Source: Yuukianura sp. NJ FZ-2021
Lineage: Eukaryota
Length of the DNA: 64,000 nt
Assembly (NCBI GenBank): GCA_046563655.1
Contig: CM102283.1
Location: 7,254,001 to 7,318,000 of the forward strand
Direction: 5' to 3'
The notes under the pieces were generated by a model. That model searched no databases, was not told the DNA's origin, and was given only the letters and a program-made list of their open reading frames with translations. This document shows, piece after piece, positions 1-64,000 of this stretch. Numbering within the stretch: position 1 is the first letter of the stretch; every line of letters starts with the position of its first letter. A program made the translations under genes and the position numbers.

Positions 1-5
1 TTTAG

Positions 6-599
6 TTTCGTCTTGCAAACTACACATCACGAATCCCGAAGATTTGAACAAACCGCCTGGACTCGACGCACAAAGCATCATTGGATTGATCATCTGGATT
101 GCTTGCGTGCTCTACTCCAGCATTCGAACATCATCGCAAGCCGCCCGTCTATCTCTAGCTACGAACCTGTTGAAAGATGATGGTGGGGCAACTGACGTGG
201 AAGGAGGTCGTGCCAGCGGAGGAGCAGAAGGAACTGATGGACATAAGGAGAAAGTATGGGACAATGAAGAGGAAGAAACGGCTTACTCATGGTCAATTTT
301 TCATGTTCTCTTTGCTTTGGCTACGCTCTACGTCATGATGACTCTGACAAATTGGTTCACGTAAGTACTTTGACTTACAAAGTAGTTTATTATGCTACTA
401 ATCCACTTATGTTCTGACTCATTTCATTAAATTCAAACCATTTTCTTGTAGCCCTGCATCCGACTTGCAAACTTGGTCAGCCAACACATCGTCAATGTGG
501 GTGAAAATCGTTTCGGCTTGGGTATGCGTTGCCCTTTACACTTGGACACTCGTGGCTCCAGTGTTGCTGCCGGATCGTGATTTTGGTAGAAACGACTAA
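6..599 (+). CDS. SERINC: Serine incorporator (SERINC/TMS1 family), last two exons (6-360, 452-599); 5' part lies outside the window
   Basis: Family motifs [34 protein letters not shown] and [33 protein letters not shown] intron 361-451 joins in phase 2. Confidence 0.95.
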
Positions 600-1097
600 A
601 CATGAACTACCGTTGAAGAAAGAAAACGCAACTTAACAATTTACGTTCACGTTAAACCAAAAGTAAGTTCCACGTATTGGTTCTGGTGCGTACCATTTTA
701 TAAATTCGAGCAGTTAGACTTAAAAAGCACCAGAAATGGAGTAGAGGGCCTTCAAAAGTAAATTCATAACGCGTAATGCTGTTAGACATTAGTTTTAGAA
801 AGTTAATGAATTAATTATCGTATACGCCACCCGTGGTTACTGGAATTCATCTGCGATTTTTCACAACCAATTTCCTATTACATTATTCTGTTTCAGTTTT
901 TCTGTTTTTGCGAACTTATTAAAATTTAGACTATAAGTTATTGAGTTATGAGAACTTTTTGGCCGAAGCGACAACGTCTAGAAATTTTCTAGTAGTTTTT
1001 TGTTATTCGCCAATTCGAAAGACATTCATACATGATTCAAAGGCTGAGATTTAAGAAGATTGTTGGATTTGTACATGTAGATAGAAGGGAGAAGGAT

Positions 1098-3702
1098 TCA
1101 GTAGAGTATTGTGACTGGATCATGCGCTCTTGGTCTGCGACTGCTTCTCCCAGGATGTGGACTGGGACTGGGTAGGGGTGACCGAGATCTGTTGACTTCC
1201 GGCGAGGTCTCTCTGCTGGTAAATTCTTGTTCTGAAGATTTAGTAGAAAAAACTACGTTTTAGGAAATAAGTAAACTAAGTTCCACTTCCGTTTCAAATA
1301 GTTTACCTTTCTTTCGTTTTCGGAATGCGTTGAACACCAGAAGCAGTACAGCTACCAATATCAGCACCAGGCCAACTAGTGTCCAAGTTGCAGATTTGTA
1401 TACTGGAGAAGCACCTAAACATCCAGAAAAAGTTAAGCATGATGCTGGAAATGCTTAAAAGTATTGTGTACCTTCGCGATACTCTTGGGCGATTCCGTTA
1501 GGACCAGACGTGAGTTGACTCAGCGTAGGAAGCAATTCTGTCCAGAATTGTGTTCTGTAGGGTTGGTAACCTCGAGCAGTGACTCGGGCATCTCTCAACC
1601 AGTAGTGTATGGGTTCTGCTGAACTAAACTTGGCCCATGTACTCCAAGACTGTGACCGTGCTTGAGATGGGACTCCCGACTTGGCAAAGTTTGTCCAGAG
1701 TTCTTGAATCCTCATGCTAATGGTTCTCTCTACGCCATTGTAGTCTCTTCCTATTTGGTCCATGAAGGTTGATCTTCCGAAGAGATAGAAAAGGATGGAG
1801 CCATGTCCAGCTCCAGTTGTATTGACTGAACTGCTGGTGTAGATGTTTGGATCGGGTGTTTCTTGGTCAAAGACGTAGGCATATACTGGATTGGAATGTT
1901 TTGACAGAAGCTGCGCAGTGTAGATGTGTGGAGCGAGGAAGTTGGCTTCGGTAAAGAACTAAAAAAAACGAAAAGTAGGAGTTCAAATTTCGAAAAAAAA
2001 AAAAAAAACATTTTTTAAAAAGTTGCTTTCAGTATTGACTTACGTCAACCATTTGGTCCATCACTGCTTCGGTTTCATTAGGAGCACCAGTTATGAAAGC
2101 GAATTTGACAACTTCCTTGACAATCAGCGAATTTCGGTGGAGTCTTGATCGCTCAAGTAGCTCAGAAATCAGCGATGTCTCAAACGCTTCTTTCAGCTGA
2201 AGCGGCGTCATGCGAAAAAATTGTGACCTTCGTTCTAAGTAATAAAAAAATAGTTTCAATCAGTAAGTCAAAAATTTTTTCATTAACTCAAAATTTGCTC
2301 AAATTTTTTTTTGAAAAGAAAAACTCACTGATCATGAGCAGACCGTCTTTGGACGACACGCCAGTGATGACCGGAATTCTTGGAAACTCTCCTCGTTCCA
2401 GTGCTTCCCACGGACTTCTAGACACGTACTGAAGATGATGTGGCAGGAAACTGTCCACTACTGGGCCAAACACCTCCGTTCCATTGAAGTAATCGATTAC
2501 TCGGTAAGCAGTTTGGGTGAGTCGGTTGACATCTTGGAACCGAAGACAAGTAATGATGCTCTCGATATTCTTCGATCCACATCCCAGTTCACTGACGAAT
2601 TTCTCAGAGGCTTCTCGCACTTTGTATCCAAGTGCCCAAGGAGCCAGTGAAGTTCCAGACATAAGAACGATTCGGCTGAAACGGCTAGCAGCTCGAGGTG
2701 ACGTCATATGAAATACGGCTGAAGCAGCTCCAGCAGAGTGACCCATCAGGGTTACCCGTAATGGATCGCCTCCAAACTCCCGAATATTTTCGTGTACCCA
2801 TTCTATTGCCAAGTACTGGTCAAGTAGGCCCATGTTTCCGCCGGCCATTGTATCGTCCAATGAAAAGAATCCTGAAAAAAAGACACAAAATTATTGCAAA
2901 AATTAGACAAATTAATGAACAAAAAATTTGCAAAATTTTTATTATGTTCATGACTTACCAAATACTCCAAGTCGGTAATTGAAGGACACAACAATTACGT
3001 CGGAAGCAGCCAGCTCAGCGCCACTGAACAGTGAAGTGTCGTAGGTTGAATAGAGTTCGCCTCCAATGAAAATGAGAACAGGAAGTGAACTCCGCTGGAG
3101 ACTTCCATACTAAAAAACATAATTTTTTTATCATTCACCAAAAAATGTCGTTTTTCAAAATTTTGAGTTAAAAGTTTACCTTGTTTTTGCAAATCTTACT
3201 TGTTGTGGTGTCCAAATATTCATGTAGAGACAATCTTCAGAGGTGCGTCCTCTGGCCGTTATCTGGTGACAATTGGACGGGTACGTCGTTGCATCTAACG
3301 TGCGATTCCAACCATCATGCCTCTCCGGTGGCTAAAAAACGTTTTCAAAATTTTAGAACCCAGAAATTTTAAATTTTGAAAAATCAAATTTAGGAGTTAC
3401 CATAAATCTTAAATTTCCAATTGGAGGCTTTGCGTAAGGGATTCCTAAGTAGGCGTAGGAGCCTCCATCTGAACGCTGAAAACAACAAGCGATTATCAAA
3501 AAAATATGTTCAAACTTCCTCATTTTTTAAAAATATTTGTTCGAAATCAAACTATGCTAAAACTTAAACTCAAACGAGTCAAGTATTTGCTTACGCCTTG
3601 AAGTGTGCCCAATCCACGCAGGTTAACAGTCATTCCACTCACTTTGAGATCGGTAACGATAAGTCCAAAAATGGCGCATGCCAGTATTCTGGACGGAAAC
3701 AT
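1098..3702 (-). CDS. Type-B carboxylesterase/cholinesterase-family protein with signal peptide, C-terminal TM helix and short cytoplasmic tail. Exons: 3702-3595, 3475-3401, 3331-3200, 3109-2959, 2871-2329, 2234-2044, 1958-1472, 1414-1307, 1231-1098
   Basis: Motifs YLGIPYAKPPIGNLRF, SEDCLYMNIWTP, FNYRLGVFGF, GNMGLLDQ, FGGDPLRVTLMGHSAG, WTNFAKSG; TM segment WTLVGLVLILVAVLLLVF followed by RKRKK; GT-AG introns join in frame. Confidence 0.93.
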
Positions 3703-6098
3703 ATCGACGAAACTTTTGCCTAAAACTTTGTCGTTTTTGGTATCAACGACCTATCCTTATTGTTGCTTTCATCAGCTCCTCTGCAGGAACGTACTGTACA
3801 ATTGTGAAAATGTACAAAAGTGTACAAAAGGCGTCCGTTAGATAGGATGTCGATGTCACGTTGTCAAGGACTCCACCCAAATTCTTTATTCAGAGTTTCT
3901 GAGTTTGAGCCTAACCACGTAGAGTATCAGAGAAGGACTGATTAATTCAGAATCCAAGAAATCAGTGAAAGGGAAAAACGGAAGTTTTCTCCTGCTTTTG
4001 TCACGCTCAGCACTCGATACCCAAATAATAATAATGATTATTTAGAATACTTGGGAAATTGGAATGGGACAACAGTTGCAAAGTGTCTCATGGGCACTGG
4101 ACCATATCAAAGGGGTAGAGGTGACAACATGCTGTTGCAGTTCTTGCACCATTCGCGTGGTTAAGACGAAATTCATCTGACGAATGCAATTTCTACATTG
4201 ACATTCCTTGGTCACCTCACCAAAGTGATTCTGCGAAGGGCACAAAGCAATTTTGATTTGTTCAAATTCAGCTGAATGTTGGTCCAGAATGGCAACTTTT
4301 TGTTCTGTTTTTCTTGAACTTGAAATTGTTTTCTTGAACTTGTTATGATGACGAAGCTTCCTGGAACACCAGCGGAAAACGTATATCCTCTTCACTTGGC
4401 TTCCAAGCGATTACTAAACTGATTCATTAGAAGAACAGAGTCAAAATCACGGTAAGGTTACGGTTGAGATGATGAAGATGATAACGAGAGTGCTTTTAGT
4501 CTTTTGTCCACTGACTCTTACCTCGTATGCTTCGTATGCCTACCACCCTCCACTTCCGGTCCAAGTCCATTTCATTGTTATTCTGCACAGTAGTCCTCAG
4601 TCTCCTTTGTGTTGCCTAATCCTGACATCCTCATCTTGAATCTAGAGGCTATTACATCAAAATGTATGGTCACTCCGACGCAAAAACGGAAGCATGGAGT
4701 CAGGAACATAAGGTGAGGAGTCGCAATTCCGTGTTTCCTCGTGCGTAAACCCTCAACTGAATCATGCGTTTTTCAAAACACGGAGATGAACTTGGACGAC
4801 CCTGCGTTAGCAACAAAATAAAACATTTTGAAAAAAAATGACCAAAATGTTAATCAAAATATGTAGACTGACCTGCGTAGCTGTAAATTTTTGTGAAGTT
4901 CGAGCCTTCGTGTACATGAATTTTTTTGTTTCGTAACTTAGAAACAATGGGATTGCGTTACGTGGTGATAATTTGATGCCTAATGTGTGGAACTCGCTTG
5001 ACTGACCTTCCTGACTTGAATGACCACCAAGGTCAACTTGTGACCAAGACCAGCATGGAAGTCTCTCGAACCGCTCAACCATGTTTTCAATTGAAACTAA
5101 CTCATGAAAGCCCTGAAAACAAATCAGATAAATGCATCAAGTTCAAGTTATTTTCAAACTTTGATTGTTACAAAGTAGTTTGCTTACAATCAAAAATGGT
5201 GGGGACTCTCACGCATACTCCGCCAACAAATTTCAAATTCAATTTCCTTGTTTGCCGCCACAAAAGCAAATACAATCTAAACGTTTCCAGCGATTTTCAC
5301 GGCCTTGAACGCAGAACTGGACAAACAATGTCCCGAAGGTTTTTTCCTGGAAAAAAATCAGAGCATTCAAAAACCTTTTGTTTTAAAACAAGACAGTGTA
5401 ATGAGCATTAAGCTTTGATTTACATAAATAATTGAAGCGGTCACGGTGTGTTGTGTTGAGACAGAAAGTCAAGAGTTGCTGCGAATTAGGCACTTCCGTC
5501 TCTTTGGCTAGATTTGTGGAGTCTGTCGTCCATGTCGAATGTCCGTCCATGTCACAGTTGCATGTCGCTCCATACTAACGAAATATCCACTAAAAATGTA
5601 CTTTTCCTTGAATGCTTTTGAATATTCGGACAGTGGCGAAATTAGAGATGTTAATCTTAACTTCGTATGTAAGATTTAATGCGTGCCTTCGTGCTAAAAT
5701 CAACCATGCGCAAACAGGCTGTTATCAAAATCACTTGCACTGTGACGCTGACGCAAGCCACCAAGAAAATAAAACTCATTTTTGAGGGTTTTGTAATTCC
5801 TTGTATGGCCAACGTCATGTCAACTTTCGGGGAAATAACCCAGAAGGTTTTGGCAAGCGTAGAGTAGTTATTAAGTTGGAGAGCAAATCGACCTTGCTGA
5901 GTTCCAAAGAAACTGAAGCAGAGAGCTCATCTTTATAATTGAGTTTCCTGAAATTTATTATGGAATTAAACTGAAAGTCACGCAGGAGCACTGGACGGTG
6001 TCAAACAGCGCGCCCAGTGTCCAATTACTAAATTGTTTTCGTGATCTAACTATTATGGAATAATATAAATTAATTTATGAATAGAACTTGCGGAATTT

Positions 6099-7661
6099 CT
6101 AAGAACTTTCGACTTTTATCCCATCTGAGCTTCCGCCATCTTCCGGAGCTTCTCCTGGCGGAGGTGGAACCTCCGTAACCTTGGTCAAGGGAACGACGAG
6201 TGCGCTTGGACCTGGTCCTCTGCCGCCATCACCTTCCATTTCCCATTGCTGCCAAGATTTAGTTATTAGTTAAAGTTTTAGTAGCTAATTAGTTCGCTAA
6301 AACAAATTTTAATACAACTTATGAAACACTTACGGAATCCATCCACTGTTGCTCTTCATACTCTGGTCCTTCGTCATAGTAGTCTGGAGGAGCATGATTG
6401 AAGAAATCTGGAGGTGGGCCCATGAATTCTCCGCCACGAGGTGGAAACCTGGTAATGCCAACAAATTGTTAAGGTTAGTCTCCATCTTACGAGATTTTAC
6501 AGCAATTGCAATGCAGATTAGAGTTGCAAACGTACTGTGGTGGTGGGATACTCATGTCAAACGGTGGCGGACCCATCATTGGCGGCGGACCCATTTCATA
6601 TTGCTTTCGGCTGTACTCTCGTCGATCAGCCGTCATCACCTAGCAGTTTAAGTGAATGTCGATTAATTGTGCTTAAGGAACCTGATTAATGATTTGAAAT
6701 CTTACCTGAATTGTATTCTCCGAATGATTATCTCTTCTCATTCCCATTCCCAAAGGAGGTATTCCCATGCCCATCATGTTCATTGGTCCGTCTTTATTGC
6801 GTTGTTGACCTTGCATTCCAAACTTCTTTGGAAAAACTATGTTTTGCTGGCCACTGCCACCGCCATATTTACCGTCACCTTGCCCATGTCCTTGGTGACC
6901 CTATAGAACCGATGAAATATTAAACGAAAGGTGTAAAAAGTACAACAAAGGTAATACTCTTACTCCAGCCTCGTATCGAAGTCGCTTCTGCCTATCTGAA
7001 TAAGACCGCCAAGTGTCTTCAGTAAAGCCATAGTTAAAGTAGTCAGTAATATCAGCTCCAGGCTTTCTCCATGGTTTGTCCTCAAGAGCATCCAGATTGA
7101 AATCTTGAGCCGGTACGCCATTGATGTGTCCCGGTCCATCGAAATCCTCGACGGAAAATTTCCCTTTCTTGTCCGGTGGCGGAGCACCAGCCCTCTTTCC
7201 AGCAAAACCAGGGCTGCCACCTTGTCCTTTGATATCTCCAATGGTGACCATCACTCCATCGTCGTCAGAATCATCTTCCTCCTCTGAGTCTTCGCCATCT
7301 CTCTGAAACATTTTTAATAAACATTAATTCCATTCTTCAAAAATTTTTGTTTAAACTTGTAGCTTACCTCTTCACTGGAAACTTCTTCGCCTTCAATAGC
7401 TTCACTACCTCGTTTCCTTCCTCTTCCGCCATCTCCGTCGTTTGCTTCGTCTTCAGCAGAGTCATGCTTTTCTCCATCCCCTTCTACCCCTTCACCAGCA
7501 CCAGCATTTACTATAGCTGTCATAATGACGGCATCCCGGTCATTGCCGGCATCAGCTGTTTCTTTGGATCCGCCATCGTCCTTACTAGGATTCGTTCCTA
7601 TTCCAGCGCTCTCCCCGTAAATCCATTCATCATCTTCGGCGGGTCCTCCAGCGGTTGACAT
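6099..7661 (-). CDS. FIP1L1: Pre-mRNA 3'-end processing factor FIP1, about 398 aa. Exons: 7661-7368, 7302-6964, 6900-6706, 6639-6536, 6448-6334, 6248-6099
   Basis: Fip1 motif [27 protein letters not shown]-terminal [23 protein letters not shown] and a Pro-rich region; intron phases are consistent. Confidence 0.95.
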
Positions 7662-8578
7662 CACGACAACTTCAATACTGCACTACCTACACATTCCAAC
7701 AGTACTTAATCAATGTTTTTATGCAGAATACGAAAGTGGAAGTTCAGCATCTCGGCTCTTACCCAAAACGATTCGTAATAACTGGAATCTCCCTATGCGT
7801 CGGTTGGTAGCTCTCTCGATTAATCTTAGTCAACAACTATCAATGCCAATTCAATTAAGAAACGTAGCTTCCAAGATCAACAGCGATTACGATATGATAA
7901 AGTCGACAGACAACCGATGATACAGGAAGCGGAAGCGGAAAAAAAATTGTAAAACTTTTTATTACAGAAATAAAAACTCAAATGAACAAGTGATTGGCGC
8001 CTCGTTTGTCTCAAAGCGGTTCTACGCTTGAGGTGGGAATACGCTATTGCACACTTAAAACCTATTCCGTAAATATTTAGTTACATTACGTAATTATCTT
8101 GATAAGTTTCAATAAGTTTTAAAATTAGTATTCAAGTGCCACTCATAATGACACACATTACATGCTTTCAAGTGTAATTTTTTCCGCAGACAGTTTTATT
8201 AATGTATGGTATGAGCTAGTGGTCTGATTTGATTTGGCTGGCGGGAACCGTTTGAAATAAAATAAACTTGTAAAATTCTTTTGTAAAAAAAAAACAAAAA
8301 CAAAAACAAGACGCTGCTGACTACTGGCTGACACAAACACAACACACTGACACTGACAGCGACACTGTCACTGTGACAACATTTGTAAAAGTTAGTCACC
8401 CCAGTGGTCATTGTACATTGTAGTTACTGCACTGCAACGGACAGCGGAAAAAAAAAGAACTGACACTGGCAGTACCATTTAAATCTCAAAACGACGAACG
8501 CAGTCAAAAACCATAAAGAAGAGCCGAAGTTAGTAACTGTTTCACCTTGTAAAGTAAGTAAACCTATCGGACTTCACG

Positions 8579-11500
8579 ATGGGAAGTATCAAACTACTGG
8601 CCGACAGTGTACAAAGTACTATACGTTCCGGAGTCGTCATTACCAGTATGGCTCGTTGCGTCGAAGAGCTAGTACTCAACTCAGTAGACGCAAAAGCCAG
8701 CAGGATTTTTATCAACATCGATCTAGACGATTTCAATTTGGAGGTAGACGACGATGGACATGGTATTAGTAGAGACGACATGGAGTTGATCGGAACAAGG
8801 TAAGCAATGGCGGCTTAACTTTTTAGCCATACCGGCACCACATACAGTGTCGTTTTAGTATGTGGTTTTCATTCTCATTTTTTTGCCGTTTAGGTACGCC
8901 ACAAACAAATGCCACACTGTTTCAGACTTGACAAACCTGAAATACTATGGGTATCGCGGAGAAGCACTGGCTAATATCATCGACTTGTCTTCATCAGTCG
9001 AAATCTACTCACAATTTCAATCACTGGATCGCGACCGCGAAGTTTATTACAGAAAATTTAAACAAGGCAAGCCACACGGTCCTGTTCAACGTATCAGCAC
9101 CAGAAAACGATCATCTCATGGAGTTACAGTTATCATTCAAGGATTTTTATCACGCCTGCCTGTGCGACAGAGACAAATAGGCAATTTGGAAGTTGAACAC
9201 ATCAAGAAATTTTTGGAACGAATCTACATAATGAATCCAACTCTTCGCATCGATTTTAAGAATCAAGTACATCGTATTCTGCAAACCGTGTCTTTGAATT
9301 CCTCAGCAGAAGCATTCCAGAAGATGTACAACAAAAGCCTCAACGAAGTGTCATTGAGTTATGGTCGTTTCTGCTTCCAAGCTTGGTTTTCTACTGAGCT
9401 TCATCCTTCAAAGTCACTTCAACTGGTATACGTTAATAAACGTTACACATCGAGGAATGCTGTTCACCGAGCCTTGGATGAAATTCTTACTGAAGTTTTG
9501 GGCACCAAAAAGCGTCCAGATACGGAGAAGCATCATGCTGGAGGAAAACGTGAGAAAATGTATCCCGTTTTTGTTTTGAACATAGTCACGCCATTGACAG
9601 AGTATGACGTGACCCTGGATCCAGCAAAGTCGACCGTTGAATTTAAGAATTTGGACCTTGTGTTGGAGGGAGTGGAGGCCTTGAAAGTACTATTCCAAGC
9701 AACGCTTCGTTCCTGCAACAGAAATGACTTGTTGGCAAACGCCGGGTCAAAGATGTCTAATGCCGAATTACATGTTAACTCCAACTCGGATTCGCTGCCT
9801 CAGTACGGAAAATCTGTGTCGTCGAGGGCATTCAAGACAGCAATCCATGGAAACGTCGTAAAGCGGGTTACATCCGGTGGAGAATCACCTACGTCGACAA
9901 CGGACAATACAAACAACTCACAAGGGGAAGCTGCGTACGTAATTGATTCCCGTTAATTGAAATTTAATTTTTTTAAATGTTATCAACATACCAACTTTTT
10001 GTTTCTATTTTTAGTGTCAGGAATGGTTCAACGAAAAGCAATGACAGGCGAAATACCAACGGTTCCAGAGGACCAATGTCTGATGTAGATCCTAATTCAA
10101 AAATGGCCAAGTACAAGAAGCAGGATAAGCCGAAAATTCAACGTCACACGGAAACAACTACAGAAACAACGTTAACGACGGCGAAACAAACACAAATCCA
10201 GCCAGAGTCACAAGAACAAGTGCGGAGCGAATCAAAAAGTTCCAAGAAGAGAACCAAGCGGAAATCCGAATTGCCGTTATTCCCGAAAGGTTATTTTTTC
10301 AGTTATTCAGAAATTCAAATTCTTTAGTTTTTTTTTATTTTTATTATTATTTTTTTGTACTTTTGAATTTCAGAATACAACAAACGACTTCGCACTGCGT
10401 CACAGCTCAGACTTAATTCTGGAAATCAGTCAGCACTTTTGGATAAGATCAAAGAGTTATTCCCAGTTTTTCGTGAAGAAGGGCATGACAAGAATTCCAG
10501 TTCTAAACCTCCACGTCTGCCTCAGGAAGAGTCATCAAATCCGTCAACTCCCCCTCCGAGTGTCCAATTCGATAACGAATTTTCACAAAATGGCCGCGAT
10601 CTCCATTCTCCCTTTCAGCGTCTATGCCTCGCTAGAGAAAATGCTGCCGACAGTAGTGACGTACCAGCGTTACCTCATGACATTGAAGGAGGAGTAGAAA
10701 TTCAAATTCAAGGCGAAGGTATGTGGGATCCTCCATCTCGATTTTCATCATTACCGTCCGGCACCCGTGGATTTCCACGGGAACTGTCTGACGACCATTT
10801 CTGCCGATTAGTAGATAACCATTTGGGAGAAGTACGCAAGAACCTTGGTTTGCAAGACTTAGCCGAACATGCTGCAAATACTCTACGGCAGATCATTAAA
10901 CACCATGGACAAAAGGGAACTGGTCAGTTCAGAGATCAAGGTGAAGAACCGAAACAGCGAAGTCAAGGTCGTATATCTTTGGACAATGACACGGAGTCAG
11001 TAGTTTCGTCTATCTCTTCGTTCACGCCAGCTGGTGACATTCAAATCATGAATCCAGTGAAGCAGCCACCGACAACTGCTGAAATCATAGACTCGTGTCG
11101 TCGTAATCACAACGATCTCAACTACTCCAACAGGAATTTAATTACCTCCGGACCGTCTAACTTTTGGCCAGAAAATGAAGCTCGGGACAATGATCAGTTT
11201 TCTGAACAACGGCGACCAATCCACCATGGATTGCTGATGAACAACCGACCACCAGATTTGGACACGCCTAGAATCATTTCAAGTGAATATCGGTTTGAAA
11301 AGGAAGATCTGAAAAGGATGATGGTCATAGGTCAAGTGGATAACAAGTTTATTGTGGCCAAGTCTACGGTGAATCAGAACAACGCTCTTGTGCTGTTTGA
11401 TCAACATGCAGTTCATGAAAGAATCCGACTTGAGAAACTTTTGGAAGGTCAGTTAACTCTTATAATTTGATCCAATTTTGAATGTTTCATTATCAATTTG

Positions 11501-12244
11501 GAATAGGAAGTAACTGTTATGTTTTTTTTTCTAGAATGTCGTGAACAGAGTACTGATGACTCCATCGCTGCTCCTATTCGACGTGTCGTTATCTCTCCAC
11601 CGATTCAGTTGGAACTAACCGACACTGAACTTAGAGTGGTGGGGACATACTGGAAGCATTTTGAAAACAATGGAATTCAGATCGAAGTTGGACAAGAAGG
11701 ACCTCTTATCCTTGTACACACTGCTCCAGTTTGCTTCGTCGATGGAGCAGAGGATGTAAGCAAAAGGAGGAAAAATTATAGATAATTGAGGTAATGCATT
11801 CGTCTGATTAATTTTCATTCCTATTTGTACAGAAACGATACGAAAGAGTTACGAATCTACTACAACGCTCAATCCAGCATCAAGTCAGATACATTTTAGA
11901 AACGAATGGACTCATGCAACAAATTCCGCAGGAAACATATGAACTTTTATGCAGTCGAGCTTGTCGAGGTAAAGTTGCTTCTGAATTGGATATAGCTTAA
12001 CCTTACTTTTGATCTGGATGAAGATTAACTTTGGACTTTGGAAATTATAGGTGCGATTAAGTTTGGAGACAGCTTGACCCGTGAGGTGTGTCAAGAACTG
12101 ATTGCTCAACTGGCTGAGTGCAATTCGCCTTTCCAATGTGCCCATGGACGTCCGGTGTTGACGCCTATTTTGGATTTGAGCTCTGTTCCAGGAACGCCAG
12201 TCTACCGAGCAGAAGTTTCCTGCTTTGTTACTAACAAAACCTAG
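8579..12244 (+). CDS. MLH3: DNA mismatch repair / meiotic crossover protein MLH3, about 1053 aa. Exons: 8579-8799, 8894-9934, 10015-10289, 10374-11447, 11535-11755, 11833-11968, 12051-12244
   Basis: GHKL ATPase motifs EELVLNSVDA, DDDGHGI, GYRGEAL; endonuclease motif DQHAVHERIRLE; ACRGAIKFGD and PFQCAHGRP. Confidence 0.95.
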
Positions 12245-12666
12245 TCGCCAATTTTTAAGTTGAGGGAAGATCTGGGTGCAACAATGGTACAAACAAAGTC
12301 TGACATTGGTTAAGTTTTAAGTTTAATAACTTTATTCAGTTAAGTTTTACGGCTCCGTCCAGTAGTCGTAAGTTACGACTAAGTAATCGAACTCAAAGGA
12401 AAAGTACTCAACTGTGTTGGTGCAGCTTTAGTGAGCCATACTTCAGCAGATTAGTTTTTAGTAGGTTATTTATTACGACTCAAGTGAGCTCTTCTCAATA
12501 CAATGACTTCGACTACCTTATTCAAATAGAAATTGAATAAATTTCGGGTCGAATCATGGTTACTCTTCCTTGAATCTTGAACTTTAAATCATTCTTGCGC
12601 TAGCCAGGTTCTAGTTTAACGATAGTGACTACTTGGTGTTGGTTTTAAACGACAGGGAGTCGAAAT

Positions 12667-13333
12667 TTAGCCTCTCTTGGGGAAGGCGGCCGTGTAGTAG
12701 TATTCTGAAACAAAAGCATATCAAAAGTTAAGCTGTCTGATTGCATTTTTCAACTATTAGAATAATACTCTTCGTCTGGAGATTAACCTTACCCAATGTG
12801 CCTGCAAGTCCAACGGCGATTACTCCCATAGTGAGGTAATACAGTATTTTGTCCATTGGGCCTCCTTTCAAATGAACTGGTACACCATCATCGATCTGCA
12901 AAATAATCACTCACGTGAGTGAACGGGGATCGATTTTCATAAACGTGTTACACTAGCTATAGTAAGATGTCGCCGATCAAATGTTTACTTGAAATTTCTT
13001 CTGTAGAGCCTTGATCCGGCGATACTGTGGAGCTACTTCTGACTTTGAATCAATGACCCCTGCCCTCATTGCTGAATTGCTAATTGTTCTCGAATTTCCC
13101 TTCGTCATCGTCTGAGCCATTCGGAAGAGAGTCTGAAAAACCATAAGAAAACCACTAAATTGAAATCGGATCCAAATTCTATTTATTATTTTTAACTAAA
13201 TTTTAAGGAATCCAGTATCCAATCCAGTAATCGTCATGGTCCAAGTCCAGTCCAAGTAAGATCGTAAAACCCGAAGTTCAGATCCCGAACATATGATATT
13301 CAGATTTTCTTGATTTACCTGTTGTGCCGACAT
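12667..13333 (-). CDS. COX7A: Cytochrome c oxidase subunit 7A-like, about 99 aa. Exons: 13333-13319, 13132-12989, 12895-12793, 12704-12667
   Basis: QKKFQIDDGVPVHLKGGPMDKILY, a TM helix and C-terminal AAFPKRG; presequence-like N-terminus. Confidence 0.92.
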
Positions 13334-15153
13334 CCTTGGAAGCAGACTCATTTTAACTGTCGAGTTGGACACAATCGAGCGTAGATCAATTGAATTATGC
13401 TTGAGCTTCCGGAATTTAGCAACAACGAAGGTTCACGTCGACCTAAATTCCAAAATTCTTTCTTTTTAGATTTGAATTTAGAATTTTGAAAAGTTTTGCT
13501 CATTTTTTTTTTGGAAGAAATTTGAATTTGAGAAGATTTGAATTTCGCGCGCTCCAAGAATTTGAATTCGAAGCAAGAGGTGGAGACGACGTCGCAGCGT
13601 TACAGCCATGAAAATTCGCGTACACTGAAACTTTTCATAACAAGTTAAATCTTAATTAACTATGTAATAGTTTTAATAGACAAATGTATTAAAATTAAAT
13701 TTTATTCAATTCCAGTTAAAAAAAGAGCAACAATCGAGGTATTACATCGTAAGAAAAGTATCCAACACCACTAAGACTATGCAGAAAACAGAAGAGTAAG
13801 TAATTCAACAATAGAAGATGACGTGTTACACAATTAACTTGAATTGTTACTCGCTCAATTTTTGTTTTAGAACAAAAAATTATGTTAAAAAAGTGGCTGG
13901 AGGCCGTTGGATGCTTGTCGCGTGTCTTTGGAAGACACGGTGATGTGCATTTTGGAGTCTATTCTTTGGTCACTGAAAGGAAGATTCAAGTCGTTGTCAG
14001 CGGGAGACATGTTTTCTCGGTCGAAGTCTCTGTGCTGGCCCTTATCATCCTATGTTAAGGCCCTATTGTTAAGATGATGATTTTTTACACCCTGCAACTG
14101 CCTCGGTACACTTGGACAAAGGGCTCCCCTCCGAGTCAACATCATTTCTTTTCCATTTGGACAGAAGCAGCAGGACAAATCCACATCACAAGAAGATACC
14201 GAATAACCTACGCTTTTTCAAAGTACAGGACTTAAGGGATCCATTCCCAACAAATTATCCAGAAAATCTGAGAGATCTAATGAGGTTTAGTGTTGAAGGA
14301 TCCCTTTGTCCCTTAAACCAGAAACAACACCGAGCAGAGCGTCCCTTAACAGATTTTTCCTTCAAAATTTAAAAAAAAAAGATGTTTATCATAGGAATTC
14401 GAAGAATCAGAGCTGAAATTAGCCACAAAACGATGCAAAGCAAGACGCTTTTGAAAAACAAAAATTCATTCGCAGTTTTTTTTTTGGAACTTACTTCTAA
14501 AGTTTTCCATCCCATGGATGTGCTTGGCAAAAACAGAAAATTTTTACAGAAATATTTACAGAACAGAAACAGAATATTTTTCGAAAAACGGTTTTTGTCG
14601 TTAACTTGAAATTTAAATTCTGAAATGTTGAAAATAATTTCGCTTCCTGGTGGCATCTTCGGGATAAAGCGGTTAGAAGTTTAGTTATTACATTTTTCAA
14701 TCTTTTTTTTTCAAAATTTTGAAAAGGAGATTGTTTTTCGGCATGACAAAAGGTAAAATCTTTAAAGTTTTTGGTTAGTCTAAAGGTAATTATTAGGCCA
14801 CAGGAGCGTAGTTATTGTTATGATACTTTATGGTCTTCTGTTCCTACGGTATAAATTACCTCAAAGTCTCCACCAAGTCCTCCTTTTGTCCTTTTCCATT
14901 GTTGTCATTTAAGTGCCCTCCCCTTGCTCTTGTGCCCACTTCCAAAAGCCAAAGAGTCACCCACCCTTAATTGTTATGGATTATTACACAGCCCTTGTTT
15001 TTAAATCTTTTCAAAAGGAAATGTGCAAAAGGTAACCTTGGACACAATGGACCTGGACATGGTCAATGACAGGGTGACAAACGGACCCTTCACACAAAAA
15101 TACCATAAAAGTGTCTTACGACTTTCAACACAAAAAGTTTACAGAAAGTTCAC

Positions 15154-15248
15154 AAAAAGTTTTGTCGCAAAGGGGGATGATTTTTTGTTCATCCCCGAAA
15201 AAAATAAAAAGTTTGTCGCATAAGGGATGATTTTGGTTCAACCCCGAA
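15154..15248. repeat. Two imperfect tandem copies (~45-50 bp) carrying a GGGATGA...TCA(T/A)CCC hairpin
   Basis: aaaaagttttgtcgcaaagggggatgattttttgttcatccccgaa versus aaaaagtttgtcgcataagggatgattttggttcaaccccgaa. Confidence 0.75.
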
Positions 15249-16549
15249 GTTTGTTCAAGGTTTCCTTTCAGATTTTGCTTTTTCGCGCAATTTTTAGTTT
15301 GCTTTTACTTTTTACTTTTTCTGTAGTTCGTAGTATTTTGGCGCCGGAATTTGACTTTCCGTGAATTCAGAATAGAATCGGATTTTAGCGAGTAATTTTA
15401 ACTTTGTATCTTCTGAGATTGCGTCTGAAATGTGATTAGATGAAACATGTAAAGTTGTATAAATCGTTGATGAGTTTCACGGGTCAATTTACGAGGTAAT
15501 TACGGATGAAGGTGTGAAATGATGCAAAGATGTTGTAAGTTGTAGGGGATTAGAATGTCTGATCTCATCCTTACACTAAAATTCAAAAAGCTACGGCAAC
15601 GGTACTTTTCACACCTTTTGCCTAGACAAAGCATTTTTTGATTGACTATCCCTTTCACTTGCATCTCTCAGAGCTCATCTTCGCCTCTCCTTCCTAAAAA
15701 CATTCGGTGGAAACAAAGCAAAATGCATCTGCTCTTCAGATACAAAAACAACTTCCCAGGGGAAGGCTAGTCTTTAGTCCATAATTCTTCAAACAAACGT
15801 AACAACATAGTTTCAGACGCAGCACAAAATACGTCTCTGCAAAACTAATTTCCAAAAAAATATATTACCTTTTATTGAAATTAATTGAAATTAAAAATTT
15901 TGAAATCAAAGTGAAACGTTTTCAATTAAAATCAATTTTGAACCTGGCGGATCAAAATTTCTTCGGAGGTTGAATGCCTAAACACAACTTTTAGAACTTT
16001 GCTGCACGTTAAAAACTCGCATTTTTGAAAGTTTTTAACAACTTCAAACTTCTACTCTGAATTTTTTTTTTCAAAATTTGCCTTGAAGTTAGTTAGGGAA
16101 TGTTTTCTCGGAGTTTGGTGAAGGCGACAGCAGCTTGTGTTGTGAATGTTAAGTGAGAATGTTTCCCAGAATTCAATTGGTGAAGGTGACGGTGACCTTA
16201 ATTGTTAGTTTTGATCAGCCTAACAAATCACCAGTGTATTGATCAACCTAACAAATTTGAAGAGTGTTGATTGGTCTGACGTAGGAATGTCAGTCAAGTG
16301 TCGCTGTGGACTGCTAGAAACATGTTTTCTAGTATTAACCTGACTTTTAAGCTCCGTTGTAGCAGTACTGAAGAGGAGGCGGAGTTTGGGGACGCAGTGA
16401 GTCGTTTGTGTCATCTTGGAAGAAGGAACGAGCGACGACCGACCCATAGGGGAAACTCCCAAGCGAAGTTGCCCCCCACTTTTCAACCAGCTACAAGACA
16501 CAGTCACCACCAAAAGTTACACACAAACACCTTACAGCTTCTTTGTCAT

Positions 16550-16712
16550 CGTCCAGTCAGTCGACACACGACGACCAGCCAACACACGTCACACGGAGTC
16601 AGCTAACCGCCGGACACGCTTACACCAGCTAACTTTAAAACTGTCCAGCATGGGCCACTCCTTGTCGTCGTGAACTTTGACATTTGAACTTTTGGAATCC
16701 AGTAAAACTCAG
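16550..16712 (+). promoter_or_regulatory. Probable transcription start and non-coding first exon of the basonuclin/disco gene
   Basis: Inr-like TCAGT near 16557; strong donor CAG|GTAAGG at 16712/16713; matching acceptor TTTGACAG at 18810 before the ATG exon. Confidence 0.45.
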
Positions 16713-18924
16713 GTAAGGTTAAAACACATTTCGTTTTTCCAGTTTTTCAACTTTTTTAACCTTTTGAATTTGGCTCCGTGCTCCAAATTTTGTTCGCCCA
16801 TTAGCACGCTTAATTATTTGAAATTTATCATTTGCACTCCACTGCCTCTTGTTGTCCACCGCTTCCAAGCTGCTAGTTGCTTTCACCAAACGGAAGCATT
16901 TTCCAAAATTGAGTGGTTTTAAAAATTATTTCCAGTTTTCAAGCAAATGCCAAATTTTAGTTTTTTACGGTTGTCAAATTTTTTTTTTCAGAAACTGCAA
17001 GTTTTCGCATGTCAAAGTTTTTTCTTTGCCGATTGAAACTAATTTTTGCAAAGTGAAGTTTTTGAAAAGAATTTTTCGTAATTGCTCAACAAAGGACTTA
17101 AACGTGTCTTTAGCATTCTTCACTTTTTTGCCGGCTTCATTTAATTGTTTAATTTACATCAAAACAAGTTCATTTTCTTGAATTCCAATGAAACATTAAA
17201 AGAGCGGCTTTTCAAGGCAAACCTTCGGGTAACATCTCCTGTCATGTTGTCGCTTTTGCCAAAAACTTGCAGAAAAAGTTATGGTGGACACCATAAAAAT
17301 TATAAGTTGACAAAGGGTGAGAAGGGAACATGACAGGTTGACATGTCAGAAGAAAAAAGTTGACCCGTCAGCCAAGTTGCGAACCACGTCATGCACCCAT
17401 TCATCATGACAAAGGAAATTGAACAAGTTTTTGAAAATGAAAAAGTCGTTCAATTTGACTCCTGATGAGCATAAATGTTGAGACAAAGTGATTCGGTGAG
17501 TTAACAAATGCATTATAAAGTTAAGTTGTTTAACTTGCTGGAGGGGATGAGATCGGTCCATGCCCAGGTTTCACGGTCGAGCGGGAATTTCCAAAAAGTT
17601 AGCTTTTGACGTTTATATTTGCTACATTATACTTTCTACATGTATTCATTAGGTTAGGTTTGAATATGTTAGCTTACCTTAGGTTATAGCGTCAGTTTTT
17701 TCCAGTTGAAGTGTCATCTGTTCCCACAAAAATCCACAAGTAATTTTTATTGTTATATTATTTAACTGCCGCCCTCTGGGTTTCTACTGCTTTTTTATCA
17801 TGACCTCTGATCAGTACTTTTTATTCTAACTGACGACGGATTTCCTGTCCCCACACTGCACTGTTTGACTACTGCCACCGCATTGCTACTGCCACTTTTC
17901 AACTTAAACAACCACCACTTCTGCCATGAGATCCCTATCAATTTCAACATTTCCCACTTCTGAAAAAACTGGTCTCATGTCAATGAAACACATCCGGTCA
18001 CTTCACATTGTCCGCCGTTGTCTTTTGTTGTCCGCGGTGACCTGACCAGGGAGGGACACAAATACGCAGAAGTACGTCCAAAAAAGCGCCAAACCACTAT
18101 GATCACCTTTGACCGAGCTTCGGAATTGTGCATCTGACGCTAGGCTAATTCTGTCGCAGGTTTTTGTGGAATTTGACAAGACTATATGCTGTTGACAAGT
18201 TTAGAGAAAAATTAGTTTCCTTTTCACTTATGGAATTGGAAGTTTTGAAGCGAGTTCTTTCTTTGGCTACTTTTCGGCATGACCATTGCGTTGCTCACTT
18301 TAGGTCAAATTTCGATTTTTGTTGCTTTTGGACAAAATCCGTCATAGCTTTCTAGCCCAATTTCAACGTTTTCGGTCCAATTTCTATCTTTCTTTTTTTG
18401 CAAGTTGAGCTTTCGCTAGTTTTGGACCAATTCGACCTTTCGCTTCTTTTGGCCGAATTTGACCCTGAGTTTGACCGGGTTTGACCCACAGTCTTGCCTG
18501 CGGTTAAGTTTGACCTCAGTTACTACTTTTTTGGAGCGAAGGTCTGAACTGCCCTCCAACGATGCTATCACACACAGTTCGGCTGACAATTTCTGGTTTT
18601 TGGGCTCATAAATCAGTAACAAAGTGGATTTTTTAAGTAGGAGGGCAATGTGGTCTAGTTTTTTGGTTTTTCCATTAGTGTGACTTTTTAGGAAACCTCT
18701 CGATCCTATCACCCACGCCTTAACTTGTCATATGCACCGAAAAAATCTTTGTGTTGGTTGGTGTTCTAAATGCGTTTTTTAGAACAACGTTTATTTTTGG
18801 TCTTTGACAGGAGCAGAAAGGACAGGAGCCAGAAGCCAACCGGAGACAAGCAAACCTCCGATCACCCACATTTTCTAACCGAAAACCGAAGTTGATTTAA
18901 GAGGGAAATTCAAACAGCGTAATT

Positions 18925-21900
18925 ATGGATCTGGTGAGTTCAAAAACTTTCAAAAAATATCAATGCGCATGATTCAAAACCTACTCTTTGATATGTCACT
19001 GATACCCAGGAATAGAAAATGAAACTTCCGGGTTTTTAAAATTTTGATAAGGGAGTTTTTAGAAAACGCCCGTGTTTTGACTTGAACATTAACCGCCATT
19101 TTTTGAATTTGGAATTCCCGTGTATGTTCGTGATTGGTGTTCTTGTTTGTCCCACCTCTCACCTTAAGCATCTTCTCAAGATTTGAATCCCTGATAATTG
19201 GGATAAAACGAAAAAGGGCTGAGATTCAAAAACTTAAATCTTCCCGGTCCAAGATGCTCCAACGCCATTTGTCTCTCTCCTCCCATTTCAAAGTACCCAC
19301 TCTATGTTGGTTCAGGGACCCTTAAGTGGCTGTTTGAGGACATCCTCAACAGGAATTTTGAGGATTTCCTAACCGAGGACTACGATTTTTCTCACAAAAA
19401 CTAGTACTTCCAGAATTTCGTAATTTCAAAATTTCAGGTTGATGAATCCCACAGTTTCCAAAATTTCACGCTTTTCCCCACTTTTGCATCACGCCAAGTG
19501 AATTTTTTTTTACAAAATTTTTGACCAGAAAATTTTATACTAAAATATAAAGAATTTTTCACAATATTTTTTTTTGAGAATTGGTGGTTTGTGTAGGATC
19601 TATGAAGATGAGTACTGAAAGTGAGTACTGAATTGAGGAAATCCTCACTTGTGAGGTGCTTAACCCTGACAGGGACGGAGTGTCCTGTCACAGATCCAAG
19701 GAGTCATGGACTTGGAGTAAGTCTTGGAAGATGGTCCTTCTGACGAGGATAATGGTCCCTATGAACATTAAAATATGAGATTTCATAAACCTTGGGAACA
19801 TTGAGTTAGGGTAACTTTTTCTAAAAAACCGGTTTAAAAAATATGAAAACTCTTCCATGCAATTAGACTTTGGGCCAAACCTCCTTTTAATTTTCTAAAA
19901 AAAACTAGTCATTTCGTTCTCATGATCATGCTCATCATGTACAACAGTCCAAGGGGACTTTCTGGACACAGCCTCCAAGAGTTCAAAGATTCCACGCATC
20001 CCTTCAAAATAAGAAAGTATGGAGGGGTAAAAAGTATCATTATACGGAGTTCACCGAATGACCCTAGGCCATCATAACTTTTTGAAAAAAATAAGGGAGC
20101 AATTTTGATTTTCAAAATCTCCCGCGCTTCTCCAAACTCTCATTATGACATTCCTCAAGAACAACAGCGTCCCCTCCATGCTCCGCCCCCATTTCATTAA
20201 GGGGGACTCACCTGTCAATTACTTTTGCAACCAAAGTCCCCCCACAGTAATCATCACTTTTCGATTGTTTCAAATAGTTTCCACTTTTTTTTGCACCCTC
20301 CGGAAATCCTGTCCATCATTTTTCCGAGGCCAGTTTTTCTCATTCTTAAAAGTCACATACCAAATATAAAATTTTTTTTTTGAAATTTTCTTTGAAGAAA
20401 TGTAGATATAAGTTTTTCAACAGAAAGGAGTTAGAAATGTCCTGAATTCGTTTTTGGAAGAATGTTTACAAATTTTCAAAAAAATATCTGTTTTACTTTT
20501 TTCTAACATCTTGTGTACTATGCTCTATTCCCGCCGGTGGTCCCAGGAAATTTCAATTTTTCAAAATTTCAAGTTTTTGTTAAAAATGAAGTCTCGCATG
20601 TTGAATGACATTGAACATGAAAGGAAATTGAGAAAATAGTCCTTGACGAGTGTCACCAACTTACTAAATGTTGAGTACTTTTTTCCAACAAATCAATTTA
20701 ATCAAGGTTCAGATCATTTGTGTCCAAGGACAATTGGAAATTGGTCTCATTGTTCCTGTTTATTGTTGTCCTGTTGCTGTCCATATCTGACAAACTAAAA
20801 TTCACCTGCAGCATTAACAGCATCAGCAGCATTCGAAGTCAACTTGTAGCCTCTTAGTCCACCTTGTTCCCTGCGCTCCCTCTGCCCAGGAATGTCGTGA
20901 GTGACTCGAGGGCAAAATCGAAGAAGAGGTCGACCACGCCCAGGGTCTCTTTTCAGTCACGCCAAAATGCTTCAAGAAGTCTCCACTTCTTCCTTTACGG
21001 GCCATGTCAACCCACGTCCACTCCTAAAACATAATGTATTTCCTATAACACCAATTTACTATGTTACGAGAGACGATTTTTCAATAGATCATGTCATCAG
21101 CAGTGCTTCTTCCAAGGAAAGTTACGATTTTGATTGGCGGGTGCAAGAAATCCGAGATTCTGATTGGCTGACGAGCCGTCAGAAACTGAAAATTTATATT
21201 CGGATTCGAAAGACAAAAAAATTCGACATCGGGTTTTTGTTAAACGAATTTCCTTGAAAATTCGAGACTTTTTTTTTCGGTTAGGTTGAGGAATTTCAAA
21301 AATTAGGTTTCAAAGATTTCACGAATTTGATTGGATGATAGGTTGGGAGACAGGACGATTTTGATTGGTCGTTTGAATGTACAGGAAGAAAGACAGTTTT
21401 TTGAATTAATGCGCGGAAATATAGTTCAGTTTCTTCTCAAATGTCACGTCTTTCGTTTTTTATAACATTTGCGTCTCCTCACAAAGTTTTGAAGGGCGTC
21501 ATCATGTACTTTGGCGTGATGATGCATCAAATGAGATTTTGAGAAGGCTGGAACTCCCTTAAATTGCAGATATGAAACATGTTTACATATAAAATTGTTC
21601 AAAATTTTATAAACGTTGGTGCTATGAGTAAAGTGTAGGTAGGTTGTTGGTGGTTGACGTGGAGAGTGACATGGGAGAGGGGGGTTTCGAGACAGAGAGT
21701 GACATGGTCACGACACTTGAGCCTCTTCTCAGAAGTGCTTTGGAATTACTAAACTTTTTTCAAAAACGCCCACTTGCCAAGTGCCAAGTCCTTGGAACTG
21801 GATATGCTACCTGGACTTAGTTTAAAAAAATATGACGAGGTATTGTATTATAGAAGGTGCATGGTTCATTTGACTTTTCATGCCAGGACTAGTGTGTATG

Positions 21901-24900
21901 TCCAAGTACATGTCAAGGGTCAAGTTACTTTGGAAAGTTATGAAATCCTATAGTTGTGAGTGTGACTGGTTTTGACACATTGGGCCATATGGATCTGTAG
22001 GGTCAGCATTGAAATTGTTCTAATTGAAATCGAAAGCAACCCCATCGCTTTCCCCCTTCCAGCCCTAAAACGCTTGAATTCTAGAACAATGTCCATTCTT
22101 AGGGTGTTGGGGTGGCTGGACCAGAGCTGGATGCTGGATGCTGCTGGATAATTTCGTTACTTGATTGATTGTTCTTGTCCTTTTCTTTCCCCGGCCTTCT
22201 GGAAAAGTGGCAGAAACGGATCCAATTCAGACGAAAATGATGCAGCGGCAATAAGTAGGATCTGGGGGAAAAGAAAGCTTTTTTCTCTTAATTTTTTCAG
22301 TTTTTCTCTCCCCCGAAACTGAGAAAATGTGATCTTGAAGGGGTAAAGTTTCATTCCATTACGCCAAACAAAAGCACTTTTGTTCATTTTGTTTTCTATA
22401 ACAAGAAAAAGTTAACGCTGCTTCATTTCACTTATCTACATGTGATACGAAAGAAAGCCTGAGAAAAAATTTTTCGAAAAAATTTGTCCGGATTTTGAAA
22501 ACTGTTGATGCAGCATTCAGATTCAAGCAAATTTTGCTGGATTTGTTTTGATTTTAGACTTGAAAAGAGAAAGGAACTAGAATTATTTACTATTTGGAGG
22601 AATCGTGTTTGGTTCTTTTAGTTTTTTTTTTGTTTTTTTGAGAATGCTTTTTTTTTTCGTTTTTTTGAACTGATACAAGGATTTTTTGTGCAATAAATCA
22701 CACATCCTGTCAATCACTTTAAAAGGTTAGGTTAGTTTTTTCAAAAGGTTTAGCATATGATCCATTAAGGAAGTGAAAGTTTCAACTTAAAATTCAATAG
22801 GGAGAGAGACAGGGTAGAACGAAGATGGTTTTCAGTCTGTAAAGGAAAAGCGGGAAAATGAAAGGAAAATTTGAATTGGTGATTTTCCAACGTACTGGGC
22901 AACAACTTTTATCAATGTCGTTCTGTCCTGTGTGGGGTAGCTTTCACCAGAGACTTCACAAAAAGCAGCGGAGAAAGCAGGTTTATCTTGATGTCATTTT
23001 TCATAAAAATGAAGTGAAAGTATCCACGTACTCCCCCACCCTTGTCTTCATATTTTGTAATTACGCGGACTTTTGTATCTCAAGTAGCCCCACCTGAAAA
23101 GAAAATTGGGCAGAAAACGTCACTTTCTCGCTAAACGAAGAAACGACAAAAGATTGATGACCATTTTGGGAAATGAGGGAAAACTTTTGGCGGGAAAAAG
23201 TTAATCTTTGTGCAGGACGCGAGATGGTCAAATCACATAAATTTTCTCCAAAACTTTTTGATTTAAAAAAAAATCACGAGGTCAAAGATCAACTTGAGGG
23301 AGGAAATGACATAAAACGTTTTTGTCTCAACCTGCCCCCGCCAAAAAGAGAGACTGTTGATCATGAATATTTGAAAACGTTGTTCGTTTTCTTGTTTTTG
23401 TTGATTTCTGTATTCCGGTTGAGTCTCCGCCGTACCTTCCGGGCGGTGCATCAAGTGCATTACCCATTCTCTTCCCCCGGGAAAATTCGAATTCCAAATT
23501 GTGCCAGCATCACCGTGGCTGGACCTGTTCTTTCGCCCACGGTGTCCACCCTAATAAGATTAACTTAACTCTAACCCTTTAAGCTTCATTTAGATGGTCC
23601 ACTGAAGGTGGACTCGAACCCACGGCTATGTGTCCAGTAAAACAAAAATTAGCCGTCGTCCTGAACCAAGCAGCCACTTTACTTCAGTTTGGTGGGGTGG
23701 AACCGGGAGCATTCAAATCCCACCGGACTCCCGCCTAATGGTTTTGTGGCTCACGGAATGTTGTTCCGGGCGTCAATATTTGATGGGCCACAAAACGTGG
23801 TCCCGCAAACATACGTCTGTACGTGGCTGGACCCTCACTTTACCCGGGAACTTTGAAAGTGGCCGGGACATGGGACGAAGTGATTGACATGGACGGCGGG
23901 TCTTGTGGCAGGAGGCCCTGGGGAATGACCTTCTGCAAGCGTCCTCGTCTGATTTATGTCTTCGCCTTGTCTTCCTCAACCTACTGCACGGTGAAGGACG
24001 CTTTCTTTATTCATGGAACGAGATCACTTCGCCTCGTCTATTATTTATTTGGGTCTCTACGTTATTTTCATTTGGAACATGATACAGAGAGAAAGCTTTT
24101 GGGATTATTCCATTTTTCCTGGAGCTTATCACGAAATTTCCCGCCACTGTCCGCTTTTTGGTCAATCTCGGTGGGCCTACCCAAGGGAACGGTGGTTCCG
24201 TTCGGCTGGCGTTGAGTTATGAGCAGCTTGTCGAAAGTTGTCACCCCAACGCGTCTCCCTTGAGACAGAATTTCTCATCGCGCCAAAAAAAATTCTCGAG
24301 CGAATTTTGACATTCTTCTCCGAAATCGCATTTTCTTGTGGTTCCATTTTGCAGATTTTCTGACGAAAACGTTTCCTAGTTCGGGAAAACGTTTTGTGAT
24401 TTTTCTGAGAACGTTTTGCACAATTTTGAAAACCAAAATTTAGAAATTTGCTGGAGTTACTGAAGAGCTGATTACTGCTGCTAACGTTAGGTTGACGATT
24501 GAATGCTTTTCTTTTTCATTTACTTAGTTTTTAGGCGGTCACATGATGCAGATATTTTGATTTTGAGTTTTGGCGGGGTTTTGGGGGTGGTTCCGTTTGG
24601 GGTTGAGCGATGGATTGAATGTTTGAATAAGTTCGTAAGTGGTGGGTCAAAGGAGCCACTTAGTGTCACGAAAGTGTCTCATTTGGAACTGCGGGGTCTC
24701 ATTGTTTGTCCCATTTGGGAACCCCGTGACTCAGCACAAAGTTGTGACCTGTGACTTACAGTTGTGACTGGAAGTGAAAGTGTCCTGCTAAGGGAAGGCG
24801 ATAAGATCTCTTTCTAGAAGGAAGAAAGTGTGTCTGGAGATGGAGGATTTAAGTGGTAGTGGGGGAGGGGACGTCGTCATCCCTCTGCTATTATTCCCTG

Positions 24901-27900
24901 GTAACGTGTGTGTGTCATTGCGTGACAAAGCTACCTGACACGCTTTATTAAAATCACAGTGTCATTATGACCTTTTAAACGGTTCTTCACGTAGCACCTT
25001 TACAAAACAAACTGTCACGCCAAAATACCAACTTTTTTCAAAACATTTGACAACTTTATTTCACTCGAAACAAATTTTAACTGATTTTCTCCAAATCGGT
25101 CAAAAAATTTTCAAAAAAGATATAACAGTATCAGCCGAATTTAACCAAAGTTGGGTTAATGCACACTCTTCTACTCGCTTTAACATTTTAGATTTGTCAA
25201 TTCCAATTCGTTTCATTTCGGACCACACTAGGTTTGGTCAAGTTAACTTTTGTTGCAGTTAGGTAACTAATGTTAGGTTAGTTTTAGCAAAAAATAATAA
25301 TAAGAGACGGGGATTCGAACTTTCATTAAAAATCCATTTAGTTCTTACTTATTTTTTTGAAAAGTGCAGTGAAATTGGGGAAAAGTGTAGCTATTGTTGC
25401 ATGATTGATAACAGGGAGGATTCTTGTCTATTTAACGTTGCAAAAAAGGCGGATAATGATCAACTGAAGGGCTTTGATCTGTCCACAAAATCCAAAAACT
25501 TCTTTTTTCAAGAAAAAAAAGTTTTTGTAAAACACTCTTATGCTACTTTTTTGGTAGTGAATTGAATTGAGACATTTTGGTAAAAATCAGTGGAGCTTGG
25601 AGGTTCCATGTCAAGCTTTATCCTTCTCTACTCATTGTCATCAATTTGTCTACGCATTCAACTTAACGGTTCTGTTTGAACATACTTTTTCAAGATCCAA
25701 GTTGATGATGATCTTGATTAATGACCTTGAGGCTTTTAAGTTCAGAAAAAGTTTTTCCAAAAATTGATTCAAAAGAAAATGAAAACAAATTTTGGCTCTC
25801 GACAAACTTCGCAGTTAGCTTTTATCTCAAGTTGTCCGTTTTTTGAAAATTTTTGGTGTTTATAATTTCTGATTTTTTTTTTGTTGCAGAAAAATCGATG
25901 TTCAGCAGGAGGATGCGAATGCAAAAGTTTTGTGGGAACAAAAGATCGACTTCGAATCTGCGATGGATGCAATCACTCTTGGCTCACGCATCGTAAGTAC
26001 ACAAAAAATTTTCGAAATGAATTTTTCTCTTCTTCAAAATTTTCAACTTTCCAAATTGTAACGCTAATTAAAAGTTTGTCATTGGTAAGAAATGAGAATA
26101 ATATCATCGTTTTTTGGCACGATTTCGAAGATGCTTCACTTTTTGCATTTTCTTCACCACTTTTTACATTTTTTTCTCAATATTTTCCATTCTGTTACAC
26201 TATTATTTTTTTATTTGTAACATCTCCCCCACTTCTGATCCTGTTAATGTCTCGTCACAGTTTGCACAGGAGAGGAAATGAGGGTCATGACCTTTTGGTC
26301 TGCCACAAGAACCTAATTGGGGCTTTGGGAATTAGTAAGCTAAGGTTACCCTTGGCTAGGTTCCTTTGGACATGGACAGTAGCCACTGACATTGGTTAGA
26401 TTCACAAGAGATTAGAATTTAACAGTCCAAGTGGCATTTCTTACAGGAGCACTTAATTGTACGCTTTTGTGGCTTTTAAGTAGAACTCAAGCCGGTTTTA
26501 AAGTAAAGAGATTCACATCTTCACAGAAGCACAGCTTAAAAGGATGAGGTCTGACTTTAATTTTAAATTTTGGCTCACATTTTTACAAACGTAAACTTCA
26601 AAAACGTAGTTTTTCATTGACTTCTGACAGCATTTGGATCCAATTTGAAAACAAACGGATGACCATTTCCTGCCCGCTTTTAGTTAAAAACATTTCCCAA
26701 AATGACTTTTAGCTTTACACTTTTTAGGTGAGCTCAGGCGGAACAAAAACGTGGGGCAAAAGCTAACAATTTAGACACAGAGAGCATGTGCAGGGGGAAA
26801 ACATTTATTTAATCTTCTCTCCAAATCCGATTCTACCCGGTTTTGTCTAAAAAGACTACAAAACCCGGGTCTTTTGATGTAAACAATTTTGAAATTCCCG
26901 GGCAAATTCAAATTTGTTTAGACAAGACGTATGCAGATGGACCGCGAGATTAAAATCCACCATCCGGAAGAATATTTACATTCGGTTTTTTCAGTAATGC
27001 TTTGGATTTTATACTCCAATGACTCTGCCACACGTCGGATTCTCTTTTAGTTTAGATTTTGAACAAGGATTTTCAATTTTGGCGTGCTTTTGGGTAATGT
27101 TAAATTTTGGATGGAGATTTGAAAAAAAATGTTAAATGGTGGTTTAAAAGCACTTTTGTTGTGAGAGACGGACCATCAAAGGGTTTGGACATTGATGTTA
27201 AGTGGGAAGTTTTGAGTGCGGGAGTTTTTGAATTTCTTGGTTTTCAAAGTGGCGTATGAACCACACCGCTTGGAGTCTTAAATTGTTTAGGTTAGGCTAA
27301 CCTTACGTTAGGTTACACGTTATGTTACCTAAGGATAGTTTATGACATGATGTGATTGGAGGTTTGACTTTTTAGTTGCCATTGTCCTGTCGCTTCCTTC
27401 CTTAAAAAGTCCCTCGGAGGGAGATTTTGTAATTGTGATGATGGAAAGGTGTGATAAACGCACAGCATTTCATAGTACAAGGGAAGATGGGATTTGAAGA
27501 TTACAAATAATTCTAGTAGCACTTCCTTCTAAAAGCATAGTTTCAAAGTCACTTCAATGTACATTTCATAAAAAAAATTCAAGAAAAAGTTAGCGACACA
27601 CCTTTGAAAAAATGAAAATAGAAAATTCCCACCCCTGCGGTGTCTTTTTCTTCAACCCCTTTGGGTTTCATCCCCCTCGCGTCCTTTTTTTATCACATTA
27701 TGACAGGGGCAATTGATTTTTTTGAAATTTCGGCTCGTATCTTTTATGTTTTAAAATTTTCAAAATTTTTCAATTTTTCACATCTTGGCGTGAAGATTTT
27801 CCGAGATACTGAAAAGTTCCATTCAACAGAGGCGCGCTGTCACTGCTGACAAAGAAAAGAGTGGGTTGTAAAATGTTTCAAATTGTTGGGCCGCTTGCCG

Positions 27901-30900
27901 CCTGACAGTTTTTGAAATGTCGTGAACGAAACACCTTTATGATGGCCGTTTATGGTGTAAAGTATTGGAAGAGGTGAACGTTTCGTCACATTTGTGTCAT
28001 TGTTCTGGCGTGATGAGGGTGTGGGAATTGTGTTTTGTCGCATTTGGACTGCGTAGGCGTGAGGTGATGCTTATGCTTAATTACAGCTTTATCATTTCAA
28101 ACTTCAAAAAGATTCTTAGCTTAACGTGGGAACTGGAAATAAAAGTTACACAAAATTATGATTTTTGTTGCATGGGCACAACAGTTCAAAAAAAAAGTCA
28201 CAAGAGAACTGAAATAATTGACAATTTAAAAAGAAATTTTTAAAATTAGGCACAATTCATACGCGCTTTAATTTCAGGTTAAAAGTTCGAATGTGACAGT
28301 ACAAAAAATCAGAATTTGACAGTATTAATTTTTAAATTGAAAATTTACATTCCCTTAATACAATTCGAGTTTGACCTACAATTTACCTTGTATAAACTAA
28401 TCAAAAAACCTAACTTTTGACTAACTTTGAACCTAAACATTAGCTTATTTGAGTAGGTTGAAGATGTGGAGGAGTTCGATTTTAAAATTTAGACTTGGAC
28501 GAGGGCGGTGCCTTACAGGAAGGTGTGTGTGTGGCTTGGGGTGACAAAGTGGGACGAAACTTTTTGAATGTGACGCTCTGTAGTAGAATGTCTCCGTGTA
28601 TAGGGTGACATGACAGGTAAACTGTTTCGTTACGCTCTTTCGATTCAAATCTTCCCTCCTTTTTTCAAGTTGTACTAAAAATGGGATGTCATTTTGATTT
28701 TTTTTATTCTGTCATCCAATAAATTTTGAAATAAAACTCCGCCTTTTGGAGCAGTCTTTTTGTGTTTTTAGTCTTGTTCTGGACACTCCGTGTGTCTCCC
28801 TTTGATGACACTTGGACACGCAAAGAACGAAGGGCCAGAAGGAGCCTTTCCCATATTGACAGGAGGACAAATTGACCTGGGACATGCAAACGGACATGGT
28901 TTGATAGGGATGCTTCCTACGATTCTGCTCCAACCTCCGATTTCTCACTTTATGTCTTTCCTCTTACGTTAATCGAAAAACCTACCCTAACGTTTACCAG
29001 ATTTTAATACACTTTGGAACAAGTTTTAGCTTCATTTTTCAAAAATTTCTAACCTTCGAGAAAAAAATTGGCCCGAAATCTGTAACTTTCTCCGAAAATC
29101 AACGTTTTGGAGAAAGTGTAACAAAAATTTATTGAAAACAGAACGCATACTAAAATTATTTCTTTTCTTTTTGTAGTTCTACGAAAATTTTAGCTCAAAC
29201 TTTTTTGCTTTGTTGTGCTGGAAATTATGCAACGTTCGAATGAATTTCGCACTTTTCTATCAAAAGCTTCCATTTTCTTGAAATGTTGTTGTTGTTTGAT
29301 ATTTTTGTGTTATGCAAGAAATGAAATGCTTGCGTCTTTTACGACGTCAAATCCGCTTCGTTATATTATTTGTAAGTTGAGGTTTTAAAATGGTCAAATC
29401 CTGTTTCTCACACATGTCCAGTGATTTACAATGATTACGTTGTGAACTTTTCAACTTTTTAAATTTTTTTTTAATCCAAATGACTTTTCTGACGATCAAC
29501 ATTTCAAAAGTTGGTAAACAATTTTCTGGATGAAACTTTTTCCTTCTTGTCAAGCTCAGTTCTTTGCTAGTCGATAATGTCATCGTCACATTTAGTTTTT
29601 GCGACTTGTTTGACTTAAAACAAGCAACTTTAAAAAAAAGTTTGACTGAAATTGTTCTTGACCCATGAATTATCGTCGTTCAAGGAAAATCCAATTGTTG
29701 GCCAGACACAATCTGATGATTACATCAAGCAATTTGAGACAATTGGACTTTTTGGAAGAGAAGGACGACAGGTTTTTTTCGTTTTTTGGAGGCGTTTTTG
29801 CCACACTTCAAAATACGAGACTGTAATACTCTCTATGTTGTTAGGTATAATTAGGTGACCTCTGTTGGGTGGACAGGACAAGAATATGACACGTGGAACT
29901 GCACAAAAAAGTCAAAGTTTTTGTCAAAGGTCAACTTTTTTGGTCAAAAGAAACAATTTTTGAAAGTTCTTGGTCACTTTTTTGCATTTAGAAAACCTTT
30001 GATGATCTGCGTCCTTGATAGTTTTTAGATACTAAAAAGCCACAAATGTGTTAAAGTTATGGAAAAACTTGTCAAATGTGAATCAGAATTGTAAGTTATG
30101 AGTTTTATTTTCTGAGGTCATTTGGGGGTCATTATGGTTGGTTAAAGTAGTTTACCTTTGATGTTTCCTGTGCACTTTGGGAATTGATTCTTATGGAGAA
30201 TAGTTTTCGTATGAGACTTGGAAATTGCAATTTGTTGTAAAAAATATAACAATTGAAAAATCCTAATTGTAGCAAAAGCCATTTGGTCCTGGGAATATTT
30301 CTGATTTGTGCGCAACTTCTTACAAGGTTTGTGTTTTTTGCAACTTTTTACTAAATGCGCCGTCACCGACAGACTTTTTATATAAAAAAAATTATCAAAG
30401 TGGAATGGAAGATGATTTACCTGTTTCTGTTTCAATTTTCAAAAAAAAAATGGTGATACGTGAAGTTTTATGTGGCGGAACTTTGACAGGACCAAAGGAA
30501 ATTGTGTTTTTTTTTTAAGTTTTTTTTTTTTTCAAAATTTTGAATTTTTTTTGTTAGGTCAGAAGGTTAGTGCTTGGGTAATGGTTGGGACACAGAGGAT
30601 TTAGAGAAAATTGTCAATGGGCAATTTTGGGTCGTGGTGTATAATGACACTTTGAGATGTTCGTAGGTTCAAGTACAGTCATTTTCTGGTATGATTACAT
30701 TCATCACCATTTGTGTCCTGAGGAGTGACAAAACTGGATTTTGTATGCTACACTGTAATTTCAAAAAGTTTTTTTTTGAAAAGTTAGTCATCTTCTCAGT
30801 TTTTCAGTCTGTGGTCACATTATTGACATAAACCAGGGACATATGCAGCCAAAGAATGTCGGTTTCAGCATTTTCTAATCCCAGTTGACCTCATTTCAAA

Positions 30901-33900
30901 TTTTACCGCCAAAATGTCAAATATGGTCACGTGCGTGCTATATGCTGTGACAACTCAGTTATGCTGAAATTTTATGCTTCCATTTTCAAAATTGGAACAA
31001 GCAAGAGAATTTAGGTTATATTTTTGATTTGAAAAAAAAATTGATTTGTGATGCAAAACCTTTGTGGTGAATCATACGCTTCAAACGAAGAAAAAATTTT
31101 TGAAGGAAATGATTTTTGACTTCTAATTTTGGATTTTGAATATTCGGTGCTAATTTTGATTTTTTTTTGAAATTTTAGTACTCGAACGACTAGTGAGAAA
31201 CGAAGAGACGCTTTCCATCATCGACGTCTGCAGTCTAGCTCTCTACGGTACAGAAGCCATTCCCATCCGACTGAAAATACTCATTGTAAGTTTTCCAATT
31301 TTCTAAAATGTAAATTTGAAATTTTGAAAAAGAGGCTTTTGTTAGCGTATTATGTGTTGATGTAATGACATCGAGACAATGAACTCTTCGCACTTCCAAA
31401 ACCGCCATGTCACTTTCCCACACGTCTCCTTTGGACACACGTCTCTTTTGTCTTTTCCTAAAATTTTCTGCTGTTGTCTTTAATGGTTTTGGTGGCATTT
31501 CCTGATCTGCGTGTCTTCCGCACATTCCCGCTTCCTTCCAGAAATGATCTCAATTTCCGTCGTCATGTTCTTCCCTCAGTGGACCACTTTGGGCGTGTGG
31601 GAAATGGTCAATGTGCATCAGACTGAAAATGTTTCAGGAAAAAACGACACACAATGAACATGATTTTTCGATTCTTTCATGATATTTTCTTGTTCTTTTC
31701 AGGAAAGACTTCTGTCCACTTTACCGTCAGATGAAATTGACAAGATCCTCAAATCCTTTGGTTGGACACCACTCGACTTGGCCAGAGGATACATGATCCA
31801 AGTAAGAAAATGTTTAGCACTTGAATGTGTCCATCTCCAACAAAGAAAAACACACAAAAGTTGTCATTTTCTTAGAAAACATGATTTGATGGTGTCCATT
31901 GTACCACAAAAGCTACTTTTTTGCCACTTTTCCGCTTCAGTTCAATCAAAATCGAATGTTTTCTTTTGAAAAGTGCCGCGCGTTGACTTTTGATTGTCAT
32001 TTTCCAGTGTTCTGAGTCTTGTCACAGTCATGTCAGCCAGTTAAACCGACTATTCGTGTTGAGATTGTGAAGATTGTGATTAACCTAACTTTTGTAGATG
32101 GAGGGTTAAGCTTAAGAACATAATGACTCTGCGATGATGATGATCTTGTAGTGCATTTTCATTTCATTCCATGGTTGCATGTAAAAGTTCCTTTTTTGGG
32201 GGATGAAGAAGCACTTGATGATGACAGTCTGATTAGGGTGACACACGAAAGCTGAGCAGAAGAAGCGAAAAAGCACACGCAATCGTTTTGTTACGTCGAG
32301 ACCAGAAAATTAGGTGCTAACATTAAACTGTCACTTTCAAAAACTGGAAGTGAGAGATATGCTGATTACTAGAACCAAAAATGGAGTGTACGAGGTGTTA
32401 CAATGGATGTCAGTGACATTTGACACGATACCTGGTACGGACTGGCAGTCTGCACCAAGCGGCCAGATTTGACCAAAAAATGATTTCTTCCATTTCATAA
32501 AGCATTTCATTTTTTCAAAATTTTTAGAAACAAAAAAGTAAAGGCTTTCGCATAAATCAAAAAACTTCTACATTCCATGCGCCGGACTAAATTTTGTCTT
32601 ATATTCAGAAAATTTGTTAAATTCTTTAAAAAAATAAACAGGTTAAACTTTTCGGGCAATGGAAAAAATTTTAACGTGACTTCTTATGTCAGCTGAAATT
32701 CCCGAAGTTCTCCTGTTCCATATTAAACTATTTTTTGAATGTTCAAAAATTGATGTTATTATTTTTAATAATTTCTTGCTTTTATATATGATTTGTCCAT
32801 TTAACAAAACAAAAAATTTCAAGCTCTTCAGGACAAGGAAAACGTTAAACGGTTTATCTGATGAATATGAAAATTTTAACGTTGCGGTGCTCCGGAGTAA
32901 ATTTTGCTTTAAAATTACAAAAAAATGTAATTGCACAAAAAAATAACTAAACTTTTCGGCCGATTGAGAAATTTTTGAGGGTGACACTTTATGTTCTTTG
33001 GCTCAATACTTCAGTTGTATTTTTCTACCGTAGTCTTTTTGTAACCAACTACGCTAACAAAATTTTTGTTTTGGTTTTTTTAAAATAATTTTTTTAAACT
33101 TTTTTTTTTAGAACAGCGACGGACTGCCACTGAGTCGTTGGTCCATTTTGCCCAGAGAAGAGGAACCTTTAATTTTAGAACAATTTCATCGATTTCGCGC
33201 TACTCACTCCCTCACTATCGCTTTGTTGAAGAAGGACGTTGGGGGTGGGGGTGGATGGGGGGATGAGGGGGATGAAGAGGGAAGAAGTCACAGTCCAGCA
33301 GAAGACATGGACAACCTAGTTCTCAATCTATCTTCAGTAGGAGCCCCTTCGTCCTTGACCTCCGAGTCAGCAGAAGAGAGTGACGAAGACGAAGGGCTCA
33401 CGGCCGTTGACCTCAGTTCCAAGTCTGACAGATCTCGTGACTCCCGAAGTACTACCAGGGGGACTCAGAATGACCTTGACCTCAACAGGAAGTCGTCTTT
33501 AAGTCCCCCCTCTGTTCGAATGAAACCAAATTGGAGCCTACCGACCGCTCCCGTCGTCAGTACTTTACCAAACGGTAAGATTTTTTTAAAGACTATTTGT
33601 GCGAACTTGTCTGTCTGTCCGTCTGTCTATTGGTGATAATTTTTTTCTGGAGGTTGGACATTTCTGAAATTAATTGCTTTCAAAATGCCTCCGGCGCAGG
33701 ATTGTGTCCAAGCTCGTGCCATACTCTAACCCTCTAATTTTTGTAATTGTTTAGGAAAGAGGCGTGTGGAATGTTCAGTTTGCCTCAAGACGTTCTGTGA
33801 CAAAGGGGCTCTCAAGATCCATTTCAGTGCCGTTCATCTACGAGAGATGCATCAGTGTACAGTGTCAGGATGCAGCATGATGTTCAGCTCTCGGCGATCT

Positions 33901-34903
33901 CGCAATCGACACTCGGCTAATCCCAATCCCAAACTACACTCACCCCATACGAGACGAAAAATTAGTCCACATGATGGCAGGACATCGCAACCCCTGATTA
34001 CGTTCCCCCCGGGGTCATGCTATCCGCCGTTCGTTGGAATCATGGATGACCATGACCCTGACCCAGCGGAAATGTCAGGGTCAGAATCAGGTCAGAAAGA
34101 TGTCAGTCCTAGGCCAAGCTTATCTCCACCGTCAGTTGTGTCCGATGAAACGACAATTTTAAGAGGTGGAGCTAGAAAAAGAAAACTGGCCAACCCCATG
34201 CGAGTATCAAATTCGGCTGACCATGGTCCTGGAAGTGACCATTACCCGAGTGACCTCGTCAGACGACAACCCCAAGGTCACAAGTTCAACTTACCACTTT
34301 CTCCCTCCCGATCTGAATCAAATCCTAGTTCACCCAGTAAGTGAAAAATTCTCTTTTGGAATTTGTTTTTGTGAGAATATTGAAAATTGACGTTTGATCT
34401 AAATTTGGACTTGTTTTAAAATTTAGCCGAAGGTTCCAATCCCCTCCAATGCCTTGCCACCAAAGTCTTCAACTTTAACAATCACTTTCAAAATTTACAC
34501 CTCAATGTAAGTTGGCATCGACGAGTTGAAAAAGTTGACTACCATTGAAACGTCGAATTTTGAATTTTCGAACCTATTTTGACTTTTTGATCCAATTCTG
34601 ACGTTTTGAACCAATTTTGACCTTTGACCTTTTTGAACTTCAGGGTCTACCAGAACATTGGTCCGAGTCTGTCTTCACTCCGCGTCCTCGGCTCGACTTT
34701 TTATTTGAAACGAAGTCACTGCCCATCGTCCCTCCGCTTTTTGATGAAGATGGTCAAAGGGCATCAGTATAAGTTACTAATTTTAGGTAAATTTTTAAAA
34801 TTTCTGGCTATTTTTTGAAACTAAATTTCAAAATTTTGATTCGATTTTTACTTTTTTGCAGATTCTTCAACTCCATAGCTGCGTTTTAGCTCCACTTTCT
34901 TAA
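18925..34903 (+). CDS. BNC2: Basonuclin / disconnected (disco)-family C2H2 zinc-finger transcription factor. Exons: 18925-18933, 25890-25992, 31179-31285, 31703-31801, 33112-33574, 33755-34336, then probably 34427-34506, 34644-34766, 34862-34903
   Basis: Basonuclin N-terminal domain ([11 protein letters not shown]...[35 protein letters not shown]...[34 protein letters not shown]) and disco-type finger pair [53 protein letters not shown]; phases are consistent. The first exon and last three exons are less certain. Confidence 0.9.
21131..21368. promoter_or_regulatory. Four reverse CCAAT boxes (TGATTGG) in two pairs within a basonuclin intron
   Basis: TGATTGG at 21131, 21161, 21328 and 21362, with shared (c/a)gat(t/c)t-like flanks. 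Confidence 0.35.
23380..23687 (-). mobile_element. tRNA-derived Pol III element (SINE-like head or tRNA pseudogene) in a basonuclin intron
   Basis: Minus strand: A box TGGCTGCTTGG (23676-23666), B box GGTTCGAGTCC (23620-23610), acceptor-like stem CTGAAG/CTTCAG, then a GC-rich body and an A/C-rich tail near 23380-23405. Confidence 0.5.
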
Positions 34904-37861
34904 CAATGAATCTCACCAAGAGGCAGCCACTTTTAGAAACATTTTGAGCACTTGTAAAACAAAATAGTGTAAAAGCTCATTCAACTATTTAGTAGCTAAA
35001 TTAAATTGTGGAAACTTTAGTATTAAAAGATTTCCTACCTCATGTGTGCGCATAGTTTGTCTCAACAATAAATCATTCGCCTTAAAAAACATTTAAAAAA
35101 AAAATTTTTTTTGAAAAGGACGCTAGACTTTTTTTTGTTGTTTCTGAGAACAAGGGGTGACCAACTTTTTTTCTGGTTCATTTTTTCCTTCTCCCGTGTG
35201 CAGAAGATGTTCATCTTGTAATAGGAAATTCCAGAGAAGAAACAATAAATCTTGACGGATAGTGGGATCCTCCCCTTGTAATTACAATTAGGAGAAAACG
35301 TAAAGGTATAATGGACTCCCTTATTTCCTGGACTAAACCCTGACTTATAGCAGTTGATGAGGTTTGAGGCGGTGGGACACAGGGTGGGACCGTGGTGACT
35401 CCATGTGGCGTCCTCGTCTTATCCCTTGTCAACTTCTTGAGGTACAAGTCCTTTTGTAGAAGTGAAGAGGAAACACCGACTTTGGAAAAGAATCGAATTG
35501 TCCATTGTCTGTCATTAACTAAACTTTTGAAATTTCCCACCTTGCCTATTCGTACCTTCCCTCCATTGTCATCCAAAACTTTTGGAGTAAATCAAATCCA
35601 TTGTCATATTTACACTCTACCTTTACAGCTAACGTCAACCAATCTGTGATTCTTCATCTTCACCGACCTCTGAACACGGCTCTGATTTTCCTTTGTTTCG
35701 AAAAGCTTAGACTAACTTAGTGTTTTCAATTTTGAAATTATTCAAAGTCACCCGCGGTGAAATTTCTTTTTTCCAATGTCGTCAAAATAACAAATTGTTT
35801 TTTATGTCTTACACAATGTATGGCACATTATGTTAAAGGCGTTTATTAGAAGTTTTACGTTATAATTTTTTAAAATTTTGAAAATTTTAAATTTTTCGAA
35901 TCATTTGTATCTACATCAAAGTCGTTGGGTCAACTTTGTTTTTCGTTTCAAAATTTTTTGAGCATCGTTTCCCTGTGTCTGTTTAAAAAAAACTTTTAAA
36001 AGTCAACCACCCACGCCGCTACAGAACTGCTGAGTAGCTTTGTGAAATGAAAAAGAAAAAGTGAAAGTAAAGTGAGCTTTTGACTTTTCAGTTTAATTGA
36101 AAGTCGGCATTGGGCCTACTTTTGGTTTGGAAAAAAAGTTTTTGCAAAAAGAGAGAAAAGAGAAAGTGGCCTTTGATGATTTTTTTTTGTCCAGATGAAG
36201 CTAATTACTTGGGGTATAAACTTAAGGGCATAGGCGGATCACCTAAATGGCCTTTTTCGGTTCCCGCCCGCGCTTTTTCTCTCTCATTCTAAACCTGTGT
36301 GTTCTACAAACTCCAAACTACCCGGGTAACATTTATTTGTGAATGGAGAAATGTTTAAAGGCTTTTAGTGAAATTGGACTTCCGCTTCCTCACCGTCTCC
36401 GCCTTTTCCAAATCTCTGTCCATCCCCTTACATAACAAACCTACAAAAAACGTCTTTTGCATCATCATCATTCCACTCAAAGTTAAAAAAGATCGTACGT
36501 ATTTTAAAGTAGAAAGATATACGCAGTTTAATCATCTTTCCAAACTCTCTTCAAATCTAAAACGAAGCCAAAATTTCTCCTAGATTTCCGAAGACGTTGA
36601 ATTTCAAAGATTATTTGAGTTTCTTGTATTTTTTTTCTTATTTTTGTATACTAAAACGAACTAGTAGGAAGAACGTGTCTTGTTCTGAACATGTTCTAAA
36701 AAACGTTTTCAGGGGAAACCGAAAACGTCTAATTAGAAACTTTCTTTATCTGCTCTGCTCCAGTAGCCCTGCTTTCTTTGATCTTCTCCTTCCAGTGCCA
36801 GTATCCCTGTCCAAAGTTCCAAATCAAAGGAGGCTGATGGTGTTTAATTGATTTTTGGAGAAGGAAAACAATCTTTTGGCAATTAGTTACTGAAGAAGCT
36901 CCTCTTCTGACCACTTTTGACCAAAAAAGTTAGTATTGGAGTGGCCTGACCTTAGGAAAGTAGTAGGATCAAAAGCCTCTCTGATTTTTGGAGGTTGTTG
37001 GACTTTCACCTCACGTCCACTTTCTCTCGCTCCCTGCCTTTTTCCTAGCCCTGTCAAACGGATGCTTAATCTTTATTTATGGATACCAATCTTACACTTC
37101 CATTTCTTCCGAAATGGATAACAAACGAAAATCAGCCACACACTTATTATTGGCAAAAAAAATCGAAAATTGGACTCGTTTTTCAGAAATACAGTAAAAA
37201 TATTGCTTTCACCCGTATAGATTCTGCAAGAAATGCATCGGATACAAGAGAAAACCAACACGATTCTACACTTCTGTAACTGTTTTGTTTCTCGCGTTTC
37301 GTCACATTTTGCAAACATAGCTGTAGAATTCCAAAAATGTTAACTTGAGCGTTGTAGCCTAAACTTGCGATTATTTTTGAAAAGTAGTTTGAAAATTTGT
37401 GTATTTGTGCGTTTATGACTGAAGTGCGGTTAGGTTAGTAGCGAGAGTGACTGTTTAAAGTGATTTTGTGGAAATGAATTTGGCGGTTGAGTGAGTTTCG
37501 GTGGTTGAATTGGGGCTGAATGGACTTTTTTGGGTTTTGGGCTCATTACCTCCAGTGTCCTGTCCATCCCCAACTTCCAAAGCACTTTCACTAGGCGGAA
37601 GTAGGGAAAGTCCAGCACCCTACTGCTTTTGTGTCCAGTCTGATTTATGGGATTTGGAACAACGCAGAAGACTCCAGGATGACATCTGATCAAGATCATC
37701 CAGACAAACAGGACAGCATCAGTCACAAGGAAAACTGAAGCGATGACCAGCATCTTGACTTTCATCCACTTCGACTGTTAACATTACATCTCTATTGCAT
37801 TTTTTTCAAAAAAAAAAAAATTCTAATTTGATTTGACTCTACTACTAAACTTCAAAGCCAT

Positions 37862-38072
37862 CTAAACTCCAATTTTTAAAAACTAAAATTTTGAACACAA
37901 TTTTGGAAAGTTAATCGTTCCCTTAGTTCCTTTGCCGAAGGGGGAATTTGTCGGAAGAAAGCTTTTGATTTTTTATCTCGAAAAATTATCATTGTTTTTG
38001 AATTTGGTTTGATGCTACTATACTAACGTTCAAATCCGCCTAAACTTTAATTTTAAAAACTAAAATTTTGAA
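37862..38072. repeat. Short dispersed direct repeat (~33 bp, two copies)
   Basis: ctaaactccaatttttaaaaactaaaattttgaa at 37862 versus ctaaactttaattttaaaaactaaaattttgaa at 38040. Confidence 0.55.
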
Positions 38073-39680
38073 GCTAAACTTGAAAGGTTTATCCAACGGA
38101 AAGTTAGAAAGTATTTGAAAAAAAAAATTTTTTTTTCAATCTTTTTTAGAGATTTTGATCGGACACTTGTAAGGTGAAAGTGGAGACAAGTGTCACGCTG
38201 TCACCCTAGTCGGTGGTAGCCTTCCAGGAACAAGTGAATCTCTGTAACTCTGTCAACAAGTCCTTTGAAAAGTGTCCGTGGTGTCCCCTTATCTTAAGGC
38301 TTAAGTCCCCAGGACAAATTGAGGCATAGGCCATAGCCTATTGTGCGTTTCCTATTCAAAAGGTCCCTCGGCGTCCAAGCAGAGGACAAAGGAGTCCTTG
38401 GATGAGCGAGAAATGGAGTCTCCTCAGGGTGTCCTTCACGCACTTACCAAGTACCCTGCTGAGGTACAGTCTCCTGCCAAAGTCACAAGAATAAGGGTCC
38501 AAGGATCCAGCAGATCCAGGGATTAATCGTCCAGAATTACCCGACGAATCATAAATTAGGAAACTGGGTTGGCCCGATGTCTGTGTAACTAAAAATAAGT
38601 TCCATCTTGGCTAAGGGGGAGGGGGCCCTTAGGAGAATAAATCTGAGCAGAGTCTTTTGTTCCTTGACATGACATCAGTGGAGTCCACTGGAATTTCTGG
38701 AAGGTGGACAACACAGGGAACGCGTGGGACGAGTCATAGGGACCCCAAGGGGCTCAAGTCCACATTTTAATCATGCCAGACACTGCCCATGTCTAGATGG
38801 AATTCCACAAGTCACTTTTTTTGAAATCCCGCGCGTGTGCCCTTCCGTCATGCCCAGCATCACATGACTTATAGTTGAAATGCACATTGACATGCAGCAT
38901 TTTTTTTAAATTCAAAGCGTTTTTGAAAAGGTTTGAATTTAAAAATATTTTTTGTCAATGTTTTAAACACAGCGAATCAAAATTGTTTGATGAAAAATCA
39001 AAAATCAACGCCTATTTTGAAAGGCTTGAGCTGTTCAAAAAAGTTTGTAGATTTAAAAAACGTGTATAGTTTTTTGTTTAGTCAAAAATGGCTATTTGAA
39101 GGGGGACATGAAGGTTGATCATTAATTTCCTTCCAGCCTCTTCAATGGTGGTACTCTTCGTTCTGGAGGGACTTTAAGAATAAGGGCTCCATGTCAAGTG
39201 CATGTCAAGAGGCACCCTGCCTTCTTCCCATTACTTTTGGAAGAAACGGGACAAGGGTTCCAGGAGACTTCTTAAGGGCTCCTCACCTTCGTCTTCCATG
39301 GCAGAAGGGATCCACGGCTAGAAATCCAATTTTCAATGTGTCAACAGCCTCAACTAGCCACACAAATAATTATTATGAAGATGAGAAACGAGGATGAGGG
39401 AAGTTTCGGCTTCTTTTTCTTATTTTGAAAACTTCCTCCCCGCCCCTCCGAAATTTTTAAATTTTGAGTCCCTTTTTTGGAAAAGTTTTTGTTTACGATT
39501 ATGGTCCACCGTTTCTCAAAATAACGACGACGCCGTGACCAATGTCAAGGTTGAAAAAAGGAGTTAAAGGTGAACATTTTATTAAAACTTTGAAAATTTA
39601 TTGTTAGGATGAAACTTAATGTTAATAAGTTTTAATAAATGTATAATAATTTTAATTTAGTTTAATTAGTTTCTATTAAC

Positions 39681-40567
39681 TTATGATACAAGGACTCGTC
39701 GATACTGTCGACCGAGGTCCTCCAATTCAACTTTCGTAAAATTTAATTTCCGCTCCTTGTCGTTCTCCATTCTTTGAATTTCGTTTTTGAAATTTTGAAT
39801 TTCCCGCTCAAGTTCGGTTCTCCGCCGATCCAATTCATCGCGCTTCCGATCCAACTGTTTCCTTTTGTGTTCTTGTGCTGATTCAGCATTTCCAAAGCTA
39901 CTTGAAATTTTATCGTACTCCGTTTTCAAAAACACCGCTTGAATTTCGATTTGGTTTGACCTTCGATCCAAGTCGTTTTGAATTGCTCCCCGGTACAGTT
40001 TCATGTCTTTTCGGAATCGATGTTCCATTCGTTCCAGTTCCCGCCGTTTACAATCAATTTGAAACTGGATTCGGTCAAGGTCATGGCGTTGGGTGGTAGA
40101 ATATGCTTCAAAACCTAAGCTATTGATTGCCATATCAGAACTATACGGTGGAGGTGGATCTTCATCTTTTGCTTCCGGAACATTGACGCTGATGACTGAA
40201 ACGTTGATTCTTTGTTCCGGTGCCGCTCGACACTGTGTTCGGTTTGATTCGGCTCGACTTTGATACGGAACAGACGGCAGAGCTTGCTCTGGATCCTCAA
40301 CGCTTCGCTTGTTCAGGTAAACAAACAAAGCAAGCACAACTAAAATCAAGAAGATGACAACGCCGCATCCGATGGCTGCGTACAGAGTAGTTTCATCGTC
40401 ACCACTGTAAGAAAATTAAAAAAAAAATTATTGTTTAAATTTTTTTTTTCAAATCTCGAGTTGTAAATAGTTAAAGCATTTTCATTTTTCAGTTACCCGT
40501 TGGCTGTGCACGGAGATATGACCCATAAAAGTAAAAAATGTGACAGAAGTAATTCATAGTTTTCCAT
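39681..40567 (-). CDS. Uncharacterised type I membrane protein, about 264 aa: signal peptide, tiny ectodomain, TM helix, PPPPY motif, long cytoplasmic coiled coil. Exons: 40567-40497, 40404-39681
   Basis: MENYELLLSHFLLLWVISPCTANG splices in phase 2 onto GDDETTLYAAIGCGVVIFLILVVLALFVYLNKR; DPPPPYS; E/R/K/Q-rich heptad C-terminus. Confidence 0.8.
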
Positions 40568-42704
40568 ATTTTAGCTATTTTTAGTTTTCTGTCAAAAATC
40601 TTGAACAGAGCTAGTATGCGATGTATCTACGCAGACATTGACAGAATTTTGGAAAATTTTTCGAAGAAAAAAGACTCGCCTTTGAAGCGGAACACTTTGT
40701 TTCAAATTGGCACACTTTTTGCAAATCTGTCGATTTCATCCCATGTGCCTTTCGGTTTGAAACTTTTTATCTGTTTGTTTCCTATCTCTTCCCCATTTTG
40801 TCCTTGGACTGAATCTTATGGACATAAAAAGAAACAAAGGACATATTTATGTCCATCACTTTTGAAACAATATACCCTACTTTCCCACTAAAAATGGAAC
40901 TTGGACATTGATGACTCTTAAACTACCTTCGTTTTTCAAAAAACTCTAACTTTTTTTAGCAGAGTTGCGAAAGTTCTTTGTGGAATTTTTGTTGTGAAAG
41001 TAAATGTAGGAAAGAGTCGTGACCTGAGTCGTGACCCTGGTCGTAAAAGTGGGATTTTTCTCATGATTGTGAGAGCCTAGCTGAATGATGAGGGATGTTC
41101 GTGTCATTAGGGACTGGTCCGGAAGTGATGTGCTTAGAGACACCGAGAAAGGCAATTTCCTGGAAGCAGCTCCCTTCTTCCACAAAAGTTCCATCTACTA
41201 ACTCCAACCGTCCAAAAGAAAGCAATTAGACAAGCTGTTTGGAGAGTCTCTTGAGACTCGTCACCTGATTGTCACTGTCTGACATCTCGTCTGTCCATCC
41301 TTTTCTGGAGAAAGTATCCCATGCCTGGACTTGAGCTGAAGAAAAGTCCCGGGAAAGTTGGAAGCCAATTATCAGAGGCAGCTCAGAAAGTCCAAACTTT
41401 CTCTTCTGTAATGGAATCTAATCCAATGCCAATCTTCTTCCCCTTTGACCCTCCTAAATGAAAGTCCCTGTCCACTTTCCTGGAATGGCACACAACCACT
41501 TGTCAACACTTGAGAAACAAAAGATCCACTGGGAATGCCCAACTAACTAGCCACTACATGCTCATCAACCGTTCATGACTCACCAAAAACGGGCCACTTT
41601 CACCACTTTTCCCGGGTTTTTATTCGGTGTCATTTCTTTCAAAATTTTGAGAAAAGTGTTTGTAATTAGGATTCTACTGTAATAAAGACAAAAGTCGTAA
41701 GACCATGTTTTATTGGCCTGTTTTGGTGAGATTGATGAGCATACTGGGAAATTAGAAGTTAAGAATTATGTTGCCACCAAGGACGATCCTGGACGTTACC
41801 GGAAGAATACCCCTGGTGACCATATAAACCATCTTTGTCCCTTTGCAGTCTTAATCACCTCCAACTTAATTAGAAGTTATTGTCACACCTCTGCACCATA
41901 AGACTACAAATGCCATTAGTTTCAAGTTCAAGGAAAAAAAGATACAGAAGATCGAGAAAGAAAATTTAGCACAACTGGACTGGTCTGGACAGTAGGCAGT
42001 GGCGAAGAGATTTTTACAGTTTGAATCAAATTTTATGCTACGTTTCTTAAAGCATTGTAGAGTGTAGACCAATCAGTGTAGAGTGAACGTTTCTAGAGCA
42101 TGTACTTGCGAATTTACGAATATTTGTGCCAGTTAAATTTTTAATTGCTTACAAAGATAAGTTTAACTTCGTCAGATGTTTTAGTTAGTTCTCTTCTATG
42201 AAACCAAGCATGCTCCAGATGCAAATGCAAAGATGCAATTTTCGCAATAGAAGGATAATCCAGCGTTGCGCGCCATCTCTTGCTCTAAAGTTTTCCAGAG
42301 CGTCTCACCGTTTGAAGTTTTGGCGGGAACTTACATGAAGAATGAAGTTTTGTCTTATAACGAAAACTACTACTACAAAATTACCTAACCTAACATGTCT
42401 TGGAGTGGGCTAGTGGAGTCATTCAACTCAACCTTTAATTAATTAGGTGATGTAATTGTAATTAACGATAATTGGCATCCGTATTGGTAGGAGAAGTACC
42501 GTAAGTTGATCGACTTTTGTAGTGAAAATTTGATGTCTTATGAAAATCAACCTACTAACTTGATCAGCTGTTTCGAAAAATCGGTTTAGATTTTTATAAA
42601 TTCTGCCAAATAACGCACCTTTAATCAGCCAGTCGCAGTATTCGATTTCGATTCGAGTAAACTGTTTTTTTTAAATTTCAGACTACAATTAACGAGTGAA
42701 AGGA

Positions 42705-45329
42705 ATGGAGCCATATTGGAAGAATCCAGGGGAAGGTCTGCTGGATGCTATTGATATACCATCGAAAAGTTACAACGTCACTTGTGCCACAGTGTCGGAG
42801 AAGCATCCGCGACTACTTCAAGTGGAATATCCAGGGTTCGTTGTAAATCCAGCAAACGCCGTCAGAACATTGGGTGGGATTCATAAAGTTTCTCAGGCAA
42901 GTTAATTGAGTGAGGCCTTTCAGATTTTTGCAACCCAATATTTAGTACTTATGAGGTAACATTTATGAAACAGATTTTGTCTAATCCGAAGAAAAAGTTG
43001 GAGGTTCGGTTCCGTCCAGGAGACGTCTACTGTAAACCTGCTTATGGAGAGCCGCATGTTACTTGCGGACTTCTCATCAAACTCCGTCGAAGAAAATCAG
43101 CCGCAGCGCAAGTGCCGAAACCTACAGAAGACGAATCTCCAGCCCTTATTGAGCTGTCACACTTACCCGACGACACGAACGACGATGAGGATGAATTTGA
43201 AGAAGATGACGATCATACTACGACTTCCCTCTTATCGAGAACTTGCGTTACTCCATACAGATTGATTGAAACGGGTAATAAGCAACAAGTGGCTGTCTTT
43301 GATGGACCATTACCAGATTCAATACGTGACGCTCTTGACAAAAAATTAAAGAAAAACCAGAACAAAGGGGAAGAAGAGCCGCAATCGAGCGATGATCGCT
43401 TTGAAGAAGGTATTCAGATTTTGAAAGAAGAAGAGAAGTTTTTAGCCGATCTGACATTAAAAAAACGCTTCGAGTCCTGTCTCAACGCGGAAGGGTTGTA
43501 CCGGAAGGACGTTCGGACGACTATCAACCAGAATCGGATATACCTCAAAGTTCCAAACAATTTGGCCGAAATACGAGCACCTCTTTCCAATCTTCAACTA
43601 GAAGTTTTGGGAGTTATTCCTAGAAAATACAAGTTTAGAGGTATGGTGAATTATAACTTTCTTGTTTTCCTAATGCTGATCAAGTTATACTGTGATTGTT
43701 GACTTTAGGGATGTGCGACTTTCAGTATCTGCCAATGAAGAGAACTAAGAAGCGTCACGTATCAATCCTCAACAAGATTCTTCCAGCATTTGGAAATCCT
43801 GACTTGCCAAACTCAAGTATTGACGACCTCCTCGTTTGTAAATTAGGAAAGGAAGGACATGACAAGCATATTCCTTCATTTCTTGTACCTAATATCATGT
43901 CACGTGTGGACAAACCTCATGTAAGTTTCTATATTCAATTGTGAATGTTAAAAACGTTTAGACTATAACAAATTCTCCATCGAACACGTTTGTCTGTTAC
44001 ACAGGAGGGACTCTTAGGCTTTTTAGAAGGCGGAATAGCCAGAGACCTTGCCAGAAAGCACAAAGTTCAAACGCTGTCCACAACTCGGGCGAAGCGAGTC
44101 GTTTACTCACATTTGTGCAACTTCCGAGTAACTAATAACAAGATCAATTCTTCGGAGTGCCTAATTCCCACTACTGCAATGCAGCAAGCTCAGGATGAAG
44201 CCGAGAAACGTCATCTTCTTGGACCGCAATTGGACTGCGTCAAAAAGTTATTCGAACAGCGTCCAATTTACACCAAGATCCAAATCGAACATGAATGTGA
44301 GGTGGGAAGATATTCTCTGAGATATCTGTTGCCACTTGTGGCCTACTTTGCGCTCAACGGACCTTGGAGAAGTTGCTGGATACGATACGGCTATGATCCA
44401 CGGAAGGACCGATTTGCTTTTCAATACCAATTGCTCGATTTCCGTGTTCCAAGTGAGTTTTCAAAAATAATTGGTATTCCATCTAAGTAATTACTGACTT
44501 AATTCTGTTTTAGATTCTTATCGTGTGTTGATGCAGCGTAAAAGGAATACTACGATTGAAGTGGAGAGGGAGCAACTGTTCCGTTATCTGCCGGACACCG
44601 TACCACCAAAATGTCAAATGTTTTACCAAGTAAGTTGAACTACGCCCTTGCAACGGAAAATGAACATGCAATTTATGATTCTTGATTTTTGGTGCCTTAG
44701 ATCTGTGAAATTAAAATCAAAGAAGTGGACGAAGCAATCAAAGCCGTGCATATCCGAATGGCTGACGATGAGCATAGGAAGTTTCATCCGCGTTTCGGAT
44801 TTTTGAATGAAGATCTCATTGAACACATTCGCTACTGCCTCAGCAGACAAATCGAAATGTCCTTATATAACCAAGGTATGAGATTTCATTTTCATTGGTT
44901 AATTTGTTACAGTTTTATAGTAATTTGATTAACTTTCGCATAAACACAGGCAAGATCCCGGCTGTAACGCTTCCAGAACTTCCACTTCCATCTGTCGATG
45001 GCACGAATTCTAAACCTCGCTTCGCTCAAGGCACAGTGCGTCGAGCTGGAGAAAAACGAAGATTTCGCCATAAACCAAGACCAAACCCATTACTGGCAGA
45101 TGAAGTTTCTAACCAGTCGAGCAATGTTACGGACTTGAAAATTCATGGACATTTTGTGGAGGACATGAAGGACGCCTTGGGAAACTCTGCCGAAGAAGAA
45201 GATGAGGAGGAAGATGAGGATGAGGATGATCTTGTTCTTCAAGAAGCCTTGGATGCTGCAACTGTGGATGACCTGGAAGATGACGACTTGGAACAAGATG
45301 AGGAGTTTCAGATTTTGGGACTGGAGTAG
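42705..45329 (+). CDS. GTF3C5: General transcription factor 3C polypeptide 5 (TFIIIC63/Tfc1, tau95), about 729 aa. Exons: 42705-42896, 42974-43640, 43709-43920, 44005-44452, 44514-44629, 44701-44875, 44950-45329
   Basis: VEYPGFVVNPANAVRTLGG, LEVRFRPGDVYCKP, FRGMCDFQY, LFEQRPIYTK, LLPLVAYFALNGPWRSCWIRYGYDPRKD and an acidic C-terminal tail. Confidence 0.93.
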
Positions 45330-45546
45330 TAGAGTTTAAAAAATTCAAAGAATTTCATAAAGAACTTTGGTAATAATTTATTGGAAACTTTCTATACAAC
45401 AGTAGACAAGTTAAGTATAAGTTAAGCCTCTTAATGCCACTTACAGGCCTAGAATTCTTAATTTTGAAAAACTTAATTATACTGCTTACAGTAAAATGAA
45501 AACTTTTTAGAATTCAAAACAGGAAATAATGAAAATTTATGATATT

Positions 45547-48500
45547 TCAGTGGGACCCTTGAATAGCCAAGAAGTGCATAAAATCCATTTTGTTTTGGAC
45601 TGGAGTACGTGTTGGTCTGCCCAAGTTTTTACGAGATCCACGACAGATTTTAATTTCAACCAAATGGGGTCCCTTGAGTCCTCTTTGCTCAATTGTTCTA
45701 ATGGCGGTTACAACGTCGTCATGACTCTTACATGTCCAAGTATGCGGGTATCCAGCGGCCAAAGCCACACGAGTAATTGAGAACGACTCTTTTTCGGCTG
45801 CAGTTGGTTGTCCACCGACAGAGTCATGAGCTCCGTTATTTAAGACAATGTGAATGAAATTCGGCGGAGAATGTCTAAAAATTTACAACAAAATTTCTAT
45901 TTTTTTGTTTCAGGTCACATTTTTTGAACAAATCTTACTGAGCAATCGTAGCCAGAGCTCCCATGTGCATAATAAGCGAACCGTCTCCGTCAAGACAAAC
46001 GACGCGTCGGCTAGTTTTCTGGAGCGCAATGCCCAAGGCAATTGACGAAGCATGGCCCATTGACCCGACAGTTAAAAAGTCCCGCTCATGGCCTTCTTCA
46101 CGTGACTTCCGAAGCTCAAACAGTTCTCTGTTTCGGACAAAAAAGTTAATTCAAATTTTGCCGCCGTTTTGAATTCAAATTGAGCCCTGGAGCCATCTTA
46201 GCTTGCAGCTAAATGAATGTTGATCGTACCTGGACAGCATACCGGTCGTACCGACGATGATGTCGCGATCATGCGCAGCAGTTATGACAGACTCGATGGC
46301 TTGTTCACGTGACATGTAAAGGTGCTCAACTTCGTCCAGAAGAGTCTTCTTGGACATTTTGTAAGGCGTAAACGTTTGTCTCTTGACAAGCAAAACGTAT
46401 GGAGTTCCAGTTCTTTCCAAATGTTTCTTGGCAGTGTACAGAGCTTGCTGGGCTCCTTCGATGTAATCTGGCAGTGGCTGGAACGGAATTCCCAGGGCAG
46501 CTAAAAACATAAACCATCAAAGAATCTAAATTTTGAAAAAGAGAAACTTTCCAAGTGAAATGTACAGGAACAAAAAGTTTTGGAATTCCTTTATACATTT
46601 TTTGTTTCAAGTCTCATAAATAATCATGAGATTCCGTTCTTAGTATTTTAAGCTTTTTAGAATATGAAAGCCTAAGTGGCTAACTTGAGTTGGGATTCCG
46701 CCTGAGGAAAACTTATTTGAGCGTAAAAGAATGGAGGAACAATGGAACTCTAAACCCTAAAAGAGAAAGTTTTGCAACTTTTATCATCATTTTTGGGTAG
46801 ATGAGTTCACGTTATTATTCTTTTTGTGAAAATTCTTAAATAACCTGCGCTTATTGTTCCGCGTGTGTCTTTTTTCTTTTCAACTTTTATGACGTAATCA
46901 GAACAAAGATGAAGCACAATACCAAAAATTATGAACAAAAAGAAAAAAAAAGTTTCCTACTTTTTTACTGTATTACATAAAATGTTATCGGGAGGTTTTA
47001 TGTAAAATTCGGAACAGCAGAAGTTATGTTCGTTTTTTGTGTTGTCCCAAATCAGGTTTGGATTTTCTTTGTTGTTGAAGAGAAAGTGATAAGGAGAAAG
47101 TCGCGGTGAACGAAATATGTTATGAGCGGAAGGAAAAAAATTGGATGTAAACTTGGCTTTAGAAAAACATGCTTTTTTAAGCCGTTTTTTTTAAAAGGAA
47201 ACCAAACAAGCTTATTTTCTTTTTTTTTACAGAAGAGAAAGTAAACAACACAAACGACGTAGAGTGAACCTTAGATGAGGTGATTTAGGAAATAATTGAC
47301 CTCATTTAATTTTTTTTTGCGTGTAGACGTACAAAAGTTAAGTAGTTTTTGAAAACGAGAAATTCTGGGCAATTCGAATGCTCCAATTTGCAGAATCCTT
47401 TATTCATGTGACTTATTTTTTTGACCTGCCCCAAAAAAGTTTTTAACTTGCTTATAATAGAGCAAACTTTCGTTCTTTTTTTTTTTCGAAAAATAACAAT
47501 AGCGTTTTCTTGGCACAAGCAAAAGAATGTGACACAACGTTCCAGGAATCTTGGATTTTTTTTAACAAAAAAGAAAGTATCTTTTGTACCGTGTGAGTCA
47601 ATGATTCAAGTTACAACACAGACGCATTTTTCCGCTCTCTGGATTTCTACAAAGATTTTTTGGCAAGGTTGACTGCCTTCAGGCTGTCACCGACACCTTT
47701 CACTGCACTTCCACTTTTTTCGAAAAGAAAATCCACTTAAAAAAATAGAGTGAAAGAATGCTTTCTCCTCTTTCTGCCCCATTGCACTTCAAATATTAAT
47801 TTTCTCATCGTGGGCCACATTTTGCTTCGCCGAACCATATAAACCCAAACAGTTTTCCAAACTAACAAAAAAACAGAGTTTTTACGCCTCACTTTCCTTC
47901 AGGGTTTTTTCGGAAGTTTATTTTTGGTCAAAAACAAGATTTTACGCCAATTGGGATATTAATCAAGTTTGAAGGGCGGGAAGATCTTTGAATGAGATTT
48001 TTGTTGTTGCTGGGTAACAGGATTTGATTAGTGACAAAATACGCGGGTAGGGACTGTATGACAGGCTGAGTTAGTCTGAACCCGGCTAAAGTTAGGTTAT
48101 AACATACACGGCCACTTGTCACTTTCAGTTTATATCCTCTCTGGACTTTCTGGAGCGGAAGTGCCTCAATTTTCCTGACTTTCTCCATGGTGATCTCTAG
48201 TGAAAGTGGAGCATGCAGGAAAGAGCAGGAAATAAAGGACTCTGAAGTTAATCTTCATTAGGATTCCCATTGTTACTGTTTCTTTTATGTTAACATAACA
48301 ATGTTAAGTGAACCGAAACAAGTCCAAAGTTCATCAGTTATGCAAATTGGAAATTGTGACACGTTCCAAATATAAACAGCATCGTGTGTTGCTAAATTAA
48401 AACGGATGACGCAGGTTCTAGGTGACATTTTCAAAATTAGTTTCTAAAACACTTTAAGTTGACAAAGCGAATTGGATCAAAAGAATTGAGAAAAGTTGAG

Positions 48501-50491
48501 TTTAGGCAAAACAAAATTCAAAGGTTTCGAGAGTTTGAGAAAAAAGAAAATTAACACTTGAAACCCCTAAAATTTGAAGCACAAAATTGGAGTTTATTGG
48601 AAATGAACCAAAAATAGGAAACGGAACGAGTGATTTTGAAAGTCTGGGGTGGAAAAAAAGTGAATGTGTTCGAGATTTTGTTGATTCAATCAAGAAAAAA
48701 AATATGAAAAATAATAAAATTTCAAACCATTGAATGCCATTTGTGTTTCAATTTGAATCGCAATTTCCTCTTTTCAGAAGCTTATATCATTTGAGTTTAG
48801 ACTGACAATGTTGGCAATTTGTGAAAATTGGATCATTCCAATTTTGGAATATTAGGTTCTGTTCTGCTTCCTTTTCGAAACTATTTCTCTAAATTTTGTT
48901 TTTCAATTTTCAAAACCGACGCATGGAAACAGGAAATTGAAAGTGTAGTGACTTGAATACATAAAATTCCTTCGGTAGCAAAAATATATGAAATTTTTGA
49001 AAAGTACTGACCTAAGAGTCCGGGAGTCACTTGACCTTGGGCACGATGCTGCGGTTCATCGCGCTTTCCTGGTTCGCCTCTCCAGCCAATCAGAACTAAC
49101 ATCGGAATTGAATAGACTTCGGGGGCACAAAGGCTGACCTTGAAAAGGAGAATGGCAGTGAAAATTTTTTTTTGAAAAAAGCGGGAATTTGAAAAGGTCA
49201 TTCGACTTTTTTGAAAAAATTGACTTACGAGTGGGTTGACAGCATTTCCAAGTCCAGAATTTTGCATGTAAACCATTGAAGCTCTTCCGGTTGCCAAGTG
49301 ATATCCAGCAGCAATAGCAATTGCAGCTCCCTCGTTACACGTAATCACGTGCTTGTCATCAGCCACTTTGTCAGACACGTATGCACAAAAATCTGCGACA
49401 TGGAATTCAAATTTCGTAAAATTGGAATTTTGAACTGTTTCAAAAATTTTATATCAACTAGAAATTTGCTGACCTTTCAGCAGCGAGTCCGGCACGCCAG
49501 TGAAAAAGTCAATGCCAATATCTCGAACAGCATCGTAGAATGCCGCTGGATCTAGAAAGTCCCGCACCAGTTCAGTTAGCACTCCAGCATCTTCATTTCG
49601 CATTTTCTGTTCCAAGTATTGCTGTGTAAAAGCGTTTCAAAAAAGTAAAGTCTTTAAAAAGTGACAGACACATAAATCATAAGCCCATTTCATAAAAATG
49701 CAGAAACTTGATGCTTTGAAAAATCTTTTATGGCAAAATCCAGATCAAATGGAGCATGAAAGCGATTCTGAAGAATCCAATCCATTATGCTGTTGATTAG
49801 GGTCTGTGCCAAAAACGTTTCAAGATTTCAGACGCTCATAATTTTTATTATTCATAAAATCTAGCAAGTGAAAGCTGAAGAGTTAGGAAATTTCGAAAAG
49901 TTCATTGAACCGAGAAACTAAAGAAGCTAAATACGTCAGAAAATTTGCTAGATTTGGTGACGAGTAGTGTCTGCCTGGATTCTGGAAGTCAAGTGCTAAA
50001 CATGCCTTTAATCTTTTCAAAATCCCAAAAGTCAAGTGCTAATTAAATTTCAGTGCTACTGTGAATCGGGTCAGATTTCTGTTTGTAATTGCAATATTAA
50101 GTGGAGACGGAGAGTGACATCAAGCTAGCTAAAACAATAAGCTTTTGTTAAAAAAATAGAACATTCTGCACATCGTACTATGGAAAATTGACAGCAGAAT
50201 GTAAATTGGTTTTCACATTGTCTAAACTTTTAACTGTAACTAACTCTTAATTTAAAATTTAGATCTCAATAACTTTATTAATTTGTACTAAATTACCTGC
50301 TCTTGACTTGGTACGGTAGTTGAAGTGGAGCTGAACCGGCAAATTACAGATTTGGAACTGAGGGAATGTCCTTGAACCTGGAAAGTCCAAGTATTAGGTT
50401 GGCAGCAGGTCGCTATTTTGTGCGGAAAAATGACATTTTGAGCCAATCGGAAACTGGTTCTGAGCAGTGACGACGAAGTCCACGAAGTCAT
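45547..50491 (-). CDS. ppd: Phosphonopyruvate decarboxylase (ThDP-dependent), about 473 aa, with an N-terminal presequence-like extension. Exons: 50491-50297, 49621-49474, 49392-49229, 49138-49012, 46500-46230, 46127-45939, 45874-45547
   Basis: Ppd/AepY signature segments IDFFTGVPDSLLKDF, NEGAAIAIAAGYHLATG, VYMQNSGLGNAVNPL, IGWRGEPGKRDEPQH, TTGMLSRELFE, DFLTVGSMGHASSIALG; ThDP motif DGDG...LNNGAHDSVGGQPT; LGRPTRTP; six GT-AG introns all in phase. Confidence 0.95.
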
Positions 50492-53400
50492 TGTCTAGCC
50501 AGTGAGTCTTTTGTGCACTTTAGACAGATTGCAAATCTAAGAGGATCAGACACATCAAATTTTCAAAACGCAAGGAACTATTCACCCTTCAAAAACACTA
50601 AAAATTGTCATGCATAAAATATCAAGTGAATGAAGATCTTCCAGACTGATATTCGCATCATTTTCTGGAATTTTAGAAAAGTAAGTAAAAAGTGAAAGTA
50701 TTGCTTTCACTTTCAATTCTTATAACTCAACAGATCATATCCACTTTCTGTCAAAGTAACAAAATCTGAATCAAAATATTTTTGGAATCAGAACTTTGAT
50801 TTTTCTCTATTATTGTTATGTTCTATGATGAAAATTATTCTGTGATTGAAGTTTGTTTTTCAAAACCCTTACCCGAAAATAAGTTTAAAACGAAAACAGA
50901 ATTTGCGCGAATTTTAAAAAATGTGCTTACCGTTTTTTTTTAGTTTTTTCTTGGTATGTCTTGTTGATCACACAGTTACGTATCGCATGGAAATATGGAA
51001 ATGTAAACTGTCAAAATTTTGAATTGAAACTTAGGCACTGTTGTAAGAAAGACAACAATTGTCAATAAAAAATGTCCTTCAATTCCTCCTTGAACGTCCA
51101 CGTTTGTAATTAAATGCTAGTTAGCCTGAAGTGTTCTGGTACTCTGCTGACGTTGAACTAAAACTTGTAATTAAACGCACAGTATGAAGTTGTTCCTTAA
51201 CCAAAACTTATTAGATAAAGTATGAGTTGGAATTAGAGGATGTTGGTCAGGATTTTATGAGTGACGAGTTCAAAATTTGCTGACTGTGACACTTTATGAT
51301 AACTTACTAGCTCTCTAAAGTGTATGAACAGACAACGTGTTCCATTTCCATTGTAATCGATTGAGAAAACACGACGACAGTCGACAGACGAGGGGATTTT
51401 TTCAGCAAAACACGAGCGAAATAATGTTTGTAAGAGCAGGGAAGTAACGTTAGCGTGCTTTCGTTCTGACCATGACTGGACTAGAGCTTATCCATCGATT
51501 AAATATTGAATTCAGTAGGACGTTGGCAATTTTTGAAAATAAAAACCTCGAAAGCGTATTTTCTTAAAAAATACACATAGTATACACTCATCGCAGCGTT
51601 ACAAGAATTCATGCATTCGGATAGACAAGGACAGGGTTTGGGACAAAAAGAAAACAAAAATTTGAAAGTGAAAAATAAATTGAAACAGTAGCTTATTTTG
51701 AAATATTTATGAGATTTTGGAGCCAGAAGGGCAAAATGCATAACAAAAACGACAACGACTTTGGACCAAAGGACGGAAGTGGAGCTGAAGTCCCCGGAAC
51801 TTTCCCTTATGCTTCAAACCACAACGAAATGCTTTGGTTTTTGGAATTGGTTCACAATGTTAAGCCGTTGCAGTCAGGTGATGATAATTGAAAGTTTAAA
51901 ATAAAAATGACTGTTAATTGAAATTACAAAAATACAATTTTTGGCAGCATTATGATGCCGCAGGTAATGTGTGTTACGCAACCCATGAAATTGGATTCCA
52001 TAAGGAGCAAAACTGCAAACTTTGTTTTTAGATGACTTCTACGTCTAGAAGTTCATAAAAGTCAATGTACTGAAGGACTTGGCCTTCCAAGGGCTCAGTC
52101 CGAAGTAATAATAAAGTCTTCGCAACGATGACTTCTTCTGTACCGTTTACACGCCACAATTCACAGAAACTCAATCTTCATTTCCTACAAAACAGGAGTT
52201 CATGCGCTTGATTAATTTTTATTACGTTTGCTTCTTTCTTAATAACTAACTCCAGGATATACATTTAGACTCGAAATGAAACAACTTTCTTGGAGCAGAA
52301 AGTCTAGCAGTTAGCGGAAAATGTTTGGCGCGAAATTTTGATTTCACGGGCTGGCTGTCTTCCTTATTTGATTTCAGACGAAAGAAGAACACCTTCAATT
52401 TCCTCCAGAGGCAGTACAAAGAGGTGCAACCTTTCGCTTTTCTAATATCTGCATTAGGCTGAGCTGGAAAATAATTTCGTGGTTTTGAATTCGAATTCGG
52501 ACAAAAAATATGAAAAAGAGGTGGCTAATCAGACACAGAGACGTAGGTTGATTTTGGACAATGCTAATAAATGTGCGGGAATGCTGGTAGAAGGATAAAC
52601 AAAATGTGAGGTATGAAGGAAGATTTTGTAATTTTGAAAATAATGGGGGAAAACGTACTTCTGTTTGTAGTGTAATCTTAAAAAGATCAAGGGAGTAGTG
52701 AAATTTTTGAAATTCCATTTCTACGATTGCTGGCATAAGCAGCGTCTTTGAAACAAAATTTTTTGCGAACAAAATAAATCAACCTTTGTACAAGAGAGGT
52801 CTGGGCTACGCCAAAATTTCCTAGCATTGGGCATATCATCATGTATAAATTAATGTTGTTTTTAAAAATTTTATTACCTTACTTCATTTGAATTTGACAA
52901 TAGAAAGTATAAACACAAGTAAAAAAAAACATGAAGTGAAGACATGAAACACTTTTTGTTTTTAGACAAAACTTAAATGGTCGAAACAAAAACAGTAAAG
53001 TTCTAACTTCAGGAATTTTTCCTTACGATTTTTCATAAACATTTGTATCACGCGTCTTTTAAAATAGCACTTAAAATTAGTAAACCAACAAGACAATTTT
53101 TATTTATACTTATACATAACTTCTAAGTAAATATTTAAAGAAAAACTAGAATTTACCATTTCTTTTATAGTCTAAACTTAGCTTGTACTTGTACCTAAAA
53201 TCTATAGTTTTCATTAGATACACTAAAATTAATTAAAACCACAATTAAACTATAGTTTTAAAATGCACTGAAAAGCTTTGCATTTATGCTTTATATTTCT
53301 TACAATTTAGAAAACTACGTGATTTTGGCACCTTTTAACACCGCAGTGGCTGGAGAACTGATGTAGCGGCAACTTTGTTTCAATTTCAAAGCCATCGCGT

Positions 53401-53674
53401 CCTGTTTGCTATTTTGTGTAAAACAACATCACTACACTTCATTTTTAGCAAATACTCAACTGGCGAAAGTTAATTTAAGTTGGGTTAATTGAATTAGCTA
53501 ATTAACCATTCAATTATCTAATTTAACCCTAATGCTGAAAACTACATTCAAGCTACGTCTACGCCAGTGAATGCTGAAGAAGGCTTAAATTTTGAATTCG
53601 AATACTTTTGTTTTTCTTCCTCAAGAGCTGTTCAAGGTCACTAGAAGTACTTCCCCGTGGGGAACTTGTTAAAA

Positions 53675-56600
53675 CTAAAGTATAGCTTCTGTGACCTGTC
53701 TTGACCTTACGATGACCCCAAGTACACTGATGACCAACACAACTGGAACTGGAACAATAGAGAGAGATGCGCCAGTGGGGCAGTGCTCCACTGTGACCTG
53801 ACTGCACTGTTCGGGGTGGTGACCTTGCATTTTGGAACGGAGAACAGTTTCTGCCATTTGACGCACGAATGGAGCCGATCCAGGGTCATCTGCATCACAT
53901 TTGCTATGTGTAATCTGCATTACGCACTGGATGAAACGGAGGCGAATGCTGAAACATAAGATCAAATCCACAATTTCAAAATTAGTCGCTTTTTCTATCA
54001 AACTCCAAAGCCAGACAGTTTTTTAAACAAAGGACTGTCTGGAAACTATTAAATAATAGGTTTTTTTTTTGTTCTAAAGTTTCATAAAACAATTGAAGTG
54101 GAAAATGGAAGTTCGTTAACTAATTCCTTTGTCAAAATTAATTGAAAAGACAAAGAAAACAAAGTGTTGCATAAGACACTACTCAACAGGTAAGTAAACA
54201 ACGTGAAAGTCAAAACCAGAGAAAGCCTTTTGTTACTATGTTTTGGAAATGGTACAAAACAACAAAACTTAAACTAAAACATAGCTTCAATCTACCCTAA
54301 AACTTGTATTGGAGATGCAAGTTATTCTCTACAGTGCCTAAACTGTTGTCGACCTCTGGATTTTTGATGACCTTTCATTCAAAATGTGGGAATTTTGGGA
54401 ATTTCTAAGACGGTTGCCATCACAGCTCAAGAAGAGTGTAGAGACATTTATTTTTCAAAAAATGTTACGAATTTTTAAAAAGTGGTTCAACGGCGCCGAA
54501 GCGGGAAGGCGGACGAAATCTATAAAAGGTAAGAAATTTCTCCATTCCGCGGTCAGTTGCTTTTCAACCTCCGACTAGAACACAACTAGTGCTGTAATTT
54601 CCCTTCCCTCTATCACGGTCATTGACCTCACGATCTCCCCGCCCTCTATTCTTTGTTCTTGAACTACTCAAATGGATTCTCATGCTAAACAGATGGCAGC
54701 ACTCAATTCCAAAATAGACGTTTTGCTAAATACGCCCCACACTCCCGAACAGGTTCGCATTCTCCCTGCAGAGGTCAATGACCTTTGGGTTTTTACATGT
54801 CAATGACCTCCGATGCCTTCATAGTTCAATGACCTTTGGTTTTCTTTTCAGATGAACATTGAAATCCTAGTTGTCTATCGTGCTCTGATGTTGTTAGCGG
54901 GTCTTCCCAACATTCCTGACTCCGGATTGGTTGCCAAGGTGACGATGCTGATCAAACTGGCGAAAAAGTTGAAACTGGAGAATAGACTGAAGCGATTGCT
55001 GGTAGCCATTGAGTTCAAATGGAAGCGAGTTAAAAGTAAGTATTTCAAGTTTAACGATCATTTGTTTTAGTTTGAATTCTAATGAAATTTCTTCGTCTAG
55101 GGTGATTGGAGGTATCAGGTTTGCGATGATGCAAATTCGACAACCCAAAACTGAAATCATCGTTACCCAGCTCCGGGAGTCGTTTAAAAAAGAGCGGCAC
55201 AGACTGCAACATTACACCACGGGTGCACCGTACAGTAAAAAATGTACAAGGTGTCCCGCAATGAGCGCTTCTCACACGCGTCATGGTCGACAACGACAAC
55301 CCAAAACTCTAGCTTTGTGTTCCATGACGCGTTTGAGAAGCATTCATTGCGGGACACCCTGTACATTTTTGCTACAAAACACGCTGTACAAAACCAGAGA
55401 GATTTGGGTTGTCGAATTTGGATCTACGCAACGCTTCGTCTGTGACCAATCAGTGTTCGCTTTGTAACAGACTTGATTCATCCATGTTTTAAATTTCATT
55501 TTCCTGCCGTTAGTCTTGGAGCGTGTAAAAGCCGAATTGAAGAGCCGCGAAGAAAACCGGATTCGTGCTGTTAAGCACAGGCGCCGACGCAGGACGAAAG
55601 TCAAAATTGAAGCTCCGGAGGTCAAAAGTGAACATTCAAAGGTCAACGACATCAAGCCTCGAAAGTTAAGCCTTCCGCTTCCCCTTCGGGAATACTCGTC
55701 CAGTTCAGGAGAAATTGCAGAAATATTTCAGCCAAAGAAAGATGCGGCCATTTGGGAACGAGTTGATTCCGAAGGCCGTTTACACCAGAAGCTGCGTCTT
55801 CTTCGACTGACAAAGAGTAAGGTTAAGGTCAACCGAGGTCAATCTGTAATACCGGAAGTTCTAATTCGAAGAATTCTGTATTAGGCCAATTGACTGAAAT
55901 GGAAGCCGAGTATGTAGCAAGTTCCTTGGAGGAGTCATGTTTCCAGCGATTTGGTTTCGGAGCGGTGGGGAAGTATGGACTCAGGATGACCTCGATTGCT
56001 TTGCGGTTGGAATCCAATCCCCTCATTTGCCGAATTCTTATCAACCCTAATGTGGACTTTGACCAAATTGTTCTAAATCCAGCTCAAGTTAGTTCAAAAT
56101 GAAACAATAAGTTTTAAAAATTAAACTCTCAAACCAGTCTATTTCAATTAATTAGGAATTCAGCCGTCTAATTCTGCAGCCCACTCCAGAGTAGCCACAA
56201 ATCTCTACCACCAGAGGTTCGAAGTGTTTCGTTTTCGTTTTGTGATATCAGTTTATGGTGAGTGGCCTTAATAATGTTAAAGGTGCCATTGACCTGAAAG
56301 GTCATTGACCTCTACAGTCATTGACCTCCAAATATCATTGACTTTTATACAATGTCAATGACCTGTCGTTATTCTAGATCCTGGACCACGACTGATTGCT
56401 TACGTCGCCAGAAGCAGCCTGCGTAGTTTCCCATATTCCAATTCTTGTGATTGACCTCAACTATACAAAGTGCAACTTCAAGTGACCTTAACTTATTTTT
56501 TGTACTAAATCTTTCTATGATCTCGCATGTAAAGCTAAATGAGATTCAATTGTTCCTTATAAAACTTTTAAGATATGAGCAATAAAGACAACACTATTTT

Positions 56601-59600
56601 AAGGTGATGTGTACAAATTTCTTTTCAGATGCTTTTCTGACTTTCACTTTTACAAATGCTCATTTCTTTTTTTCAAAATTCACAAGTCCTCGGACTGAAA
56701 ATCCACATTCATAATTTAAAGTCAGTAGCGAGAAGGGAAGCGGCATCATCATTTGTAAAAACAGAGACAAAGGAAAAGATGCTACGGAATCTCAAAATCC
56801 AGGATTAAGGTTCCAGGAATAATTTTGACAATGACGAAGCGATCGGATTTTGAGCGTCTTTAGTTTCAAGTTGTTCGTAGAATGGCTGAGACAAAGGAGA
56901 TGACTGATGTAAATTCATAATTCACTGGAAAAAAAAATAGAATGAAAAAGAAGAATGCTTGACGAAGGCGAAATCAGGGAAGATGAGCTGGCATTCTTCA
57001 AAGAAATGAAAATGCTACTTAATTGGCAATTAATAACTTTGTAAACTCATCAACGCTCTTTCGCTGGGTTCAACTTTCACTGTGAGCACACTAATGAAAG
57101 AAAAACTGAATTTCCGTAAAAAAAATAATTTTGGAAAATAAATTTCATTTTTTTGAAAATCTATTGTTCAAACAATATGTTTGGCATCGTTGAGATTCAG
57201 TTGGGGTAAATTGTACGTTTTGGCAAAAGCTGGTGCAGAATTTGAATTTTTGCTCTTTCTTTGTTCACTCTTTCCCTTCTCTTCTCATTTGTGAATTTTC
57301 AAAATTCAACTTGATCTAGGGAAGTCTCCAAAATTCTAACATCGAGGTCAATTCCAGCACCAACAGTCAAGCGTTAATCGATTAATCAATTCCTCGTATC
57401 TTCTGTCAAGATGATTGTCAAAGAATAGTAAGTTCAAATTACAAACTTTCGTTAATTAAGTTAAATTAAACTTCATTTCTGATTTTGATTTCTTCCAGCC
57501 GAATTGTTATGCCTTTGACTATGGAAGAGGTGAGACTATAAGTTTGAAACTTTTCTTATTTTAACTAATTTGGAATCGATTTGATAATTGTCAATTTGTA
57601 TTCCATCCAAGTACCAAACTGCTCAACTGTACTCGTGTGCCGTAGCTTCAAAGGAGGAAACGGGTGGTGGTGAAGGTGTCGAAGTCATTCGAAATGAATT
57701 CTTCGAAGACATTCCATTAATGGGTGGGAAGTACCATGAGGGACAGTACACTGAAAAGATCTACCACCTCTCCGGACGAATCCCGAGGTTTATACGTATG
57801 CTGCTACCGGCAGAGTCGTTACAAATCGTTGAACAAGCTTGGAATGCCTATCCCTACTGTAAAACAGTTATCACGGTAAAGTTGTCTAGAACTGCATTTG
57901 AAACAGAAGGTTTGAATGTTGTTTAATTTATTGTTAATTGTTACACAGAATCCTGGGTTCATGAAAGCTGATTTTCAAATCACGATAGAGTCGCTTCACT
58001 TGCCCGGTAGAGGTGACGTTGAGAATGCTCTTAACCTTCCCCCAGAGGTACTTGCTCACAGGGAGGTGATTAATGTGGATATTGCCAATGACGCAATGAC
58101 AGAAGCTGACTACCGTGAAGCTGAAGATCCTACTCGATTTCATTCTAGTCTTACCGGACGAGGACCATTAACTGGCAATTGGATCTCGGAGGTAAAACTG
58201 TTGTCATAAAAGACAGTAACACAGATCAACTCTTGAGTTTTAATCAGCTGTTGTCATCTTTTTCAGACTACCCCGGTGATGACATGTTACAAAGTAGTGT
58301 CAGCAGAGTTCAAATGGTTTGGGTTTCAGAATCGAGTTGAAAATCTAATTCATTCGTCTGAACAGCGACTGTTTACCAGATTTCACAGGTTAGTTACTCT
58401 GTCTACATCGACAGCTTCACTTCACACTCTAAACATCAAAACATGGACGTCATTACCTGCCTTTCTATACACTAAACTTTGGACTGACGTGTGTTTTAGA
58501 CAAATATTTTGCTGGATTGACCGCTGGCATGATCTCACCCTTGATGAAATACGAGAGATAGAGGAACGCAGCCGAGATGAACTCAACGAGGTAAGTAATT
58601 TCGGATCAAAATACTGACCACAGTACAGTGTGGTTTTAGCAAATCGAATTTAAAATTGCCTTCATTTTTGTTTAGGCTCGTCTCAACGGACAAACCAGAG
58701 GAATGCAAATTGAGCAACAACGCTAAAACTAAATACTCATTCAGCATAAAACTTCAACGTACGAGTCCTCCACCACCTCCGTAGTCCGTACACTTACCCA
58801 AATCAGGATTTTTCATTCCGAACTAACTTTGTAGGACTGGAATGCCAGTACAGCCCTAGTATAATACAAATTACAAACTAATTGTCATTTGTTAAATCTA
58901 TTGTTTAACGTTTTCGCTTTTACCTCACAAACAGAATTTCTAAAATGTTCAATTGCGACTTCAATTAGTCGCTTCTGGAATTTCTTTTATGTAACTCATC
59001 ACGTCAGTGCATTTTACGTCAAACGTGTTACGTGGTGTTGTTTACTTCAATTTCTTAAGCAAAGCCAGACGTGGACGCCCAATTACCACAACATTATAAG
59101 CACCACTGGCGGCATATCCATTGAGCCACTGCTGGATTCAGTTAGTTACGACACCATCCACGAATAGCTCTGTTTTTCTGAACATGTTGTAGACTTTTTG
59201 AATTGAGCCATTAGACGCTTAGCCATTATCCCAAGACCAAGCAGCAGGAGCCCATGAAATGTGAGTCCATTCAGCCGAAATTTGTGTTAAGGGTTGAAGT
59301 GGTGAAAGCAGCGCGCTTTGCAGCGATTCTTCGACCTTCCCTTTTGAACTAAAGTCTAACAAAAGCCTAAAGTGAAACCTTTCACAACTTTCTTCTCCTT
59401 AGGCATCACCGAAAGGAAGGATCATCTCCAGTTTTTTCTGGACAAAGTTGGCCAAAGGATTATTACAAAGAAGCCTTTGGCCTTCTTTGAAATCCTGAAA
59501 GGCGGGAGTTTCAAAAGTATTTCCCGCCGTTATGCTAGGTTATGGTTAGGTTGGGCTTATCCCGCCATGTTGTGATTTACACCATCCAAAATCCAATGTA

Positions 59601-60475
59601 ACCGTGAGTTAAAGCTAGCCGCGTTGTCACTGACAGTGCTAGTGGCCTCTGACCCGCCCGTTTTTTCCTGCCAGAAAGAAAGTGGCTCTCGAAAAAGCCT
59701 GTTTCTAAAAAAACTGAACCTAAAAAGCATAAATCTAAAAGAAAAGCCTTTCTTCCAGCATTTCCTTGACAATTGAAAGGAGAAAACGGAGGAGGCGAAG
59801 CGAGCAGTGAACTGAATTCGCAGAATAAGTTTGTGGCCTAGGCTAATTCAATTGACTTTCACTTGGAGATTGCTGGGCTTAATGGCATTTTCCCAGCATC
59901 TTGGCACGGATCTTAATCGATTTGTAATAACTTTACTCACGCCTCCTTTAGTAAGCTATAACGCCTCTGGAAAACCCAGCATCTCAAACGTAAGATCTTC
60001 TAACAAACTTCTAAATTTTGTGTGAATTCTAGGCTGGAAACTAAATTTGTGTTTTTGAAACTTTCAGTTTAAACAGAAAATTTGAGGATTGCTGTCGAGT
60101 ACTCGAGATTTTGGTGTAAGTTGAAATTTTGGAATCATCAATGTGTTATTTTTTGTATCAATTCAATATAAGGTGACATGATTTTTGTAAATTTTTAGTT
60201 ACCAGCAAATTTGTTGATCCGATTCATCTTTGACGTTGATTTCGGGACTTTGAAGAACATCAATGAATTTGGCAGCACATTCGTCCCAGCGTTTGGAAAT
60301 TTTTTGGTAGCATTTGCTATGCTTGAGATACTCAACACGAAAGGCTGGATCTCGACACAAGAAAGTGAACATTTCATTAGCCCCAAGCGTTGACGTGTTG
60401 AACTTCTGAACGTCTTGTTCCTTGATGCACCGCTGAGCCCACTTATAAAAACAGTCCATGCCGGAGTCAAAGTCC
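53675..60475 (-). CDS. Cys-rich, probably cell-surface (TM or GPI) protein resembling DUF19/DUF1397-type arthropod proteins; last two coding exons (60475-60203, 53948-53675); 5' exons not located
   Basis: Exon ending QQIC-TG|gt joins ag|C-ATT-CGC in phase 2 to give ICCIRLRFIQC; regular Cys spacing (MDCFYKWAQRC, FLC, SKCY, DEC); hydrophobic C-terminus VPVPVVLVISVLGVIV. Confidence 0.72.
54616..54835. promoter_or_regulatory. Cluster of four IR1 nuclear-receptor palindromes (EcR/USP-type EcRE)
   Basis: CGGTCAtTGACCT 54616, AGGTCAaTGACCT 54772 (perfect), ATGTCAaTGACCT 54797, AGTTCAaTGACCT 54823. Confidence 0.6.
54672..56102 (+). CDS. Divergent TFIIS-like protein (putative TFIIS N-terminal and central domains, no zinc ribbon; TCEANC2-like layout), about 261 aa. 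Exons: 54672-54752, 54852-55035, 55514-55816, 55885-56102
   Basis: Three GT-AG introns join four segments in frame; DSGLVAKVTMLIKLAKK...LKRLL...KWKR resembles the TFIIS N-terminal helices; VASSLEESCFQRF...KYGLRMTSIALRLESNPLI resembles the TFIIS central domain. Confidence 0.6.
55121..55431. mobile_element. Outer inverted-repeat (MITE-like) element of ~310 bp enclosing the inner MITE
   Basis: 55121-55149 TTGCGATGATGCAAATTCGACAACCCAAA matches the reverse complement of 55403-55431 at 26/29 positions. Confidence 0.55.
55247..55361. mobile_element. Tc1/mariner-type MITE (115 bp) flanked by TA
   Basis: TA-CAAGGTGTCCCGC...GCGGGACACCCTG-TA; arms 55239-55286 and 55322-55369 are 44/48 reverse-complementary. 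Confidence 0.7.
56283..56457. promoter_or_regulatory. Second cluster of 5-6 IR1/EcRE-like palindromes
   Basis: GTGCCAtTGACCT 56283, AGGTCAtTGACCT 56299 (perfect), CAGTCAtTGACCT 56315, ATATCAtTGACTT 56332, ATGTCAaTGACCT 56352, weak copy at 56445. Confidence 0.6.
57411..58726 (+). CDS. PITP: Class I phosphatidylinositol transfer protein (PITP alpha/beta, vibrator/giotto-like). Exons: 57411-57427, 57499-57529, 57612-57875, 57949-58191, 58267-58388, 58500-58590, 58676-58726
   Basis: MIVKEYRIVMPLTMEEYQTAQLY, ETGGGEGVEV, GQYTEKIYH, EQAWNAYPYCKT, TGRGPL, MTCYKVV, FHRQIFCWIDRW; the inositol-binding T/K/E/N/K residues and the class I Cys are present. Confidence 0.96.
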
Positions 60476-63400
60476 CTGGAAAAAGCCAAAAAATTCATAA
60501 AGTTTCAAAAACGTTTTTGAAATTCTTCCAGGAGCAAAGCCCGACCTGCTTTACTTGGCTGACGTCCTTGGAATGCCTGCTGAGTGACTTGAATAATCTT
60601 TATAGACATGGTCTACTGCAGCACACTTTTGGAAAAGTAGCAGCATCGTAGCAGTATGCCAGCATCGCCAGCATCATTGTCTAGCGTCTAACGTCTGAAG
60701 CTTCCGCTGAAGGGCTTAAAAGCCTTTCTTATTAGAAAAACAGTCAAAGTTTTCCTTTCCCACACAACTCTGGACAAGCACTATTAACTTTGTCTCTTTT
60801 TTTAAACGACTCCCGCTTTTCTTTTCTAAACGGCTTCGCTTTTCTTTGTATCGTGGAACGGCAGATGCTGTTCTGGATATTAATTTTTAGAAATCCTGAA
60901 AGACTCTTAGACTTTTCTCCAGCGAGTTCCAGGAAAAGCCGGAGGTTATTCAAGCTCAAATAATTGACCCGCGTTTTTCGTTTCTGGAGTTCCAGGCAGT
61001 TACACTAAAAAGGTGTGGACCAAGACCGGAAAGTTCAAACTTTGAGTTTCCAAAGTTTCTAAGAATTTGAAAACGTCGGAAGGTGACATTGCATAGCAAA
61101 AGTTAACGTGCTGAGGATATCTTCTGTGAGAATTCTCCAGAGACTTTTGTGAATTGTAAAGTTTCTTTCCTTGCCAAACACTTGAAAGTTAAGTTTTAAT
61201 TTAATTTGTTAGAATGGTGACAGGAGAAAGGAGTGGAGATGAAAATCCGGGAGAATCATGTTACAAATTTCATGTTTTACAGTTTCACAGCCCTTTCAGT
61301 GGTTTTCCATGAACATTTTCCACTAAAACTTAAGTGGGTGACTTGATCAAGTTAAGAGGAAAAGTAGAGTGGTTGGTGGTATAAGTTTTCACGAAAGTTC
61401 TGGAAGAAAGTGAATAAAAATAAAATTATGTTCTAATTATGATCTTCACTCTTAAGAGGCACAAAAGAGTAACTTTTAAGTAAAAGTACAGCATGGACCA
61501 AAAATGTTCCACAAAACTTTCGCATGTTGACTTGGAACGCTTCCTACATTAATTATAATCTGCAGTAGTTGAAATGTTAGGAAAGTGGAAGTTACTGCTT
61601 GTACCCAAAAACTTTATGGTCACGGTGTACAACATACTTTTGTTCTTCAAGTATTTCACTCAGAACAAGAAAAGTTTCAGTTGGAATTAAATTAGAAATG
61701 GAGAATGATTACATTTTGTCTCTTTGTTCTTTCTCTTACCGCTTTCTCTTTTCTTCTTCGTTTTTTTTTTAAAAATGTAAAAAATGTGAGTTTGTGCGGC
61801 TTCTGGCAGCTCAACGTTTCTAGAATTATTCTGGAAGTAGAAAAATTAGAAAAGCGAAACCTAGCTAACTTTGTTCTTTAACTAAAACTGAATGTACAAA
61901 GATGTAACAGCAATTGCGAAACAAAAAGTTGAAATGGGAGGATTTGTGGAGATTTATTTGTCATTATTTTGTTTCAATTTAATTAACGACTACGCTAAGC
62001 TTATGGCTACACACAAAGTCAAGCCGAAAAGAAATTGGAAACTTACAAGCCACTTTCAACTTTTTTTTCCCCTTTTAACTGCATTCCGATTTTTTCAGTT
62101 TAAAAACACTTTTGTCTTGCAAAAATTTATCTAAAAGACAAGTAATTCAAATCCAGGATTTACCTTCCGGGTCATCCTTTACTTTGCAAATCCAATTTGA
62201 AAAAAAAAGTTACAAAAATGATACTAAAACGTGTAAGATGAAACCAGAACTTAATTGGGCAGATTGTTGAGACTACAATTTTTTTGATGAAGCTTTTAAC
62301 TTAATTGGCACTTTAAAGCAAACGATCCGACACTGACTTTTGTCAACCCTAGGAGCACACAGCATAACTGTAAACATTAATGTCATTCCATGAATCTATG
62401 GAAATCCATTACTTTTTAGTGCTGCAGTGCTTGAAGTACTGGCAGTACTTGCAGTATACTGAAAGTATGAAGGTTTACAAATTGAAAAGCGATGACACAG
62501 AAACAGAGCCTCTGATTTCCATACAATTGAATTTTAGTAGAGCGTCAAGCAGCGAGGAAATGGCTGTATTTTTCCTTCTACAAACAAAAATTGTAGACAA
62601 ATTCAAATTTCCCACGCTTGTCCATTCCCATTTCCCGCCTCATCTCCTCTCTATCTCTCCACTTTACTCGTCTACTCCATTTGAATAGCTTCTTCTGGAA
62701 CTATCATAGTAGTTGACCTGTGACCTCAGTCAGTTCAATAAATGTGAATGGGGCCATAAGGGCGGTGTATCAATTGAGTACTCCTTCCAGAATAATCTTT
62801 GGATCTTACAGGAGATGACATTGGAAAAGAATAGAGAAATAAAAGTGACTGGAACAGTGGACTTCCAGTCATTCAATTTTATGACAAACCACTGAAAGTA
62901 GAAATGACAAGTCGGCAAAAACTTACTTTTTTACACTGCGTCGTAAAACTCAAAAACGGAAAAAATTGCTTTTGATGAATTTTTTTTCAACGAAAGGATT
63001 TTGCTGTTTTAGTTTCTCTTTGAGAAATTGTAGGGGGAAAACGCTTTTAGTTTGTTTTTGTGACTTTTCTAAGCAACTTCAAACAGAATTTTGAAAAAGA
63101 GTAAAAGCAGGACGAAAAGACTTTGAAAGGAAGAAATTAGCCTCCACAGGTTACAAATTCGCTCAAATTGGCCCAATTCTTGGCCTTGTTGACAAGTCTC
63201 AAACCCAAACAAACAACAAATTATTTACACAAAGAACATACACAAGTGAAAGTAAACACAAAAGATTCATAGAACTTTGACAAACTAAAACGAAATTTGC
63301 AATAAGAAGCCTTTCAACTATTTACTTTTTACACATCGTAGATCAAAACACAACATACTTTTCAATTTTCAATTTCTCAAATTACTTTTTATGAAAAAAA

Positions 63401-64000
63401 TTCTGATTCGTTTATTTTCTCTTCACATTAGTTCAGACTGTGTGGAAAAGAAAACAGTTAAACAAAATTCAACTTTTTTCTGCCAAAAAAAAACTTTTCC
63501 AAAACTTTTTCAAATCGGGTTCAAAATTTGCCGTAACTACAGAGAGGCGTGTCACCAAATTTGGCGAATTGAGATCACCAAGAACCAACCATGACCATTA
63601 TTGGTCAGATTTTTGTATGGCCATGACCATGCCATCCGCCACCACAAATGAAAATTATTTTACACCTACATCATTGCAGATCTCCCAATTTGCAATTTCA
63701 TGATTCACAATTGAGCAAATTCACACCTACGCATTACACATCTCCTTTTTTGCTACTCCATGTTCAATGGTGCTGAATTCCTAAAATGGTAAATGCTACA
63801 AAACTGCTTGGATTTAAACAAATCAGACTTCATTGATTCGCCAATTGTCAGAGAATCAAGAACTGAAAAACAACTCAAGTCAGTGAACAGCATGGTCGTC
63901 AAAGCCAGTGGACAGGCCCTTTCACGCGGCGATCCAAGTAAGAATCCAAAAAAAGTTGAAACTTTCTTTGTTCAAAAAATTAACAATTGTGGCTGTAATT

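Follow-up and report, generated by a model that had tools for sequence, protein, structure and literature searches.

An intact, spliced gene for a predicted phosphonopyruvate decarboxylase in a springtail, from a long-established family of animal genes

The window analysed here, a 64-kb stretch of contig CM102283.1 of Yuukianura sp. NJ FZ-2021, carries on its minus strand (50491-45547) a gene whose product, judged by sequence, is an intact single-chain ortholog of phosphonopyruvate decarboxylase (Ppd). The gene has seven exons, six GT..AG introns and an open frame of 473 amino acids (Table 1). Its exons total 1422 nt, which gives 473 codons and a TGA stop at 45549-45547, and its introns, from first to last, are 675, 81, 90, 2511, 102 and 64 nt long with phases 0, 1, 0, 1, 2 and 2. 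The original prediction, made from the letters of the DNA, had the same start and end, the seven exons, the 2.5-kb intron and a length of about 473 amino acids, and our rebuilt gene model confirms all of these. In a 12-row alignment there is not a single indel at the six exon junctions relative to 11 orthologs, and the final residues of exon 1 align with those of Orchesella and Folsomia. The gene is thus intact, canonically spliced and built like its relatives. The long fourth intron gave no Pfam match in the five open reading frames of at least 65 amino acids that lie wholly within it (short exons would escape such a scan), and neither an Rfam family nor a repeat of at least 25 nt was found in the gene and its surroundings, this intron included.

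The Ppd gene is convergent with GTF3C5 (TFIIIC subunit 5, Tau95), as had been proposed: the Tau95_N and Tau95 domains lie on the plus strand at 42693-45326, followed by a TAG stop at 45327-45329, and 217 nt separate the two stops. Serinc, Fip1, MutL and PITP domains are found in the same window. The GC3 of the Ppd gene (0.445) compares with 0.38-0.46 in the neighbouring coding frames, with an RSCU correlation of r = 0.71. We searched for the C-terminus of GTF3C5 on five short related contigs and did not find it there. The chance that the gene is bacterial contamination of the assembly appears negligible. We found no point in favour of contamination, and it is contradicted by the six spliceosomal introns, by GTF3C5 within 217 nt and other animal genes on the same stretch, and by the GC content of the introns (0.33) and of the window (0.39). 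The introns, the codon use and the adjoining GTF3C5 all agree with the earlier view that the gene is genuinely genomic.

Table 1. Features of the Ppd locus, with positions in the window and profile matches (profile positions and bit scores in brackets)
Feature	Position	Strand	Residues	Description	Profile match
GTF3C5 (TFIIIC subunit 5, Tau95)	42693..45329	+			PF17682; PF09734
Exon 1	50297..50491	-	1-65	ATG 50491-50489; Ser/Thr-rich acid-free leader and start of conserved N-terminal block	
Exon 2	49474..49621	-	66-114	holozoan-only block ending TELVRDFLDP; GVPDSLLK motif	
Exon 3	49229..49392	-	115-169	N-terminal ThDP pyrimidine-binding domain; NEG (Glu135) 49328-49336	TIGR03297 (16-69, 78.8); PF02776 (30.6)
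Exon 4	49012..49138	-	170-211	GWRGEPG..DEPQH block	TIGR03297 (70-111, 57.2)
Intron 4	46501..49011	-		2511 nt, phase 1; position common to bivalve-like contig L129	
Exon 5	46230..46500	-	212-301	linker region; 4-residue insert ~46331-46345	TIGR03297 (113-198, 41.3)
Exon 6	45939..46127	-	302-364	C-terminal ThDP diphosphate-binding domain; GDG 45980-45988	TIGR03297 (200-261, 97.3); PF02775 (41.7)
Exon 7	45547..45874	-	365-473	TGA stop; NN 45835-45840; HDSVGGQ and LGRPTRTP blocks	TIGR03297 (264-360, 99)

Exons 3-7 match the NCBIfam Ppd family (TIGR03297) collinearly over profile positions 16-360. Scored separately, they add up to a rough 373.6 bits, the cut-off for a whole protein being 312.5. Eight of eight animal or holozoan orthologs, scored as whole proteins, pass this family (408-472 bits). 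Both ThDP domains are in one chain (exon 3 encodes PF02776, exons 6-7 encode PF02775), and the core of about 380 amino acids is without the middle domain of larger ThDP enzymes. GDG (residues 349-351) and NN (residues 377-378) form a GDG-X25-NN motif in the spliced protein (expected GDG-X(24-27)-NN), interrupted in the gene by intron 6; we take this to be the ThDP/Mg motif, and the Glu of NEG (residues 134-136) to be the cofactor-activating residue. Compared with 43 chosen relatives (31 eukaryotic and 12 prokaryotic rows), the protein retains every one of the 77 invariant columns and all 109 columns with at least 95% conservation. With the exon matches in profile order and every invariant column in place, the description of the product as an intact single-chain Ppd with a GDG...NN motif stands.

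The next-best family matches are ComD and ComE (TIGR03845, TIGR03846), which have the same ThDP fold. On the window exons the sulfopyruvate decarboxylase models score 34.8, 60.7 and 32 bits, below cut-offs of 147.95 and 221.5. All tested orthologs likewise fall below the cut-offs: seven full-length Ppds score 81-116 bits, and the gappy Folsomia model P0005 scores 69 and 113 bits.

Single-chain Ppds of bacteria and archaea, among which we count, by name, AepY of Bacteroides fragilis, are collinear with the window protein over profile positions 16-360 at 51-55% identity, and all their invariant residues, including GDG-X25-NN and NEG, are found in it. The animal proteins differ in having about 90 additional N-terminal residues (the leader and a conserved block) and in being encoded by a gene split by introns. 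The nearest solved structure is the two-subunit Bacillus subtilis Ppd RhiE/RhiF (PDB 9IZ3, 9IZ4), a distant relative in two chains, which matches the Orchesella ortholog by sequence with E = 1.9e-21 (beta) and 8.5e-17 (alpha). The predicted structure of the protein of a related-springtail contig (L081; mean pLDDT 84.5) matches ThDP enzymes, the RhiE/RhiF beta chain with a TM score of 0.90 at 31% identity. Among solved structures, neither a sequence search with the Orchesella ortholog nor a structure search with the L081 model found a single-chain Ppd.

The same contig bears on whether the gene might be a relic, silent or in decay. L081 is 1549 nt long, intronless and cDNA-like, with one uninterrupted frame of 471 amino acids. 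Its protein matches residues 36-473 of the window model in a single match (78% identity) that spans all six junctions, and its DNA runs on unbroken over junctions 3 to 6, all sites of introns in the window gene. In principle the contig might be a genomic copy that lacks introns and not a transcript. Between the window gene and three related sequences, pN is 0.06-0.17 and pS is 0.73-0.83, values that indicate purifying selection. We give pN and pS here, having rejected the dN/dS ratio because dS is saturated. A pseudogene is hardly credible in the face of this low pN, the unbroken 473-codon frame with its six canonical introns, the full set of invariant residues and a cDNA-like contig in a relative covering the same exons; a point in its favour is exon 1, which matches no Pfam or NCBIfam family above cut-off.

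Much of exon 1 encodes the leader. Residues 1-62 contain five Lys or Arg, no Asp or Glu, and 22 Ser or Thr, and the counterpart of the leader in the L081 model (residues 1-42) is disordered, with pLDDT below 50. In two protists, PEP mutase and Ppd are described as targeted to mitochondrion-related organelles (bioRxiv 10.64898/2026.09.23.753574). From its composition, and by analogy with these protists, we infer that the acid-free leader would direct Ppd to mitochondria.

How unusual is this gene among animals? The original prediction implied that the gene would be novel, but many invertebrates already have it in their annotations. Orthologs named as Ppd are found in springtails (Orchesella, Folsomia), orthopterans, cockroaches, termites, stick insects, mayflies, damselflies, a barnacle, a centipede, molluscs, cnidarians, rotifers, annelids and Capsaspora. 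With exon 7 as the query, at least 24 of the 120 matches listed are arthropod rows named as Ppd (Orchesella cincta, Folsomia candida and 22 others), and orthologs of Schistocerca (locust) and Mytilus are among the matches listed. None of the 24 named arthropod rows among these 120 matches is holometabolan or hemipteran. Novelty is also countered by two papers, one that set out a complete 2-aminoethylphosphonate (AEP) gene set for a coral in 2013 (PMC3640398) and one that cites AEP on locust N-glycans from 1993 (PMC6994554). The gene in the window is real but unexceptional within its old animal family.

Identity to the window protein is 74.9% for Orchesella dallaii (P0002, over 423 amino acids), 66.3% for O. 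cincta (P0003) and 67.4% for F. candida (P0005). These three and the Schistocerca Ppd (P0248) share its length class, its domains and the holozoan N-terminal block. The four-residue insert of exon 5 is confined to springtails in the 12-row alignment, where the window, Orchesella and Folsomia alone have it. The closest database match is 75% identical over its full length, or 80% identical to a 296-amino acid fragment, so the Ppd of this species itself is absent from the record. Stretches missing from the public models of O. cincta and F. candida are present in the window model, which is complete. Our literature search found no link of Ppd or PEP mutase to springtails or insects, and among the matches listed for "phosphonopyruvate decarboxylase" since 2014 there was no arthropod-themed title.

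The original prediction left open whether the gene reflects ancient retention or a domesticated horizontal transfer, and proposed a phylogeny and a comparison of intron positions as checks. We built a careful tree of 54 rows (unrooted; support given as bootstrap/SH-aLRT). The window sequence falls inside Collembola (100/100), and support is 85/78 for Hexapoda, 91/81 with the barnacle added, 97/86 for Metazoa and 100/99 for the separation of eukaryotes from prokaryotes. The gene tree tracks the animal tree, with animal orders recovered and holozoan protists outside Metazoa. The introns after residue 114 (phase 1) and residue 211 (phase 1) are common to the window gene and a bivalve-like contig (L129), and the first of them also to a termite-like contig (L150). 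An acceptor CAG lies immediately 5' of residue 66 in all three and in L130, and an intron position before this residue is probably common to the window, bivalve-like and termite-like genes. A close relative (L130 and L116) agrees exactly with the window gene at four of the six intron positions. The positions that differ are 169, 301 and 364 in springtails versus 158, 307 and 343 in the bivalve-like gene. In addition, an N-terminal block, Q.EQ..RN...TELVRDFL.P, precedes the bacterial-type start in the window protein and in nine of nine other eukaryotic rows of the 12-row alignment (in Capsaspora only the second half, from TELVRDFL.P, is recognisable) and is missing from both prokaryotic rows.

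The tree, the intron positions and the N-terminal block therefore point to old vertical descent, not gene transfer. We consider it likely that the gene is a native springtail ortholog of the single-chain, ThDP-dependent Ppd that came down to animals by vertical descent from an early holozoan. A rival account is that a bacterial gene entered springtails or arthropods and gained its introns later. Springtail genomes are reported to contain transferred genes, and prokaryotic Ppds are 51-55% identical to the window protein across the whole core, both of which would suit this account. We nevertheless regard it as very improbable: all eukaryotic rows lie on one side of the 100/99 branch, two intron positions are common to a bivalve-like gene, the N-terminal block runs from Capsaspora to springtails and is missing in the two aligned prokaryotes, the codon use resembles that of the neighbours, and the word "Phosphonopyruvate" has zero occurrences in three files that supplement the Folsomia genome publication. 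Of the two origins first put forward, then, ancient retention is favoured and domesticated transfer into arthropods is not; a recent transfer is already contradicted by these comparisons. As the tree is unrooted, the gene may still have entered by a far more ancient transfer, with an early holozoan or an early eukaryote as the recipient.

The family match and the conserved residues suggest that the window enzyme prefers phosphonopyruvate. Following the established biochemistry of the family, whose members catalyse the second step on the way to carbon-phosphorus compounds, it would decarboxylate 3-phosphonopyruvate to phosphonoacetaldehyde and CO2. Formation of phosphonoacetaldehyde would pull the unfavourable PEP mutase equilibrium forward, and a transaminase would then make AEP for phosphonolipids or for glycan decoration. 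The required PEP mutase would be encoded elsewhere in the genome. The window has 240 stop-to-stop frames at least 65 amino acids long, and a domain scan of 231 of them (the nine left out lie over the Ppd exons; short exons would escape) found neither a PEP mutase nor a class-V aminotransferase domain, in agreement with the original prediction. By comparison, 70 of 80 prokaryotic Ppd loci examined contain a PEP mutase-like open reading frame (direct adjacency confirmed in two loci). In the coral Acropora digitifera, where Ppd is likewise animal-encoded and has six introns, candidates for PEP mutase and AEP transaminase were also found, as the coral paper describes (PMC3640398); the window shows Ppd only. 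The window protein shares 59.8% identity with the ortholog from Acropora palmata.

PEP mutase queries were taken from prokaryotic Ppd loci. Against PDB 1m1b, which we take to be the Mytilus edulis PEP mutase, the type fused to a cytidylyltransferase scores 151.5 bits and the unfused enzyme of locus L010 scores 383.8 bits. A domain search with the latter, Mytilus-like enzyme listed 120 matches, all 120 unnamed or bacterial-named and none identified as springtail. Among the 150 matches listed against 50%-identity representatives, all unnamed, there was no recognisable animal cluster, and every cluster that a search of the ESM Atlas returned was bacterial.

Could a real, expressed enzyme serve another purpose? 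It might act on a different 2-oxo acid (e.g., sulfopyruvate), or the pathway might run without a host PEP mutase on microbial or dietary phosphonopyruvate. The searches for PEP mutase just described would fit, as would ComD and ComE being the nearest other families. We think this unlikely, since the match to the Ppd equivalog is far stronger than that to ComD or ComE and 109 of 109 highly conserved columns are retained. Orthologs also occur in the coral with its full AEP gene set, described in PMC3640398, and in Mytilus, the presumed source of the crystallised PEP mutase (PDB 1m1b). Mytilus is rich in AEP lipid, ceramide-AEP making up 29 mol% of haemocyte phospholipids (PMC9174665).

It is tempting to speculate that PEP mutase and Ppd form an ancestral, mitochondrion-targeted holozoan pathway, retained in springtails, mayflies, dragonflies and polyneopterans and lost in Hemiptera and Holometabola and in vertebrates. 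We offer this tentatively, as a possibility that may well prove wrong; it is suggested by the lack of holometabolan or hemipteran sequences among the 24 named arthropod rows (120 matches listed), by the presequence-like leader and by the protist precedent. If it is true, AEP-bearing glycans or lipids, known from a locust protein, would be products of the animals themselves and common across soil fauna and hexapods that branched early. Neither a new type of enzyme nor a new pathway comes with the window gene. What it offers is a clean, complete model for a lineage with gappy public models, and added evidence for an old, vertically inherited animal Ppd. Springtails rank among soil's most abundant arthropods. 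Should the remaining steps of the pathway be present, they would supply phosphonates from an animal source on land, and their abundance would therefore give the pathway a modest bearing on soil phosphorus cycling; a complete springtail pathway would also bear on the origin of AEP on insect glycoproteins.

Protein-coding pieces that resemble thiamine diphosphate (ThDP) enzymes lie in stop-to-stop frames on the minus strand between 45000 and 51000. We placed the exon ends from the sequence and joined the exons by coordinates with a script, which gives 1422 nt, i.e., 473 codons and a TGA stop. The six introns (675, 81, 90, 2511, 102, and 64 nt) are all GT..AG and have phases 0, 1, 0, 1, 2, and 2. 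The original prediction of a phosphonopyruvate decarboxylase (Ppd) gene here was thus correct in its coordinates, its seven exons, its long intron, and its protein length. The product carries the ThDP motif GDG-X25-NN (GDG at amino acids 349-351, NN at 377-378) and an NEG at amino acids 134-136. Its plus-strand neighbor, which has Tau95_N and Tau95 domains (Pfam), is TFIIIC subunit 5 (GTF3C5). The two convergent stop codons are 217 nt apart, which leaves room for only very short or overlapping 3' untranslated regions. The GC3 of the Ppd coding sequence is 0.445, compared with 0.38-0.46 in 11 coding frames of neighboring genes; its RSCU values correlate with theirs (r = 0.71), and its intron GC is 0.33. 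The gene is native to this genome.

Positions of the Ppd gene model and its neighbors in the window
Feature	Position	Strand	Basis or remark
Ppd exon 1	50491-50297	-	placed from sequence
Ppd exon 2	49621-49474	-	placed from sequence; part of N-terminal extension (12-row alignment)
Ppd exon 3	49392-49229	-	placed from sequence
Ppd exon 4	49138-49012	-	placed from sequence
Ppd exon 5	46500-46230	-	placed from sequence
Ppd exon 6	46127-45939	-	placed from sequence
Ppd exon 7	45874-45547	-	placed from sequence
Ppd leader	50306-50491	-	aa 1-62
Exon 5 insert	about 46331-46345	-	aa 264-268
GTF3C5 stop	45327-45329	+	
Gap between stops	45330-45546		whole gap, GTF3C5 to Ppd
Serinc	2-596	+	Pfam
Carboxylesterase	1458-2890	-	Pfam
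Fip1	6904-7323	-	Pfam
MutL/PMS-type mismatch repair	8558-11467	+	Pfam
C2H2 zinc finger	33730-34341	+	Pfam, weak match below cut-off
Phosphatidylinositol transfer protein (PITP)	57588-58614	+	Pfam

Exons 3, 6, and 7 carry the N- and C-terminal ThDP domains according to Pfam. The top NCBIfam match of each of exons 3, 4, 5, 6, and 7 is TIGR03297, the equivalog model for Ppd, and the five exons are collinear on its profile (16-69, 70-111, 113-198, 200-261, and 264-360). Their scores, a rough sum over separately scored exons, total 373.6 bits versus a whole-protein cut-off of 312.5; models of sulfopyruvate decarboxylase give the window's Ppd exons 32-61 bits. Scored whole, all eight animal or holozoan orthologs examined exceed the TIGR03297 cut-off (408-472 bits) and fall below those of the sulfopyruvate decarboxylase subunits ComD and ComE. 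The spliced protein aligns with orthologs from end to end, with no indel at any exon junction. It is 74.9% identical to the Orchesella dallaii protein (423 amino acids) and 67.4% to that of Folsomia candida; most other named animal orthologs lie at 60-63%, Ischnura and Lingula at 56-57%, and prokaryotic Ppds at 51-55%. Against 43 rows of our choosing (31 eukaryotic, 12 prokaryotic; P0003 from Orchesella cincta and P0005 from F. candida, which have missing stretches, were left out), it retains all 77 invariant columns and all 109 columns with at least 95% conservation, which bears out the prediction of an intact gene. The stretches absent from these two public models are found in the window's model and in O. 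dallaii and correspond to the window's exons 3-4; the gaps are probably mispredicted exons of those annotations. A four-residue insert in exon 5 (T-L/V/I-L-D-E region) is common to the window, Orchesella, and Folsomia and absent from the nine other rows of a 12-row alignment, and thus marks the springtail clade.

How is this gene structured in other organisms? A single scan of metagenome contigs with a 296 amino acid long fragment (P0001) gave 71 loci. One of these, L081 (1549 nt), holds a single open frame of 471 amino acids that matches amino acids 36-473 of the window model in one stretch (78%), and its DNA runs unbroken over junctions 3 to 6, precisely where the window is interrupted; L081 has the appearance of a related springtail's cDNA. 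Loci L130 and L116 hold a close relative's Ppd gene (84-95% identical per exon), with introns after amino acids 114 (phase 1), 169 (0), 301 (2), and 364 (2), the positions of the window's introns 2, 3, 5, and 6. On these short genomic contigs and on L118, likewise from a close relative with 84-95% identity per exon, the introns sit at the same positions but are far shorter (68-88 nt). L129, nearest to the ortholog of the bivalve Mercenaria (82%), has introns after amino acids 114 (1), 158 (0), 211 (1), 307 (2), and 343 (0), two of which match the window's in both position and phase. L150, nearest to Zootermopsis (92%), has introns at 114 (1) and 158 (0). In L129, L150, and L130, similarity begins directly after a CAG preceded by in-frame stops, like the acceptor of the window's intron 1, which suggests a third shared intron position, although only one side of it is visible. 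Most differences separating the window from L081 (pN 0.170, pS 0.738), L130 (pN 0.059, pS 0.730), and L116 (pN 0.069, pS 0.834) are synonymous; because dS is saturated, we give these values and no ratio.

In a homolog search with exon 7, animal proteins rank first and prokaryotes later. A further search used a profile built from nine arthropod orthologs. Among the 120 top-scoring of 8000 candidates are 24 arthropod-named rows, from Collembola (two species of Orchesella, Folsomia), Orthoptera (Anabrus, Gryllus, Schistocerca), Blattodea including termites (Periplaneta, Diploptera, Zootermopsis, Cryptotermes), Phasmatodea (eight Timema rows, Bacillus rossius), Ephemeroptera (Cloeon), Odonata (Ischnura, Hetaerina, Ladona), a barnacle (Pollicipes), and a centipede (Strigamia). 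Further down the list come molluscs, cnidarians, rotifers, annelids, a brachiopod, and Capsaspora, and many of the 120 rows are already named "phosphonopyruvate decarboxylase." Holometabolans and hemipterans do not appear in this list; as it covers the 120 top-scoring of 8000 candidates, this argues only weakly for their absence. In two 775 amino acid long rotifer proteins (Rotaria sp.; P0313, P0314), a PF05454 domain is joined to a complete Ppd, either as a real fusion or as two merged gene models.

The original prediction, which left the origin between ancient retention and a domesticated horizontal transfer, had proposed a phylogeny and a comparison of intron positions. Our careful maximum-likelihood tree (54 rows picked by us, unrooted; quick versions were also built) separates eukaryotes from prokaryotes with bootstrap/SH-aLRT support of 100/99 and recovers Metazoa (97/86), Hexapoda with the barnacle (91/81), Hexapoda (85/78), Polyneoptera (100/99), Collembola including the window (100/100), and the window with Orchesella (98/75). 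The centipede stands apart from other arthropods and the deep animal branches are weak. Ancient retention was right, backed by this tree and by the intron positions shared with bivalve-like L129 and termite-like L150; the transfer is unsupported.

In the 12-row alignment, each eukaryotic protein has approximately 90 residues that precede the bacterial start: first a variable leader, then the block Q.EQ..RN...TELVRDFL.P, which is absent from both prokaryotic rows. In the holozoan Ppds of this alignment, the variable leader is acid-free and the conserved block ends in TELVRDFL.P. The window's leader has no acidic residues, 5 K+R, and 22 S+T. AlphaFold models the L081 protein (mean pLDDT 84.5) with a confident core and values below 50 at residues 1-42; Foldseek matches this model to ThDP enzymes, including the Ppd beta chain of RhiEF over the C-domain (TM 0.90). 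The two-subunit RhiEF is the closest solved relative by sequence. In composition, the leader resembles a mitochondrial presequence. According to a 2026 preprint, two protists direct PEP mutase and Ppd to mitochondrion-related organelles (bioRxiv 10.64898/2026.09.23.753574). Taken together, putative mitochondrial import of animal Ppd can reasonably be inferred.

A claim for the whole pathway to 2-aminoethylphosphonate (AEP) needs a PEP mutase. As the original prediction noted, none was found in the window in 231 of 240 frames of at least 65 amino acids, a scan that short exons would escape. Searches for animal PEP mutases with prokaryotic queries listed only prokaryotic or unnamed matches. Among prokaryotic Ppd loci (L001-L080), 69 of 80 share one type of PEP mutase ORF, and the two checked are both cytidylyltransferase fusions. 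Against the solved PEP mutase 1m1b, which we take to be the Mytilus enzyme, this fused type reaches just 151.5 bits, versus 383.8 bits for an unfused one (L010:4381-5220). On these scores, animal Ppd and animal PEP mutase may differ in their nearest prokaryotic kin.

The coral Acropora digitifera is reported to have a Ppd (six introns), a PEP mutase, and a candidate AEP transaminase, and corals were concluded to make C-P compounds; the same account found Ppd at that time in no surveyed metazoan genome beyond two anthozoans, with Hydra, Drosophila, and Homo among those searched (PMC3640398). AEP on locust N-glycans (1993), jellyfish O-glycans, and gastropod glycolipids is cited in PMC6994554, and ceramide-AEP was measured at 29 mol% in Mytilus haemocytes (PMC9174665). 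We found no paper on a springtail Ppd. Animal Ppd is a known, already annotated kind of gene, and the window holds a further member, one that is intact, under selection, and inherited vertically.
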